A stretch of 64,000 nucleotides of DNA, taken from NCBI GenBank assembly GCA_002269645.1, contig NIVC01003461.1, positions 32,756 through 96,755 of the forward strand, given 5' to 3'. Of the stretch, positions 1 through 64,000 are shown one piece after another. Below the pieces are notes generated by a model. That model ran no database searches, was not told where the DNA came from, and saw only the letters and a program-made list of their open reading frames with translations. The position numbers and the translations under genes were made by a program. The DNA is from Macrostomum lignano (taxonomy: Eukaryota). Within the stretch, counting starts at the first letter, position 1. Every line of letters starts with the position of its first letter.

Positions 1-212
1 CTAACAACTCTTATCGGAACCCTCGATTTCATACACGACGATAAACCTCTGTTTGGCCAAACTTTATCAACTGTATCTCAGTTGACAATCATGGGTTATA
101 CTTTCAGTTAATTGAAAATTCACAAGATCGGCGATGTTTCTAAGCTTAAATCATCCAAATTTTCAAGCTTATGAGCTAGCGAAATTGACTAGCAGGACTT
201 TTAAGACAATGT

Positions 213-2297
213 GAAGCTTCGGGATTAGGTAGTTTTGAGATTAGGAAGCTTTGGGATTAGGAAGCTTCGAGATTAGGAAGTTTTGAGATTAGGAAGCTTC
301 GAGATTAGGAAGCTTCGAGATTAAGGAAGCTTTGAGATTAGGAAGCTTTGGGATTAGGAAGCTTCGAGATTAGGAAGTTTTGAGATTAGGAAGTTTTGAG
401 ATTAGGAAGCTTCGAGATTAGGAAGTTTTGAGATTAGGAAGCTTTGGGATTAGGAAGCTTCGAGATTAGGAAGTTTTGAGATTAGGAAGTTTTGAGATTA
501 GGAAGTTTTGAGATTAGGAAGCTTCGAGATTAGGAAGTTTTGAGATTAGGAAGCTTCGAGATTAGGAAGCTTCGAGATTAAGGAAGCTTTGAGATTAGGA
601 AGTTTTGAGATTAGGAAGTTTTGAGATTAGGAAGCTTCGAGATTAGGAAGTTTTGAGATTAGGAAGCTTCGAGATTAGGAAGCTTCGAGATTAAGGAAGC
701 TTTGAGATTAGGAAGCTTTGGGATTAGGAAGCTTGGAGATTAGGAAGCTTCGGGATTAAAAAGCTTTGAGATTAGGAAGCTTCGGGATTAAAAAGCTTTG
801 AGATTAGGAAGCTTCGGGATTAGGAAGCTTTGGGATTAGGAAGCTTTGGGATTAGGAAGCTTCGGGATTAGGAAGCTTTGGGATTAGGAAGCTTTGGGAT
901 TAGGAAGCTTTGGGATTAAAAAGCTATGAGATTAGGAAGCTTCGGGATTAGGAAGCTTTGGGATTAGGAAGCTTTGGGATTAGGAAGCTTCGGGATTAGG
1001 AAGCTTTGGGATTAGGAAGCTTTGGGATTAGGAAGCTTCGGGATTAGGAAGCTTCGGGATTAGGAAGCTTCGGGATTTGGAAGCTTCGAGATTAGGAAGC
1101 TTCGGGATTAGGAAGCTTTGGGATTAGGAAGCTTTGGGATTATGAAGCTTTGGGATTAGGAAGCTTCGAGATTAGGAAGCTTCGGGATTAGGAAGCTTTG
1201 GGATTAGGAAGCTTTGGGATTAGGAAGCTTTGGGATTAGGAAGCTTTGGGATTAGGAAGCTTTGGGATTAGGAAGCTTTGGGATTAGGAAGCTTCGAGAT
1301 TAGGAAGCTTTGGGATTAGGAAGCTTCGGGATTAGGAAGCTTTGGGGTTAGGAAGCTTTGGGATTAGGAAGCTTCGAGATTAGGAAGCTTCGGGATTAGG
1401 AAGCTTTGGGATTAGGAAGCTTTGGGATAAAGAAGCTTCGGGATTAGAAAGCTTCGGGATTAGCAATCTTCGAGATTAGGAAGCTTTGGGATTAGGAAGC
1501 TTTGGGATTAGGAAGCTTTGGGGTTAGGAAGCTTTGGGATTAGGAAGCTTTGGGATTAGGAAGCTTTGGGATTAGGAAGCTTCGAGATTAGGAAGCTTCG
1601 GGATTAGGAAGCTTTGGGATTAGGAAGCTTCGGGATTAGGAAGCTTTGGGGTTAGGAAGCTTTGGGATTAGGAAGCTTTGGGATTAGGAAGCTTTGGGAT
1701 TAGGAAGCTTTGGGGTTAGGAAGCTTCGAGATTAGGAAGCTTCGGGATTAGGAAGCTTTGGGATTAGGAAGCTTCGGGATTAGGAAGCTTTGGGGTTAGG
1801 AAGCTTTGGGATTAGGAAGCTTCGAGATTAGGAAGCTTCGGGATTAGGAAGCTTTGGGATTAGGAAGCTTTGGGATTAGGAAGCTTTGGGATTAGGAAGC
1901 TTTGGGATAAAGAAGCTTCGGGATTAGAAAGCTTCGGGATTAGGAAGCTTCGGGATTAGGAAGCTTTGGGATTAGGAAGCTTTGGGATTAGGAAGCTTCG
2001 AGATTAGGAAGCTTCGGGACTAGGAAGCTTTGGGATTAGGAAGCTTCGGGATTAGGAAGCTTTGGGGTTAGGAAGCTTTGGGATTAGGAAGCTTTGGGAT
2101 TAGGAAGCTTTGGGATTAGGAAGCTTTGGGATAAAGAAGCTTCGGGATTAGAAAGCTTCGGGATTAGCAATCTTCGAGATTAGAAGCTTCGGGATTAGCA
2201 ATCTTCGAGATTAGAAGCTTCGGGATTAGCAATCTTCGAGATTAGAAGCTTCGGGATTAGCAATCTTCGAGATTAGAAGCTTCGGGATTAGCAATCT
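213..2297. repeat. 16-bp minisatellite (gattaggaagcttYgR), roughly 130 units
   Basis: Direct tandem periodicity of 16 bp, with a HindIII site (aagctt) in most units. Confidence 0.97.
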
Positions 2298-3039
2298 TGG
2301 AATAGATTGGAAACTTTGTGAGAAGATTAGAAGATTTGTGACAGAGTTTAGTTCACAGATATAAATAAGTGCACAGCCGAGAACAGAGGCCTCGCCCGAA
2401 CCCGAACTGCAGCCGGCCCCCATAGCCGGAGACTGTGCCAAGTGCAAGCATGCTCTACCGGCCGTCGACTTCGTCGATCGGCGGCGCCAACGCCAACGCA
2501 TCGTCGGCTGACGAAGCCACCCCGCTGCTCATCTCCGGCCAGTCTGGCGGCGCCGACGCTATCCGCCGTCAGCGCCTTCTCGCCCGTCGACGCAGTCGGG
2601 CAGCCAGCCTGACGATACTGCTAGTTGAACTGCTGGAACGCCTGGCATTCTACGGCGCCACGGCTAATCTGGTGCTGACCCTCGGCCAGTGGCCGTTCCT
2701 CTGGGTCAGCTACGTTGCCGCCTCCGCCTCGCTGTTTATGTCCGGCCTGGCCTACGGCTTGTCGCTGTTCTTCGGCTGGCTTAGCGACACCTGGCTAGGC
2801 GCGTTCAACACCTGCGCTTTGGGATTTCTTATCTATCTGATTGGATTGTGCGGCCTGCCCGTGTTGCTATTGTTGGAGAGATATGGGCATACCAGTGCAT
2901 TGTGCGGCCATTTGAATTCTGGCATTGTTAATGCTAGCATAGTCAGGACTGCTAGCTTTCCCAGGTGAGAGGCTGTGGGCTTGTTGTGCATGTTTGTATT
3001 GGCACGGCTTTTTAATAGGTTTTATGCTTATGGGATTTT

Positions 3040-4560
3040 TCTCCCCAATTTTACCTGGGGAATTATTCTCCTTTTGAGTTTTTATCAGGGGATTTTTCTC
3101 CCCAAATTTACCTGGGGAATTATTCTCCTTTTTGATTTTTTATCAGGGGGGATTTTTCTCCCCAATTTTACCTGGGGAATTATTCTCTTTTTGAGTTTTT
3201 ACCGGGGGATTATTCTCCCCGATTTTACACGGGAATTATTTTCCCCGATTTTAACTAGGAAATTACTCTCCCTTATCTTACCTGGGGCAATTATTATTTC
3301 CTATTTTACCGAGGGAATTATGTTCCCCGTTTTTTTTTGGGGGATTATTCTCCCCTTTTGCCTGGGAAATTATTCTCACAGAATTTTGTTTGGAGAATTA
3401 TCTTTTCCTATTTTACCTGAGGAATTATTCTTTCCTATTTTACCTGGGAATTATTCTTTCCTATTTTACCTGGGGAATTATTCTTTCCTATTTTACCTGG
3501 GAATTATCTTTTCCTATTTTACCTGAGGAATTATTCTTTCCTATTTTACCTGGGGAATTATTCTTTCCTATTTTACCTGAGGAATTATTCTTTCCTATTT
3601 TACCTGGGGAATTATTCTTTCCTATTTTACCTGAGGAATTATTCTTTCCTATTTTACCTGGGGAATTATTCTTTCCTATTTTACCTGGGGAATTATTCTT
3701 TCCTATTTTACCTGGGGAATTATTCTTTCCTATTTTACCTGGGGAATTATCTTTTCCTATTTTACCTGAGGAATTATTCTTTCCTATTTTACCTGGGGAA
3801 TTATTCTTTCCTATTTTACCTGGGGAATTATTCTTTCCTATTTTACCTGAGGAATTATTCTTTCCTATTTTACCTGGGGAATTATTCTTTCGTATTTTAC
3901 CTGAGGAATTATTCTTTCCTATTTTACCTGAGGAATTATTCTTTCCTATTTTACCTGGGGAATTATTCTTTCGTATTTTACCTGGGGAATTATTCTTTCG
4001 TATTTTACCTGGGGAATTATTCTTTCCTATTTTACCTGGGGAATTATCTTTTCGTATTTTACCTGAGGAATTATTCTTTCCTATTTTACCTGGGGAATTA
4101 TTCTTTCCTATTTTACCTGGGGAATTATTCTTTCCTATTTTACCTGAGGAATTATTCTTTCCTATTTTACCTGGGGAATTATTCTTTCCTATTTTACCTG
4201 GGGAATTATTCTTTCGTATTTTACCTGGGGAATTATTCTTTCGTATTTTACCTGGGGAATTATTCTTTCCTATTTTACCTGGGAATTATTCTTTCCTATT
4301 TTACCTTGGAAATTATTCTTTCCTATTTTACCTGGGGAATTATTCTTTCCTATTTTACCTGGGAAATTATTCTTTCCTATTTTACCTTGGAAATTATTCT
4401 TTCCTATTTTACCTGGGGAATTATTCTTTCCTATTTTACCTGGGAAATTATTCTTTCCTATTTTACCTGGGGATTTAAGTTCCCCGATTTTACTTGGGGA
4501 ATTATTCTCCCGATTTTATTTAGGTAATTATTCTCCCTGATTTTACCTGGGGAATTAATT
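3040..4560. repeat. 27-bp intronic minisatellite (gaattattctttcctattttacctggg) in SLC15 intron 1
   Basis: Tandem 27-bp units; source of the spurious LFFPILPGE ORFs. Confidence 0.96.
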
Positions 4561-5419
4561 CTCCTACCCTATTTCATGCCTGGAAGTTTCTTATTAAAAA
4601 TTTAGTCCCGGGAAATTGTTTAATCAAATTTCTGTTCCGCATCAACAACTCGGCAACATTTGCAGCAAGCTCATCCAGGACGAGAATTCCACAGGCGGCA
4701 ACATGTTCGAGCAGAACTGCTCCCCGATCGTGATCGCCAGCCTCTGCTGCCTCGCCATCGGCAGCGGCGCCCTCAAAGCCAATTTATCCCCGCTGGGCGC
4801 TCAACAAATCAAAGACCCTGTTGAGCAGAGCCGCTTCTTCAACTGGTTCTACTGGGCCTGCAATGTTGGCTCGTTTGCCGCTTATTTCTTTTTAACCTAC
4901 ACTCAGCAGAATCTTGGCAAAGATGGCCGACTAGCCGGTTACCTGGTGCCGCGGTTGCCATGACGATAGCGTCATTAGCCTTTGTAGCCTGCCGGCCAAT
5001 GTTTAGACTGCGCAAGCCGGCTGGCAGCCTGCTGACTAGGGTGGTGCGCCTGCTGGCTGCGGCCGTGTCAGCCAGCTTCCGGTTGCGCAGGCAGCGGAAG
5101 CGGAGGCTGCTGGCTGATGGCGAATCCGACTCGAATAATAGCGGCAGCGGTTCGGGCGATTCTGCGCCAATGCGATTGCATGCGGCGCGTACGACGACTG
5201 GCTGGATTGCGCTCGTCACGGCGGCCGCTTCACGAGGGCGAGGTGCACGACGTTCGGGCGCTGCTTAGAGTTGTACTCATCTTTGTCAGCATTATACCCT
5301 ATTGGCTGCTGTATTTTCAAATGCAGAGTACCTATCTGGTGCAGGTAACATTTATTATGCGTCTGTTATTGCTGTCTGGTGTTAAAATGTGATGGGATAT
5401 GTAGTTGCGGTTTTATGTA

Positions 5420-6500
5420 GTGACTTTTGATGGTTTGAGAGTGACTGGTCATTGACTGAGTGACTTTTGATGGTTTGAGGGTGACTGATCATTGACTGAG
5501 TGACTTCTGATGGTTTGAGGGTGACTGATCATTGACTGAGTGACTTCTGATGGTTTGAGGGTGACTCATCATTGACTGAGTGACTTCTGATGGTTTGAGA
5601 GTGACTGATCATTGACTGAGTGACTTTTGATGGTTTGAGAGTGACTGATCATTGACTGAGTGACTTTTGATGGTTTGAGAGTGACTCATCATTGACTGAG
5701 TGACTTCTGATGGTTTGAGAGTGACTGATCATTGACTGAGTGACTTTTGAAGGTTTGAGAGTGACTGATCATTGACTGAGTGACTTTTGATGGTTTGAGA
5801 GTGACTGATCATTGACTGAGTGACTTTTGATGGTTTGAGAGTGACTGATCATTGACTTGAGTGACTTTTGATGGTTTGAGGGTGACTGATCATTAGCTAA
5901 GTGACTTTTGATGGTTTGAGAGTGACTGATCATTGACTTGAGTGACTTTTGATGGTTTGAGGGTGACTGATCATTAGCTAAGTGACTTTTGATGGTTTGA
6001 GAGTGACTCATCATTGACTGAGTGACTTTTGATGGTTTGAGGGTGACTGATCATTGGCTGAGTGACTTTTGATGGTTTGAGAGTGACTGATCATTGGCTG
6101 AGTGACTTTTGATGGTTTGAGAGTGACTGATCATTGGCTGAGTGACTTCTGATGGTTTGAGAGTGACTGATCAGTGACTGAGTGACTTCTGATGGTTTGA
6201 GACTGACTGATCATTGGCTGAGTGACTTCTGATGGTTTGAGGGTGACTGATCAGTGACTGAGTGACTTTTGATGGTTTGAGAGTGACTGATCATTGACTG
6301 AGTGACTTCTGATGGTTTGAGACTGACTGATCATTGGCTGAGTGACTTCTGATGGTTTGAGAGTGACTGATCATTGACTGAGTGACTTCTGATGGTTTGA
6401 GAGTGACTGATCATTGACTGAGTGACTTCTGATGGTTTGAGGGTGACTGATCATTGACTGAGTGACTTCTGATGGTTTGAGACTGACTGATCAGTGACTG
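5420..6500. repeat. 40-bp intronic minisatellite (gagtgacttttgatggtttgagagtgactgatcattgact) in SLC15 intron 2
   Basis: Tandem 40-bp periodicity, e.g. tgacttt at 5461 and tgacttc at 5501. Confidence 0.96.
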
Positions 6501-7009
6501 CATTACCCCACTATGAACCCCGCCGCCAGGGCCTGCACCTCCGCCTGCAGCTGGACGGCTCAATAGCGAACATTTTCCGCGCCGCTACCGGACAATTCCG
6601 CCGGCTTGGCTATCGCTGTGCGACATTGTGGTGATCATAGCGCTGATTCCGCTATTGACTAAGCTGGTATTCCCCTGGCTTGAGCGGCGGGGCAAGCACC
6701 CCAGTCTGGCTACGCAGATCCTATTAGGCATGTCCATCGCCTTGGCCTCCGTGCTCTGCGCCGGCGTGCTCGAGTCCTACCGGCTCAGCGTCCTGTGGGG
6801 CAATTCAACCAATCTCTGGCCTGTGGACTATGTTCAACAGCAAATTGGCAATATGAATTATACGGCAGCTAATGTTAGCATAATGTGGCAGGTGCCCCAG
6901 TACTGCCTGATGGGTACGGCCGAAGCTTTTATGCCCGTTGCCTGCCTGCGGCTGGCCTTTCAGGTGAGCTGACTGTGGCCCAGCTGGTGTAGAAATCCAC
7001 ATGGCACAG

Positions 7010-7161
7010 CTGACAGACAGACAGACACAGACAGACAGACAGACAGACACTAAGACACTAAGACACTAAGACACACAGACAGACAGACAGACAGACAGAC
7101 ACTAAGACACTAAGACACTAAGACAGGCGGACAAGTCAGACAGACAGACAGACAGACACTA

Positions 7162-7226
<65 letters not shown>

Positions 7227-7262
7227 CTAAGACACTAAGACACTAAGACAGGCGGACAAGTC

Positions 7263-7325
<63 letters not shown>

Positions 7326-7433
7326 TCAGACAGACAGACAGACAGACAGACACTAAGACACTAAGACACTAAGACAGGTGGACAAGTCAGACAGACAGAC
7401 AGACAGACACTAAGACACTAAGACAGGCGGACA

Positions 7434-7498
<65 letters not shown>

Positions 7499-7723
7499 GG
7501 CGGACAAGTCAGACAGACAGACAGACACTAAGACACTAAGACACTAAGACACTAAGACAGGTGGACAAGTCAGACAGACAGACAGACAGACACTAAGACA
7601 GGCGGACAAGTCAGACAGACAGACAGACAGACACTAAGACAGGCGGACAAGTCAGACAGACAGACAGACAGACACTAAGACAGGCGGACAAGTCAGACAG
7701 ACAGACAGACAGGTGGACAAGTC

Positions 7724-7776
<53 letters not shown>

Positions 7777-7853
7777 GTAAGACACTAAGACAGGCGGACA
7801 AGTCAGACAGACAGACACTAAGACACTAAGACACTAAGACAGGCGGACAAGTC

Positions 7854-7906
<53 letters not shown>

Positions 7907-7983
7907 CTAAGACACTAAGACAGGCGGACAAGTCAGACAGACAGACACTAAGACACTAAGACACTAAGACAGGCGGACAAGTC

Positions 7984-8032
<49 letters not shown>

Positions 8033-8060
8033 CTAAGACACTAAGACAGGCGGACAAGTC

Positions 8061-8099
<39 letters not shown>

Positions 8100-8130
8100 T
8101 AGACAGACAGACAGGCGGACAAGTCAGACA
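7010..8130. repeat. Compound (GACA)n / gacactaa / ggcggacaagtca microsatellite in SLC15 intron 3
   Basis: Direct inspection. Confidence 0.96.
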
Positions 8131-9716
8131 CTACGGGTCTTTCGTAAGAGACACCATGAGGCTCCAATAAACCGAAAGACAGACTGAAAAACAGGCAAAG
8201 AAACAGGTTGGCAGGTCAAAGACAGACCGAGCAGTAGTCAAATCGAGCCAGAATGGACCAAAAGACAGGGCCATACAGGTGTAGTTGCGGTATAGGCAGG
8301 CCGACAACCCAGCAGGTATCTGTTGTCACCGCAGTCCTGCAGTAATTAACAGCCAAATCAAGTCAAGCACTGCAAACACACGCACACAGGGCGCGCCTCG
8401 CAACATGAAAGGCCTAATTACTGGCTTATTCTGGTTCACCTGCGGCTGCGGCAGCTTCGTAGGCGTGGCGCTGGTCTCGGGTCTGGCCGGGGCTGGCGTC
8501 TGGTTCCAGCCGTCCGAGCAGGGCAACCCGAACTGCCGCCTAGCCTGTTCCACTGATCCAACCCGGATTTGCGCCGAGTGCCACATGGATTTCTACTTCT
8601 ACCTACTCAGCGGCATACAGCTTGGCGGACTGCTGCTGTTTGCATTGCTCAGGTCGCGCTACCGACTGGCGACGTCTGTTGACGATTTCACGGCCGGCTC
8701 AGCCGCTGTTGGAGATGCTGTCAGCCAGATTAATAATAACGGGCCGAGGCTGCCCGGTTACAGCGCTAATAGGCGCAATGTGGACTTCTAAGGCTTTGAT
8801 AAGGCTTTGACTCCGTGTCTTTTGGGGGATGTACATTCGGTCAGGGCCGCTACACACCCCCTGTGTGACTGCTAGCTAGCTGACTAGCTGAAATCGATTC
8901 CATTAAAATATTTTTTTTCTACAATGTACTTATGTTAATTCTATTTCTCTACATATCTGTAGGCATTCTACCTTATTTTGTTTCTCATTATTCATCGACT
9001 TTTGATATCTTCTGTTCGATATCTCTTTCATCTCTACTTTGGTAGCTATTGGAAAATAGAGAAATAAGATGTGAATCCCAGCCTGTGTAGTTCTGCCACA
9101 AGTTCAGCTATGTACTAACCGCGGCCAGTTCTGCTTAACTTTTCCGAGAGCATTGGCTAGCGACTCTATTATGTCGGAAAGCTTATGTATATTTTGCTAT
9201 ATTTATTAAATACATTTTCATCAGTAACAATAATATTGCACTTGTTTCCAACTGGTATTATCAATTTATTCAGACTTTCAACCGCTTTCTTTCATTCTAT
9301 CTCAATCAGTTATTTTTTGTCAGATGCTATTAAACTGTGCAATACATTTTTCTACCGCTTCTTGACTATGTTTAATTGATTCTGTACACAAACTTTTCTA
9401 CAGGCTACAGTTTATTTAATCGTGTGAAGTAATGGCATGTGTTATGCAATCAAAATTTGTTACTAGCCAAAATCTATGTTTTGCTTTGCTGCGGCACTGT
9501 GCTATTGTTTTTTCTGGTGCTACCAATACACCGTATTCTCTGTCGTGTATGTGTAAAAAGATAATTACATTATATGGATTTGATTTCATTTTCTAATTGT
9601 TGAGTGTCTGCGCGTGTTGCTTCATTTCGGCTTTTTCTGTAGGGCAGATTAAGTATGGGTAAATTTTGTTATTCAAGTTAAGACTGGAATGGAATTTCTG
9701 CATTTGTTATGTCGGC

Positions 9717-10908
9717 TAATAGCACAGCCTCAAACCCCAGCTCAATCAGCACAGCCTCAACCCCAGCTCAATCAGCACAGTCTCAAACTCCAGCTCAATC
9801 AGCACAGCCTCAGATCCAGCTCAATCAGCACAGTCTCAAACCCCAGCTCAATCAGCAGTCTCAGACTCCAGTTCAATCAGCACAGCCTCAAACCCCAGCT
9901 CAATCAGCACAGCCTCAAACCCCAGCTCAATCAGCACAGCCTCAAACCCCAGCTCAATCAGCACAGTCTCAAACCCCAGCTCAATCAGCACAGTCTCAGA
10001 TCCAGCTCAATCAGCACAGTCTCAGATCCAGCTCAATCAGCACAGTCTCAGATCCAGCTCAATCAGCACAGTCTCAGATCCAGCTCAATCAGCACAGTCT
10101 CAGATCCAGCTCAATCAGCACAGTCTCAGATCCAGCTCAATCAGCACAGTCTCAGATCCAGCTCAATCAGCACAGTCTCAAACCCCAGCTCAATCAGCAC
10201 AGTCTCAGATCCAGCTCAATCAGCACTGTCTCAGATCCAGCTCAATCAGCACAGTCTCAGATCCAGCTCAATCAGCACAGTCTCAAACCCCAGCTCAATC
10301 AGCACAGTCTCAGATCCAGCTCAATCAGCACAGTCTCAGATCCAGCTCAATCAGCACAGTCTCAAACCCCAGCTCAATCAGCACAGTCTCAAACCCCAGC
10401 TCAATCAGCACAGTCTCAAACCCCAGTTCAATCAGCACAGTCTCAGATCCAGCTCAATCAGCACAGTCTCAGATCCAGTTCAATCAGCACAGTCTCAAAC
10501 CCCAGCTCAATCAGAAGTCTCAGACTCCAGTTCAATCAGCACAGTCTCAAACTCCAGCTCAATCAGCAGTCTCAGACTCCAGTTCAATCAGCACAGTCTC
10601 AAACCCCAGTTCAATCAGCACAGTCTCAAACCCCAGTTCAATCAGCACAGTCTCAAACCCCAGCTCAATCAGCACAGTCTCAAACCCCAGCTCAATCAGC
10701 ACAGCCTCAAACCCCAGCTCAATCAGCAGTCTCAGACTCCAGTTCAATCAGCACAGTCTCAAACCCCAGCTCAATCAGCACAGTCTCAAACCCCAGCTCA
10801 ATCAGCACAGCCTCAAACCCCAGCTCAATCAGCACAGTCTCAAACCCCAGCTCCATCAGTACAGTCTCAGACTCCAGTTCAATCAGCAGTCTCAGACCCA
10901 GCTCAACT
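9717..10908. repeat. 27-bp intergenic minisatellite (ccagctcaatcagcacagtctcaaacc and variants) directly upstream of PTCD3
   Basis: Tandem 27-bp units with 24-bp variants; open in two frames. Confidence 0.96.
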
Positions 10909-12311
10909 GAGATAACACTCTGTACACTCCGCAGTACACCAAAGGACGAATGCTGCTTCAACGCGCCCTGAGGCTGGCAGCCAGCGGCAGCGGAGGCGGT
11001 CGGTGCTGCCGTCAGCGGCGGAGCTTCCAGGCTAGCCGAGTCCCGGATCCCCAGCTGCGCAACCAGCTGCCCAGTCCAGTTGAACGCGACGAGTTCACGG
11101 TGTTGAAATGCCTAGCCGGCACCGTCAGCGTAGAGGCTGACGCCGTTCCGCACTACTCCATCGACGATAGCTTGTTCCTGCGCTACCGCCAAGGCGACCT
11201 GATGCTGGCCAGACGGTCTGGCCGAAACTTGGCCAGGCGATTCCTGCAATCGGACGCGGCACAGCTGGCCCAGTTGAACATGGAGTGCCCGCCTGTGCCG
11301 GCTTGGCGGCCGCTGAGATCTGTTGACGGGCTGGAGAACAACGAGGAGAATCTGAGATTGCTAATCGATTTGGAACAGGTGGATCTGAGCTGGCGGATGT
11401 ACAATAAGCTGATTAGTGACGGTTCCGGAGTTAGCGACGATGTCAAGTGAGGATTCTGCTGCATATATGCCCGCTATTTCATGCTTGATGTTATACAGTT
11501 TGCGCGTATGGCAGTGCGCGCTTGTAACAGTTTTGCGCGTATTGCAATGCGCGCTTATAACAGTTTTGCGCGTATGGCAGTGCGCCCTTATAACAGGCGC
11601 CTTTATTCCGTAGCGCCCTTATACAAATGCGCTCATTGATACATTAGTTTCGGGGGCTTCGGTCTCAACTCAACTCGGTGTTCGCCCCCTACCTCGCTCC
11701 GCAGGCAGAGCCTACTGGAGCTGCTCGCCTATCACGCCGGCTCGGATCCGCCGCTCCGCGACATCAGCCCGGAGGAGATCTACTTCGCCGATCGGCCCCT
11801 CGTTGCCCCGGCCATGGCCGAGCTGGCGGCCGCCTGGACGGCTTCGGACAATCCGGCCCGAGCCGTCTATCGCAGTCTCGCCCAGCCAGTCAGCCTGGCC
11901 GCCAAAGCTGCTATGCTGAAGGCCCACTGCCGGCATGGCGCCTATGCCGAATGCTTGGATCTGTACGCTGAGGTGGCCGAAGATCCCCAGCTGGACGCCG
12001 AGAGCCACGTTGCCGCCCTGCTAGCCGTTGGCGCGCACCGCCGCAGCTGGCCGGCCGTTCTGGCCGCCTTCCGCCGGTTGCCCGGCCAACCGGACGCCAG
12101 CGCCTATCGGCATTGCTGTCCGGCCTGGCCCTGGCCAAGGATGCGCCAGACGGTGGGCGAGCGAAACTGGTGTGCAGTCTGCTGGCCGAGATGCGCGAGC
12201 GTGGGGTGGAGACTCGGCTTAGTCTGGCCACCGGCACTGCCGCACTGCGGGCTGCCTACGCCGATCAGCTCAAGAATTCTCTGCTTGATAAGTGAGTTTG
12301 TCTGGAAGATA

Positions 12312-12985
12312 CTCATTTGCAGGTGATAGATTAGGGGTGAGATTCTCATCTAATTCTCATTTGCAGGTGCTAGATTAGGGGTGAGATTCTCATCTAAGTC
12401 TCATTTGCAGGTGCTAGATTAGGGGTGAGATTCTCATCTAAGTCTCATTTGCAGGTGCTAGATTAGGGGTGAGATTCTCATCTAAGTCTTCAATTTGCAG
12501 GTGATAGATTAGGGATGAGATTCTCATCTAAGTCTCTTATTTGCAGGTGATGGATTAGGGGTGAGATCTCATCTAAGTCTCTCATTTGCAGTGATAGATT
12601 AGGGATGAGATTCTCATCTAAGCCTCTCATTTGCAGGTGCTAGATTAGGGGTGAGATTCTCATCTAAGTCTCTCATTTGCAGGTGATGGATTAGGGATGA
12701 GATTCTCATCTAAGCCTCTCATTTGCAGGTGATAGATTAGGGGTGAGATTCTCATCTAAGTCTCCCATTTGCAGGTCATAGATTAAGGGTGAGATTCTCA
12801 TCTAAGGCTCTCATTTGCAGGTGATAGATAAGGGTGAGATTCTCATCTAAGTCTCATTTGCAGGTGATAGATAAGGGTGAGATTCTCATCTAAGTCTCAT
12901 TTGCAGGTGATAGATCTAGGGGTGAGATTCTCATCCAAGTCTCCCATTTGCAGGTGACGAATTACGGTAGGGGTGAGATTCTTAT
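12312..12985 (+). repeat. ~44-bp intronic minisatellite (ctcatttgcaggtgatagattaggggtgagattctcatctaagt), about 15 units, PTCD3 intron 2
   Basis: Tandem units of 44-46 bp. Confidence 0.95.
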
Positions 12986-13789
12986 CTGTAGAGTCTGCCA
13001 GTTGTTGAGAATAGACCTGTGGCTGACCCAAGCCTCCCATTAGCCTAACCCTACATTGTACCCAACCCCGTCACCCCAGGCTCCAAGGCCCAACCGAGTG
13101 GCTGTCGAACCCGGGCCTGCCCCAGGCTGCCCGGCCGGCCTGCTGCCGTCTCTGCTGGCCGACCTGTGCTCGAATCCGCCCGATCCGCTGGACACCGCCA
13201 GTCCGGACGACCTGGCCTTCTTCCCCACAGCTGCCTACCTGGCCTGCCGGGTCTACGCCAGCCGGGCCCTGAGCGAGCAGCTCGATTCGTTGCTGCACTC
13301 CGGCGCTTTTGTGTCCACTCTGGGCACCTTCAAAGAGCGTCGCATAGTGTACGAATATCACCTGTTGAATCTGCTCACCGATCGGGGCGCCGATTTAGAT
13401 GCTGCCATTAGTTACTATTCGGATCGGATCGAGCCGTCTGGCGTTGCTATGCTCAGCCATCTGATCCGGCTGATGCGAAAGTGCGTAGCTAAGCAGGCCG
13501 TGCACCGGCTGCCCGGCCTCATGGCTCGGTGCTTGCAGTTTGCCGACTCACCAATCCCAACATATTGGCGCCCGCAAAGCTTTCTATCGGTGCGCTGAAA
13601 TTGTTGAAGAAATGTTTGCTGATCAGCATCCGGCTGTCCGAGATCCCCAGTTTATGGCCGAACTGCGCAGGTCTCTGGCCGCTTCTCAGATGTGCTCAAC
13701 AATGAATTCGTGTACGATCGGAGGCGGCGACGGGACGATGCGGTGAGATTTTTATGGGGGATTTTGAGAGGATGGAGAGTTAGGAGAGA

Positions 13790-14600
13790 GGAACGGGAGA
13801 GTGACGAGAAAGGAACGGAAGAGTGACGAGAGAGAAACGGAGAGTGACGAGAGAGAAACGGGAGAGTGACAAGAGAGAAACAGAGAGTGACCAGAGAGGA
13901 ACGGAAGGGTGACGAGAGAGGAACGGGAGAGTGACGAGGGAGGAACGGGAGAGTGACCAGAGAGGAACGGAGAGTGACGAGGGAGGAACGGTAGAATGAC
14001 GAGAGGAGCGGGAGAGTGACGAGAGAGGAACGGAAGGGTGACGAGAGAGGAACGGGAGAGTGACGAGGGAGGAACGGGAGAGTGACCAGAGAGGAACGGG
14101 AGAGTGACGAGGGAGGAACGGTAGAATGACGAGAGGAGCGGGAGAGTGACGAGAGAGGAACGGTAGAATGACGAGAGGAGCGGGAGAGTGACGAGAGAGG
14201 AACGGTAGAATGACGAGAGGAGCGGGAGAGTGACGAGAGAGGAACGGTAGAATGACGAGAGGAGCGGGAGAGTGACGAGGGAGGAACGGGAGAGTGACGA
14301 GAGAGGAACGGTAGAATGACGAGAGGAGCGGGAGAGTGACGAGAGAGGAACGGTAGAATGACGAGAGGAGCGGGAGAGTGACGAGAGAGGAACGGTAGAA
14401 TGACGAGAGGAGCGGGAGAGTGACGAGGGAGAACGGTAGAATGACGAGAGAGCGGAGAGTGACGAGAGAGGAACGGTAGAATGACGAGAGGAGCGGAGAG
14501 TGACGAGAGAGGAACGGTAGAATGACGAGAGGAGCGGGAGAGTGACGAGAGAGGAACGGTAGAATGACGAGAGGAGCGGAGAGTGACGAGAAGAGGGATG
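13790..14600. repeat. Purine-rich 42-bp minisatellite (two ~21-bp halves) in PTCD3 intron 3
   Basis: Unit gggagagtgacgagagaggaacggtagaatgacgagaggagc. Confidence 0.95.
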
Positions 14601-15029
14601 AGCAGGGCAGCAAAGGGAAGAAGGCAAGCAGGAATCGAGGAATTCAGACAGTCCAAGTATTTTATTCAATCCAACCCGAGCCCCTGAACTCTCCGCCATC
14701 CAGCTGCAGATCAGCAGCATCCAGTCGGAGATGACGTCTGACCACGCGGCCACCCTGATCCGCCTGGCCTCGCAGCTCCCGGCCGACTCGGACAGAGAGC
14801 AGGCGCTGCGCCTTGCTAACCAGCTGGACAAGTGCCTGACAGATAAGCGAGTGTCCAGCCTAAGCTACTGCCTGGCTTTGCTAGAACTGGCCGCCAAAAA
14901 TGAGACAGAGCCGCCTAGCTATGAGCAGAGGGCCGCCTGCCTAGCCGTGATTGAGCTGTTGGACAGGACGGCTCACGAATTTCAGGTTAGATACAGTTAA
15001 CAATTATCGCATTTTCGATAGTAGTGTTT

Positions 15030-15390
15030 NNNNNNNNNNNNNNNNNNNNNNNNNNNNNNNNNNNNNNNNNNNNNNNNNNNNNNNNNNNNNNNNNNNNNNN
15101 NNNNNNNNNNNNNNNNNNNNNNNNNNNNNNNNNNNNNNNNNNNNNNNNNNNNNNNNNNNNNNNNNNNNNNNNNNNNNNNNNNNNNNNNNNNNNNNNNNNN
15201 NNNNNNNNNNNNNNNNNNNNNNNNNNNNNNNNNNNNNNNNNNNNNNNNNNNNNNNNNNNNNNNNNNNNNNNNNNNNNNNNNNNNNNNNNNNNNNNNNNNN
15301 NNNNNNNNNNNNNNNNNNNNNNNNNNNNNNNNNNNNNNNNNNNNNNNNNNNNNNNNNNNNNNNNNNNNNNNNNNNNNNNNNNNNNNNNNT
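15030..15390. other. Assembly gap (361 N)
   Basis: Run of N bases. Confidence 1.
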
Positions 15391-16494
15391 TAGCAATTTT
15401 GTTTTACTTGTAACAGTCACCTTATTTAAATAATACTAAAACATTAAATTCATAAATCATATATTGATGTTCTATTGATGCTATTTAAATATATATATAT
15501 ATATATATAGTTAAAAGACGACTAAATGACAATGGCACTGAATTGCTCTGCTGACATTAGCTTTGGAAACATTAGCAATAAACAGAGTTTTGCTCTGATA
15601 ATAACTTGCTCTACTGACATTACTGTTAGAGACTTTAAGAGACTTTGCAATAATGTCAATAACAATTGTGATATTTAAGCATTTATATTGATGGTGATAT
15701 ACTATAAATATCAATGAATGAAAACTTGAAAAGATGCCTAAAAACAAAAAAATTGCAATTACTAGCCAACCTAGCCAATCTAATTAAGCCTATACTGTAA
15801 TAAACCAAGGTAAATAGTAAAAATTAATAACTATGATGTAACTTATAACTTTATGACTTTATGGACTAATTTGATGATTTCATACTTTTTTGACCAGTCC
15901 TCTTAGAGGCCCTTTTTAGAATAAATTCCTATATGCATAGGCTTTCAAAATTTCAAGAGTTTTGTTTAACTATTTATTTTGTCTCTATTTGAATAAGTTT
16001 GTCTGCATATTAGGGGCATAGGAAGGGTTTATGGAATTTTTGTCAACTTGGTTGACAAAATGTTCCAACCCTCATTTCTGCAGTTGATAAATATTCCAAA
16101 TCTTCCACTGCCTGTTGACGAAAGTTCCATAGCCAGATTGAAGGCAATCGGAGAACTACCTTTGTGCACAAGTTATTGCGTACGCTGTATTGCATATTTA
16201 ACATGTGTTGATTGCCATTGTGGCAATGTTGTTGTGCATTACAATCTAAGCATGAACTAGCTAGCAGATAGATGTACATGACTTGCAAGTTGGCACATGA
16301 ACAGTGTGAACATGCAGTGTCCAACACAATTTAGAGAAAACTAGCAATCTATGCCCCCCGTTGGAGATAATTGATTGCGGCACATACAAGATTTCCATTT
16401 TTAGTATATAGGATATGGCCAGGTGCCACTGATTTCTGGAGTATATATCTACTTGCACACCTATCCTCTTTTGTTTTGCTGTCACTTGTATGGA

Positions 16495-16681
16495 ATGAAC
16501 AACAATATCGACAACTGCATTGTGTGCCAAGAGGCTGTGCACGCCGCAGCAAAGAAGGTTTGCAGGAATGATCAATGCAAAAAGTGGCAGCATCGTACGT
16601 GCCAAAGTGGTGTTAGTCGCCAACAGTAATCGCCATCTGCAGCAGCTAGAAAGTTTTGAGTTCAGCTGCAGCCTTTGCTAG
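16495..16681 (+). pseudogene. Frameshifted PHD-finger relic, probably transposon-derived
   Basis: CIVCQEAV...CRNDQCKKWQHRTCQSGVSRQQ. Removing one base near 16628 continues the frame as YRHLQQLESFEFSCSLC*, completing a C4HC3 pattern. Confidence 0.55.
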
Positions 16682-16928
16682 GAAGAGCCCAGGAAACCTA
16701 AACAGCCTTAACTGCAAGCAATTGTTCTGCCTGCACTAGCTATCTAGTAGTAGCAGCAGCCAGCAGCCAGCTTTTATTGTAGCCTAACCTAGGCCTAGAT
16801 ATTTATCTACTAAATAAAGCAAATAGCCTAGGAGCCTAGCATATAATAAATAGGTTGTTGTAATTATAACATAATAATTAATCTAATAGCTATGAGGTTG
16901 CTAATTAATGGTAGAAAGAGAATAGATA

Positions 16929-18186
16929 TTCGGTTGGGGAGAAAGTTCTTGCAGTTTCTAGAACTTTCTGTCAAACTGAGTTTTTTTAAAACAAAAAGCC
17001 AATTAAGAAACAAAATGATCACTATCACAATCTATCACCTTCTGCCATTTTTGGGCAGACTCATAATACTGTCACTGTAAAATTTCTCTGGCTTTGAAGT
17101 GAAAAAGTTGTTCAGCCAGTTATCGAGCTCTTCATTATCAGCGAAGGTTTTGTTGTTCAAGGCGTTGGCCAGAGACAAAAACAGGTGATAGTCGCTTGGT
17201 GCCAAGTCTGGTGAATACAGTGGATGGGGCACCAATTCCCAGCCAAGGTCCAATAGCTTTTGGCGAGTCACCCTAGCAGTGTGTGGACGAGCCTTATCAT
17301 GGAGGAATCGTACCGGGCCATGGTTCGGACGCTTCTGTGTGATGGCGGCGGCCAATCAGTCCAGCTGTTGGCAGTATAGGTTGGCCGTAATCGATGTGTT
17401 GGTGGCAGCAGTTCGTAGTACATGACGCCCTTGCAGTCCCACCACACACACAGCATGACCTTGCGTGGGTGGAGTCCGGCCTTTGACTGCAGCTCAGGCG
17501 TCGCGTCAGCATCAACCCATAATTGTCGACGTTTGATGTTGACGTACAGGCACCACTTTTCATCGCCCGTAATGATGGACTTCAGCCAGTTGTGCGTGCG
17601 CCTGTAGGAGAGGAGAGAAGTGGCCAACTCTGCCCTGCGCTCCTTGTCCCAATCTGACAATTGGTGGGTACCCATTGTGCCAGCTTGTACACCTTGCCCA
17701 GCTGATGCAAATGACTGGTGACCATTTTATGGTCTACATCAAGGACTAGCACTAACTCACGCGTGGTTTGCCGAGGGTCAAGCCTCTACGAGTGTGCGCA
17801 GCCAGTCGTCATCAACCTTGGAGGGATGACCTGACCGGGACAAATCTTCGAGGTTAAAATTTCCCTGGTGAAACTGCGCAAACCAATCCTGGGCGGTGCG
17901 TTCAGATCGAGACACGGTACCCGCACCAAATGCAGCGTTGATACGGCGGCTGGATTCTGCAGCTGACAGTCCAGATTTGAAGTCATAGAGCAGGAGACCA
18001 CGAATATAGGCCCGAGAGAGATCCATAATGCTGGTGACTAGTGAGTAATCTCTTTGGTTTAAATAGCATGTTAGAATCACACACACCCACCCTCAATATA
18101 TACCCACACAGCCGGGCTCTGGAATGTTCCAGAAAGTTCTTAGACAGAAAGTTCTAGAAACCGCGGGAACTTTCTCCCCAACCGAA
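16929..18186 (-). mobile_element. Mariner (Tc1/mariner, DD34D-type) DNA transposon, 1258 bp, transposase decayed
   Basis: 44-bp TIRs (16929-16972 and 18143-18186, 3 mismatches) flanked by TA. Transposase from ATG 18026 to about 17035 has an HTH, ITGDEKW, HDKARPH and YSPDLAPSDYHLF. In-frame TGA at 17778 and a frameshift near 17400. Confidence 0.95.
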
Positions 18187-18457
18187 TATAATAAAGATTC
18201 AATGTTGTGGCCATCTTAGTCTTATACCAATATTTTTATAATGACATTGAGTATTGTTTTGAAGGTATCCTAAATTATAAAAAGCACATTTTAAATAACT
18301 CAATACTAAGTTTTATAGTTGGTGTGAATTTAGCCTTTTTGCAGATAAACTAGTAGTAGACAAATTAACTGGATAGCACTAAAGGCTCTAGACCTTTTCC
18401 AAGCTGGCTCAATTTTTTCAAGCTATTTTCAATGATTTTCAATCAAGTTCACATGAT

Positions 18458-19616
18458 GGCTATCCTGTAGAATTGTTTGTTAAATTAATTGTATGCATAT
18501 TTTTTTAATTGTTTAGCTATTTTTAAATAAATTTTCTAAAGATGAATGTTTTCATTATCCAGTGTGTGGATCATGTATCCATGTATGCTGGACTAAATTT
18601 GGGCATCAAGGACTTTGTATGCCAATGTATGCTAAAAAAAATGTTGCACTAAAATGTATGCCAAAAATTCCTTAAAAAAGGTAACACGGTTTTCACGAGT
18701 AGTGTTTTCTAAGAAAGGCTTTTGTATGAAAAGTGTTTTTAAAATGTTACGAATATTCTCAATTTAAATAAACTTTTATTATACCTAAAAAAATATGTTG
18801 CAAAATTAATACTCTTAGCAAAAATTTACACTAATTTTATTCATTGTTAATTTCAAAGAAGCAAAAATTTCATCACTGACGATATAAATTTTCTGTTAGT
18901 TTATGTAAAAACGTTAATTTACATTAAAATTTTCATGCATGGCATGACTTTATTCACCAAAATTTGTATGCCAAAAAAGTATGCATGGCTATGTTACTTG
19001 TGTACACCAATAGTGTACACCAACAAAGTTCGCCAGGGGTTGTGTACGCCGATTATGTGCGCCAAGGACTTAGGGTGGCCATTTTGTATGCCGAAAAAGT
19101 TCTAGCATACATGCATACCATCCGCAACCTGATTCATTATGCCAACATTTTAGAAGTGTTTAGAAGTGTCCATAATTATTAGTTCAAAGGCTGGGCAAAC
19201 CTCTTGAGATGGCACAATCTATGTTGGGGCAGAAGGTTGTCCAATGTCCACCAGCCATTTTTAAGTGGAAAGTACTTTATTTGCAATACAGCTTAATAGC
19301 ACCTTTCTCATTAAAGCCCCAGAGTTTGTAACTAATTTTGGCCATAGATACATTTTTGCCAATGACATCAGTGCACAAATTCAAAATTGCATAATTGTTA
19401 ATAGCTGTTAAATTTTAGAAAAATCTGGAAAAACCCAGAAATTGCAATAGGCCTAAAAGTTTATTTATATTTACAACCCCCTACAAATGGAATTTTAATG
19501 CCAAAACACTTCTAAAATATTGGCATAATGAAAGCATTCATTTTTGGCAACTTTTGTGTCAATTGTTAAAAAAATGTGCATACAGTGAATTTAACAAACA
19601 ATTCTGCAGGATAGCC
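18458..19616. mobile_element. Non-autonomous element / MITE-like with ~50-bp imperfect TIRs (GGCTATCCTG...CAGGATAGCC)
   Basis: 18458-18508 is the reverse complement of about 19566-19616 with a few mismatches. There is a second internal inverted pair at 19133-19160 and 19505-19532. A TSD is not clearly recovered (TA on the right only). Confidence 0.6.
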
Positions 19617-22238
19617 TACCCACATGACATAATAAAAATGATTTGTCTATATGGTATTTTGGTAGGTATCTTGTAAGATTTTTCTGTACTGTTTTTTCAT
19701 TAGCTTAGGAATATTTTGTAGCGACTATGATTGATACTACTTACTAAGGCATGTACAGAATATATTATTGTCCTATTGAAATTGATTGTCTTGCTGATAT
19801 AGGTCTAATTAATTCTGCTTAGGCCAACTCCTACAGTTACTAGAAATACTAATAACAAACTAACTCCAGCAGTTTTTATAGCATTAAAGCTTACTGAAAA
19901 CATTACCACCGTTCTGTTGAAGATTTTAGAAATTTAAGTAGGCCTATCAAAATGACGTGAATACTCTAAAGAAGGGATTTTACACAACAACATTTCTAAG
20001 AAACAGTTTTTTAACACGAACAATGAACGAAAACGATTCCTCCTATCGGATAGGTCCGATATATATTTACGGTAAAACAATTCACTACTTCGATACATTT
20101 TATTAGCAAATTATGAAAACAAAAAATAATAAACGTTGTTAATATTTCAAGCTTTACAATCTCTTTAAAGCCTGTAGCGATATCTGCGAGACAATACATT
20201 AAAGTATTTTAACAATGTTAGATAATTAAAAAATGTAAATTATTCTTCCGTTCCGTACATGGACAGAGTCTATTGTGACGATCTTTAGTCAGTATAAAGC
20301 AATTTTTAAAGTATAAATAACCTATTGGTGGTAGTGAAATGAAAAATATAATTGGGTAAGGGTACCGGAATGCCCGTGCATACGCTGGTGGGTGTCTACG
20401 ACGTTTGCCAGCCGACGTTGTCAGCCAGCCGATGTGCTTATATTACATGTACGTTTGAATATCTGCCGTCAATTTGCCATTTACATCAACCCCAAAGCCC
20501 TGCACTGAAACTTAATGTACTAAGTAGTCTAGCTTACCAGAGAAAACACTGTTGAAGACATCCGTTACATGAATTTCACGTGATAGATTAAGCTACATGT
20601 ATTTAAGTAGCGAAAAAGAACTGCCTGCTTTCAGTGCGAAAGTAACAGTTGTAGTAAAATTCCGTTTTAGTTTAAAAAGGCTTTTTGAATGAATTAAATT
20701 CTATAATTACAACTGTTAAAATGAACCAACAAATATTCAAGATTTTTTGCTTTTTTGCTCCACAAATTAAAAATTGGCAGTTCAGTAGCTGCTGCAACTG
20801 GTCTGGGAGAGGTTGCTGTATCTAGCTTGCAACCTGAATATTTCCACTTGCAATTTTTCTTTATCTCCAACCACAGATACTTGAATAACTACTCAGCACA
20901 TTTGCGTGTAAGCTACTTTCAGTTCAGTAGTACGTTAAATAAAAGCATTCTTTTGTATTAAGGCTCATTTATTGCTTTTAACCCACAGCTTAAACCCTCC
21001 AACCGCGCCTTTCCACACTACCCCCACCCGCCCCAATCTTTATTGCCTTTCACAGAATTCCAGCCTAAAGCTGCCATGTACATTTTAGTGGACTGGCTAA
21101 TGTACATTATTGCTGAACCAATTAGCAAGCTGTTTACGCCTGCAAGCTTGGGCTTCTTCTAAACTTATCAAAGTCATTTCAGCTGACTTTATCTGTATAA
21201 AATAGCTTATGTATTCTCCTTTGCTACTGAACTGAAATTAGAAAGCTGTTTTACTAAGTATATATGCCTATGTGGCCCATCTAGTGTTATTTTAGTATCT
21301 GTGTCTCCAACCAATATCGGGGAGGTCGCAACAGCAATAAAAAAGAACTAAATAAAAATCAATCAAAGGCGAGTTCAAAGAAAACTAAATTTGACAACGT
21401 TTAGTCAGACAGCGACTTCTAAAGTAAATATTCTATATTTATCCCGACTGACATACGAATATAAAATCCGTTATAAAAAGATATTATAATAGAGGAAACA
21501 AATGTGATAGACAGAAAACTGACAGGGGCACAATAAATTTCTTGGTTTGCTTTTAATTTGTGAGTGTGCAGCTTGTGTATTTAAAAAGTGAATAGGTATT
21601 AAGTACTAATAAATATAATAATAATAGAATAGCATTAATAGTGCAGAATAGGAAAGCATAATTGCCTAGCAACTAAGCAATATATAGAGCCCTGGACGAG
21701 AGTGCAGGTGTGCAGATGCGCGGGTCTTTAATGATTAAACTAATTACCGAATCTCCCATGCAAACACAAAGACTCAACCAAGACTGGCTTGAACGCTTGA
21801 ACAAAGACGGCAAATAACCAAATAAAACAGTGGCAAGGGAAAAAACAACAAAAAAACAAAGCAGAGCATAGAAAGAGGCTAAATTATTTGTATAGAAATA
21901 TAGTCGTATATAAGCTGAAGGACAGCAGAGTATGTAGATATACTCGTAGATAGACACAGACACAATCTATAATAATAACAATAAGCAGAAAAATTCAATT
22001 GCACAGGAATTGAAAAAAAACTGCAAAATTCAGTCATTAAGTTAAAAAAAATAATTGTCTTTTCTCAATTGAATCATCACGCACTAATCGCTGATAGTGC
22101 CGACAAAAATTCAATATTCTCGTGTAAAATAAGTACTAATGGAGAGACTATACCACAGATACTGGAATAGCCAGATATGCCACTCGAAATTAAAGTGTCA
22201 AAAAGCGTCTACTCTTTTTTAGTAGTTCGTCTGCGCAG

Positions 22239-22606
22239 TGTTACATAAAATTTTCCTTTCGTCCTTGGTATTTGTGGCCACAGGAGCATATGGAGTTAAG
22301 AATGAACAATCATTTAACTCGATGTACACAAGTGAACGCAAGACAGACGAAACTCAGGCCTAGGGGCCAGGCCCAATCTAGCTCAGCCAATCAGGGAGCA
22401 GTAAGGAGAGAGGTCGAAGTTAGACGGACGAAACCCAGCCTAGGGGACAGGCCAGATCTAGCTCAGCCAATGAGAGAGCAGTAAGAAAAGAGGTCAGTCA
22501 GGCACAAGCGGGAAAAAGGAAAGCTCAACTGTTTATCGACCTGACTGAAACCTTCTTCGCACCCACAAAATTATAATTGAAATAAACCGGTTTCCTCTCT
22601 TGGCCA
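22239..22606 (+). mobile_element. Possible solo LTR-like relic
   Basis: Starts TG and ends CA, has two ~45-bp direct repeats containing CCAAT and an AATAAA near the 3' end. No matching TSD found. Confidence 0.3.
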
Positions 22607-23325
22607 CCTATTTACTCTATTGCTCGCTCGCCGTGCACACGCACTGAATTTGGGGTGTTGCTCGATCGATAATTTCACATCCGATCTAGAAAAACAAACT
22701 TTACTACTGAAAGTAGCAAGCACGCATTTTTGCGAGTAACAGTTCTTGTTATTCTAGTATTTGTGGTATGTCGATCCTTTTTTATCATCAATATGAAATA
22801 TTTTAATTTTAAATAGAAAAAGGGAGTACATAGCTTAGTCACTAGAACAACAGAGGATTAGTTAAGCGCATTCCCATCAAAGTGATTAGCCGGTGATAAT
22901 TTAATAAATGTATAAAAATTAAACTAAATATCGCACACGGAGCATTCTACTTCTAGTGGTAGCAGCTAAGGAGAAAAAAGCTATTCTTTAAGAGAGGAGA
23001 ACTACTGTTACAAAATGTCATTCTCAAAAGTAATTATGCTTTCAATCGGCTCTAGCTGTTGTCATAGAGAGAAAACGCGCCTGCCCAGAAAACAGACGCC
23101 GATCAATCGCCATCATTGTTAGTAGTGAAAACTGCATTACCAGCATCCCGGATGGCACAAGTTTCTTTAGTGTTTATAAAATAACCATTTATTTGTTCAT
23201 TTATTAAAAAATACACTTTAGTATAGTTTGCTTGGCTTGTGGTTGTAGCTAGCGAATATTCTGCTTAGAAATTGTACACATGCTGGTCAAAGGCCCCGGC
23301 CCCACCCTCAACGGTTCAGTCAGAG

Positions 23326-24744
23326 TCACTCTGGCCGCCAGTCGGCAGCCTTGGAGGCCACATCTCGCAGCCGGCAGTACAGGGCAATGTTGGACTGCAG
23401 AAAGCTCAGGCTAACGTAGTTCATGCCGTGCTTCTGGCAGAACTCCTTAACAAGAGGCGCCGCAGCTCTCAGGTGATGCCTAGGCAGCCTGGGATACAGG
23501 TGGTGCTCCAATTGGAACTGCAGTCCGCCGTGAAACCAGTCCATCCAGGTTGGACAATCGACATCCATAGTTGAGGCCACCTGAGATCGGATGAAATGGC
23601 CGCCGTCGTCAGAATCGACCGTGCCTAATCCGTTCTTATAGTCGCACACGGCCATGGGGAAATGGGAGATGCAGATTTGCACGTGGAGCAGGCCGGATAC
23701 GGCGTGGCTGAGCAACACGAAAGCAATTGTCTGCGGCCAGGTAGGCAGCTGGCAGGCCAAGGTAAGGTACCAGATAAAGAATGTTGACATGGAGACCAGC
23801 TCGGCTACTTGAAAGTAGCGCCGTTCCCGTTTCTGATTCAAAGCGATCAGGTGCTCGTAGGAGCGAATGTACAGGTAGAAGCGAGCCACGCACATCACCG
23901 GATAGAATACCAGGTGTTGCACTCGCATCAACAGCCGAAAGAATGGCTTGCGCTTGCCGTCGTAAAATGTAGATATCGGAGAGCTGAAGAACTCGTCAGT
24001 GATGGCTAGCAGCGGCATGTGCTGAATGTCCGGATCGTCTGTCACCGAGTTGGTGACCAGATGGTGGACATTGTGGTTGAGCTTCCACCAGCCGATGCTG
24101 ATGCCCAGCAGGGCGTTGCCAAGGAAGGCGGCCAGTCGGTGGTCGGTGAGGCGGTTGTGGGTCACAGCAGTGTGGCCCAGGTCGTGGCCAACAAAAGCCA
24201 GCTGCTGCAGATAGATGCCCAGGATACAGGCAGCCAGCACAACCCGGATAGGCCAGGCGGACTCTGGCGGGCACAGTACGCAGGCAACGGAGGCCGCTAG
24301 CAGGCAGAGAATGCGCAGCACCAGTCCCAGCTCCCAAGTTGGCTTAGTCTGAAACAGGCCCATCCGATGAAATTTGTCGCGCAAGGCGAAATAATCGCGG
24401 ACAATGGGGCTCTGCTGCTGCTGATGCTTGACATCGCCGCAGCTAAACGGCTGGTTGTCCGCCTCGTTAACATTGTCATCTAATTCGCATGGCTCAATCT
24501 GGCCAATACAATAAGTTGGCAGGAATTTTCTAACCAATTCCGGATGGTACATGCTGAACTGTACGCTGGCATCCTGGCCCCGACAGTTCTCTAAGGCCAG
24601 GGCGCCGCCCGGGTGGCGGCACAGAAAATTGGCAACGTCGTAGGCGCGACCGTCAATAGTGATGACGCAGCTGTTTGGCCGGCGTTTGGCCGCGTCAAGA
24701 TCCGATTGAGACAAACGGCGGCAGGACTGGCGGCCTTGGCACAT
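23326..24744 (-). CDS. Cytochrome b5-fused front-end fatty acid/sphingolipid desaturase (delta-8 sphingolipid desaturase-like), intronless, 472 aa
   Basis: HPGG heme motif; His boxes HDLGH, HNVHH and QLEHH; WWKLNHNVHHLVTN...DPDIQHMP; WFHGGLQFQLEHHLYPRLPRH. Confidence 0.93.
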   Translation of the reverse strand: MCQGRQSCRRLSQSDLDAAKRRPNSCVITIDGRAYDVANFLCRHPGGALALENCRGQDASVQFSMYHPELVRKFLPTYCIGQIEPCELDDNVNEADNQPFSCGDVKHQQQQSPIVRDYFALRDKFHRMGLFQTKPTWELGLVLRILCLLAASVACVLCPPESAWPIRVVLAACILGIYLQQLAFVGHDLGHTAVTHNRLTDHRLAAFLGNALLGISIGWWKLNHNVHHLVTNSVTDDPDIQHMPLLAITDEFFSSPISTFYDGKRKPFFRLLMRVQHLVFYPVMCVARFYLYIRSYEHLIALNQKRERRYFQVAELVSMSTFFIWYLTLACQLPTWPQTIAFVLLSHAVSGLLHVQICISHFPMAVCDYKNGLGTVDSDDGGHFIRSQVASTMDVDCPTWMDWFHGGLQFQLEHHLYPRLPRHHLRAAAPLVKEFCQKHGMNYVSLSFLQSNIALYCRLRDVASKAADWRPE

Positions 24745-25268
24745 TGCTCTTGGCTGATTTAAGTATCGTTAACAATAAATAATTAGGCTTAAGTTGTAAA
24801 TTAACTCGGGTCGTTTGCACAGTCTGTCAGCAAGCCGGGTGACTGGAGCGCAGCGCTTCTCTGTCTTATAGATTAAAAAATATTCTTTTTATTAGAAGCC
24901 GAGAGGGGTAGTGCGGGCCGTGCGGCCGTCTGCAATGAGGACAGTTGAGTCATGCGCACGAGTGCACAAAAGCGGTAAGACATGGCGCCATTCACTATAT
25001 AGCTAAGAGACAGCAAAGTATGGTCCCACGAGTTCTCTAACCTGATATGAATTCATTGCTTTGAACTGTTGAGTGTTCTTCGTAGCTTTACTTCTACGAG
25101 CAGCATGCAAAGAATGAATGCATTTTTTGTCACTAAGCGTTTAATTGAAATGCGCCTGCCAGTAGCCGGGTGTGAGCCAAATAAAATACACAGGTTTGCC
25201 TCCTCTGCCTCGCCAATATAAAAATGCAAGAGGCAGTCTTAGCTGAAATTTTCAGCCCCAAATGCATG

Positions 25269-25340
25269 TGGCCACGCGCGGAATCGAACCAGGGGTTGTG
25301 GGGCGAGAGTCGGACACCGCTTGAGCTGCTCTTTCCCCCT
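25269..25340 (-). ncRNA. tRNA-derived sequence (SINE head or tRNA pseudogene)
   Basis: Minus strand has an A-box-like gcagctcaagcgg and a perfect B-box ggttcgattcc at tRNA-like spacing, but the acceptor stem does not pair. Confidence 0.4.
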
Positions 25341-25752
25341 CTGTTATAACCGCATTGGATTCGATCACTGGGCTCAGGGGGCTATTATAGCTCTTGAGAA
25401 TTAGCACAAGTTGCTTTAAACAAGAGACAGCATTCTGTTCCTGGCGTAATGTCCGCAAGATGCTGCCTCCTGTTCGTGATCCTAGGTGAACTTTGAAAAA
25501 TGATCAGAGATCGATGTCTAAAATACGACTCTTAATGAGAATGAATTTATTTCAAATGCAAGGCTCACTTAAAGGCGACTCTTACTTTTAGACTCTAATA
25601 AAAGAGGCCCCACCTGGAAAAGAAACCGGTTACCTAAGAAACAAAGAAAAAAGGTTTTGCAGTTCAGGACTGCGCATTAGGCGTTATGAAAATTGAAATG
25701 AACTGATAGCAGACCAATGTCTACGTATTTTTCACTGCGAAGGCACGTATTG

Positions 25753-25754
<2 letters not shown>

Positions 25755-25824
<70 letters not shown>
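25755..25824. repeat. (GA)n microsatellite
   Basis: Direct inspection. Confidence 0.99.
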
Positions 25825-25825
<1 letters not shown>

Positions 25826-26210
25826 CCACTAAACCAGCGAAGGCAATTCGCAAGTGTTTGCAGACAAAGTGCCCCCCCATACGCTCCAAGGGTCGCAATA
25901 AATGCACTCCATGCCTTATCAAGTTCCACAAGGGTCAAGGGCGCCTGGGCATGCACTCAGCCCCGCATGGTCACTCGGGCAGAGAATGCAGTCAGAACGA
26001 AACTATCCTAAACTATTTAGCAATGTAAAATAAATAACGGAGAAACACAATGGTGTTCAGTGACACCTGTCAAAATATGTAGGACGAAACTTTATTAGGC
26101 AATTTTAAATGCAATTGATGTTCGAATGTAAAGTTTTTATAAATACAAAATCTAACATTCATAACATGAAATATAAATAGATATATATTTGCTCATTCTA
26201 TACTATACTA

Positions 26211-29166
26211 TCAATCACACTCATCCTCGTCACTGCTCACAATCCCGTCATAGAGCTGCTCTAATAATTTTAATCGTTGCAACAGGTTGCAGAACCACAT
26301 TCGATTCTCGGCAGACTTCAAAGCGACGGCAGACTTCAAAGTGTCGGCAGACTTCAAAGCGTCGGCAGACTTCAAAGTGTCGGCAGACTTCAAAGCGTCG
26401 GCAGACTTCAAAGCGTCGGCAGACTTCAAAGCGGCACGCGTTCTAATTAAAGCAGACATTAAAGCATCTACAGGATCGCCGCTCTCTGTTCCAACAAAAT
26501 CAGAAATAGTTGTTCGTAAAGCGTCGAAATTGGCACAAGCCGAGTCTAGCAGTTCGCTTAGGTAGGACGCGAACTCGCGACCTGCAAAACAGACGAATTT
26601 ACAGTATATTTTTGCCTACATATAGCTATGGAAATTAAGCAGTATTTGAGACTGCTAAAAAAGAATCCCCAAACAAGAAATCATTTTTTCTGCTAAGGTT
26701 TCCTAGATGGGCTGGGCTGCCGGAAACAAGTATCAATAATTCTCATTATTTAGGAAAGGTTCAACAGGCGCACCAGCAGACAGGTGCAAAAATAATTGCT
26801 TAAGTATTTAACTGGCCCTAATAAAATCAATTTGTACCTTTCAATTTGTGTAATTAATCTGCGGTTTGCGTCAGTCAGAAAAACCGATATTGTGCATGTG
26901 GTATTGGGTTGAACACGTCACTACGTCAACAGTTCAAAGTCAAAATAACAAAGTTTCTTTTAGCAATTTGCAGATATTTTGGAACTTTTAAACACGTCAG
27001 ACAAGATATATGAGAATTATGCTGAAGAGAAAAGTTCTCTTATCTGAGCAAATTTCGAAGTTATGAAATGTCAACGTTGCGAAAGCGACCAATTTTATGT
27101 TAACTACAATTTTGTTTAGCGGATGACTCTTCCTGAACCTGACTAATTCTATATTTTCCAGCAAAGGCTACACACCTTCTGGCTCCTCCGAGATTGCGTA
27201 ATCGCACAGAACTCCGTGATCGAAACCAACGCTATCCAAGAAGGCGTAAAACATGGCATAGCAACTGCCTAGCAACAGCGAATCCCAGCTGGCCCTAGCC
27301 AGACGAAGCTGACCTAACAGAAAGTGCAACAGATCCGAGTCCTTGGCCGACAGCAGGTGCACAAGCTCCGTAGGCGACAGTTGAGTCTGCAGCTGACGGA
27401 GCAGCTCCTGGCACCGCGGCGTCGGCGGAAGCAACAGCAACAGGCGAATAAAAGTGCAAATGAACTTTCTTTGAAGCTGACATTGATCGATTTGATGAAG
27501 CGAAGTCAGCTGAACTGATGGCCGCTTGCCAATCATGATTAGCAAAACTGTTGCCAATTCAATCAGAGCTTGGCGATCTACCAGCCATGCTGTACTCTTT
27601 GAGCACGTGCTCAACAGTTGCACACTAGCCAGGCACAGCAGCTGCCTCGATGTCAGCATTGCTGCGCCAATAGAATCCTCATCGTCAGAGTCTGACTCGT
27701 CGACAGAATTAACTAGAAATAAATTAGTAAAGTAAGGTCGAAGTCGTTAGCGGTCTCATAGTTTGATTATAACTGCTCCAAGATTGTAAACCAGCCTGTC
27801 TATCTGTCTGTCTATCTATCTGTCTATCCGTCTGTCTGTCTGTCTGTCCGTCTCTCTGTCTGTCTGTCCGTCTGTCTGTCTGTCTGTCTGTTCTTTAGCT
27901 TCAAAACTAGGCACTAGGAATTATGTTACACTACTGTCAGTAGACAAAGTGTTTTATCGCATTGACTGGACAACACGAGGTGACTTTACTTCAAGAACGA
28001 ATATTTTTACCTAAAAATTGAAACAACCTCAGCAGAACGCCAGTCAAAGCTTCCGGAAGCGACTCAGGAGCCTCTATCGCCCCGATGCGCTTTCGAAGAG
28101 CCAGCAGGCATTCGCCAAGAGCAAACGCTTCCAGACGATAGAGATCACTGCTTGAGTCAGGATCCTGCAGTTGGGAGAGACGCCAACAAACCAGCTCAGT
28201 CAGACGGCTGATATCTACGGATACGTCACCCTTTCGCTTGGCAATATCGAGCAAATCAGCCAGACCAATGGCCGCCAAGGGGTCAGTCGAATGTTGGCAT
28301 CGTATTAAAATTTCGTTAATTATTGCTTGGAGTAGCTCAACAGAGCGAGCCGCTTCGATAACCGTCTCAGTAACTGCGCGCAGACGCAGAGCATCGAACC
28401 AAGCTTCACTTTCAATGGCGAATCGTGCGCAATTGTGTTTAATGGCGCCAACTTGAATAAATCTTCCTGCTTCTAAATTTCCATTTTTAGAAATATTCTC
28501 CGATTGTGATTTACTTACAACGGCATCACTTCCGGTTTCTAGTTTGCTTTGAGCGGAGTCATTTCCGGTGTCCAATTTTCTTCCAACGGCATCGCTTCCG
28601 GTTTCTAATTTGGTAAGAACTGAGTCCTTTCCGGTGTCCAATTTACTTCCAACGGCATCACTTCCGGTTTCTAATTTGGTAAGAACTGAGTCCTTTCCGG
28701 TGTCCAATTTACTCCCAACGGCGTCACTTCCGGTTTCTAATTTGCATCGAACGGAGTCCTTTCCGGTGTCCAATTTACTTCCAACGGCGTCACTTCCGGT
28801 TGGTACCTTGCTTCTAAAAACATCACTTCCGGTTCCTAATCTACCTCCATTTAATGCATCACTTCTACTGGTGTCCAAATTACTTTCAACGGTGTCACTT
28901 CCGCTTTGTAATTTTGTTGCACTGGGTTCACTTCCGATGTTAAAATTGATTTTAACGACATCACTTCCTTGTTTTGTTCGAACGTGTTTCAAGTTACTTT
29001 TGCTGCTATTTCCAATCTCCTGCCTGACTGGCTTACGGAGTGCACAAGCCGAGTATTCGACTTTAACGCTGACTATTAAATCATCTTTCGAATTGTTGGC
29101 GGCGAGAAGTTTCTTACGCAAATCCGTCAGACAAAAGTGTTGCGCAACAATTTCGGCAGATTTTTC
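26211..29166 (-). CDS. LINS1: Protein Lines homolog (LINS1-like); exons 29166-28011, 27712-27176, 26581-26211; no genomic ATG for exon 1
   Basis: Junction phases join in frame (FLG|..V-NSVDESD, EPEG|..G-REF). FYAFLDSVGFDHGVLCDYAISEE matches the Lines motif GFDxxVLLDFLISxET. LSAKDSDLL resembles EQDDDML. The C-terminal LIRTRAALK...LLQRLKLLEQLY resembles Lines_C. Confidence 0.8.
26310..26435 (-). repeat. 18-bp coding minisatellite, 7 units (ALKSAD)n, inside the last Lines exon
   Basis: ggcagacttcaaag recurs every 18 bp from 26310 to 26418. Confidence 0.95.
27796..27891. repeat. (TCTG/TCTA)n microsatellite in Lines intron
   Basis: Direct inspection. Confidence 0.95.
28520..28980 (-). repeat. 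66-bp (2x33) coding repeat GSDAVGSKLDTGKDSVLTKLET in Lines exon 1
   Basis: The translation shows about 4 near-perfect 22-aa units plus degenerate 11-aa units. Confidence 0.9.
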
Positions 29167-29749
29167 CTGGAAAGAAGTTTTTTAGAAGAGCGTGATTAGA
29201 GAAAGCGCAAATAGTATTGTTAAAAGTGCCAAAAACTAGACACAAAATACATATAAACTAGGTGCAAAGATTAATGACCACAGTATACTACTAAACGTAG
29301 TTCGACAGAAATATTTTTATTGATAAATACAAGAAAGAAGAATAGAACTGCCCGCCCCCGTGAAAAATGGGAGCTACCGAGAAAATGCTGCACTGCCGGG
29401 GTCAGCTAGATTGACGAACGTTTTATTCGATAGATTTACCGACAACAAATCAATTTTTCCGCTTGTGAGCGCGCGGAAACAAAAGCGCCCTGGTGCGTAG
29501 CTCGTTAAGCAAATGTAGCTAATATAAAGGATACATATTTTTCTATTTTACTATAATTATACTATGCAAGCATATTAAAGGACAAGATAGAAGACTAACA
29601 ATTGTTTTGACAAGTTTGACAACAACAACACTATAATAACAGGAAGTATTTCAATAGATGGCATATTTATGCATACCGTATCCTGCATTAGGATTCAGTT
29701 GAGCGAGATGGACATTTGCGGAGTGGGGTTGCAAGGGACGAGGGTTTTA

Positions 29750-30890
29750 GGAGAGTGGGGTGGTTGGGGAGGGTCTCTTGCAGAGTGGGGTGGTTGGGCA
29801 GGGGGTTTTGGGAGAGGGGTGCTTGGAGAGGGTCTCTTGCAGAGTGGGGTGGTTGGGCAGGGGGTTTTGGGAGAGGGGTGCTTGGAGAGGGTCTCTTGCA
29901 GAGTGGGGTGGTTGGGGAGGGTCTCTTGCAGAGTGGGGTGGTTGGGGAGGGTCTCTTGCAGAGTGGGGTGGTTGGGGAGGGTCTCTTGCAGAGTGGGGTG
30001 GTTGGGGAGGGTCTCTTGCAGAGTGGGGTGGTTGGGCAGGGGGTTTTGGGAGAGGGGTGGTTGGGAAGGGTCTCTTGCAGAGTGGGGTGGTTGGGGAGGG
30101 TCTCTTGCAGAGTGGGGTGGTTGGGGAGGGTCTCTTGCAGAGTGGGGTGGTTGGGGAGGGTCTCTTGCAGAGTGGGGTGGTTGGGGAGGGTCTCTTGCAG
30201 AGTGGGGTGGTTGGGGAGGGTCTCTTGCAGAGTGGGGTGGTTGGGGAGGGTCTCTTGCAGAGTGGGGTGGTTGGGGAGGGTCTCTTGCAGAGTGGGGTGG
30301 TTGGGCAGGGGGTTTTGGGAGAGGGGTGGTTGGGAAGGGTCTCTTGCAGAGTGGGGTGGTTGGGGAGGGTCTCTTGCAGAGTGGGGTGGTTGGGGAGGGT
30401 CTCTTGCAGAGTGGGGTGGTTGGGGAGGGTCTCTTGCAGAGTGGGGTGGTTGGGGAGGGTCTCTTGCAGAGTGGGGTGGTTGGGGAGGGTCTCTTGCAGA
30501 GTGGGGTGGTTGGGGAGGGTCTCTTGCAGAGTGGGGTGGTTGGGCAGGGGGTTTTGGGAGAGGGGTGGTTGGGAAGGGTCTCTTGCAGAGTGGGGTGGTT
30601 GGGGAGGGTCTCTTGCAGAGTGGGGTGGTTGGGGAGGGTCTCTTGCAGAGTGGGGTGGTTGGGGAGGGTCTCTTGCAGAGTGGGGTGGTTGGGGAGGGTC
30701 TCTTGCAGAGTGGGGTGGTTGGGGAGGGTCTCTTGCAGAGTGGGGTGGTTGGGGAGGGTCTCTTGCAGAGTGGGGTGGTTGGGGAGGGTCTCTTGCAGAG
30801 TGGGGTGGTTGGGGAGGGGGTTGTGCAGAGTGAGGTGGTTGGGGAGGGTCTCTTGCAGAGTGGGGTGTCTGGGGAGGTGGTTTTACAGAG
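29750..30890. repeat. G-rich 30-bp minisatellite (ggggtggttggggagggtctcttgcagagt) with periodic variant units
   Basis: Tandem 30-bp units; source of the long spurious ORFs at 29669-31416. Confidence 0.97.
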
Positions 30891-30978
30891 GAGTAAAGTG
30901 CTGGATCAAACAGCATGCTCCAAGGTGGCAAAAGACGGATTTAATACTCTGCAACTCTCTCTCCCTCTCCCCAAGTCT

Positions 30979-33900
30979 CTAACGGCCCTTATTTCCGTCA
31001 TCATCATCCTCGGACTCGGAATCCGGCACCGTCCAGGTGCTGTCGTTGCGAACGCGCGAACTGGCTTGCGCCTCCGCCTGGGCCTCGGCAGCTTCGACAG
31101 CCATCCAGGCGGCCTCGTCGTCGTCATTATCGTTGACTCCCTTCGCCGAAAACTTGTCCTCGTCGTCGTCGTCACCGTCGTAGCCGCCGCGCGCCCAGCT
31201 GCTGCCGGCGGCTCCCCGGTCGCGCAGCTCCGCGGCCGCCCTGGACAGACGTTTGTGCGCGTCCGACTGCGTTTCGGACAGGCGATGGCCGGCGTTGGCC
31301 AGGAAAGCGCTGGCCGATTCGGCCAGGTTAGAGAGGCGGGCCAGGCTGGCCGTGTCAGACTTGTCGATGCGCTTGGCCTGTTGTTTTTGGCGAATCATGG
31401 AGAGACGCAAAGATAGGGGCATGCGCTTTGTAAACTACTTTTGATCAGTAGTATTGCTCTTATCAGGCTAAGAGAAGTTCAGCGGTTAACGTTAGTGCGC
31501 ACGCTAAGGCCTATTTTTCCTAATAAAAACTTCCCAATATCTGTAAACACTACTATCGAAAATGCCGATAATTGTTAACTGTATCTAACCTGAAATTCGT
31601 GAGCCGTCCTGTCCAACAGCTCAATCACGGCTAGGCAGGCGGCCCTCTGCTCATAGCTAGGCGTCTGTCTCATTTTGGCGGCCAGTTCTAGCAAAGCCAG
31701 GCAGTAGCTTAGGCTGGACACTCGCTTATCTGTCAGGCACTTGTCCAGCTGGTTAGCAAGGCGCAGCGCCTGCTCTCTGTCCGAGTCGGCCGGGAGCTGC
31801 GAGGCCAGGCGGATCAGGGTGGCCGCGTGGTCAGACGTCATCTCCGACTGGATGCTGCTGATCTGCAGCTGGATGGCGGAGAGTTCAGGGGCTCGGGTTG
31901 GATTGAATAAAATACTTGGACTGTCTGAATTCCTCGATTCCTGCTTGCCTTCTTCCCCTTTGCTGCCCTGCTCATCCCTCTTCTCGTCACTCTCCGCTCC
32001 TCTCGTCATTCTACCGTTCCTCTCTCGTCACTCTCCCGCTCCTCTCGTCATTCTACCGTTCCTCTCTCGTCACTCTCCCGCTCCTCTCGTCATTCTACCG
32101 TTCCTCTCTCGTCACTCTCCCGCTCCTCTCGTCATTCTACCGTTCCTCCCTCGTCACTCTCCCGCTCCTCTCGTCATTCTACCGTTCCTCTCTCGTCACT
32201 CTCCCGCTCCTCTCGTCATTCTACCGTTCCTCTCTCGTCACTCTCCCGCTCCTCTCGTCATTCTACCGTTCCTCTCTCGTCACTCTCCCGTTCCTCCCTC
32301 GTCACTCTCCCGCTCCTCTCGTCATTCTACCGTTCCTCTCTCGTCACTCTCCCGCTCCTCTCGTCATTCTACCGTTCCTCTCTCGTCACTCTCCCGCTCC
32401 TCTCGTCATTCTACCGTTCCTCTCTCGTCACTCTCCCGCTCCTCTCGTCATTCTACCGTTCCTCCCTCGTCACTCTCCCGTTCCTCTCTGGTCACTCTCC
32501 CGTTCCTCCCTCGTCACTCTCCCGTTCCTCTCTCGTCACCCTTCCGTTCCTCTCTCGTCACTCTCCCGCTCCTCTCGTCATTCTACCGTTCCTCCCTCGT
32601 CACTCTCCCGTTCCTCTCTGGTCACTCTCCCGTTCCTCCCTCGTCACTCTCCCGTTCCTCTCTCGTCACCCTTCCGTTCCTCTCTGGTCACTCTCCTGTT
32701 TCTCTCTTGTCACTCTCCCGTTTCTCTCTCGTCACTCTCCCGTTTCTCTCTCGTCACTCTTCCGTTCCTTTCTCGTCACTCTCCCGTTCCTCTCTCCTAA
32801 CTCTCCCATCCTCTCAAAATCCCCCATAAAAATCTCACCGCATCGTCCCGTCGCCGCCGCCTCCGATCGTACACGAATTCATTGTTGAGCACATCTGAGA
32901 AGCCGGCCAGAGACCTGCGCAGTTCGGCCATAAACTGGGGATCTCGGACAGCCGGATGCTGATCAGCAAACATTTCTTCAACAATTTCAGCGCACCGATA
33001 GAAAGCTTTGCCGGGCGCCAATATGTTGGGATTGGTGAGCTCGGCAAACTGCAAGCACCGAGCCATGAGGCCGGGCAGCCGGTGCACGGCCTGCTTAGCT
33101 ACGCACTTTCGCATCAGCCGGATCAGATGGCTGAGCATAGCAACGCCAGACGGCTCGATCCGATCCGAATAGTAACTAATGGCAGCATCTAAATCGGCGC
33201 CCCGATCGGTGAGCAGATTCAACAGGTGATATTCGTACACTATGCGACGCTCTTTGAAGGTGCCCAGAGTGGACACAAAAGCGCCGGAGTGCAGCAACGA
33301 ATCGAGCTGCTCGCTCAGGGCCCGGCTGGCGTAGACCCGGCAGGCCAGGTAGGCAGCTGTGGGGAAGAAGGCCAGGTCGTCCGGACTGGCGGTGTCCAGC
33401 GGATCGGGCGGATTCGAGCACAGGTCGGCCAGCAGAGACGGCAGCAGGCCCGGCCGGGCAGCCTGGGGCAGGCCCGGGTTCGACAGCCACTCGGTTGGGC
33501 CTTGGAGCCTGGGGTGACGGGGTTGGGTACAATGTAGGGTTAGGCTAATGGGAGGCTTGGGTCAGCCACAGGTCTATTCTCAACAACTGGCAGACTCTAC
33601 AGATAAGAATCTCACCCCTACCGTAATTCGTCACCTGCAAATGGGAGACTTGGATGAGAATCTCACCCCTAGATCTATCACCTGCAAATGAGACTTAGAT
33701 GAGAATCTCACCCTTATCTATCACCTGCAAATGAGACTTAGATGAGAATCTCACCCTTATCTATCACCTGCAAATGAGAGCCTTAGATGAGAATCTCACC
33801 CTTAATCTATGACCTGCAAATGGGAGACTTAGATGAGAATCTCACCCCTAATCTATCACCTGCAAATGAGAGGCTTAGATGAGAATCTCATCCCTAATCC

Positions 33901-35639
33901 ATCACCTGCAAATGAGAGACTTAGATGAGAATCTCACCCCTAATCTAGCACCTGCAAATGAGAGGCTTAGATGAGAATCTCATCCCTAATCTATCACTGC
34001 AAATGAGAGACTTAGATGAGATCTCACCCCTAATCCATCACCTGCAAATAAGAGACTTAGATGAGAATCTCATCCCTAATCTATCACCTGCAAATTGAAG
34101 ACTTAGATGAGAATCTCACCCCTAATCTAGCACCTGCAAATGAGACTTAGATGAGAATCTCACCCCTAATCTAGCACCTGCAAATGAGACTTAGATGAGA
34201 ATCTCACCCCTAATCTAGCACCTGCAAATGAGAATTAGATGAGAATCTCACCCCTAATCTATCACCTGCAAATGAGTATCTTCCAGACAAACTCACTTAT
34301 CAAGCAGAGAATTCTTGAGCTGATCGGCGTAGGCAGCCCGCAGTGCGGCAGTGCCGGTGGCCAGACTAAGCCGAGTCTCCACCCCACGCTCGCGCATCTC
34401 GGCCAGCAGACTGCACACCAGTTTCGCTCGCCCACCGTCTGGCGCATCCTTGGCCAGGGCCAGGCCGGACAGCAATGCCCGATAGGCGCTGGCGTCCGGT
34501 TGGCCGGGCAACCGGCGGAAGGCGGCCAGAACGGCCGGCCAGCTGCGGCGGTGCGCGCCAACGGCTAGCAGGGCGGCAACGTGGCTCTCGGCGTCCAGCT
34601 GGGGATCTTCGGCCACCTCAGCGTACAGATCCAAGCATTCGGCATAGGCGCCATGCCGGCAGTGGGCCTTCAGCATAGCAGCTTTGGCGGCCAGGCTGAC
34701 TGGCTGGGCGAGACTGCGATAGACGGCTCGGGCCGGATTGTCCGAAGCCGTCCAGGCGGCCGCCAGCTCGGCCATGGCCGGGGCAACGAGGGGCCGATCG
34801 GCGAAGTAGATCTCCTCCGGGCTGATGTCGCGGAGCGGCGGATCCGAGCCGGCGTGATAGGCGAGCAGCTCCAGTAGGCTCTGCCTGCGGAGCGAGGTAG
34901 GGGGCGAACACCGAGTTGAGTTGAGACCGAAGCCCCCGAAACTAATGTATCAATGAGCGCATTTGTATAAGGGCGCTACGGAATAAAGGCGCCTGTTATA
35001 AGGGCGCACTGCCATACGCGCAAAACTGTTATAAGCGCGCATTGCAATACGCGCAAAACTGTTACAAGCGCGCACTGCCATACGCGCAAACTGTATAACA
35101 TCAAGCATGAAATAGCGGGCATATATGCAGCAGAATCCTCACTTGACATCGTCGCTAACTCCGGAACCGTCACTAATCAGCTTATTGTACATCCGCCAGC
35201 TCAGATCCACCTGTTCCAAATCGATTAGCAATCTCAGATTCTCCTCGTTGTTCTCCAGCCCGTCAACAGATCTCAGCGGCCGCCAAGCCGGCACAGGCGG
35301 GCACTCCATGTTCAACTGGGCCAGCTGTGCCGCGTCCGATTGCAGGAATCGCCTGGCCAAGTTTCGGCCAGACCGTCTGGCCAGCATCAGGTCGCCTTGG
35401 CGGTAGCGCAGGAACAAGCTATCGTCGATGGAGTAGTGCGGAACGGCGTCAGCCTCTACGCTGACGGTGCCGGCTAGGCATTTCAACACCGTGAACTCGT
35501 CGCGTTCAACTGGACTGGGCAGCTGGTTGCGCAGCTGGGGATCCGGGACTCGGCTAGCCTGGAAGCTCCGCCGCTGACGGCAGCACCGACCGCCTCCGCT
35601 GCCGCTGGCTGCCAGCCTCAGGGCGCGTTGAAGCAGCAT
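30979..35639 (-). CDS. PTCD3: PTCD3 / mitochondrial ribosomal protein mS39, about 808 aa (exons 35639-35143, 34884-34297, 33508-32839, 31862-31590, 31377-30979)
   Basis: N-terminus TVLKCLAGTVSVEADAVPHYSIDDSLFL...LARRSGRNLARRF matches the PTCD3 AVLQALASTV...DDPYL...LAKKSGENVAKF pattern. Also SLLELLAYH, helical PPR-like body and acidic tail. Exon lengths 497+588+670+273+399 keep the frame. The exon 4 acceptor is less certain. Confidence 0.88.
31975..32800. repeat. 42-bp pyrimidine-rich (top strand) minisatellite, PTCD3 intron 3
   Basis: Mirror of 13790-14600. Confidence 0.95.
33604..34277 (-). repeat. ~44-bp minisatellite, PTCD3 intron 2
   Basis: Mirror of 12312-12985. Confidence 0.95.
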
Positions 35640-35680
35640 TCGTCCTTTGGTGTACTGCGGAGTGTACAGAGTGTTATCTC

Positions 35681-36872
35681 AGTTGAGCTGGGTCTGAGAC
35701 TGCTGATTGAACTGGAGTCTGAGACTGTACTGATGGAGCTGGGGTTTGAGACTGTGCTGATTGAGCTGGGGTTTGAGGCTGTGCTGATTGAGCTGGGGTT
35801 TGAGACTGTGCTGATTGAGCTGGGGTTTGAGACTGTGCTGATTGAACTGGAGTCTGAGACTGCTGATTGAGCTGGGGTTTGAGGCTGTGCTGATTGAGCT
35901 GGGGTTTGAGACTGTGCTGATTGAGCTGGGGTTTGAGACTGTGCTGATTGAACTGGGGTTTGAGACTGTGCTGATTGAACTGGGGTTTGAGACTGTGCTG
36001 ATTGAACTGGAGTCTGAGACTGCTGATTGAGCTGGAGTTTGAGACTGTGCTGATTGAACTGGAGTCTGAGACTTCTGATTGAGCTGGGGTTTGAGACTGT
36101 GCTGATTGAACTGGATCTGAGACTGTGCTGATTGAGCTGGATCTGAGACTGTGCTGATTGAACTGGGGTTTGAGACTGTGCTGATTGAGCTGGGGTTTGA
36201 GACTGTGCTGATTGAGCTGGGGTTTGAGACTGTGCTGATTGAGCTGGATCTGAGACTGTGCTGATTGAGCTGGATCTGAGACTGTGCTGATTGAGCTGGG
36301 GTTTGAGACTGTGCTGATTGAGCTGGATCTGAGACTGTGCTGATTGAGCTGGATCTGAGACAGTGCTGATTGAGCTGGATCTGAGACTGTGCTGATTGAG
36401 CTGGGGTTTGAGACTGTGCTGATTGAGCTGGATCTGAGACTGTGCTGATTGAGCTGGATCTGAGACTGTGCTGATTGAGCTGGATCTGAGACTGTGCTGA
36501 TTGAGCTGGATCTGAGACTGTGCTGATTGAGCTGGATCTGAGACTGTGCTGATTGAGCTGGATCTGAGACTGTGCTGATTGAGCTGGATCTGAGACTGTG
36601 CTGATTGAGCTGGGGTTTGAGACTGTGCTGATTGAGCTGGGGTTTGAGGCTGTGCTGATTGAGCTGGGGTTTGAGGCTGTGCTGATTGAGCTGGGGTTTG
36701 AGGCTGTGCTGATTGAACTGGAGTCTGAGACTGCTGATTGAGCTGGGGTTTGAGACTGTGCTGATTGAGCTGGATCTGAGGCTGTGCTGATTGAGCTGGA
36801 GTTTGAGACTGTGCTGATTGAGCTGGGGTTGAGGCTGTGCTGATTGAGCTGGGGTTTGAGGCTGTGCTATTA
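35681..36872. repeat. 27-bp minisatellite between SLC15 and PTCD3
   Basis: Mirror of 9717-10908. Confidence 0.96.
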
Positions 36873-37797
36873 GCCGACATAACAAATGCAGAAATTCCAT
36901 TCCAGTCTTAACTTGAATAACAAAATTTACCCATACTTAATCTGCCCTACAGAAAAAGCCGAAATGAAGCAACACGCGCAGACACTCAACAATTAGAAAA
37001 TGAAATCAAATCCATATAATGTAATTATCTTTTTACACATACACGACAGAGAATACGGTGTATTGGTAGCACCAGAAAAAACAATAGCACAGTGCCGCAG
37101 CAAAGCAAAACATAGATTTTGGCTAGTAACAAATTTTGATTGCATAACACATGCCATTACTTCACACGATTAAATAAACTGTAGCCTGTAGAAAAGTTTG
37201 TGTACAGAATCAATTAAACATAGTCAAGAAGCGGTAGAAAAATGTATTGCACAGTTTAATAGCATCTGACAAAAAATAACTGATTGAGATAGAATGAAAG
37301 AAAGCGGTTGAAAGTCTGAATAAATTGATAATACCAGTTGGAAACAAGTGCAATATTATTGTTACTGATGAAAATGTATTTAATAAATATAGCAAAATAT
37401 ACATAAGCTTTCCGACATAATAGAGTCGCTAGCCAATGCTCTCGGAAAAGTTAAGCAGAACTGGCCGCGGTTAGTACATAGCTGAACTTGTGGCAGAACT
37501 ACACAGGCTGGGATTCACATCTTATTTCTCTATTTTCCAATAGCTACCAAAGTAGAGATGAAAGAGATATCGAACAGAAGATATCAAAAGTCGATGAATA
37601 ATGAGAAACAAAATAAGGTAGAATGCCTACAGATATGTAGAGAAATAGAATTAACATAAGTACATTGTAGAAAAAAAATATTTTAATGGAATCGATTTCA
37701 GCTAGTCAGCTAGCTAGCAGTCACACAGGGGGTGTGTAGCGGCCCTGACCGAATGTACATCCCCCAAAAGACACGGAGTCAAAGCCTTATCAAAGCC

Positions 37798-38489
37798 TTA
37801 GAAGTCCACATTGCGCCTATTAGCGCTGTAACCGGGCAGCCTCGGCCCGTTATTATTAATCTGGCTGACAGCATCTCCAACAGCGGCTGAGCCGGCCGTG
37901 AAATCGTCAACAGACGTCGCCAGTCGGTAGCGCGACCTGAGCAATGCAAACAGCAGCAGTCCGCCAAGCTGTATGCCGCTGAGTAGGTAGAAGTAGAAAT
38001 CCATGTGGCACTCGGCGCAAATCCGGGTTGGATCAGTGGAACAGGCTAGGCGGCAGTTCGGGTTGCCCTGCTCGGACGGCTGGAACCAGACGCCAGCCCC
38101 GGCCAGACCCGAGACCAGCGCCACGCCTACGAAGCTGCCGCAGCCGCAGGTGAACCAGAATAAGCCAGTAATTAGGCCTTTCATGTTGCGAGGCGCGCCC
38201 TGTGTGCGTGTGTTTGCAGTGCTTGACTTGATTTGGCTGTTAATTACTGCAGGACTGCGGTGACAACAGATACCTGCTGGGTTGTCGGCCTGCCTATACC
38301 GCAACTACACCTGTATGGCCCTGTCTTTTGGTCCATTCTGGCTCGATTTGACTACTGCTCGGTCTGTCTTTGACCTGCCAACCTGTTTCTTTGCCTGTTT
38401 TTCAGTCTGTCTTTCGGTTTATTGGAGCCTCATGGTGTCTCTTACGAAAGACCCGTAGTGTCTGACTTGTCCGCCTGTCTGTCTGTCTA

Positions 38490-38528
<39 letters not shown>

Positions 38529-38556
38529 GACTTGTCCGCCTGTCTTAGTGTCTTAG

Positions 38557-38605
<49 letters not shown>

Positions 38606-38682
38606 GACTTGTCCGCCTGTCTTAGTGTCTTAGTGTCTTAGTGTCTGTCTGTCTGACTTGTCCGCCTGTCTTAGTGTCTTAG

Positions 38683-38735
<53 letters not shown>

Positions 38736-38812
38736 GACTTGTCCGCCTGTCTTAGTGTCTTAGTGTCTTAGTGTCTGTCTGTCTGACTTGTCCGCCTGTC
38801 TTAGTGTCTTAC

Positions 38813-38865
<53 letters not shown>

Positions 38866-39090
38866 GACTTGTCCACCTGTCTGTCTGTCTGTCTGACTTG
38901 TCCGCCTGTCTTAGTGTCTGTCTGTCTGTCTGTCTGACTTGTCCGCCTGTCTTAGTGTCTGTCTGTCTGTCTGTCTGACTTGTCCGCCTGTCTTAGTGTC
39001 TGTCTGTCTGTCTGTCTGACTTGTCCACCTGTCTTAGTGTCTTAGTGTCTTAGTGTCTTAGTGTCTGTCTGTCTGTCTGACTTGTCCGCC

Positions 39091-39155
<65 letters not shown>

Positions 39156-39263
39156 TGTCCGCCTGTCTTAGTGTCTTAGTGTCTGTCTGTCTGTCTGTCT
39201 GACTTGTCCACCTGTCTTAGTGTCTTAGTGTCTTAGTGTCTGTCTGTCTGTCTGTCTGTCTGA

Positions 39264-39326
<63 letters not shown>

Positions 39327-39362
39327 GACTTGTCCGCCTGTCTTAGTGTCTTAGTGTCTTAG

Positions 39363-39427
<65 letters not shown>

Positions 39428-42400
39428 TAGTGTCTGTCTGTCTGTCTGTCTGACTTGTCCGCCTGTCTTAGTGTCTTAGTGTCTTAGTGTCTGTCTGTCT
39501 GTCTGTCTGTCTGTGTGTCTTAGTGTCTTAGTGTCTTAGTGTCTGTCTGTCTGTCTGTCTGTGTCTGTCTGTCTGTCAGCTGTGCCATGTGGATTTCTAC
39601 ACCAGCTGGGCCACAGTCAGCTCACCTGAAAGGCCAGCCGCAGGCAGGCAACGGGCATAAAAGCTTCGGCCGTACCCATCAGGCAGTACTGGGGCACCTG
39701 CCACATTATGCTAACATTAGCTGCCGTATAATTCATATTGCCAATTTGCTGTTGAACATAGTCCACAGGCCAGAGATTGGTTGAATTGCCCCACAGGACG
39801 CTGAGCCGGTAGGACTCGAGCACGCCGGCGCAGAGCACGGAGGCCAAGGCGATGGACATGCCTAATAGGATCTGCGTAGCCAGACTGGGGTGCTTGCCCC
39901 GCCGCTCAAGCCAGGGGAATACCAGCTTAGTCAATAGCGGAATCAGCGCTATGATCACCACAATGTCGCACAGCGATAGCCAAGCCGGCGGAATTGTCCG
40001 GTAGCGGGCGCGGAAAATGTTCGCTATTGAGCCGTCCAGCTGCAGGCGGAGGTGCAGGCCCTGGCGGCGGGGTTCATAGTGGGGTAATGCAGTCACTGAT
40101 CAGTCAGTCTCAAACCATCAGAAGTCACTCAGTCAATGATCAGTCACCCTCAAACCATCAGAAGTCACTCAGTCAATGATCAGTCACTCTCAAACCATCA
40201 GAAGTCACTCAGTCAATGATCAGTCACTCTCAAACCATCAGAAGTCACTCAGCCAATGATCAGTCAGTCTCAAACCATCAGAAGTCACTCAGTCAATGAT
40301 CAGTCACTCTCAAACCATCAAAAGTCACTCAGTCACTGATCAGTCACCCTCAAACCATCAGAAGTCACTCAGCCAATGATCAGTCAGTCTCAAACCATCA
40401 GAAGTCACTCAGTCACTGATCAGTCACTCTCAAACCATCAGAAGTCACTCAGCCAATGATCAGTCACTCTCAAACCATCAAAAGTCACTCAGCCAATGAT
40501 CAGTCACTCTCAAACCATCAAAAGTCACTCAGCCAATGATCAGTCACCCTCAAACCATCAAAAGTCACTCAGTCAATGATGAGTCACTCTCAAACCATCA
40601 AAAGTCACTTAGCTAATGATCAGTCACCCTCAAACCATCAAAAGTCACTCAAGTCAATGATCAGTCACTCTCAAACCATCAAAAGTCACTTAGCTAATGA
40701 TCAGTCACCCTCAAACCATCAAAAGTCACTCAAGTCAATGATCAGTCACTCTCAAACCATCAAAAGTCACTCAGTCAATGATCAGTCACTCTCAAACCAT
40801 CAAAAGTCACTCAGTCAATGATCAGTCACTCTCAAACCTTCAAAAGTCACTCAGTCAATGATCAGTCACTCTCAAACCATCAGAAGTCACTCAGTCAATG
40901 ATGAGTCACTCTCAAACCATCAAAAGTCACTCAGTCAATGATCAGTCACTCTCAAACCATCAAAAGTCACTCAGTCAATGATCAGTCACTCTCAAACCAT
41001 CAGAAGTCACTCAGTCAATGATGAGTCACCCTCAAACCATCAGAAGTCACTCAGTCAATGATCAGTCACCCTCAAACCATCAGAAGTCACTCAGTCAATG
41101 ATCAGTCACCCTCAAACCATCAAAAGTCACTCAGTCAATGACCAGTCACTCTCAAACCATCAAAAGTCACTACATAAAACCGCAACTACATATCCCATCA
41201 CATTTTAACACCAGACAGCAATAACAGACGCATAATAAATGTTACCTGCACCAGATAGGTACTCTGCATTTGAAAATACAGCAGCCAATAGGGTATAATG
41301 CTGACAAAGATGAGTACAACTCTAAGCAGCGCCCGAACGTCGTGCACCTCGCCCTCGGTGAAGCGGCCGCCGTGACGAGCGCAATCCAGCCAGTCGTCGT
41401 ACGCGGCCGCATGCAATCGCATTGGCGCAGAATCGCCCGAACCGCTGCCGCTATTATTCGAGTCGGATTCGCCATCAGCCAGCAGCCTCCGCTTCCGCTG
41501 CCTGCGCAACCGGAAGCTGGCTGACACGGCCGCAGCCAGCAGGCGCACCACCCTAGTCAGCAGGCTGCCAGCCGGCTTGCGCAGTCTAAACATTGGCCGG
41601 CAGGCTACAAAGGCTAATGACGCTATCGTCATGGCAACCGGCGGCACCAGGTAACCGGCTAGTCGGCCATCTTTGCCAAGATTCTGCTGAGTGTAGGTTA
41701 AAAAGAAATAAGCGGCAAACGAGCCAACATTGCAGGCCCAGTAGAACCAGTTGAAGAAGCGGCTCTGCTCAACAGGGTCTTTGATTTGTTGAGCGCCCAG
41801 CGGGGATAAATTGGCTTTGAGGGCGCCGCTGCCGATGGCGAGGCAGCAGAGGCTGGCGATCACGATCGGGGAGCAGTTCTGCTCGAACATGTTGCCGCCT
41901 GTGGAATTCTCGTCCTGGATGAGCTTGCTGCAAATGTTGCCGAGTTGTTGATGCGGAACAGAAATTTGATTAAACAATTTCCCGGGACTAAATTTTTAAT
42001 AAGAAACTTCCAGGCATGAAATAGGGTAGGAGAATTAATTCCCCAGGTAAAATCAGGGAGAATAATTACCTAAATAAAATCGGGGAGAATAATTCCCCAA
42101 GTAAAATCGGGGAACTTAAATCCCCAGGTAAAATAGGAAAGAATAATTTCCCAGGTAAAATAGGAAAGAATAATTCCCCAGGTAAAATAGGAAAGAATAA
42201 TTTCCAAGGTAAAATAGGAAAGAATAATTTCCCAGGTAAAATAGGAAAGAATAATTCCCCAGGTAAAATAGGAAAGAATAATTTCCAAGGTAAAATAGGA
42301 AAGAATAATTCCCCAGGTAAAATAGGAAAGAATAATTCCCCAGGTAAAATACGAAAGAATAATTCCCCAGGTAAAATACGAAAGAATAATTCCCCAGGTA

Positions 42401-44150
42401 AAATAGGAAAGAATAATTCCCCAGGTAAAATAGGAAAGAATAATTCCTCAGGTAAAATAGGAAAGAATAATTCCCCAGGTAAAATAGGAAAGAATAATTC
42501 CCCAGGTAAAATAGGAAAGAATAATTCCTCAGGTAAAATACGAAAAGATAATTCCCCAGGTAAAATAGGAAAGAATAATTCCCCAGGTAAAATACGAAAG
42601 AATAATTCCCCAGGTAAAATACGAAAGAATAATTCCCCAGGTAAAATAGGAAAGAATAATTCCTCAGGTAAAATAGGAAAGAATAATTCCTCAGGTAAAA
42701 TACGAAAGAATAATTCCCCAGGTAAAATAGGAAAGAATAATTCCTCAGGTAAAATAGGAAAGAATAATTCCCCAGGTAAAATAGGAAAGAATAATTCCCC
42801 AGGTAAAATAGGAAAGAATAATTCCTCAGGTAAAATAGGAAAAGATAATTCCCCAGGTAAAATAGGAAAGAATAATTCCCCAGGTAAAATAGGAAAGAAT
42901 AATTCCCCAGGTAAAATAGGAAAGAATAATTCCCCAGGTAAAATAGGAAAGAATAATTCCTCAGGTAAAATAGGAAAGAATAATTCCCCAGGTAAAATAG
43001 GAAAGAATAATTCCTCAGGTAAAATAGGAAAGAATAATTCCCCAGGTAAAATAGGAAAGAATAATTCCTCAGGTAAAATAGGAAAAGATAATTCCCCAGG
43101 TAAAATAGGAAAGAATAATTCCCCAGGTAAAATAGGAAAGAATAATTCCCCAGGTAAAATAGGAAAGAATAATTCCTCAGGTAAAATAGGAAAAGATAAT
43201 TCTCCAAACAAAATTCTGTGAGAATAATTTCCCAGGCAAAAGGGGAGAATAATCCCCCAAAAAAAAACGGGGAACATAATTCCCTCGGTAAAATAGGAAA
43301 TAATAATTGCCCCAGGTAAGATAAGGGAGAGTAATTTCCTAGTTAAAATCGGGGAAAATAATTCCCGTGTAAAATCGGGGAGAATAATCCCCCGGTAAAA
43401 ACTCAAAAAAGAGAATAATTCCCCAGGTAAAATTGGGGAGAAAAATCCCCCCTGATAAAAAATCAAAAAGGAGAATAATTCCCCAGGTAAATTTGGGGAG
43501 AAAAATCCCCCTGATAAAAACTCAAAAAGGAGAATAATTCCCCAGGTAAAATTGGGGAGAAAAATCCCATAAGCATAAAACCTATTAAAAAGCCGTGCCA
43601 ATACAAACATGCACAACAAGCCCACAGCCTCTCACCTGGGAAAGCTAGCAGTCCTGACTATGCTAGCATTAACAATGCCAGAATTCAAATGGCCGCACAA
43701 TGCACTGGTATGCCCATATCTCTCCAACAATAGCAACACGGGCAGGCCGCACAATCCAATCAGATAGATAAGAAATCCCAAAGCGCAGGTGTTGAACGCG
43801 CCTAGCCAGGTGTCGCTAAGCCAGCCGAAGAACAGCGACAAGCCGTAGGCCAGGCCGGACATTAACAGCGAGGCGGAGGCGGCAACGTAGCTGACCCAGA
43901 GGAACGGCCACTGGCCGAGGGTCAGCACCAGATTAGCCGTGGCGCCGTAGAATGCCAGGCGTTCCAGCAGTTCAACTAGCAGTATCGTCAGGCTGGCTGC
44001 CCGGCTGCGTCGACGGGCGAGAAGGCGCTGACGGCGGATAGCGTCGGCGCCGCCAGACTGGCCGGAGATGAGCAGCGGGGTGGCTTCGTCAGCCGACGAT
44101 GCGTTGGCGTTGGCGCCGCCGATCGACGAAGTCGATGGCCGGTGGAGCAT
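37798..44150 (-). CDS. SLC15A4: SLC15A4-like proton-dependent oligopeptide/histidine transporter, intact, about 697 aa (exons 44150-43636, 41987-41246, 40060-39626, 38199-37798)
   Basis: ExxER signature (VELLERLAFYG), N-terminal EATPLL dileucine-like motif, QMQSTYLVQ|GLHLRL, IPPAWL, WQVPQY, APRNMKGLITGLF. Exon lengths 515+742+435+402 = 2094 nt, in frame. Confidence 0.92.
38460..39578. repeat. (TGTC)n compound microsatellite, SLC15 intron 3
   Basis: Mirror of 7010-8130. Confidence 0.96.
40090..41170. repeat. 40-bp minisatellite, SLC15 intron 2
   Basis: Mirror of 5420-6500. Confidence 0.96.
42030..43560. repeat. 27-bp minisatellite, SLC15 intron 1
   Basis: Mirror of 3040-4560. Confidence 0.96.
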
Positions 44151-44303
44151 GCTTGCGCTTGGCACAGTCTCCGGCTATGGGGGCCGGCTGCAGTTCGGGT
44201 TCGGGCGAGGCCTCTGTTCTCGGCTGTGCACTTATTTATATCTGTGAACTAAACTCTGTCACAAATCTTCTAATCTTCTCACAAAGTTTCCAATCTCTTC
44301 CAA

Positions 44304-45092
44304 GATTGCTAATCCCGAAGCTTCCTAATCTCAAAGCTTCTTAATCCCGAAGCTTCCTAATCTCAAAGCTTTCTAATCTCAAAGCTTCTTAATCCCAAAG
44401 CTTCCTAATCTCAAAGCTTTCTAATCCCAAAGCTTCTTAATCCCAAAGCTTCTTAATCCCGAAGCTTCCTAATCTCAAAGCTTTCTAATCTCAAAGCTTC
44501 CTAATCCTGAAGCTTCCTAATCCCGAAGCTTTCTAATCCCGAAGCTTCCTAATCCTGAAGCTTCCTAATCCTGAAGCTTCCTAATCCTGAAGATTCCTAA
44601 TCCTGAAGATTCCTAATCCTGAAGCTTCCTAATCCTGAAGCTTCCTAATCCTGAAGCTTCCTAATCCTGAAGATTCCTAATCCTGAAGCTTCCTAATCCT
44701 GAAGATTCCTAATCCTGAAGCTTTTTAATCCCGAAGCTTCCTAATCCTGAAGCTTCCTAATCCTGAAGATTCCTAATCCTGAAGCTTCCTAATTTCAAAG
44801 CTTTTTAATCCCGAAGCTTCCTAATCTCAAAGCTTTTTAATCCCGAAGCTTCCTAATCCTGAAGCTTCCTAATCCTGAAGATTCCTAATCCTGAAGCTTC
44901 CTAATCCTGAAGCTTCCTAATCTCAAAGCTTTTTAATCCCGAAGCTTCCTAATCCCGAAGCTCCCTAATCTCGAGGCTTCCTAATCTCAAAACTTCCCCA
45001 TCCCGAAGCTTCCTAATCTCAAAGCTTCCTTATCCCAAAGCTTCCTAATCTCGAAGCTTCCTAATCTCAAAACTTCCTAATCCCGAAGCTTC
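44304..45092. repeat. 16-bp minisatellite, shorter variant (about 790 bp) of the 213-2297 array
   Basis: Same unit family but about 1.3 kb shorter, with variant units (cctaatcctgaag) not seen in the left array. Confidence 0.95.
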
Positions 45093-45514
45093 ACATTGTC
45101 TTAAAAGTCCTGCTAGTCAAGTTCGCTAGCTCATAAGCTTGAAGATGTGAATTTTCAATCAACTGAAAGTATAACCCATGATTGTCAACTGAGATACAGT
45201 TGATAAAGTTTGGCCAAACAGAGGTTTATCGTCGTGTATGAAATCGAGGGTTCCGATAAGAGTTGTTAGTCCAGATGCGAGTTCAATAACTACAAAAATT
45301 TGATATGCCTTATCAACACTCTCTTATCCTTATAGACTGGCCTCAATGAACAAAGAAATCCATAAATAGAGCTTGTTGGACTACGTTTATCAGTTCATTA
45401 ACTAAATTAGAAACAGACGGAAAACTCCGAGTAGATTAATTCATTCCATATACCTATCTTAAATTCGAGTTCAGTTGGCTCTAGAGCACAGAATATCAAT
45501 TCAAATGTATAGAA

Positions 45515-47630
45515 TCAGGATGCGATTTTGAGTTTAGGGGGATCCGCAATCAGGATGCCATTTTGAGTTTAGGGGGATCCGCAATCAGGATGCCATTTTG
45601 AGTTTAGGGGGATCCGCAATCAGGATGTCATTTTGAGTTTAGGGGGATCCGCAATCAGGATGCCATTTTGAGTTTAGGGGGATCCGCAATCAGGATGTCA
45701 TTTTGAGTTTAGGGGGATCCGCAATCAGGATGCCATTTTGAGTTTAGGGGGATCCGCAATCAGGATGCGATTTTGAGTTTAGGGGGATCCGCAATCAGGA
45801 TGTCATTTTGAGTTTAGGGGGATCCGCAATCAGGATGCCATTTTGAGTTTAGGGGGATCCGCAATCAGGATGTCATTTTGAGTTTAGGGGGATCCGCAAT
45901 CAGGATGCCAGTTTGAGTTTAGGGGGATCCGCAATCAGGATGCCAGTTTGAGTTTAGGGGGATCCGCAATCAGGATGCCATTTTGAGTTTAGGGGGATCC
46001 GCAATCAGGATGTCATTTTGAGTTTAGGGGGATCCGCAATCAGGATGCCAGTTTGAGTTTAGGGGGATCCGCAATCAGGATGCCAGTTTGAGTTTAGGGG
46101 GATCCGCAATCAGGATGCCATTTTGAGTTAAGGAAAATCCGCAATCAGGATGCCATTTTGAGTTTAGGGGGATCCGCAATCAGGATGCGATTTTGAGTTT
46201 AGGGGGATCCGCAATCAGGATGCCATTTTGAGTTTAGGGGGATCCGCAATCAGGATGCCATTTTGAGTTTAGGGGGATCCGCAATCAGGATGCCATTTTG
46301 AGTTTAGGGGGATCCGCAATCAGGATGCGATTTTGAGTTTAGGGGGATCCGCAATCAGGATGCCATTTTGAGTTTAGGGGGATCCGCAATCAGGATGCCA
46401 TTTTGAGTTTAGGGGGATCCGCAATCAGGATGCGATTTTGAGTTTAGGGGATCCGCAATCAGGATGTCATTTTGAGTTTAGGGGGATCCGCAATCAGGAT
46501 GCCATTTTGAGTTTAGGAAGATCCGCAATCAGGATGCCATTTTGAGTTTAGGGGGATCCGCAATCAGGATGCCAGTTTGAGTTTAGGGGGATTCGCAATC
46601 AGGATGCCATTTTGAGTTTAGGAAGATCCGCAATCAGGATGTCATTTTGAGTTTAGGGGGATCCGCAATCAGGATGTCATTTTGAGTTTAGGGGGATCCG
46701 CAATCAGGATGCTAGTTTCAGTTTAGGGGGATCCGCAATCAGGATGCCATTTTGAGTTTATCGGGATCCGCAATCAGGATGCTAGTTTCAGTTTAGGGGG
46801 ATCCGCAATCAGGATGCTAGTTTCAGTTTAGGGGGATCCGCAATCAGGATGCTAGTTTCAGTTTAGGGGGATCCGCAATCAGGATGCCAGTTTGAGTTTA
46901 GGGGGATCCGCAATCAGGATGCCATTTTGAGTTTAGGGGGATCCGCAATCAGGATGCCATTTTGAGTTTAGGGGGATCCGCAATCAGGATGCTAGTTTCA
47001 GTTTAGGGGGATCCGCAATCAGGATGCTAGTTTCAGTTTAGGGGGATCCGCAATCAGGGTGCCAGTTTGAGTTTAGGGGGATCCGCAATCAGGATGCTAG
47101 TTTCAGTTTAGGGGGATCCGCAATCAGGATGCTAGTTTCAGTTTAGGGGGATCCGCAATCAGGATGCCATTTTGAGTTTAGGGGGATCCGCAATCAGGAT
47201 GCCATTTTGAGTTTAGGGGGATCCGCAATCAGGATGCTAGTTTCAGTTTAGGGGGATCCGCAATCAGGATGCCATTTTGAGTTTAGGGGGATCCGCAATC
47301 AGGATGCTAGTTTCAGTTTAGGGGGATCCGCAATCAGGATGCCAGTTTGAGTTTAGGGGGATCCGCAATCAGGATGCCATTTTGAGTTTAGGGGGATCCG
47401 CAATCAGGATGCTAGTTTCAGTTTAGGGGGATCCGCAATCAGGATGCTAGTTTCAGTTTAGGGGGATCCGCAATCAGGATGCTAGTTTCAGTTTAGGGGG
47501 ATCCGCAATCAGGATGCCATTTTGAGTTTAGGGGGATCCGCAATCAGGATGCCAGTTTGAGTTTAGGAGGATCCGCAATCAGGATGTCATTTTGAGTTGA
47601 GAGGGATCCGCAATCAGGATGTCATTTTGA
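45515..47630. repeat. 35-bp satellite (gcaatcaggatgccattttgagtttagggggatcc), about 60 units
   Basis: gatcc recurs at 45541, 45576 and so on; BamHI site in most units. Confidence 0.98.
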
Positions 47631-47836
47631 ACCTATGAGTCTAAAATGAAGATGCTATTTAGATTAGAAAATCTACGAGATACAGAAAAGTAATATTTAA
47701 ATTAAGCACACACAGGAGAACAAAAATTCCAATAAAACTGATCCAGTATGATTTATTGAATTCGCGTACAACGCCGCAGACAGTCTAACACAGTCATCAG
47801 GTTACTAAAGTACATTGAGAGTTACAAAATTCAAAG

Positions 47837-48547
47837 CTACCATTTCGCGGCAGCTTTACTAGCCCTGGCGTGCATATTGCCATACACTTTGCTAGGCGGA
47901 CTGCCCAGAATGAGGTCGCACACTGTACGCTTGGCCGCTTGAACATTGTCGTAGGCGCCCAGTATGTGAATAGTGTGATCGGCCACCACTATGCGAGTCT
48001 TGGTGGCATTCTCTATCATGAATTTTGTCCGGCCACTCTTGCCAGCCACCCGGCCGATTGCGCGGGACACGTGATCGCCTTTCAGCGAGGGCTTCACGTC
48101 CGCCACGGTGAACGTGTCGATGTAGAGATCGTCCAGCCTGACTAGCGCCAGCGCGTCGCCAATCTGGAAGCCTTTAACGAAAGCGTCAACCAAATCGGCG
48201 CCTTTCTGCAGGTGGCCGTCGTCTTTGGTCAGGGGCGAATTGCGCAGCTCAACAGCCCAGACTGGACGGCGTGTGATGCAGCGGCACTGCAGGTTGAGCT
48301 GCTCAACCAGTATGCGGCACAGCTCCGGCCATTGCTGACGCAGAGGAGTTCGCCGATTAGGCGGGATCACAATGCTGCGCTTCTCAACAAACGGGCGAGA
48401 CCGCTTAGCCAATGGCGGCAGCATTTCAATATCGGCGGCCGCGGCATCTGCCTGCTGCTGCTGCTGTCGCTTACGCTTCAGACCGCCGCCAGCTGCTGGA
48501 GCTGGGGCTGGGGCTGCTGCTGCTGCTGGGGCTGTGTCGGTCTCCAT
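47837..48547 (-). CDS. PNO1: RNA-binding protein PNO1/Dim2 (40S biogenesis, KH domains), intronless, 236 aa
   Basis: IPPNRRTPLRQQW, LQKGADLVDAFVKGF, DALALVRLDDLYIDTF, DHVSRAIGRVAGKSGRTKFMIENATKTRIV, LILGSPPSKVYGN. Confidence 0.97.
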   Translation of the reverse strand: METDTAPAAAAAPAPAPAAGGGLKRKRQQQQQADAAAADIEMLPPLAKRSRPFVEKRSIVIPPNRRTPLRQQWPELCRILVEQLNLQCRCITRRPVWAVELRNSPLTKDDGHLQKGADLVDAFVKGFQIGDALALVRLDDLYIDTFTVADVKPSLKGDHVSRAIGRVAGKSGRTKFMIENATKTRIVVADHTIHILGAYDNVQAAKRTVCDLILGSPPSKVYGNMHARASKAAAKW

Positions 48548-49424
48548 GGCATAAAGAGGGCAAAAAAATCATTAAAATCAGTGGGTCATTTAAATTTAAA
48601 CTCTTTTTTTTAACAAGTACAAGAGGCCTAATCCTGAATAGTTTTATCTTCAGCAGACATTCAACAGATTTTACTAGGAAACGAGGTGACAAAATTTCAA
48701 TTTGCTTTTTTAATTTATAGTCTTATGACTAGAGATAGAATGATATTCTAATCAAAAAATTATTGATCTTGTCTAGACTCAACTCTTAACACATTAGGCA
48801 CAAAAGTATCTACATAAAATAAAAAAGGTGGGTGAAAACTAACTTACGATAACTTTGCAAAAAAAATTGATTTGATTTTGTTGCCAAGTTGTGTCAACTT
48901 TTATCATGACAAGCTAATGACATGGTAGAAAAACAAAATATGTTTGTAGGACTAGGTAAAAGTCTGTCAAATATGATAACAGTTTCCCCTTGGGTATTGA
49001 GTCTCTAGTTGACAAGCTGCAAATACAACTTGAATTTGTTACTTTGGAAAACAATGGCTGGAAAACCAGCTGCACCAACATTATTTCTACGAATTGAAAA
49101 ATTGCACAGTCCACAAGAATCCAAAAAGACAATTGTTAACTAGCAAAACATCTTGCAGGGCATTTGCTGTGAGTTTGTAGAGTACCACCCAATGTAGCTT
49201 AGTGGCCTGTGACACAACATTAGGATTGATATTATTTTTATTTTATAGGAAATACTGCTAGAGCGAGGGTGCCTTCCAGATGACAAACTGGTAAGATGAT
49301 GAAGTGTCCAGGAACCTCTTGAGTAGAGTTATTCCTCCCAATGGCCTAGTCCTAGCCTCTTGAGTTATTCCTCCCAATGGCCTAGTCTATTAGACTATTA
49401 GAATATATTAGTCTATTAGGCCTA

Positions 49425-49592
49425 CAGTCATTTTGGTGACAAGATGTTTCGGTGACAAACAAAAGTCATTTCAGTGACAAGAAAAATACATTTTGGTGAT
49501 ATAGCCATTTTTTAATAGAAAATTAAGGCCTACCTTGAAAATCTTAATGGATATGAACCTAAACCAAAACAACTTGTCACCAAAATGACCAG
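49425..49592. mobile_element. Small MITE (about 170 bp) with ~28-bp imperfect TIRs, TA flanks
   Basis: cagtcattttggtgacaagatgtttcggt versus the reverse complement of accaaaacaacttgtcaccaaaatgaccag; TA on both sides. Confidence 0.7.
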
Positions 49593-51755
49593 TACCCCAG
49601 TTGAAATACCCCAGTCATTTCATCATCTGCCATTTCATCATCTGGGTGTCTGGGGTGCTCACCTCAACTATGGTCACTTCGACACTTTGTCATCTTAATG
49701 GATTCAACCTACTTTGGCAAAGGAATTTTTGGTGAAAGTCAATAATGACAAAAAAGACTTGCAGTGACCATTTCATCTAAAATTGATCCACTTTGGCAAA
49801 GGGTTATTTTTATTATTGGCAAAAGGCAAGCAATTATGCATTATATGCAGAGTAATTGTAACAAATTTAAAAATTGGTATCTATAAATAAAAAACAATTA
49901 AAATGAACAAATTGAGCAATTAAAATTGATTACTAAAATTAAAAGTCATTTGGGCCAAGACATTTAAAATAAAGTTAAATATATCCATTGTCATTGTACG
50001 TGTATTACAAAGTTAGGGTGCATTTAGGCAACTACACTTCTCCAACGGATGTTGATATTTTGTGGCCTAGCCTGGCCAGCTGTGGCCTGGGCTGGGCCAC
50101 AGCTTGATCACTTAATATAACAACTACATAATAATATTTTGCTGTAACCAGTTAAACAGGCAAACGAAATTTATATACCTGTTCTTCTAATCAAAATTTA
50201 ATCTAGATCAGTTAATAAAAAAGATTGAAGATTTTTACACATTCCTATAGGTGCTTTTTTCAAGAGAAAATCATCTTTTCAAAATGGACTTATTATTAGA
50301 AATGTGAATTATGGCTATTAAGACATTGACTTTGACATTGAGCCAACTGTATTAAGATTGCTTGCTTCCTATATGCAGCCTGCCTGTGTCCTACCTGTAT
50401 CTACCTATTTCTTGTACCTATACCTATACCTGTACTTGTACCTATATTTCTTGTACCTGTTTCTACCTAAATTCTTGTTTCTTCATGTTCTGTTTATTAT
50501 TGTCTATATTTTTGTGCTGAAGGTAGAATACCTAGGCCTATTGTTATCTATCTAGAATAAATATATCTAGTACGTGAAGAACATGAAATTCTTGTTCCTT
50601 CATGTTCCATTTATTACTGTCTATATTTTTGTGCTAAGTAGAATACTTAGTTATTATACTACTACCCTTAAACATTTAGGGTCCATGAAGAACAGAAAAT
50701 TCTTGTTCAAGGCATTATTGTTTTCATTTTTTGTGCTGAAAGTAGCCTATTATTAACCTTCTACTTGTAGACTAAGCATCTATGGTCCATGAATAACATG
50801 AACTATATGCTTATGCTACGTTTTTAATTTTTTCTAGGCTTTTATCGGGGATCTGTATTACAAATTTTTGCCCAATAGGCCATTGCTGGATTTCATTCCT
50901 AAAGATATTGTTGTCAGCATTGAACTGTCTATCTGCTGCCTGTGTCCGTGGTGCTGCTAGTATCCTTGGCATAAAATTTGCTACTGCAAAATTCAAATTG
51001 TGAAAGGTACTTTATTTCAATACCTGACTGAAGATAGTAATGCACTTGCATACAGTAATGGTATAGGCTAGCCATCTTTCACACTCAAAGTATGGAAGCT
51101 GATTGCCATCAGGATTTTTTAAAGCAGTGCAAGGCTATAGAAGCGGGTAAGGTGTGGCTTGAAAGCAATGGATGGAAGGTTGTTGACAAGGAAATATGTT
51201 GGCTGTCTATTGTGAAACACAAATCAAAGGCATTGAGGCATCTTGAATTGGCCTCATTGTCTTTGCCAGTGGAATTAATTTCTATATTGAACATTTCTAT
51301 CGCCTGCATTCAGCAGTTGCAAGCCAAAATTTGTGTAGCTATAAAGGTACACAACATGTATAAGTATCTTTTTGCCAAGATGGTTAATTTCTTTCACCAA
51401 AATGTGCATCTATGTAGACGAAAAATTCATCTTCACCAAAATGTCTTTCGCCAAAAGTTCCTTTGCCGAAATGGGCTGCACCCATCTTAATTAGCATGCA
51501 CTACCTGAAGAGAGTCATTTCATCATCCATAAATCATATTATTAATATTAGTTTCAACTTCAAGTGAATTAATGTGGCAATCAAACATATTTACTTTGAA
51601 CCCTTATGATCCCAGTCATTTTGTCATCTCAATTGATAAAACCTATCAATCGATCAGTTCTGCTTGCCGCAGCTTATAATTATTATTAAACAAAAAAACT
51701 GTTTACACTAACTTAACTCCCACAAAGATGATTGGTTGATGACGAAGTATCCAAC

Positions 51756-52057
51756 CAGGGTTTTTTGTGCGCAGAGTGTGTGTATGCACCCTAAATTTTA
51801 AAATCGCACCCTGAAATTAAAAAAGTAGGTGCGGCACTGCCTTAAATATGAAACAAAATAACTCTTAAAATCCAATTAAGTCATATAGGCAATATAGCCT
51901 ATGGCTATAGTATAGCCTTATGTAAGATATTAAAATATACATTCCCAGTTGTCTGAAACAAGACTCAAGAGAAGTTGCACTCTGAGCCTTAAAATTGCAC
52001 CTTGAAATTTGGCACAAGGTGCGATTTAGCACCTTGTCTCTGGCGAAAAAAACCCAG
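51756..52057. mobile_element. hAT-type MITE, 302 bp
   Basis: Ends CAGGGTTTTTT...AAAAAAACCCAG; perfect 8-bp TSD tatccaac at 51748-51755 and 52058-52065. Confidence 0.85.
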
Positions 52058-52972
52058 TATCCAACATAACTAAATATTTGGTCACTTCGTCATATTATTT
52101 TTCAAGCTACTTTGCTTCTGGTCACTTCGTCATCCGATATGACGAAATGGAATAGGCCCTATAACGATCTGACCAGTGACCGCACAACTGTGGATATCGG
52201 CATAGCCTGTAAGTGTAAGCAAAAATATTTAGATAGATATATAATATACTTTACTCCCTGTCTGAAATTAAAACTGCGGGACAACTTTGTTTTTACTGAA
52301 AATGCAACTTAGTTTGCATTAAGTGCACTAAGCAAGTAAATCCCACTTGTGCTACGTAGTAACGTAAGATACGTGCAGTGTGCATTCATTTACAATTAAA
52401 TATAAATTTCAGATACAAGTTTTTTAATGTTTTAAATTAATGCATTGTTTAAGTAGGTATTTGTTAGGCCTAGCAAAATACGTTTTTATTTTTATCAACA
52501 CAAGCTTTTTGTAAGGTGATTCCATGTTACTTTTATTTTCTAAAAAGCGTTGCTAACTCCACATTTACAAATTTAACATTGTTTTAAATAACGAAAAACA
52601 AGCCACAAAAAAATCAGGAAAATTAAGGTTTAAAATGCAAAAAATATGGTATGTATTCTATATATAATACAGCAATTATTTTTGCTGTATTTACGTCATT
52701 ATGGTTTAAAATAAAATTAGGCAACTGTGGCGGTGACGCCACACGCGCGTATGCGCTCCAGCAGCCACCCCCAACCCCGGCCGGGGAGGCCGGCGCTATG
52801 TGCACGGTCGCTGTGCGTTGATTGGCTGCCCAGCGTACACCGCTGGCCTATATAACTTTAGACTTTTGTCTCGCGCGCCTCCACCCTGCTACTTCAAATA
52901 AATTTACGTGGCTTAACTCGCCACATTGGTCAGCCCGACTCTCAACCGCCTGTTTGAGAATAACTCCTCAGT

Positions 52973-53665
52973 ATGTCAACTGAGTCTGCGGTAGCCCTCA
53001 AGCTGCCCACGTTCTGGGCCAGCCAGCCTCGCGCCTGGTTCATCCAGGCAGAGGCGCAATTCGTCCTCCGCAACATCACGCAAGATGCTACCAAATACTT
53101 TCACCTCGTAGCCGCGCTGGACCAGCAGTCAGCCGAGCGCCTGCTGGACGTGCTTGAGACACCGCCGGCTGAGAATAAGTACTATACTCTCAAGGCCCGC
53201 CTCCTCGGCACATTCGGCCTGACACAGCAACAGCGTGCCAGCCGGCTGCTCAACCTGGCCGGCCTCGGTGACCGCCGCCCGTCCGAGCTCATGGACGAGA
53301 TGCTGGCCCTGCTCGGCAACCATCGGCCCTGCATGCTCTTCGAGGAGCTTTTCCGCCAGCAGATGCCGGCCGACATTTGCATGGCACTCGTCTCCGTGGA
53401 TTTCGCTGACCCGCGCGCAGTTGCTTGACTCGCGGATGAACTCTGGGCGAGCAGGGCACAGCCCGCGGCCACCGCCACCCTGCCGCCAGAGCACCCGCCG
53501 GTAGTTGCTGCCACCGCCCGCCCGGCTTGCGCCAAGCCGAAGCAGCACCAGCCGAGGGAGGCCGACGGCCTCATCTGTTTCTTCCACCGGAAGTTCGGCG
53601 CCAAGGCCCGGCGTTGCGAGCCGCCCTGCCAGTTCTCGGGAAACGGGCCGGCCGGCCGTCAGTGA
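52973..53665 (+). pseudogene. gag: Gypsy gag with a premature TGA at 53426-53428
   Basis: LKLPTFW...WFIQAEAQF. The frame resumes after the stop (LADELW...[18 protein letters not shown]) and ends at TGA 53663-53665. Confidence 0.9.
53638..53660 (+). promoter_or_regulatory. -1 ribosomal frameshift site of gag-pol
   Basis: Slippery heptamer G GGA AAC in the gag frame (53638-53644), followed by GC-rich gggccggccggcc; pol is in the -1 frame. Confidence 0.8.
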
Positions 53666-56600
53666 ACGCCTCGACGGCCGGCAGCAACAACCTCCTGCTC
53701 ATCCCCGACGTGGCCACGGGCCGGCGCTTCTTGGTCGACACCGGCGCTGAGGTGAGCATTTTTCCTGTCTCGGGGGTAGACGCCCGCTCGCACACACCCG
53801 GCCCGCCGCTTTTCGCGGCCAACGGCAGCCCGATCCGGACGTTCGGCAGCCGGACGCTGACGCTCGACCTCGGCGTCAAGGCCTGCACCTGGCCGTTCAT
53901 CCTGGCCGAGTTGTCACGGCCGTTGATCGGCGCGGACTTCCTGCGGCACCTCGGCCTACTGGTGGACATGCCAAACCGCCGTCTGCTCGACACTAGCTCG
54001 CTGTCCAGCTCCCACCTGCTGCTCGGGTCCGGCCTGGCACCTCAGCTCGCCGCCGCCGTCGCTGGGGACCCGTACAGCCAGCTGCTCGCGGAGTTCCCGA
54101 CGCTGACGGAGCCGAGTTTCCAGAAAGCCCGGCCGCTCCACGGGGTCCAACATCATGTTTCTACGACGGGCCCCCCTGTCCACGCCCGGGCGCGCCGCCT
54201 GCCGCCTGACAAGCTGGCGGTGGCCAAGGAGGAACTCGGCAACCTGGAGCAGCTGGGCATCGTGCGGCGGTCCTGCAGCCCCTGGTCGTCGCCGCTGCAC
54301 ATGGTGCCAAAGGCCTCCGGGGGTTGGCGGCCCTGCGGCGATTTCCGGCGGCTCAACGACGCCACGGTGCCCGACCGCTACCCGGTGCCACACATTCAGG
54401 ACTTTTCTGCGCGGCTGTCCGGGTGCAACATTTTCTCCAAGATCGACCTGGTGCGGGGCTACCACCAGATCCCGGTTGCCGAGGCCGACATCGCCAAGAC
54501 GACCGTCATCACGCCATTCGGCCTGTTCGAGTTTCTCCGGATGCCATTCGGACTCAAAAACGCCGCCCAGGCCTTCCAACGGCTGATTGACACGGTCTGC
54601 CAGGGCTTGGACTTCGTGTTCGCCTATATCGACGACTTCCTAGTGGCGAGCAGCGGCCCTCAGCAGCATCTGGAGCACCTGCGCACGCTGTTTCAGCGCC
54701 TGGCAGACAACGGCCTCCTCATCAATCCAGCCAAGTGCCAGTTTGGCCGCAGCGAAATCGACTTTCTAGGCCACCGCATCGACAGCCGGGGCGCGATGCC
54801 GCTGCCAGACAAAGTCGAAGCCATCGCCCGATTCGCTCCGCCCGCGACCGTCAAGGGCCTGCAAGAGTTTGCCGGCATGGTGAACTTCTATCACCGGTTC
54901 GTGCCGCGGGCCGCCCAGTTGCTGCGCCCCATCTACGGTGCCCTGGCCAGCAAGGACAAGATCGTTCAGTGGACACCGGAGCTGACGGACGCCTTCAACA
55001 GCACGAAGCAGGCCCTGGTTGACGCGACCATGCTTGCGCACCCGGAGCCCGACGCCCTAACGGCGCTGACGGTCGACGCCTCGGACACCGCCATCGAGGC
55101 GGTTCTGGAGCAGCGTTTCGGCGAGGCCTGGCGGCCACTCGCCTTCTTCAGCCGCCAACTGCGACCGGCTGAACAAAAGTACAGCGCGTTCGACCGGGAG
55201 TTACTCGCTCTCTATCTGGCCACGCGGCATTTCCGCTACTTTTTGGAAGGCCGCATCTTCACCGCCTACACCGACCACAAACCCCTGGTCGCGGCCATGG
55301 CCAAGTTGTCGGATCCCTGGTCAGCGCGCCAGCAGCGGCACCTCGCATACGTGTCGGAGTTCACCACCGACATCCGGCACGTGGCGGGCAAGGACAATCC
55401 GGTGGCCGACGCCCTGTCCCACTGCACCATCGCCTCTGTGCAGCCGCTGCTCCCCGGCATCGACTACGCGGCCCTGGCACGCGCGCAGCGAGCAGACGAT
55501 CCCGCGCTCGCCGGCACCGGCCTGCGGCTCGAGCGCGTGACGTTGCGTCCCGGCCTGGAGGTCATCTGCGACACCGTGACCGGCCGCCCGCGCCCGCTGG
55601 TGCCCACCGACTTCCGCCGCGCCGTTTTCGACGCAGTCCACGGCCTGGCGCACCCGTCCGTACGCAGTACGCGGCGCCTAGTGTCCGAGAAGTTCGTGTG
55701 GCCGGGAATCAACAGGGACGTCGGCCAATGGGCTCGCAGCTGCATCGCCTGCCAGACGGCTAAGGTGCAGCGCCACGTGACCGCCCCGCCCGCCAGCATC
55801 CGGGTGCCCAGCAGCCGTTTCGCGCACGTCCACATCGACCTTGTCGGACCGCTGCCGCAGTCCCGCGGCTTCACGCACCTGCTGACCGTCGTCGACAGGT
55901 TCTCCCGCTGGCCGGAGGCTTTCCCCTTGGCCGACACTTCCGCTGCCTCCTACGCGTCCGCTTTCATCGCCGGTTGGATCGCCCGCTTCGGCGTGCCCAG
56001 TGACGTCACGTCCGACCGCGGCTGCACCACACCACCGCTTTTCACCCACAGGCTAACGGCCTGGTGGAACGCTTCCCTGATGGCGCGCCTGACCGGACCG
56101 ACTTGGACCGACGAGCTGCCCTGGGCGTTGCTGGGCATCCGCACGGCTCCCAAGGAGGACATCGGCGCCTCCTCGGCCGAGCTGGTCTACGGCGCCCCGC
56201 TGACGGTACCGGGAGAATGCCTGCAGGCCGCGCCACCCGAGGGCTCTTACGACCAGTTCCTGGCCCGGCTACGCAGCGCGGTACAATCGTTCCGGCCGCC
56301 CGATCCAACCTCGCGTCATGGCCGCGTCGCTGCCTCCGTGCCTGCTGCCCTGGAGTCCTGCACGCACGTCTTCATCCGCCGCGACGGCCACCGGCCATCT
56401 CTGCAGCGGCCGTACTTCGGGCCCTTCAAGGTCCTTGAGCGCGGAGACAAGACCTTCCGCCTCGACCTGGGCACGCGGCAGGATCACGTGGCAGTGGACA
56501 GACTCAAGCCTGCGGCGCTCGATCTCGGCGAGGCGATTCCGGCTCCGGCTCTGCGGCCACAAGGCCGCCCCCGCCTGGACGGCCGGCCACAACTGCCACG

Positions 56601-56949
56601 TGGTGGAGACCCTCCGTTTGCAGCTGCGCACCCGCAAGCGCCGCCGGGGCTCCCACCGACGCGCCTCCCACCAGTGCAAGCGACCCGGCCTCCAGCGTCT
56701 GGTCGCCGCCAGCTTCCGCCTCGCCGGTGCCGCCCGACGCGGTTTCGGTCCAGGCCAGCGCTGGGGGGAGCCATGTGGTGGTCACGCCACACGCGCGTAT
56801 GCGCTCCAGCAGCCACCCCCAACCCCGGCCGGGGAGGTCGGCGCCATGTGCATGGTCGCTGTGCGTTGATTGGCTGCCCAGTGTACACCGCTGGCCTATA
56901 TAACTTTAGACTTTTGTCTCGCGCGCCTCCACCCTGCTACTTCAAATAA
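53638..56949 (+). CDS. pol: Gypsy pol (protease, RT, RNase H, integrase with internally deleted core)
   Basis: LVDTGA, YIDD, VDASD...ELLA, HHCC zinc finger, HIDLVG...SDRG. The segment between SDRG and SLMA is deleted and frameshifted. Confidence 0.92.
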
Positions 56950-59399
56950 ACTTTATGTGGCTCAACTCGCCACACAACAAATTTAATTTGGTCCTATTTA
57001 GGCAACTGCAATCGACAGAGGTTTGAAGACGACATACATGTATGTAATTTATCTATTATCTGTTAGTATAATGTCCAATGAAAAAAGATGGTATATAGAT
57101 GGTACTTTACCAGCTACATGTACATATCTTCCTAAAAAATAAATGCACTAGTACACAATGCTTGCTAAACCAAATCACAAAATATAGTCCACATTAAAAA
57201 AGCCCGGTCAATTAGGAATCAGATGCACGCGATAATTGTGTACTTGATTGCCTTTCCGCGCGTGTGCTGCGTTAACGTTCCGACCACTGCTGCCCCGTAC
57301 CAGTCGTACCAGTCACAATTACTATCGGAAACGGACGTAAGCCAAAAAATATTCGCAAGGACTGCTACTTAACAAACACAACTGAAATATTCTACGGTAT
57401 ACCTTTCAATGCAAGCTGAAACACCTTACGATCCTCGACTTTCTCGAGCTTCCCGAACAGCTTCAACATAAGCTAGACGATCCCTTGCATTAAAACAGCA
57501 TGCGCATTTATAGTGTCCCGACCCTTAATGCGTACATCACATACATGTAGGCCAATCCACGGCATTATGGCCAAGGACCACTAGGAAGTTACAACGGGAA
57601 CTTCTAGTGGTATGATGGCTCATGGCAACTGAACCTATAAAAAACAACTGGAGATATGTTCAAAAAACAGGTAAAACTAATCGCACAATGTTACTAACAG
57701 TAGGTGACCTTGATGAAAACTGCAGGACGAGCGCTTCATAAAATTTTAAGAGAGTCCTTTATTATATACAATATGCGTGTACTAGTATGTTACATGTACA
57801 ACCAAGTTAAGCATGAATCAAAGCTTAATTTTTAGATTGATATAAAGATAATTGATTATACATACTCGCGGATGCTATCGGATCTTCATACTCATAAATG
57901 GGATTGGGCAAACTTCATCATGTAAATGCAACATGCAGTCTTACATTATTACCAAGTTAGTTTTAAAATTATATATACATGTACATGTAACTGCATGTAA
58001 TTTACATGTAACATGGATATATTTTGCCTAAATTAAGTAATTACATGTATAGGACTCGATTATTCACGCAAATAAATTAATTATTTTGAGTTCATAATAC
58101 GAGAAATTATATGCATGATATTCAATTAAGTTATTATAGCATGCACATGAAGCATATAAGCCACTTTTTTCATAAGTGCCTAACTTTAATTGCAACATTA
58201 AAATTAGCACTCCATATATAATCATCGGTAAAAATAACGCTTGACCTTCTACTACCGCGAATGTCTGAAATAATAAATTACCCGCGCACTGCAGAATTCG
58301 GCAGTGAGTGTCAGTGCCAAATTTGGCTCAGATCACTCCACTCCTCTGCAGACCAGGCTGTTTACAACAAAGCAGTGTTTTTTTCAAGTGTAAATTTCCA
58401 AAAATAATTATAGCTAATATTCTTTACATTGTATGAATATGCGAATTCGTCTGCTGATCTTTCCCAGCCCGAATGCGAATCTGACGAAACAAAAATACTT
58501 CTGCAACGAGTCACGTGCAGCAACTACCGATTAGAAAAGTTGAACGCAAAATCTGTCAGTCCCCCCTCCGGCTGCACGCGGTGCGCTCACAGCTATTAGA
58601 CAGCGGGGGACTGCACAAGAAACGGTCCAGGCAGCAACCCCAATGGCCCCTAGACCTAGAGAGAGAGCCAAAGCAGTCCCTTAGTTCAATCCTAAGTGCT
58701 ATTTTACAGCGAAATCAGCTGACCAGAAAGTGAAACGAAAGTTAGGTTGGGGGGGTAGGAAGGTGGGCTGCAGTTTGTTGAGCCACGTGAAGCAAAGTTG
58801 CTCTGCTGCAAAATGTCAGGCCATACGGGGGGAATGGCCGAGAACGATCGTGCGTACTTGGGTACAGGCCCAATCTGTATGCTTATTCAAACCGTTGGCT
58901 GCACATTTGTATTTGCTGCTGCGTGCACAGTACGCGCGCTTATTAACAATAAGGGTAAGGCAGGAGGAAAACACACCATTTCTGTTGCTCTCACCTGACA
59001 CAAAGGAAAATACTCCTTGCATGCAGTCCCTCAGCTCTCTCTACCTACGCAGTGTCTCTTGTCCTTCAGTTAAGCCAAAAGCCGTTTGAACTCATTATAC
59101 ACAATTGTTGATGGTTGGAAAATTACTAGAGACGATGCTGAATGCTGCAATACACTCTTCTGCAAGATTTTCTTTCGACTCAAAAGCGAAACCATAAATG
59201 ATAAAATGCTAATTTAGTGTACAAAGTATTGTAACTACAATGCAATACACATAGACGCTGTTCTCAACAGCTCACTGCATGTATAATCAGAATCAGGGAC
59301 AAATGCACCCGGAAACATTAACAACCCAAATGGCGATAAACATCTATACTATCCCCAGGACATTATCCCCAGGGCAGCGGCTTCAGGACAGCGAAATCC

Positions 59400-59600
59400 A
59401 AAGGACAAGGGCCTCCCTAAACGTGTGACCCCCCAAAGGACAGCGCCCCCTGAAAGAGTGACTCCTTCATAGGACAGCGCCCCCCTAAAAGAGTGGACCC
59501 CCAAAGAACAGGGCCTCCCTAAGACAGTGACCCCCCTAAAAGACAGTGACCCCCCTAAAAGACAGTGACCCCCCCCCCTAAAAGAGTGACCTCCCTAAAG
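59400..59600. repeat. Degenerate ~19-20-bp C-rich tandem repeat (ccccctaaaagacagtga-like)
   Basis: Direct inspection. Confidence 0.7.
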
Positions 59601-61833
59601 GGCGCCCCCAAACGAATTTGCCGCCCCCACCATCAAAGCGAACCCAGAATTCGGCACTGCTTACAATGAAGCCTAATTAAGAGCCCCTATATATGTAGAA
59701 ACTGTGTAAATAAAACTAAAAGTCTAGCTGAACTTGCAGGTTCCTCCAACGCAACACAGAGGAAACGCGTCATAGATGGATGAGTCACGTACGCGTACAG
59801 CTGCTCGTGTGACATCCGGATTGCAATGGAGCTGATTGGGTTGGGATAATTAGCATGCACACTTGCAGAGGGTATACTTTGACGCACACGACAGCGCGGC
59901 TTTGTCCTCCAACAGTAAACTGTCAAAACTTCGTCCCGGTCCAGGCACGCGTGACCCAGGCATTTCCTGGCTCCCAGGCACCGCACAGAGGGTTTGGTTG
60001 GATTTGTCCACTCGATCGTCAATAAACGACTTGAGCCTCGATAGATCCGCCCCCCGCTGCCCTGTCCTCGAGATCCGGAAAAGATTTCGTCATTTTCAAT
60101 CATGCAAACCGCTCGTGTTCACACGCTATGCAGTGCGGAGTAACGTGTTCCCTTACTGTACATGGGATCTCTGACTTGGCCTGCTCAACCTAACTCAAAA
60201 CACAAGCTAAATATTTATTGTTTCCGGTCTTTCGAAGAAAGTAGAAAAAAAGCCCAAATCCACAGGAGGACCCTGGACTTGAAATCCGACGCACTGCGAA
60301 ATTCCTTGCTTGCATTTGGTATAGAAAAAAGAGCCAAGGAACTGATACACGCGTCTCGAAAATTAACAGGGCTCAGCTTAGAAGTCTGCTGGAGAGCGCT
60401 GAAGCAACATGAACCCAAATTTGAATTCCATTTCTGAAGTTGCATTTCATACTTGAACTAGTTTGCTGACAGACACTAGCTGACTCAGCGTCCCAAGTAT
60501 TAATGAACAAGTCAACAACAATGTACTTTTAAATCTACTAGAAAGCCAACCATTTGCCTGTCAGATTTCTTATCTTGATTAAATTGAACCCTGGAAACAC
60601 AGACACACAATCTACCTTCAGCATTATTCTACACTGAAAGAAAAAACTCAAAATCTTTATCTAAAGTTCATTTGTTTTTCCCAGCAAATTCAGCTGAAGG
60701 CTTAGCGGGAAGAGAATGTCAGTAATGTATTTCTTTTTTCATTTTATTTTCCTCTTATCTCACGAAAATGGGGGCCTCGCGATAGGCAAAAACACACATG
60801 GTTCCTCAACGGTCAACATAAACGAAAGTTCGAATGGACAAAATGGGAGGCTCGACTCCTGACAGTAATTAGAGGGTTCAACTTTGCCAAAAAACCCACA
60901 TGACCCCTCATAACAGATAACAAGCAACAGACAGACCAAATGCCGCTGTGGTCCCCAAATTAACAAACTCAATTGGCAAACTCAAACAGAATTTGTCAGC
61001 AAAAATGCCTTCAAACGAATTCACATTATTTAGCAATGTTATACGGGAGCTCAGAAGAAAAATGAAAATAGAGATATGATATGAAATGTAACTTAAGTTA
61101 TTCAGTAGTTAATGACACTGGCTTTTTATAAAACAAACAATGACTTAATTCACCAGGATGAAGCGCAGAGGCTGATTGGGAGGGTGGGAAATACAAAACA
61201 GTTTAACTTTAACGAAGCAACCGCCAACAAACCAAATTCAGACCGTGTTGACAATGCTAATAAAAACTAAAAATTACTAATTTATATAAGCAGCAAAGGC
61301 AAATAATTATATTATTTAACAAATTTTAATTACAAAAAGGCCTAGAAAAAGTAGCCGACCAATAAAGAATGACAACGGACAAACAGTGAAACTGAAACAG
61401 GAGAGTTTCTAATAATAATAATAAATGTTATAATCATTACCAAGGAGCCACTTCAATGGCACTCCTGCCTTCTTTTCCACTAAGCAAGCCAGTAAATTTT
61501 GGGCGATAAAAATGCCAAGTAGTTAGTCCCAAGTTAGATTTCGGCTTTAGAAAAGATCTTGTTTATGATTGGGAAAACAGGCGGATCCAATGGGGTGGGG
61601 GTCAAGGAGGTTGGCTGACCTCCATCCCACTAAAAAAATTAGACCAGCCTCTGATTGGCATAACCTGACTGTTTTTAAGTGATTAAAATAAAGCAACTCT
61701 CCCTGTCACTGACAGGATTGTGGATCATGGAAAATAAGGAAGTTTCAGGTTAGGAGAAGCAAATCATGTAACAGGGCCAGACACGCTAGTTGGTTAGTTC
61801 CAGAGTCTTAAGCCTGCACTGACTGGCTGGCTC

Positions 61834-62169
61834 TCAGATGTCCATTTCAAACTCAGTGCTGCCAGCAGTCTCTGGCTGCTTCTGAGTTGTAGGCTTGTCA
61901 CTATTTTTCTTATTGATATTGTTCTCTTTCTCCTCCTCAGGACAGGTGACTCCAGGGATGCGGGGCAGGTTGGCTGGCGGAGTCTTGGCCAAGGGGCTGT
62001 CACGACGGCTGATTAGAAAATCTCTATCATAGATAATGCGAGTGCCACCTGGGGTGGTACTGAAGATGGTACCGCCAGGTGTTTGGGAATAATCACGCGG
62101 CATCTGTGAGGTACTGGTGAGACGCACACGCCTGACTGGGATGCCATTAGCTTGACCTGCAACACTCAT
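61834..62169 (-). CDS. EIF4EBP: eIF4E-binding protein (4E-BP), intronless, 111 aa
   Basis: YSQTPGGTIFSTTPGGTRIIYDRDFLI (YxxxxL-phi motif), SPLAKTPP, C-terminal TOS motif FEMDI. Confidence 0.97.
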   Translation of the reverse strand: MSVAGQANGIPVRRVRLTSTSQMPRDYSQTPGGTIFSTTPGGTRIIYDRDFLISRRDSPLAKTPPANLPRIPGVTCPEEEKENNINKKNSDKPTTQKQPETAGSTEFEMDI

Positions 62170-64000
62170 TGCTGCTTTTTTATTGGTTTGTAGAATTGGC
62201 TTCTAGAAGAGCTGAGCAATATCCAGCAAATGACAATTATTGCTTGAAAATCATGCAATAGATTTTAGGTTTATTAATTAGCAAAGGTTGCAATAAGCAT
62301 AGTAATAAATTATAGTAGGCCTATTAATGTTTCAAATGTCTAGATATAAAAGTTTTTAGAAAAGTAAAAAAATAGGACTTGAAAAAGGAATAAAATTTAT
62401 TAAATATGCATTATAATTCTTAATTTTTATTTATTGATTAAGGCAATATCCAATAATTAGACCATGGGCATGGTATAATATCTTTGACTTATATAATTAT
62501 ACATTAAAAAAACAATGCATAATCTAATCTAAGCAATCTGAGTTTGTAATAGCAAGGCTAAGCCAAGCCAAAGAAGGCTAGGCCAGTTGTCATACTCACA
62601 GAGAAAATATCTTTGATACTAAAAATGTACAATAATATTGGCCTACTCAAACGAAAATAAAAAAGTCTAAATTCTAAAACTATCACTGTAGTAGATTTTA
62701 AGATAAAGCATGAGCTGAATTTTGACGAAAGTGAAAAAAAGTATGTCCCTAGACATATCTTCTAGCCAATACTATATTGTACTGTAATTGTAATAGTAGT
62801 GCATAATAGTCTTATTACTCTTATAGACTATAGTCGAAAATAATAGGCCTATTAGTTTTATATAAACAAACTTAAAATAAATGCCATTGGTAAGCTTTAA
62901 AAATGCAAAAAATAAATTTATGAAGTAGTCTTCAAGCTAAGCGATTAAGTAGAAAGCTTAGAAGAGCAGCAACAACTACTAGTAAAACAGAGATTATCTG
63001 CTACCACTACCTTCGTTGTTCATGAGCCGGATATATATAAACAACGATCAGCTGTTTCAAGTGTCACGTGTTTTTGTAGAGGTTTGAACGATCACTAGCA
63101 AGAGAAAAAACAAATAATTTCATGTGACCATAGTAAAAAACAGAAAACTAGAAAGATCTTTAAAAATGAAGGCAAAAATAAAAGTCTTAAGTAAATGTGT
63201 GTAAAATACTTTTTTCTTTCTCATTGCACCATAACGAACAACTGGCTTGATAGTTACATCTGCTCTGGCCTTAGGTCCTGGTAAAATTCATTAATGAAAT
63301 GTTGTTACAACCTACACTGCCTAATAGGACCTCTACTGTCTAATTTGTAGTCAAAATTTAGATTTAGACCTACAAGTTTAACAAAAAGAAGGCATCTTTC
63401 CTTCAAGTTCTAAATTTAAATTTTAGGCATAGTGTAGGGCCTAGTTAGCCTAGTATATATTGTTTGGCTTGAATTGTCCAATAACAGTAATATATTCTAG
63501 AATCTAGGCCTCTAGAATTGTCTAGGTTAGTAGGCCTAAGTAAGATTATGTTTTGAAAAAAATTAGGCACTTGTCTTGAACTTAAAGTAGCTCTAGTTGA
63601 AATAGGCAATGCTAGGCCTAGGGCCTGTAAGTAACAAATAGATAACTAAGTAAAAATAGCTTAAGTTCAAGCTATTTTTCAAAGTCAAAGACCCAAAGCT
63701 AAGGCATATTATTATTTGTGTAGGCCAAGTGCAAGTTGCTACTAGAAATTGAATAATAGTAATATATTTTATATAGGTATAGGGATAGAGATTCAAAGGG
63801 GTAGGCCTAAAGATGCTAGAAATAGATAGGCCCAAGTCTATCTTAGGCCTAGTATCTTTATATTTAGACTAGATTGATAAGTTTATTCTTAGGCCTATTT
63901 TTTAATTTTTATATAATGTTTGCCAAAAACTTAGATTGAAAGATAGGCCTATCCAAACTGACAAAAAAGCAATATGTTTATGTTTATATTGACTAGATTA

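What the first reader, a model, noticed from the sequence alone, without database searches (positions are those of the whole stretch)
23326..24744. Intronless desaturase with fungal/plant sphingolipid delta-8-type motifs in an animal gene cluster
Seen: HDLGH, GWWKLNHNVHHLVTN, DPDIQHMPLLAI and WFHGGLQFQLEHHLYPRLPRH; no introns, while SLC15, PTCD3 and Lines nearby are interrupted. Established: these boxes resemble fungal and plant SLD enzymes (WWKxxHNxHH, DPDIQHLP, WFHGGLQFQ) more than vertebrate FADS1/2 (HDFGH, HFQHH). Delta-8-unsaturated sphingoid bases are known from marine invertebrates. Inference: a candidate animal sphingolipid delta-8 desaturase, possibly horizontally acquired and then captured into a host transcription unit.
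Basis: partly seen in the sequence, partly recalled or inferred. Interest (0 to 1): 0.75.

Follow-up and report, generated by a model that had tools for sequence, protein, structure and literature searches.

The report
Plant/fungal-type sphingolipid desaturase gene in flatworm
The flatworm Macrostomum lignano carries an intact, intronless gene for a cytochrome-b5-fused lipid desaturase of the kind that plants, fungi and protists use to desaturate sphingolipids, a kind not reported from bilaterian animals in the papers read here; its exact substrate and how the worm came to have it remain unproven.

Summary
Window 23326-24744 (minus strand) is one uninterrupted 472-codon ORF with a cytochrome b5 domain (HPGG), a fatty-acid-desaturase domain and the quoted His boxes.

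The window is Macrostomum lignano contig NIVC01003461.1. The gene lies downstream of the same multi-exon host genes (PTCD3/mS39-like, then a 675-aa gene) on three contigs, and a fourth contig holds a further copy. This is not contamination.

The protein belongs to the sphingolipid-delta8 (SLD) / plant-delta6 branch of front-end desaturases:
- 38-39% identity and about 325 bits to plant and chytrid SLD-type proteins;
- 27% identity and 154 bits to vertebrate FADS2.

Only one relative exceeds 50% identity among about 15 billion proteins: a transcript-like contig at 62%. Against it, dN/dS is 0.22.

Horizontal transfer is not shown. The worm clade is as far from every eukaryotic supergroup as those groups are from each other. 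No donor clade has bootstrap support, codon composition matches the host, and homologues elsewhere are commonly intronless too. Published work places cnidarian genes in this branch, so old vertical retention with losses is at least as likely.

Substrate (sphingoid base or fatty acid), expression and membership of a shared transcription unit could not be tested.

Verdict: new member of a known kind, moderately interesting.

The parts
23326..24744 (-). Complete intronless CDS, 472 aa, of a cytochrome-b5-fused front-end desaturase (NCBI: hypothetical protein BOX15_Mlig009045; near-identical copies PAA55136.1 and PAA50566.1).
24496..24690 (-). Cytochrome b5 domain (residues 19-83). The heme-binding HPGG motif is at 24604-24615. 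His44 and His67 are invariant across 101 homologues and are inferred here to be the two axial heme ligands.
   Evidence: Pfam PF00173, E 3.4e-16. Invariant residues H44 and H67. PDB cytochrome b5 matches by sequence and by fold.
23410..24252 (-). FA_desaturase domain (residues 165-445).
   Evidence: Pfam PF00487, E 3.3e-35. AlphaFold2 model with mean pLDDT 90.2.
24172..24186 (-). His box 1, HDLGH (residues 187-191).
   Evidence: H187, D188 and H191 are invariant in 101 homologues
24061..24075 (-). His box 2, HNVHH (residues 224-228), inside GWWKLNHNVHHLVTNS.
   Evidence: H224, H227 and H228 are invariant
23500..23514 (-). His box 3 with the front-end signature Q in place of H: QLEHH (residues 411-415).
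   Evidence: Q411, H414 and H415 are invariant
24184..24342 (-). First hydrophobic hairpin (residues about 135-187, predicted TM1-TM2).
   Evidence: Hydropathy. Helices 135-157 and 164-190 in the model.
23665..23808 (-). Second hydrophobic hairpin (residues about 313-360, predicted TM3-TM4).
   Evidence: Hydropathy. Helices 312-330 and 336-358 in the model.
24769..24771 (-). In-frame TAA 27 nt upstream of the ATG. The reading frame cannot extend further 5' without splicing.
23188..23205 (-). Two AATAAA poly(A) signals, 121 and 133 nt after the stop codon. No A-run follows, so there is no retroposition tail.
26211..29166 (-). Upstream co-oriented neighbour: a multi-exon gene for a 675-aa protein with no Pfam domain ('Lines' not confirmed). 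The gap to the desaturase ATG is 1466 bp.
30979..35639 (-). Co-oriented multi-exon PTCD3/mS39-like gene (mitoribosomal PPR protein). Coordinates are approximate.
39617..41977 (-). Co-oriented SLC15/POT (PTR2) transporter exons at 41198-41977 and 39617-40096.

Best explanation
This is a real nuclear gene of Macrostomum lignano, maintained by selection. It encodes an ER-membrane front-end desaturase of the SLD-type branch (the sphingolipid-delta8 / plant-delta6 lineage, 'FE1-S' in PMC5037126).

Inferred mechanism, from the established chemistry of this family:
- The fused N-terminal cytochrome b5 domain (HPGG heme site) takes electrons from NADH-cytochrome b5 reductase.
- It passes them to a di-iron centre held by the three His boxes (HDLGH, HNVHH, QLEHH) on the cytosolic face of a four-helix membrane domain.
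- O2 is activated there, and two hydrogens are removed from a lipid chain.
- The most likely substrate is the long-chain base of ceramide, desaturated at C8-C9 to give delta8-unsaturated sphingoid bases.

Shown here: gene integrity, host integration, family branch, purifying selection and a confident fold.

Inferred: electron route, substrate and regioselectivity.

Origin: the worm lineage is an isolated, deep branch of the family. The gene has been in macrostomid-like worms for a long time. Recent transfer from any sampled organism is excluded. The choice between old vertical retention and old transfer stays open.
For: Integrity:
- One 472-codon ORF with both domains.
- Every residue invariant in 101 homologues is kept, including all eight box histidines plus Q411 and the b5 residues H44 and H67.
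- AlphaFold2 gives mean pLDDT 90.2 and pTM 0.90, with two helical hairpins.
- Fold matches are cytochrome b5 plus long membrane chains (TM 0.5-0.65) in the PDB, and cyt-b5-fused desaturases of giant viruses in BFVD.

Host integration:
- The window is NIVC01003461.1 of GCA_002269645.1.
- The order PTCD3-like, 675-aa gene, desaturase recurs on NIVC01001713.1 and NIVC01002803.1. A fourth copy is on NIVC01003608.1.
- GC3 is 0.71, against 0.60-0.74 in most neighbouring host exons.

Family branch:
- 39% identity / 324 bits to Iris 'delta(8)-fatty-acid desaturase 2-like'.
- 38% / 325 bits to a chytrid protein.
- 35% / 303 bits to a JGI 'sphingolipid 8-(E)-desaturase'.
- 27% / 154 bits to primate FADS2.
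- Most source names among the top hits are delta8.
- The split from FADS2 has 100% bootstrap.

Selection: against the 62%-identical orthologue L003, dN/dS is 0.22 (bootstrap 95% interval 0.16-0.28).

Biological context: delta8-unsaturated sphingoid bases are documented in starfish and squid (PMC2444003).
Against: - No functionally characterised enzyme could be placed in my tree, so labels are source annotations only.
- The same branch includes acyl-lipid delta6 desaturases. Borage delta6 sits there (PMC6010785), and several hits carry 'acyl-lipid (9-3)-desaturase' names. Substrate cannot be read from sequence; PMC5037126 says no sequence rule predicts head-group specificity.
- I found no lipid data for flatworm sphingoid bases.
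- Expression in M. lignano could not be checked. The collection lacks M. lignano transcript contigs even for the housekeeping PNO1-like neighbour.
- dS is saturated (about 1.3), so the dN/dS value is approximate.
- The genomic copies are 99.8-100% identical and say nothing about selection.
- One copy carries a 1-bp deletion.
Confidence: 0.6

Rival explanations
1. Origin rival A: the gene entered the macrostomid lineage by horizontal transfer from a protist, alga or fungus, perhaps via diet or as a retro-copied mRNA, and was then domesticated.
For: - No NCBI-named animal protein appears among the 120 best hits (all at or above 318 bits). The named hits are alveolates, stramenopiles, rhizarians, plants and chytrids.
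- Only one relative exceeds 50% identity in the exhaustive search.
- Published trees place all bilaterian Fads in another clade (PMC6010785).
- The gene is intronless in a genome that averages 4.9 introns per gene (PMC5730564).
- There is precedent in bdelloid rotifers: fed3 is intronless and protist-like, fed4 is fungal-like, and both are flanked by animal genes (PMC10597677).
Against: - No donor is identifiable. Attachment inside the family has 3% bootstrap.
- Distances to plants, fungi, alveolates, stramenopiles and rhizarians are 1.0-1.16. The distances between those groups are 1.06-1.30. A transfer from a sampled lineage would nest inside it.
- GC3 is host-like.
- There is no poly(A) remnant. 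The only flanking direct repeat is 15/17 nt, AT-rich and within chance expectation.
- Homologues are uninterrupted in most environmental contigs, so intron absence is a family trait.
- No IMG/VR relative was found, and giant-virus desaturases are only 17-19% identical.
Confidence: 0.35
2. Origin rival B: the gene is an old eukaryotic SLD-type gene inherited vertically through early animals. It was retained in macrostomid flatworms and lost in most other bilaterians.
For: - The family occurs in all major eukaryotic groups.
- The worm branch is as deep as a supergroup-level split and is not unusually long.
- Cnidarians are reported to have genes clustering with the plant (borage) lineage (PMC6010785).
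- Composition is host-like, and purifying selection has acted over a divergence with saturated dS.
Against: - It requires many independent losses across Bilateria.
- The worm protein is not closer to opisthokont (chytrid, Piptocephalis) proteins than to plant or stramenopile ones: 1.16 against 1.0.
- No animal sequence of this branch could be retrieved here to test monophyly.
- Intron absence in an intron-rich genome is unexpected for an old resident gene.
Confidence: 0.45
3. Function rival: the enzyme is a fatty-acyl (acyl-lipid or acyl-CoA) front-end desaturase, such as a delta6, delta5 or delta4 enzyme working in polyunsaturated fatty acid synthesis, and not a sphingolipid desaturase.
For: - Acyl-lipid delta6 enzymes of plants arose within this same branch (PMC5037126, PMC6010785).
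- Several hits carry 'acyl-lipid delta6-acetylenase / (9-3)-desaturase' or 'acyl-lipid (9-3)-desaturase-like' names.
- Rotifer fed3, an intronless foreign-type gene, proved to be a delta6 enzyme.
Against: - Most source names among the best hits are delta8.
- The similarity is equally high to plant SLD2-like, chytrid and JGI 'sphingolipid 8-(E)-desaturase' proteins.
- From my own knowledge: sphingolipid delta8 desaturation is the widespread and probably ancestral activity of the branch.
Confidence: 0.3
4. The desaturase is the last cistron of a polycistronic, trans-spliced transcription unit shared with the upstream host genes.
For: - Four genes (SLC15/POT, PTCD3-like, the 675-aa gene and the desaturase) are co-oriented on the minus strand.
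- The three-gene order PTCD3-like, 675-aa gene, desaturase is conserved on three contigs.
- In M. lignano, 38.8% of genes are trans-spliced and 6.9% of transcriptional units have several trans-splice sites (PMC5730564).
Against: - The intergenic gaps are long (1466 and about 1810 bp).
- The gene has its own poly(A) signals.
- No RNA evidence was available.
- The orthologous transcript L003 shows no leader-like 5' end.
Confidence: 0.2
5. The gene is contamination, an assembly chimera, or a decaying pseudogene.
For: - One of the four copies has a frameshift.
- The window contains a suspicious near-perfect inverted duplication.
Against: - Three independent contigs carry an intact copy with the same animal neighbours.
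- A 62%-identical orthologue exists, and dN/dS against it is 0.22.
- All catalytic residues are intact.
- The closest non-worm sequence is only 44-46% identical, so no food organism or symbiont matches.
Confidence: 0.03

Closest known systems
Sphingolipid delta8 long-chain-base desaturases of plants and fungi (for example Arabidopsis SLD1/SLD2 and the Borago, Candida and Kluyveromyces SLDs)
   Same: - The same architecture: N-terminal cytochrome b5 with HPGG, then a desaturase domain with HxxxH, HxxHH and QxxHH boxes.
- 38-39% identity over the full length to plant SLD2-like and chytrid proteins.
- Uninterrupted reading frames are the rule among the environmental homologues as well.
   Different: - The host is a bilaterian animal.
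- The b5-desaturase linker carries a low-confidence insertion of about 25 residues (86-112). A short extra loop lies at 367-379.
- No activity data exist.
- It is not nested in either the plant or the fungal clade.
Plant acyl-lipid delta6 desaturases (the borage type) that evolved within the SLD branch
   Same: Same branch and same motifs. This shows that substrate can switch inside the branch (PMC5037126, PMC6010785).
   Different: The worm protein is not inside the plant clade, which has 100% bootstrap without it. No evidence favours a fatty-acyl substrate.
Metazoan FADS family (vertebrate FADS1/FADS2/FADS3; invertebrate 'clade B' Fads)
   Same: The same superfamily and domain fusion. From my own knowledge: FADS3 also acts on sphingoid bases, at delta14.
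   Different: Only 27% identity and 154 bits. The boxes differ (HDYGH, HFQHH, NFQIEHH). The split has 100% bootstrap. The worm protein is not a member.
Cnidarian 'clade A' Fads (Surm et al. 2018, PMC6010785)
   Same: Animal genes reported to cluster with the plant (borage) lineage, and suspected by the authors to be sphingolipid desaturases.
   Different: The sequences could not be retrieved here, so their relationship to the worm gene is untested. The paper places all bilaterian Fads elsewhere.
Bdelloid rotifer fed3 and fed4 (Ribes-Navarro et al. 2023, PMC10597677)
   Same: Front-end desaturases of non-animal type, anchored between animal genes. fed3 is intronless. fed4 showed no activity on polyunsaturated fatty acid substrates.
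   Different: The rotifer genes sit next to identifiable donors (kinetoplastids, fungi). The flatworm gene has no identifiable donor.

Membership tests
Cytochrome-b5-fused front-end desaturases | N-terminal cytochrome b5 domain with an HPGG heme motif | tested here: met
   PF00173 at 19-83, E 3.4e-16. HPGG at 44-47. PDB cytochrome b5 matches.
Cytochrome-b5-fused front-end desaturases | FA_desaturase domain with three His boxes, the third starting with Q (QxxHH) | tested here: met
   PF00487, E 3.3e-35. HDLGH, HNVHH and QLEHH are present, and all are invariant positions in 101 homologues.
Cytochrome-b5-fused front-end desaturases | Two membrane hairpins (four transmembrane helices) bracketing the His boxes | tested here: met
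   Hydropathy peaks at 135-187 and 313-360. Matching helices in a model with pLDDT 90.
SLD-type branch (sphingolipid delta8 / plant delta6; FE1-S) | Closer in sequence to SLD-type proteins than to acyl-CoA FADS | tested here: met
   303-325 bits to SLD-type proteins against 154 bits to FADS2. Corrected distance about 1.0 against about 1.58. 100% bootstrap split.
SLD-type branch (sphingolipid delta8 / plant delta6; FE1-S) | Monophyly with functionally characterised delta8 sphingolipid desaturases | tested here: inconclusive
   Only annotation-labelled sequences were available. The internal topology of the family is a star.
Sphingolipid delta8 desaturase (enzyme function) | Introduces a C8-C9 double bond into the long-chain base of ceramide | not testable with these tools
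   Needs heterologous expression and long-chain-base profiling.
Sphingolipid delta8 desaturase (enzyme function) | The host contains delta8-unsaturated sphingoid bases | not testable with these tools
   No flatworm data were found. Such bases are known in starfish and squid.
Metazoan FADS (FADS1/2/3, clade B) | Groups within the animal FADS clade | tested here: not met
   27% identity. Separated from six vertebrate FADS2 proteins at 100% bootstrap.
Horizontally transferred gene | Nested with support inside a donor lineage | tested here: not met
   3% bootstrap for any sister group. Equidistant from all supergroups.
Horizontally transferred gene | Absent from related animals | tested here: inconclusive
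   No named animal appears in the top 120 hits, and only one relative exceeds 50% identity. The literature reports cnidarian members of the branch, and animal sequences could not be retrieved.
Horizontally transferred gene | Physically integrated among host genes | tested here: met
   Same animal neighbours on three contigs.
Horizontally transferred gene | Foreign composition or insertion scars (poly(A) tail, target-site duplication) | tested here: not met
   GC3 is 0.71, within the host range. No A-run follows the gene. The flanking 17-nt repeat is within chance.
Polycistronic trans-spliced unit of M. lignano | Shared precursor transcript with internal trans-splice sites | not testable with these tools
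   Only co-orientation is seen, and the gap is 1.47 kb. No RNA data were available.

The most novel reading that the evidence does not exclude
A bilaterian animal owns and uses an SLD-type enzyme to make delta8-unsaturated sphingoid bases, having acquired the gene from a now-unsampled microbial eukaryote. This would be the first genetic basis for delta8 sphingoid bases in Bilateria. It would also be an example of lipid-pathway gain by transfer outside rotifers, in an organism where it can be knocked down.
Probability: 0.2. Interest if true: 0.7.

Novelty: new member of a known kind. Interest (0 to 1): 0.42.

Why it matters
Delta8-unsaturated sphingoid bases occur in marine invertebrates (PMC2444003). 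In the papers I could search, no animal enzyme that makes them has been identified. A 2018 survey stated that cytochrome-b5-fused sphingolipid desaturases had not been identified in Metazoa, and it placed all bilaterian Fads in a different clade (PMC6010785).

An intact, selected SLD-type gene in M. lignano gives a direct handle on this question. M. lignano is a flatworm with established transgenesis and an annotated genome (PMC5730564). The open questions it addresses are which enzyme makes these bases in animals, what they do, and whether this desaturase branch is an ancestral animal gene lost many times or a later gain.

If the enzyme proves to be an ordinary fatty-acid desaturase, it would still widen the known desaturase repertoire of flatworms.

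Tried and rejected
1. Contamination was rejected. Three contigs carry the same host neighbours. The nearest non-worm sequence is at most 46% identical.
2. Retroposition scars were sought. There is no poly(A) tract. A 17-nt imperfect direct repeat brackets 1669 bp, but it is AT-rich, matches 15/17 and is expected about 0.5 times by chance. The poly(A) signals lie beyond it. I treat it as chance.
3. A viral vector was considered. No IMG/VR locus matched. Giant-virus cyt-b5 desaturases are 17-19% identical.
4. Closer relatives were sought in JGI metagenomes. The maximum is 41% identity.
5. A sub-region homologue search was meant to surface fragmentary orthologues. It failed technically (14 candidates, the query's own protein not recovered) and is ignored.
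6. Expression was approached through transcript contigs. The collection lacks M. lignano transcripts even for the PNO1-like neighbour, so absence means nothing.
7. I tried to label animal members of the branch. Twenty cluster look-ups and three contig look-ups returned only protists, fungi, algae and environmental samples. The supplements of the two key papers hold no sequences.
8. Paralogue comparison for selection was uninformative. The copies are 99.8-100% identical, flanks included.
9. The run SRR30276804, source of the 62% orthologue, could not be traced to an organism.
10. Rfam, tRNA and NCBIfam scans added nothing.
Only the database proteins it returned were used.
Full report
**What is there**

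Window 23326-24744 (minus strand) is a single ATG-to-stop ORF of 472 codons.

So are HPGG (44-47) and the three His boxes: HDLGH 187-191, HNVHH 224-228 and QLEHH 411-415.
- An in-frame TAA lies 27 nt upstream of the ATG. Two AATAAA signals lie 121 and 133 nt after the stop.
- The protein aligns over residues 4-468 with a plant homologue without any break. The gene is therefore complete and intronless.

**Whose gene it is**

The exact protein is encoded on contigs of assembly GCA_002269645.1. Near-identical copies are named 'hypothetical protein BOX15_Mlig009045g3/g5 [Macrostomum lignano]'. M. lignano is a free-living flatworm: Bilateria, Platyhelminthes, Macrostomorpha. The window is 100% identical to NIVC01003461.1.

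On the minus strand the gene order, from high to low coordinates, is:
- SLC15/POT transporter, with split exons at 41198-41977 and 39617-40096;
- a PTCD3/mS39-like gene;
- a multi-exon gene for a 675-aa protein without any Pfam domain, so 'Lines' is not confirmed;
- the desaturase.

The last three genes recur in the same order on NIVC01001713.1 and NIVC01002803.1. A fourth copy sits near the end of NIVC01003608.1. Contamination is therefore excluded.

GC3 of the gene (0.71) lies within the range of most neighbouring host exons (0.60-0.74). M. lignano genes average 4.9 introns (PMC5730564), so an intronless gene is atypical for this genome.

**Which family branch**

- A search of 5.8 billion clusters gives one hit at 62% identity (P0002). 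Everything else is at or below 44%. The named hits are alveolates, stramenopiles, chlorarachniophytes, plants and chytrids. Most source names are 'delta8-fatty-acid desaturase', and a few are 'acyl-lipid (9-3)-desaturase'.
- An exhaustive HMMER pass over 1.84 billion representatives confirms that P0002 is the only relative above 50% identity.
- JGI metagenomes yield nothing above 41%.
- Pairwise BLASTP gives 324 bits / 39% to Iris SLD2-like, 325 bits / 38% to a chytrid protein and 303 bits / 35% to a JGI 'sphingolipid 8-(E)-desaturase'. It gives only 154 bits / 27% to a primate FADS2.
- I built a neighbour-joining tree of 243 sequences (431 columns, 100 bootstraps). The worm protein pairs with P0002 at 100%, and all SLD-type sequences separate from six vertebrate FADS2 proteins at 100%.

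The protein therefore belongs to the branch that PMC5037126 calls the sphingolipid/acyl-PC cluster of front-end desaturases. It does not belong to the animal FADS family.

**Is it functional?**

- All 33 columns invariant across 101 homologues are retained, including every box histidine and the b5 residues H44 and H67, which I infer to be the heme ligands.
- AlphaFold2 gives mean pLDDT 90.2 and pTM 0.90. It shows a b5 fold, two helical hairpins (135-190 and 312-358) and low confidence only in a linker insertion (about 86-112) and a short loop (374-377).
- In the PDB, the b5 domain matches cytochrome b5. The remainder matches long membrane chains of chloroplast Ycf2/Orf2971-FtsHi complexes, with TM 0.5-0.65. 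By sequence, only the b5 domain has solved relatives.
- P0002 comes from a 1547-nt contig with short UTRs and an ATTAAA near its end, so it looks like an mRNA. Against it, dN is 0.29 and dS is 1.30 (saturated). The ratio is 0.22, with a bootstrap 95% interval of 0.16-0.28. That indicates long-term purifying selection.
- The M. lignano copies themselves are 99.8-100% identical, flanks included, so they are uninformative. One copy has a 1-bp deletion at codon 289.
- Expression in M. lignano could not be tested. The housekeeping PNO1-like neighbour is also found only on genome contigs in the collection.
- The locus-tag style follows the RNA-seq-guided annotation of PMC5730564. That is only an indirect hint of expression.

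**Origin**

Points in its favour:
- no named animal appears among the best hits;
- the gene is intronless in an intron-rich genome;
- bdelloid rotifers offer a documented precedent (PMC10597677).

Points against:
- The worm clade's attachment inside the family has 3% bootstrap, and it joins none of the 19 clades supported at 70% or more.
- Its corrected distances to plants (1.01), stramenopiles (1.02), alveolates (1.06), rhizarians (1.11) and fungi (1.16) equal the distances between those groups (1.06-1.30). It behaves as its own deep lineage.
- Given how densely marine protists are sampled in the databases searched, recent transfer from a sampled donor is excluded.
- Composition is host-like, and there is no poly(A) remnant or convincing target-site duplication.
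- Environmental homologues are uninterrupted over their whole length, so intron absence is typical of the family.
- No viral relative was found. Giant-virus cyt-b5 desaturases are 17-19% identical.

Surm et al. report cnidarian genes clustering with the borage delta6 enzyme, while all bilaterian Fads fall elsewhere. They also note that cyt-b5-fused sphingolipid desaturases had not been identified in Metazoa.

Vertical retention with many losses is thus at least as plausible as an old transfer from an unsampled donor. I could not retrieve animal sequences of this branch to decide between them.

**Transcription unit**

The four genes are co-oriented, and M. lignano does have polycistronic trans-spliced units. 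However, the gap upstream of the desaturase is 1466 bp, the gene has its own poly(A) signals, and no RNA evidence was at hand. The 'capture' idea is untested.

**Function**

By family membership, the most likely activity is delta8 desaturation of the sphingoid long-chain base. Electrons would pass from the fused b5 domain to the di-iron centre. Delta8-unsaturated bases exist in starfish and squid.

The same branch has produced acyl-lipid delta6 enzymes, and no sequence rule predicts head-group specificity. I put the sphingolipid assignment at roughly 0.55-0.6, and a fatty-acyl substrate at about 0.3.

**Verdict**

SLD-type: yes. Animal gene: yes. Horizontal transfer and transcription-unit capture: not shown. 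Activity: untested.
- It is a new member of a known enzyme kind in an unexpected host, and it is experimentally tractable.

Noticed in passing
window 2276-15029 (+) and 31545-44324 (-); it extends beyond the window on contig NIVC01003461.1: A very large, 99-100% identical inverted duplication encloses a unique core of about 16.5 kb that holds the desaturase. The arms are at least 13 kb in the window. PNO1-like copies at contig positions 28.5 kb and 80.6 kb imply arms of about 19 kb or more. The left arm carries a truncated second copy of the PTCD3-like gene and the SLC15 exons. The paralogous contig L002 shows no such arm downstream. It is either a very recent palindromic duplication or a long-read assembly artefact.
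   Followed up: partly
L094 (NIVC01003608.1) 2802-4220: The fourth genomic copy of the desaturase is identical to the window CDS except for a 1-bp deletion at CDS nt 867 (codon 289). The deletion truncates the protein to 298 aa, before His box 3. It is either a null allele or a sequencing indel.
   Followed up: partly
window 53527-56949 (+), inside the GC-rich block at about 53000-57000: A 1140-aa ORF with reverse transcriptase, RNase H and integrase domains: the pol gene of a Ty3/gypsy-type LTR retrotransposon. GC is 66-68%, against about 45% around it.
   Followed up: partly
window 17268-17675 (-): A mariner-type transposase fragment (Pfam Transposase_1) lies in the AT-rich, gene-poor 8 kb downstream of the desaturase.
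   Followed up: no
window 47837-48547 (-) and 61837-62202 (-): Two further host genes: a PNO1-like KH-domain protein (236-aa ORF) and an eIF4E-binding protein exon.
   Followed up: no
window 213-2291, 3048-4562, 5419-6500, 9721-10906, 12313-12957, 29752-30877, 45513-47630 and their mirror copies: Numerous long satellite-like tandem arrays with units of 16, 27, 30, 35, 40 and 46 bp. Several generate long spurious ORFs, for example 9689-10915 and 35674-36900.
   Followed up: no
window 23203-23219 and 24872-24888: An imperfect 17-nt direct repeat (15/17, AT-rich) brackets 1669 bp, about the size of the desaturase mRNA. Chance expectation is about 0.5, and no poly(A) tract precedes the downstream copy, so it is probably coincidence.
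   Followed up: yes
window about 25270-25340 (-): A tRNA-like T-arm motif (GGTTCGATTCC) lies upstream of the desaturase. ARAGORN calls no tRNA and Rfam finds nothing. It may be a SINE remnant.
   Followed up: partly
L009 (ENA contig, 16967 bp), gene at 7142-8683: One of the nearest environmental relatives (P0010, 41-43% identical) sits on a GC-rich (54-60%) contig packed with long uninterrupted ORFs. This suggests a compact protist genome, not an animal one.
   Followed up: partly
BFVD matches to the model: Giant viruses (Yasminevirus, Harvfovirus, Mimivirus LCMiAC01) encode full-length cyt-b5-fused front-end desaturases with the same fold, but they are only 17-19% identical to the worm protein.
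   Followed up: no

What the first reader, a model, noticed from the sequence alone, without database searches (positions are those of the whole stretch)
28011..29200. Lines-like gene has no genomic start codon: ATG probably donated by a spliced leader
Seen: the 1156-nt first exon is open for 385 codons with no ATG. It starts right after a clean acceptor (cttctttccag|GAA AAA TCT, 29166) in phase 0, and the frame is closed by a TAA five codons upstream. The first in-frame ATG is about 400 codons downstream, in exon 2. I found no ATG-bearing upstream exon in 29200-29700. Established: flatworm spliced leaders end in AUG, which can act as initiator Met (shown in schistosomes). Inference: SL trans-splicing builds the ORF (M-EKSAEIVAQH...), so the gene would be untranslatable, or lose most of its N-terminal half, without trans-splicing.
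Basis: partly seen in the sequence, partly recalled or inferred. Interest (0 to 1): 0.82.

Follow-up and report, generated by a model that had tools for sequence, protein, structure and literature searches.

The report
Start codon supplied by spliced leader
A flatworm (Macrostomum lignano) gene has no start codon in the genome and most likely gets its AUG from the trans-spliced leader RNA, a mechanism already known in flatworms; a near-identical second copy of the gene reads ATG exactly where this copy has the splice acceptor.

Summary
The window is the last 64 kb of Macrostomum lignano contig NIVC01003461.1 (assembly Mlig_3_7). A three-exon minus-strand gene (29166..26211, 687 codons) begins right after cttctttccag|GAA. 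Its frame is closed by TAA five codons upstream. It has no in-frame ATG until codon 404, and 15 out-of-frame ATGs come before that one.

The M. lignano spliced leader (SL) is 35 nt and ends in ATG. The acceptor fits the published trans-splice motif [T/C]TNCAG. The public annotation starts the CDS at 29166, as expected from a pipeline that cuts transcripts at SL-read peaks. No ATG|GT donor lies within 1.8 kb upstream. I could not retrieve any SL-junction reads, so all support is indirect.

New finding: a 99%-identical copy on NIVC01001713.1 reads TTTCATG|GAA where the window reads TTTCCAG|GAA. That puts a genomic ATG at the codon the SL would supply. It is either a real CAG/ATG switch or an artefact of polishing the assembly with RNA-seq reads. 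Either way it supports the N-terminus MEKSAEIV.

The mechanism was shown in schistosomes in 2006, so novelty is low. "Lines-like" rests only on a sub-threshold Pfam motif hit.

The parts
29167..29177 (-). Trans-splice acceptor cttctttccag. It is a 9-nt pyrimidine run followed by AG, and it fits the M. lignano motif [T/C]TNCAG.
   Evidence: motif from PMC8629364. The paralogue L004 reads cttctttcATG here.
29182..29184 (-). In-frame TAA that closes the reading frame five codons upstream of the exon.
28011..29166 (-). Exon 1: 1156 nt, 385 codons plus 1 nt, with no in-frame ATG. It starts GAA AAA TCT (EKS...) and its donor is TAG|gtaaaa.
   Evidence: The annotated CDS start in GCA_002269645.1 maps to 29166.
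28509..28849 (-). Coding tandem repeat inside exon 1. The unit is 66 nt (22 aa, GSDAVGSKLDTGKDSVLTKLET-like), in about 5 copies.
27176..27712 (-). Exon 2, with acceptor atttctag| and donor GAAG|gtgtgt.
27657..27659 (-). First in-frame genomic ATG (codon 404). Fifteen out-of-frame ATGs precede it.
27183..27254 (-). The only family-like motif in the protein: MFYAFLDSVGFDHGVLCDYAISEE (residues 539-562). It is a weak match to Pfam LINES_N positions 303-326.
   Evidence: E 3e-4, 20.7 bits, cutoff 25; coordinates
26211..26581 (-). Exon 3, ending ...SSDEDECD and the stop TGA. It contains the 18-nt (SADALK) coding repeat at 26308-26433.
   Evidence: The paralogue has two fewer repeat units.
26091..26096 (-). 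AATAAA polyadenylation signal, about 115 nt after the stop codon.
29167..29751 (-). Outron or intercistronic DNA. It has no ATG|GT, and its seven ATGs open only short ORFs. It carries AATAAA signals at 29427 and 29321.
29752..30877 (-). Tandem array of a 30-nt unit (37.7 copies) between the upstream gene and the outron. It has no ATG on the gene strand and is shorter in the paralogue.
30979..30981 (-). Stop codon (TAG) of the upstream same-strand gene, which is mitoribosomal mS39/PTCD3-like (PF22330). ATTAAA lies at 30945-30940. This gene is a possible operon partner.

Best explanation
The gene's primary transcript lacks an initiator codon. That transcript starts either at its own promoter or as a read-through from the upstream mS39-like gene. 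The M. lignano SL RNA donates its 35-nt leader, whose last three bases are AUG, to the acceptor at 29167/29166. The mature mRNA then reads 5'-...UUGCAUG|GAAAAAUCU. The SL AUG is the first and only AUG ahead of the ORF and is in phase 0 with exon 1, so translation gives a 688-residue protein, MEKSAEIVAQH...DECD.

What is shown: the ATG-less open exon, the consensus acceptor in phase 0, the species and its SL sequence, the annotated 5' boundary, and the paralogue's ATG.

What is inferred: that SL is actually joined at 29166 in this copy and that its AUG is used for initiation.

The paralogue's ATG has two readings. It may be a genuine variant, meaning two near-identical copies encode the same N-terminus, one from a genomic AUG and one from the SL AUG. 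Or it may be SL-derived bases written into the assembly by RNA-seq polishing. Both readings point to the same N-terminus.
For: - Sequence: the ORF, acceptor, TAA and first ATG at codon 404 are as described. Fifteen out-of-frame ATGs make scanning to codon 404 implausible.
- Organism: the window is contig NIVC01003461.1 of GCA_002269645.1, and NIVC00000000 is M. lignano Mlig_3_7 (PMC5730564).
- SL: it ends in ATG and 30-39% of genes are trans-spliced. Its only ATG is at nt 33-35.
- Acceptor: the species motif is [T/C]TNCAG and the window reads TTCCAG.
- Annotation: the CDS runs 29166..26211. A 5'-partial ORF that starts 5 codons after an in-frame stop requires a transcript model starting at 29166-29168. 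That is what the TBONE pipeline produces when it cuts at SL-read peaks.
- Other acceptors: five other pyrimidine-rich AGs upstream would give SL-AUG ORFs of only 4-48 codons, against 688 for this one.
- Paralogue: L004 has ATG at the same codon, opening a 392-codon genomic ORF, MEKSAEIV....
- Precedent: in S. mansoni the SL AUG is in frame in 28% of trans-spliced mRNAs and more than 40 cDNAs need it (Cheng et al. 2006, as cited in PMC9851317, and PMC12582326).
Against: - No RNA read or transcript with an SL-GAAAAATC junction could be retrieved. The protein databases hold only a 163-aa exon-2 ORF.
- The annotation's 5' boundary is the same in both copies, and SL-trimmed reads would map equally to both. 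Expression and trans-splicing of this particular copy are therefore not shown.
- The annotated product is 675 aa, whereas my model of the window copy gives 687 aa. 675 aa is the length my model gives for the L004 copy. This hints that the transcript model came from the other copy.
- If the paralogue's ATG is real, the window copy could be a redundant allele that has lost its start codon.
Confidence: 0.72

Rival explanations
1. The window copy is a redundant duplicate or haplotig that lost its start codon (ATG to CAG). It is not translated into the full protein, and the functional gene is the NIVC01001713.1 copy with a genomic ATG. On this view the resemblance to a trans-splice acceptor is incidental.
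For: The paralogue has ATG at this codon. Mlig_3_7 is highly redundant: about 46% of scaffolds are removed by purge_dups. The annotated product length matches the paralogue rather than the window copy.
Against: - The change is a specific 2-nt substitution. It yields CAG after a 9-nt pyrimidine run present in both copies, matches the species motif, and is in the phase that restores the same ORF through the SL ATG.
- About 4 dinucleotide differences occur in 9.3 kb. Such an outcome by chance has a probability of about 5e-5.
- The 687-codon ORF is intact. The copies differ by 3 amino-acid changes and one in-frame repeat indel.
- The annotated transcript boundary lies after the ATG even in the paralogue. 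A conventional mRNA with a 5'UTR would not give that boundary.
Confidence: 0.12
2. A cis-spliced upstream exon supplies the ATG. One candidate is ATG at 29688 with the donor ACG|GTATGC at 29676, which would add M-Q-D-T. An exon further upstream is another possibility.
For: ATGs at 29688 and 29664 have phase-0 GT dinucleotides downstream. Sequence alone cannot exclude use of a weak donor.
Against: - The RNA-seq-guided annotation has no such exon and starts at 29166.
- The candidate donors do not fit the consensus GT[G/A]AG.
- No ATG|GT occurs in 29167-31000, and the 1.1-kb repeat array has no ATG.
- The paralogue lacks the AG yet keeps the ORF, with ATG at exactly this codon. That is not expected if the preceding codons came from another exon.
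Confidence: 0.05
3. The two copies are really identical, and one of the two states is an assembly error. The specific version with the window wrong would mean the true sequence is ATG in both copies.
For: Mlig_3_7 is a PacBio/Canu assembly polished with Pilon, and only 64% of its bases are error-free by REAPR. Other dinucleotide differences exist between the copies.
Against: No known process would write CAG over ATG. The known risk runs the other way: RNA-seq reads carrying ...CATG from the SL were used for polishing, and they would turn CCAG into CATG. That direction belongs to the best explanation, not to this rival.
Confidence: 0.04
4. Translation starts without any AUG donation, either at a near-cognate codon near the 5' end of exon 1 (for example CTG or TTG at codons 13-16) or at Met404. 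The Met404 start would give a 284-residue C-terminal protein.
For: TTG at 29121 opens the mechanical ORF listed. A 163-aa product starting at Met404 exists in UniRef.
Against: - 403 codons stay open upstream of Met404 (chance about 4e-9), and the coding repeats keep the frame.
- Fifteen out-of-frame ATGs precede Met404.
- The 163-aa entry ends in intron 2 (EEPEGV*), so it is an unspliced-ORF call and not evidence for a protein.
Confidence: 0.03

Closest known systems
Flatworm SL 3'-terminal AUG used as initiator methionine (Schistosoma mansoni; Cheng, Cohen, Ndegwa & Davis 2006, J Biol Chem 281:733)
   Same: The SL ends in AUG. The acceptor lies in phase 0 at the first codon of an ORF that has no genomic ATG of its own. 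The SL AUG becomes codon 1.
   Different: - The species is a free-living macrostomid with a different SL sequence (35 nt).
- Use of the AUG was not tested here, whereas in schistosomes it was shown experimentally.
- Here a near-identical paralogue carries a genomic ATG at the same codon.
M. lignano SL trans-splicing and operons (Wudarski et al. 2017, PMC5730564; Ustyantsev & Berezikov 2021, PMC8629364)
   Same: - The acceptor motif [T/C]TNCAG is the same.
- The gene boundary sits at the splice site, as in the TBONE annotation.
- The upstream same-strand gene ends 1.8 kb away. That is 0.69 kb after subtracting the tandem array, which is under the authors' repeat-adjusted 1-kb operon threshold.
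   Different: In the passages I read, those papers do not discuss dependence of individual ORFs on the SL ATG. Operon membership of this gene pair was not checked against their tables.
slORFs: ORFs created by SL addition (slORFfinder, PMC9851317)
   Same: The reading frame exists only on the trans-spliced mRNA.
   Different: slORFs in nematodes, ascidians and Euglena mostly use near-cognate NUG codons and often give alternative ORFs. Here a canonical AUG would open the gene's main and only long ORF.
Lines / LINS1 family (Pfam LINES_N PF14694, LINES_C PF14695)
   Same: A 24-residue motif, FLDSVGFDHGVLCDYAISEE, aligns to LINES_N positions 303-326.
   Different: The score is below the Pfam cutoff. 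There is no LINES_C match, and no homologue was detected among 1.84 billion representative proteins. The N-terminal half consists of lineage-specific 22-aa repeats.

Membership tests
SL-AUG-dependent mRNAs of flatworms | The host has SL trans-splicing with an SL that ends in AUG. | tested here: met
   The window is M. lignano NIVC01003461.1. The SL is CGGTCTCTTACTGCGAAGACTCAATTTATTGCATG, and its only ATG is at nt 33-35.
SL-AUG-dependent mRNAs of flatworms | A 3' splice acceptor at the 5' end of the ORF with no cis donor partner upstream (an outron). | tested here: met
   cttctttccag| at 29177-29167 fits [T/C]TNCAG. There is no ATG|GT and no consensus donor in 29167-31000. The annotation has no upstream exon.
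SL-AUG-dependent mRNAs of flatworms | The SL AUG is in frame with the main ORF, and no genomic in-frame ATG lies at or near the 5' end. | tested here: met
   The acceptor is in phase 0. TAA lies 5 codons upstream and the first in-frame ATG is codon 404.
SL-AUG-dependent mRNAs of flatworms | SL-mRNA junction observed in RNA. | not testable with these tools
   No read or transcript collection for M. lignano could be reached. The only proxy is that the annotated CDS and transcript start falls exactly at the acceptor in both copies.
SL-AUG-dependent mRNAs of flatworms | Initiation at the SL AUG demonstrated. | not testable with these tools
   This needs ribosome profiling, N-terminal proteomics or reporter assays.
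Lines / LINS1 | LINES_N domain (PF14694) at or above the gathering score. | tested here: not met
   On a 125-aa fragment the match is 20.7 bits against a cutoff of 25, covering 24 of 351 profile positions. The full-length protein and a 389-aa fragment gave no hit.
Lines / LINS1 | LINES_C domain (PF14695). | tested here: not met
   No match at E up to 10.
Lines / LINS1 | Detectable homology to family members. | tested here: not met
   phmmer against 1.84 billion representatives returned only the gene's own exon-2 ORF and repeat-driven hits. Two word-index searches returned nothing.
M. lignano operon (Ustyantsev & Berezikov criteria) | Adjacent same-strand genes, the downstream one SL trans-spliced, with a repeat-adjusted distance under 1 kb. 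| tested here: inconclusive
   The mS39-like gene's stop is at 30979 and the acceptor at 29166, which is 1813 nt apart. Subtracting the 1126-nt array leaves 687 nt. Trans-splicing of the downstream gene is inferred, and co-transcription was not tested.

The most novel reading that the evidence does not exclude
The CAG/ATG difference between the two 99%-identical copies is real. If so, one genome holds both states of the same gene: in one copy the initiator codon is outsourced to the spliced leader, and in the other it is genome-encoded. The two states would be separated by two adjacent base changes, possibly through an AAG intermediate that is still an acceptor. That would be a caught-in-the-act example of how genes gain or lose dependence on the SL AUG. 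It would also offer a natural allele pair for testing whether an SL-AUG mRNA (TMG-capped, 32-nt leader) is translated differently from a conventional mRNA.
Probability: 0.4. Interest if true: 0.55.

Novelty: new member of a known kind. Interest (0 to 1): 0.33.

Why it matters
For annotation: in flatworm genomes, ORFs that look 5'-truncated can be complete once the SL ATG is added. Gene finders and databases that ignore this will either call them partial, or call spurious short products such as the 163-aa UniRef entry here.

For assembly quality: if the paralogue's ATG comes from RNA-seq polishing, the same artefact may have destroyed trans-splice acceptors elsewhere in Mlig_3_7.

For biology: if the ATG is real, the pair shows that an SL-donated and a genome-encoded start codon are interchangeable by a 2-nt step.

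Tried and rejected
- Rfam scan of the whole window: no family reached its gathering score, so no SL RNA gene or other known RNA lies here. A search for the SL 3' 15-mer with up to 2 mismatches gave no hit.
- SL 3' suffixes of 7 nt or more, in the window and in L004: 13 hits in about 171 kb of searched strand, about what chance gives, and none at a gene start. This gave no local signature of RNA-polishing artefacts.
- Protein searches for orthologues or transcript-derived proteins: two word-index searches found nothing. The exhaustive HMMER search found only the gene's own exon-2 ORF and low-complexity repeat hits. Exact look-ups of seven candidate products, with and without M and of both copy types, were absent from the collection.
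I therefore could not enlarge the sample of M. lignano gene starts to test the artefact idea.
- Supplementary tables of PMC5816591 and PMC5173321 searched for LINS/LINS1/PTCD3: nothing found.
- 'An annotated CDS starting at a non-ATG codon proves trans-splicing': rejected as a general rule. The PTR2 gene's annotated CDS also starts at a non-ATG codon, and it does not follow an AG. The argument used here is narrower: the boundary falls exactly after the AG and 5 codons after an in-frame stop.
- A second copy of the gene inside the window: none. The region 26001-29760 is unique in the window.
Full report
**1. The observation**

On the minus strand the sequence reads ...ctcttcTAAaaaacttctttccag|GAAAAATCTGCCGAA. 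The AG is at 29168-29167 and the first exon base is 29166.

- The frame of GAA is closed by TAA at 29184-29182, five codons upstream.
- It then stays open to the donor TTTTTAG|gtaaaa at 28011/28010. That is 1156 nt, or 385 codons plus one base.
- There is no Met codon in those 385 codons. About five are expected from position-specific base composition, so P is about 0.007.
- The stop-to-stop frame of 396 codons cannot be chance, so the exon is coding.
- Splicing to 27712-27176 and 26581-26211 keeps one frame of 687 codons, ending ...SSDEDECD-TGA. An AATAAA follows about 115 nt later.
- The first in-frame ATG is codon 404 (27659-27657). Fifteen out-of-frame ATGs, each opening an ORF of 2-36 codons, precede it. 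A scanning ribosome on an mRNA without a 5'-proximal in-frame AUG would be very unlikely to reach it.

**2. Where the window comes from**

A single-exon desaturase gene in the window (23326-24744) is found on two contigs of GCA_002269645.1. One of these contigs, NIVC01003461.1, contains the window exactly. The window is its last 64 kb.

NIVC00000000 is the Macrostomum lignano Mlig_3_7 assembly (PMC5730564).

M. lignano has a single 35-nt spliced leader, CGGTCTCTTACTGCGAAGACTCAATTTATTGCATG. Depending on the study, 30-39% of its genes are trans-spliced (PMC8629364; PMC5730564; PMC5173321). The SL's only ATG is its last three bases. [quoted passage not shown]

**3. Evidence that the SL is joined at 29166**

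- The top motif at M. lignano trans-splice acceptors is [T/C]TNCAG, placed at the junction. The window has TTCCAG after a 9-nt pyrimidine run.
- The public annotation of this contig places the CDS at exactly 29166..26211 (coordinate mapping).
- That annotation is transcript-based. Reads containing the SL were trimmed and mapped, and the TBONE pipeline cut transcripts at those peaks. ORFs were then called with TransDecoder.
- A 5'-partial ORF that starts five codons after an in-frame stop requires a transcript model beginning at 29166-29168, which is at the splice boundary.
- This is not simply a habit of the annotation. The PTR2 gene in the window also has a non-ATG CDS start, but not after an AG. 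The coincidence with the acceptor is therefore informative.
- Of the pyrimidine-rich AGs in the 330 nt upstream, none gives an SL-AUG ORF longer than 48 codons. The 29166 acceptor gives 688 codons.
- There is no ATG|GT anywhere between 29167 and 31000, and the 1.1-kb 30-mer array has no ATG at all.
- Two upstream ATGs (29688, 29664) have phase-0 GT dinucleotides. These are poor donors and are not used in the annotation.

I could not obtain the direct proof, which would be SL-junction reads. No tool reached M. lignano reads or transcripts. The protein collections hold only a 163-aa call of the unspliced exon-2 ORF.

**4. The paralogue**

The second contig, NIVC01001713.1 (locus L004), carries the same three genes: mS39-like, this gene and the desaturase. 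Over the 750 nt around the start the two copies are 99% identical. At the acceptor, however, the window reads CTTCTTTCCAG|GAAAAA and L004 reads CTTCTTTCATG|GAAAAA.

In L004, ATG occupies exactly the codon the SL would supply. It opens a genomic ORF, MEKSAEIVAQH..., of 392 codons up to the intron, or 676 codons after splicing.

The copies are homologous over about 9.3 kb, with about 85 single and about 4 dinucleotide differences. A random dinucleotide change landing on -3/-2 and producing AT has a probability of roughly 5e-5. Chance is therefore not the explanation. Two explanations remain.

(a) A real variant under selection. For example, an AAG ancestor that was still an acceptor could have become CAG in one copy and ATG in the other.

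(b) An artefact. Mlig_3_7 was polished with Pilon using Illumina DNA and also RNA-seq mapped by STAR (PMC5730564 Methods). Reads carrying the SL 3' end ...GCATG across the junction could overwrite CCAG with CATG.
   - Against (b): the SL also differs from the genome at -5, -8 and -11, and those positions are unchanged in L004.
   - For (b): both changed bases match the SL, and only one of two equally mappable copies is affected, as a primary-alignment bias would produce.

I cannot decide between them. My estimate is about 40% for a real variant (as in the section on the most novel reading) and a comparable share for the artefact, with the remainder for neither. Both readings support MEKSAEIV as the N-terminus and argue against an upstream coding exon. 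Reading (b) would itself be indirect evidence for SL-junction reads.

One further point: in L004 the annotated CDS starts at GAA, after the ATG. That fits a transcript model cut at an SL peak and does not fit a conventional mRNA with a 5'UTR.

**5. Caveats about this copy**

The reads that defined the boundary map equally to both copies. The annotated product is 675 aa at both loci, but my model of the window copy gives 687 aa and of L004 gives 675 aa. The difference is two SADALK repeat units, or 36 nt. The transcript model therefore probably derives from the L004-type sequence.

Expression of the window copy is unproven. It could be a redundant duplicate or haplotig, since about 46% of Mlig_3_7 scaffolds are redundant. 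Its ORF is intact, but the copies are too similar (3 amino-acid differences) for that to say much.

**6. Mechanism**

Shown: the ATG-less ORF, the consensus acceptor in phase 0, the SL ending in AUG, the annotated boundary and the paralogue's ATG.

Inferred: the SL RNA (109 nt, donor GTAAG) is trans-spliced to 29166. The mRNA then has a 32-nt leader followed by AUG-GAA. Initiation at that AUG yields a 688-aa protein.

The pre-mRNA may be polycistronic. The same-strand mS39-like gene stops at 30979 with ATTAAA at 30945. The gap to the acceptor is 1813 nt, of which 1126 nt is a tandem array. The repeat-adjusted 687 nt is under the 1-kb operon threshold used for this species. AATAAA signals at 29427 and 29321 lie 150-260 nt upstream of the acceptor. 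Co-transcription was not tested.

**7. What the protein is**

'Lines-like' is weakly founded. Only a 125-aa fragment gives a LINES_N match: 24 residues, 20.7 bits against a 25-bit cutoff, E 3e-4. There is no LINES_C match, and no homologue among 1.84 billion representative proteins.

The protein has four recognisable regions:
- an N-terminal region of about 110 residues;
- about five 22-aa repeats;
- a helical-looking region carrying the FDHGVL motif;
- seven SADALK repeats and an acidic tail.

I treat it as a fast-evolving protein with a Lines_N-like motif, not as an established family member.

**8. Comparison with known work, and novelty**

The mechanism is the one shown for Schistosoma mansoni by Cheng et al. 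2006: the SL AUG is in frame in 28% of trans-spliced mRNAs, and more than 40 cDNAs need it (cited in PMC9851317; PMC12582326). All reported flatworm SLs end in AUG.

For M. lignano, the SL, its terminal ATG and widespread trans-splicing are published, and the GenBank annotation already places the boundary at this acceptor. This is therefore a new member of a known kind.

The less ordinary element is the CAG/ATG pair. It is either a natural example of switching between an outsourced and a genome-encoded start codon, or a polishing artefact that may affect other acceptors in a widely used assembly.

**9. Verdict**

- Observation: confirmed.
- Interpretation: supported by convergent but indirect evidence, with confidence of about 0.7 that the SL supplies the AUG for this copy.
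- Novelty: low.
- Interest: 0.33.

Noticed in passing
window 1512-15029 (+) vs 45092-31545 (-); N run 15030-15389: There is a 13.5-kb inverted duplication at 98.9% identity. It carries PTR2-transporter and mS39-like genes on both arms, and the left arm stops at a scaffold gap. The same contig also holds two inverted copies of the PNO1 gene. This may be a real palindrome or a haplotig joined in inverted orientation during scaffolding.
   Followed up: partly
window 29752-30877: A tandem array of a 30-nt unit (37.7 copies, 91% matches, C-rich on the gene strand) sits between the mS39-like gene and the outron. The array is shorter in the paralogous contig.
   Followed up: partly
window 26308-26433 and 28509-28849: The gene contains in-frame coding tandem repeats of 18 nt (SADALK, 7 copies) and 66 nt (22 aa, about 5 copies). 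The 18-nt array differs by two units (36 nt) between the two genome copies. The annotated product length (675 aa) matches the shorter copy at both loci.
   Followed up: partly
UniRef protein P0001 (= window 27168-27659, minus strand): A 163-aa database protein, MLTSRQ...EEPEGV, is simply the exon-2 ORF from the first genomic ATG read through into intron 2. It is probably a spurious product caused by ignoring the SL ATG and intron 2.
   Followed up: yes
window 23326-24744 (-): A single-exon gene encodes a 472-aa cytochrome-b5-fused fatty-acid desaturase (PF00173 + PF00487). It lies 1.5 kb downstream of the gene on the same strand and is identical in protein sequence on both contigs.
   Followed up: partly
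window 17038-18092 (-): There are several adjacent ORF fragments whose translations look like a mariner/Tc1-type transposase, broken by frame changes. This is probably a decayed transposon. It lies in the part of the window that has no counterpart in the paralogous contig, because homology ends near window 20435.
   Followed up: no
window 53440-56946 (+): A 1169-codon open frame lies in a 67% GC block, with a 151-aa ORF just upstream (52973-53428). It looks like a retrotransposon gag-pol. No exactly matching annotated product is on record.
   Followed up: partly
window 29297-29321 (-): The outron of the window copy has an AATAAA at 29321 that the paralogue lacks. The paralogue has a 4-nt deletion and three substitutions clustered within 25 nt. 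This cluster is the nearest copy-specific marker to the acceptor.
   Followed up: no
window 25755-25824 and 27796-27891: There are two long microsatellites: (AG)35 downstream of the gene, and (CTGT)24 inside intron 1.
   Followed up: no
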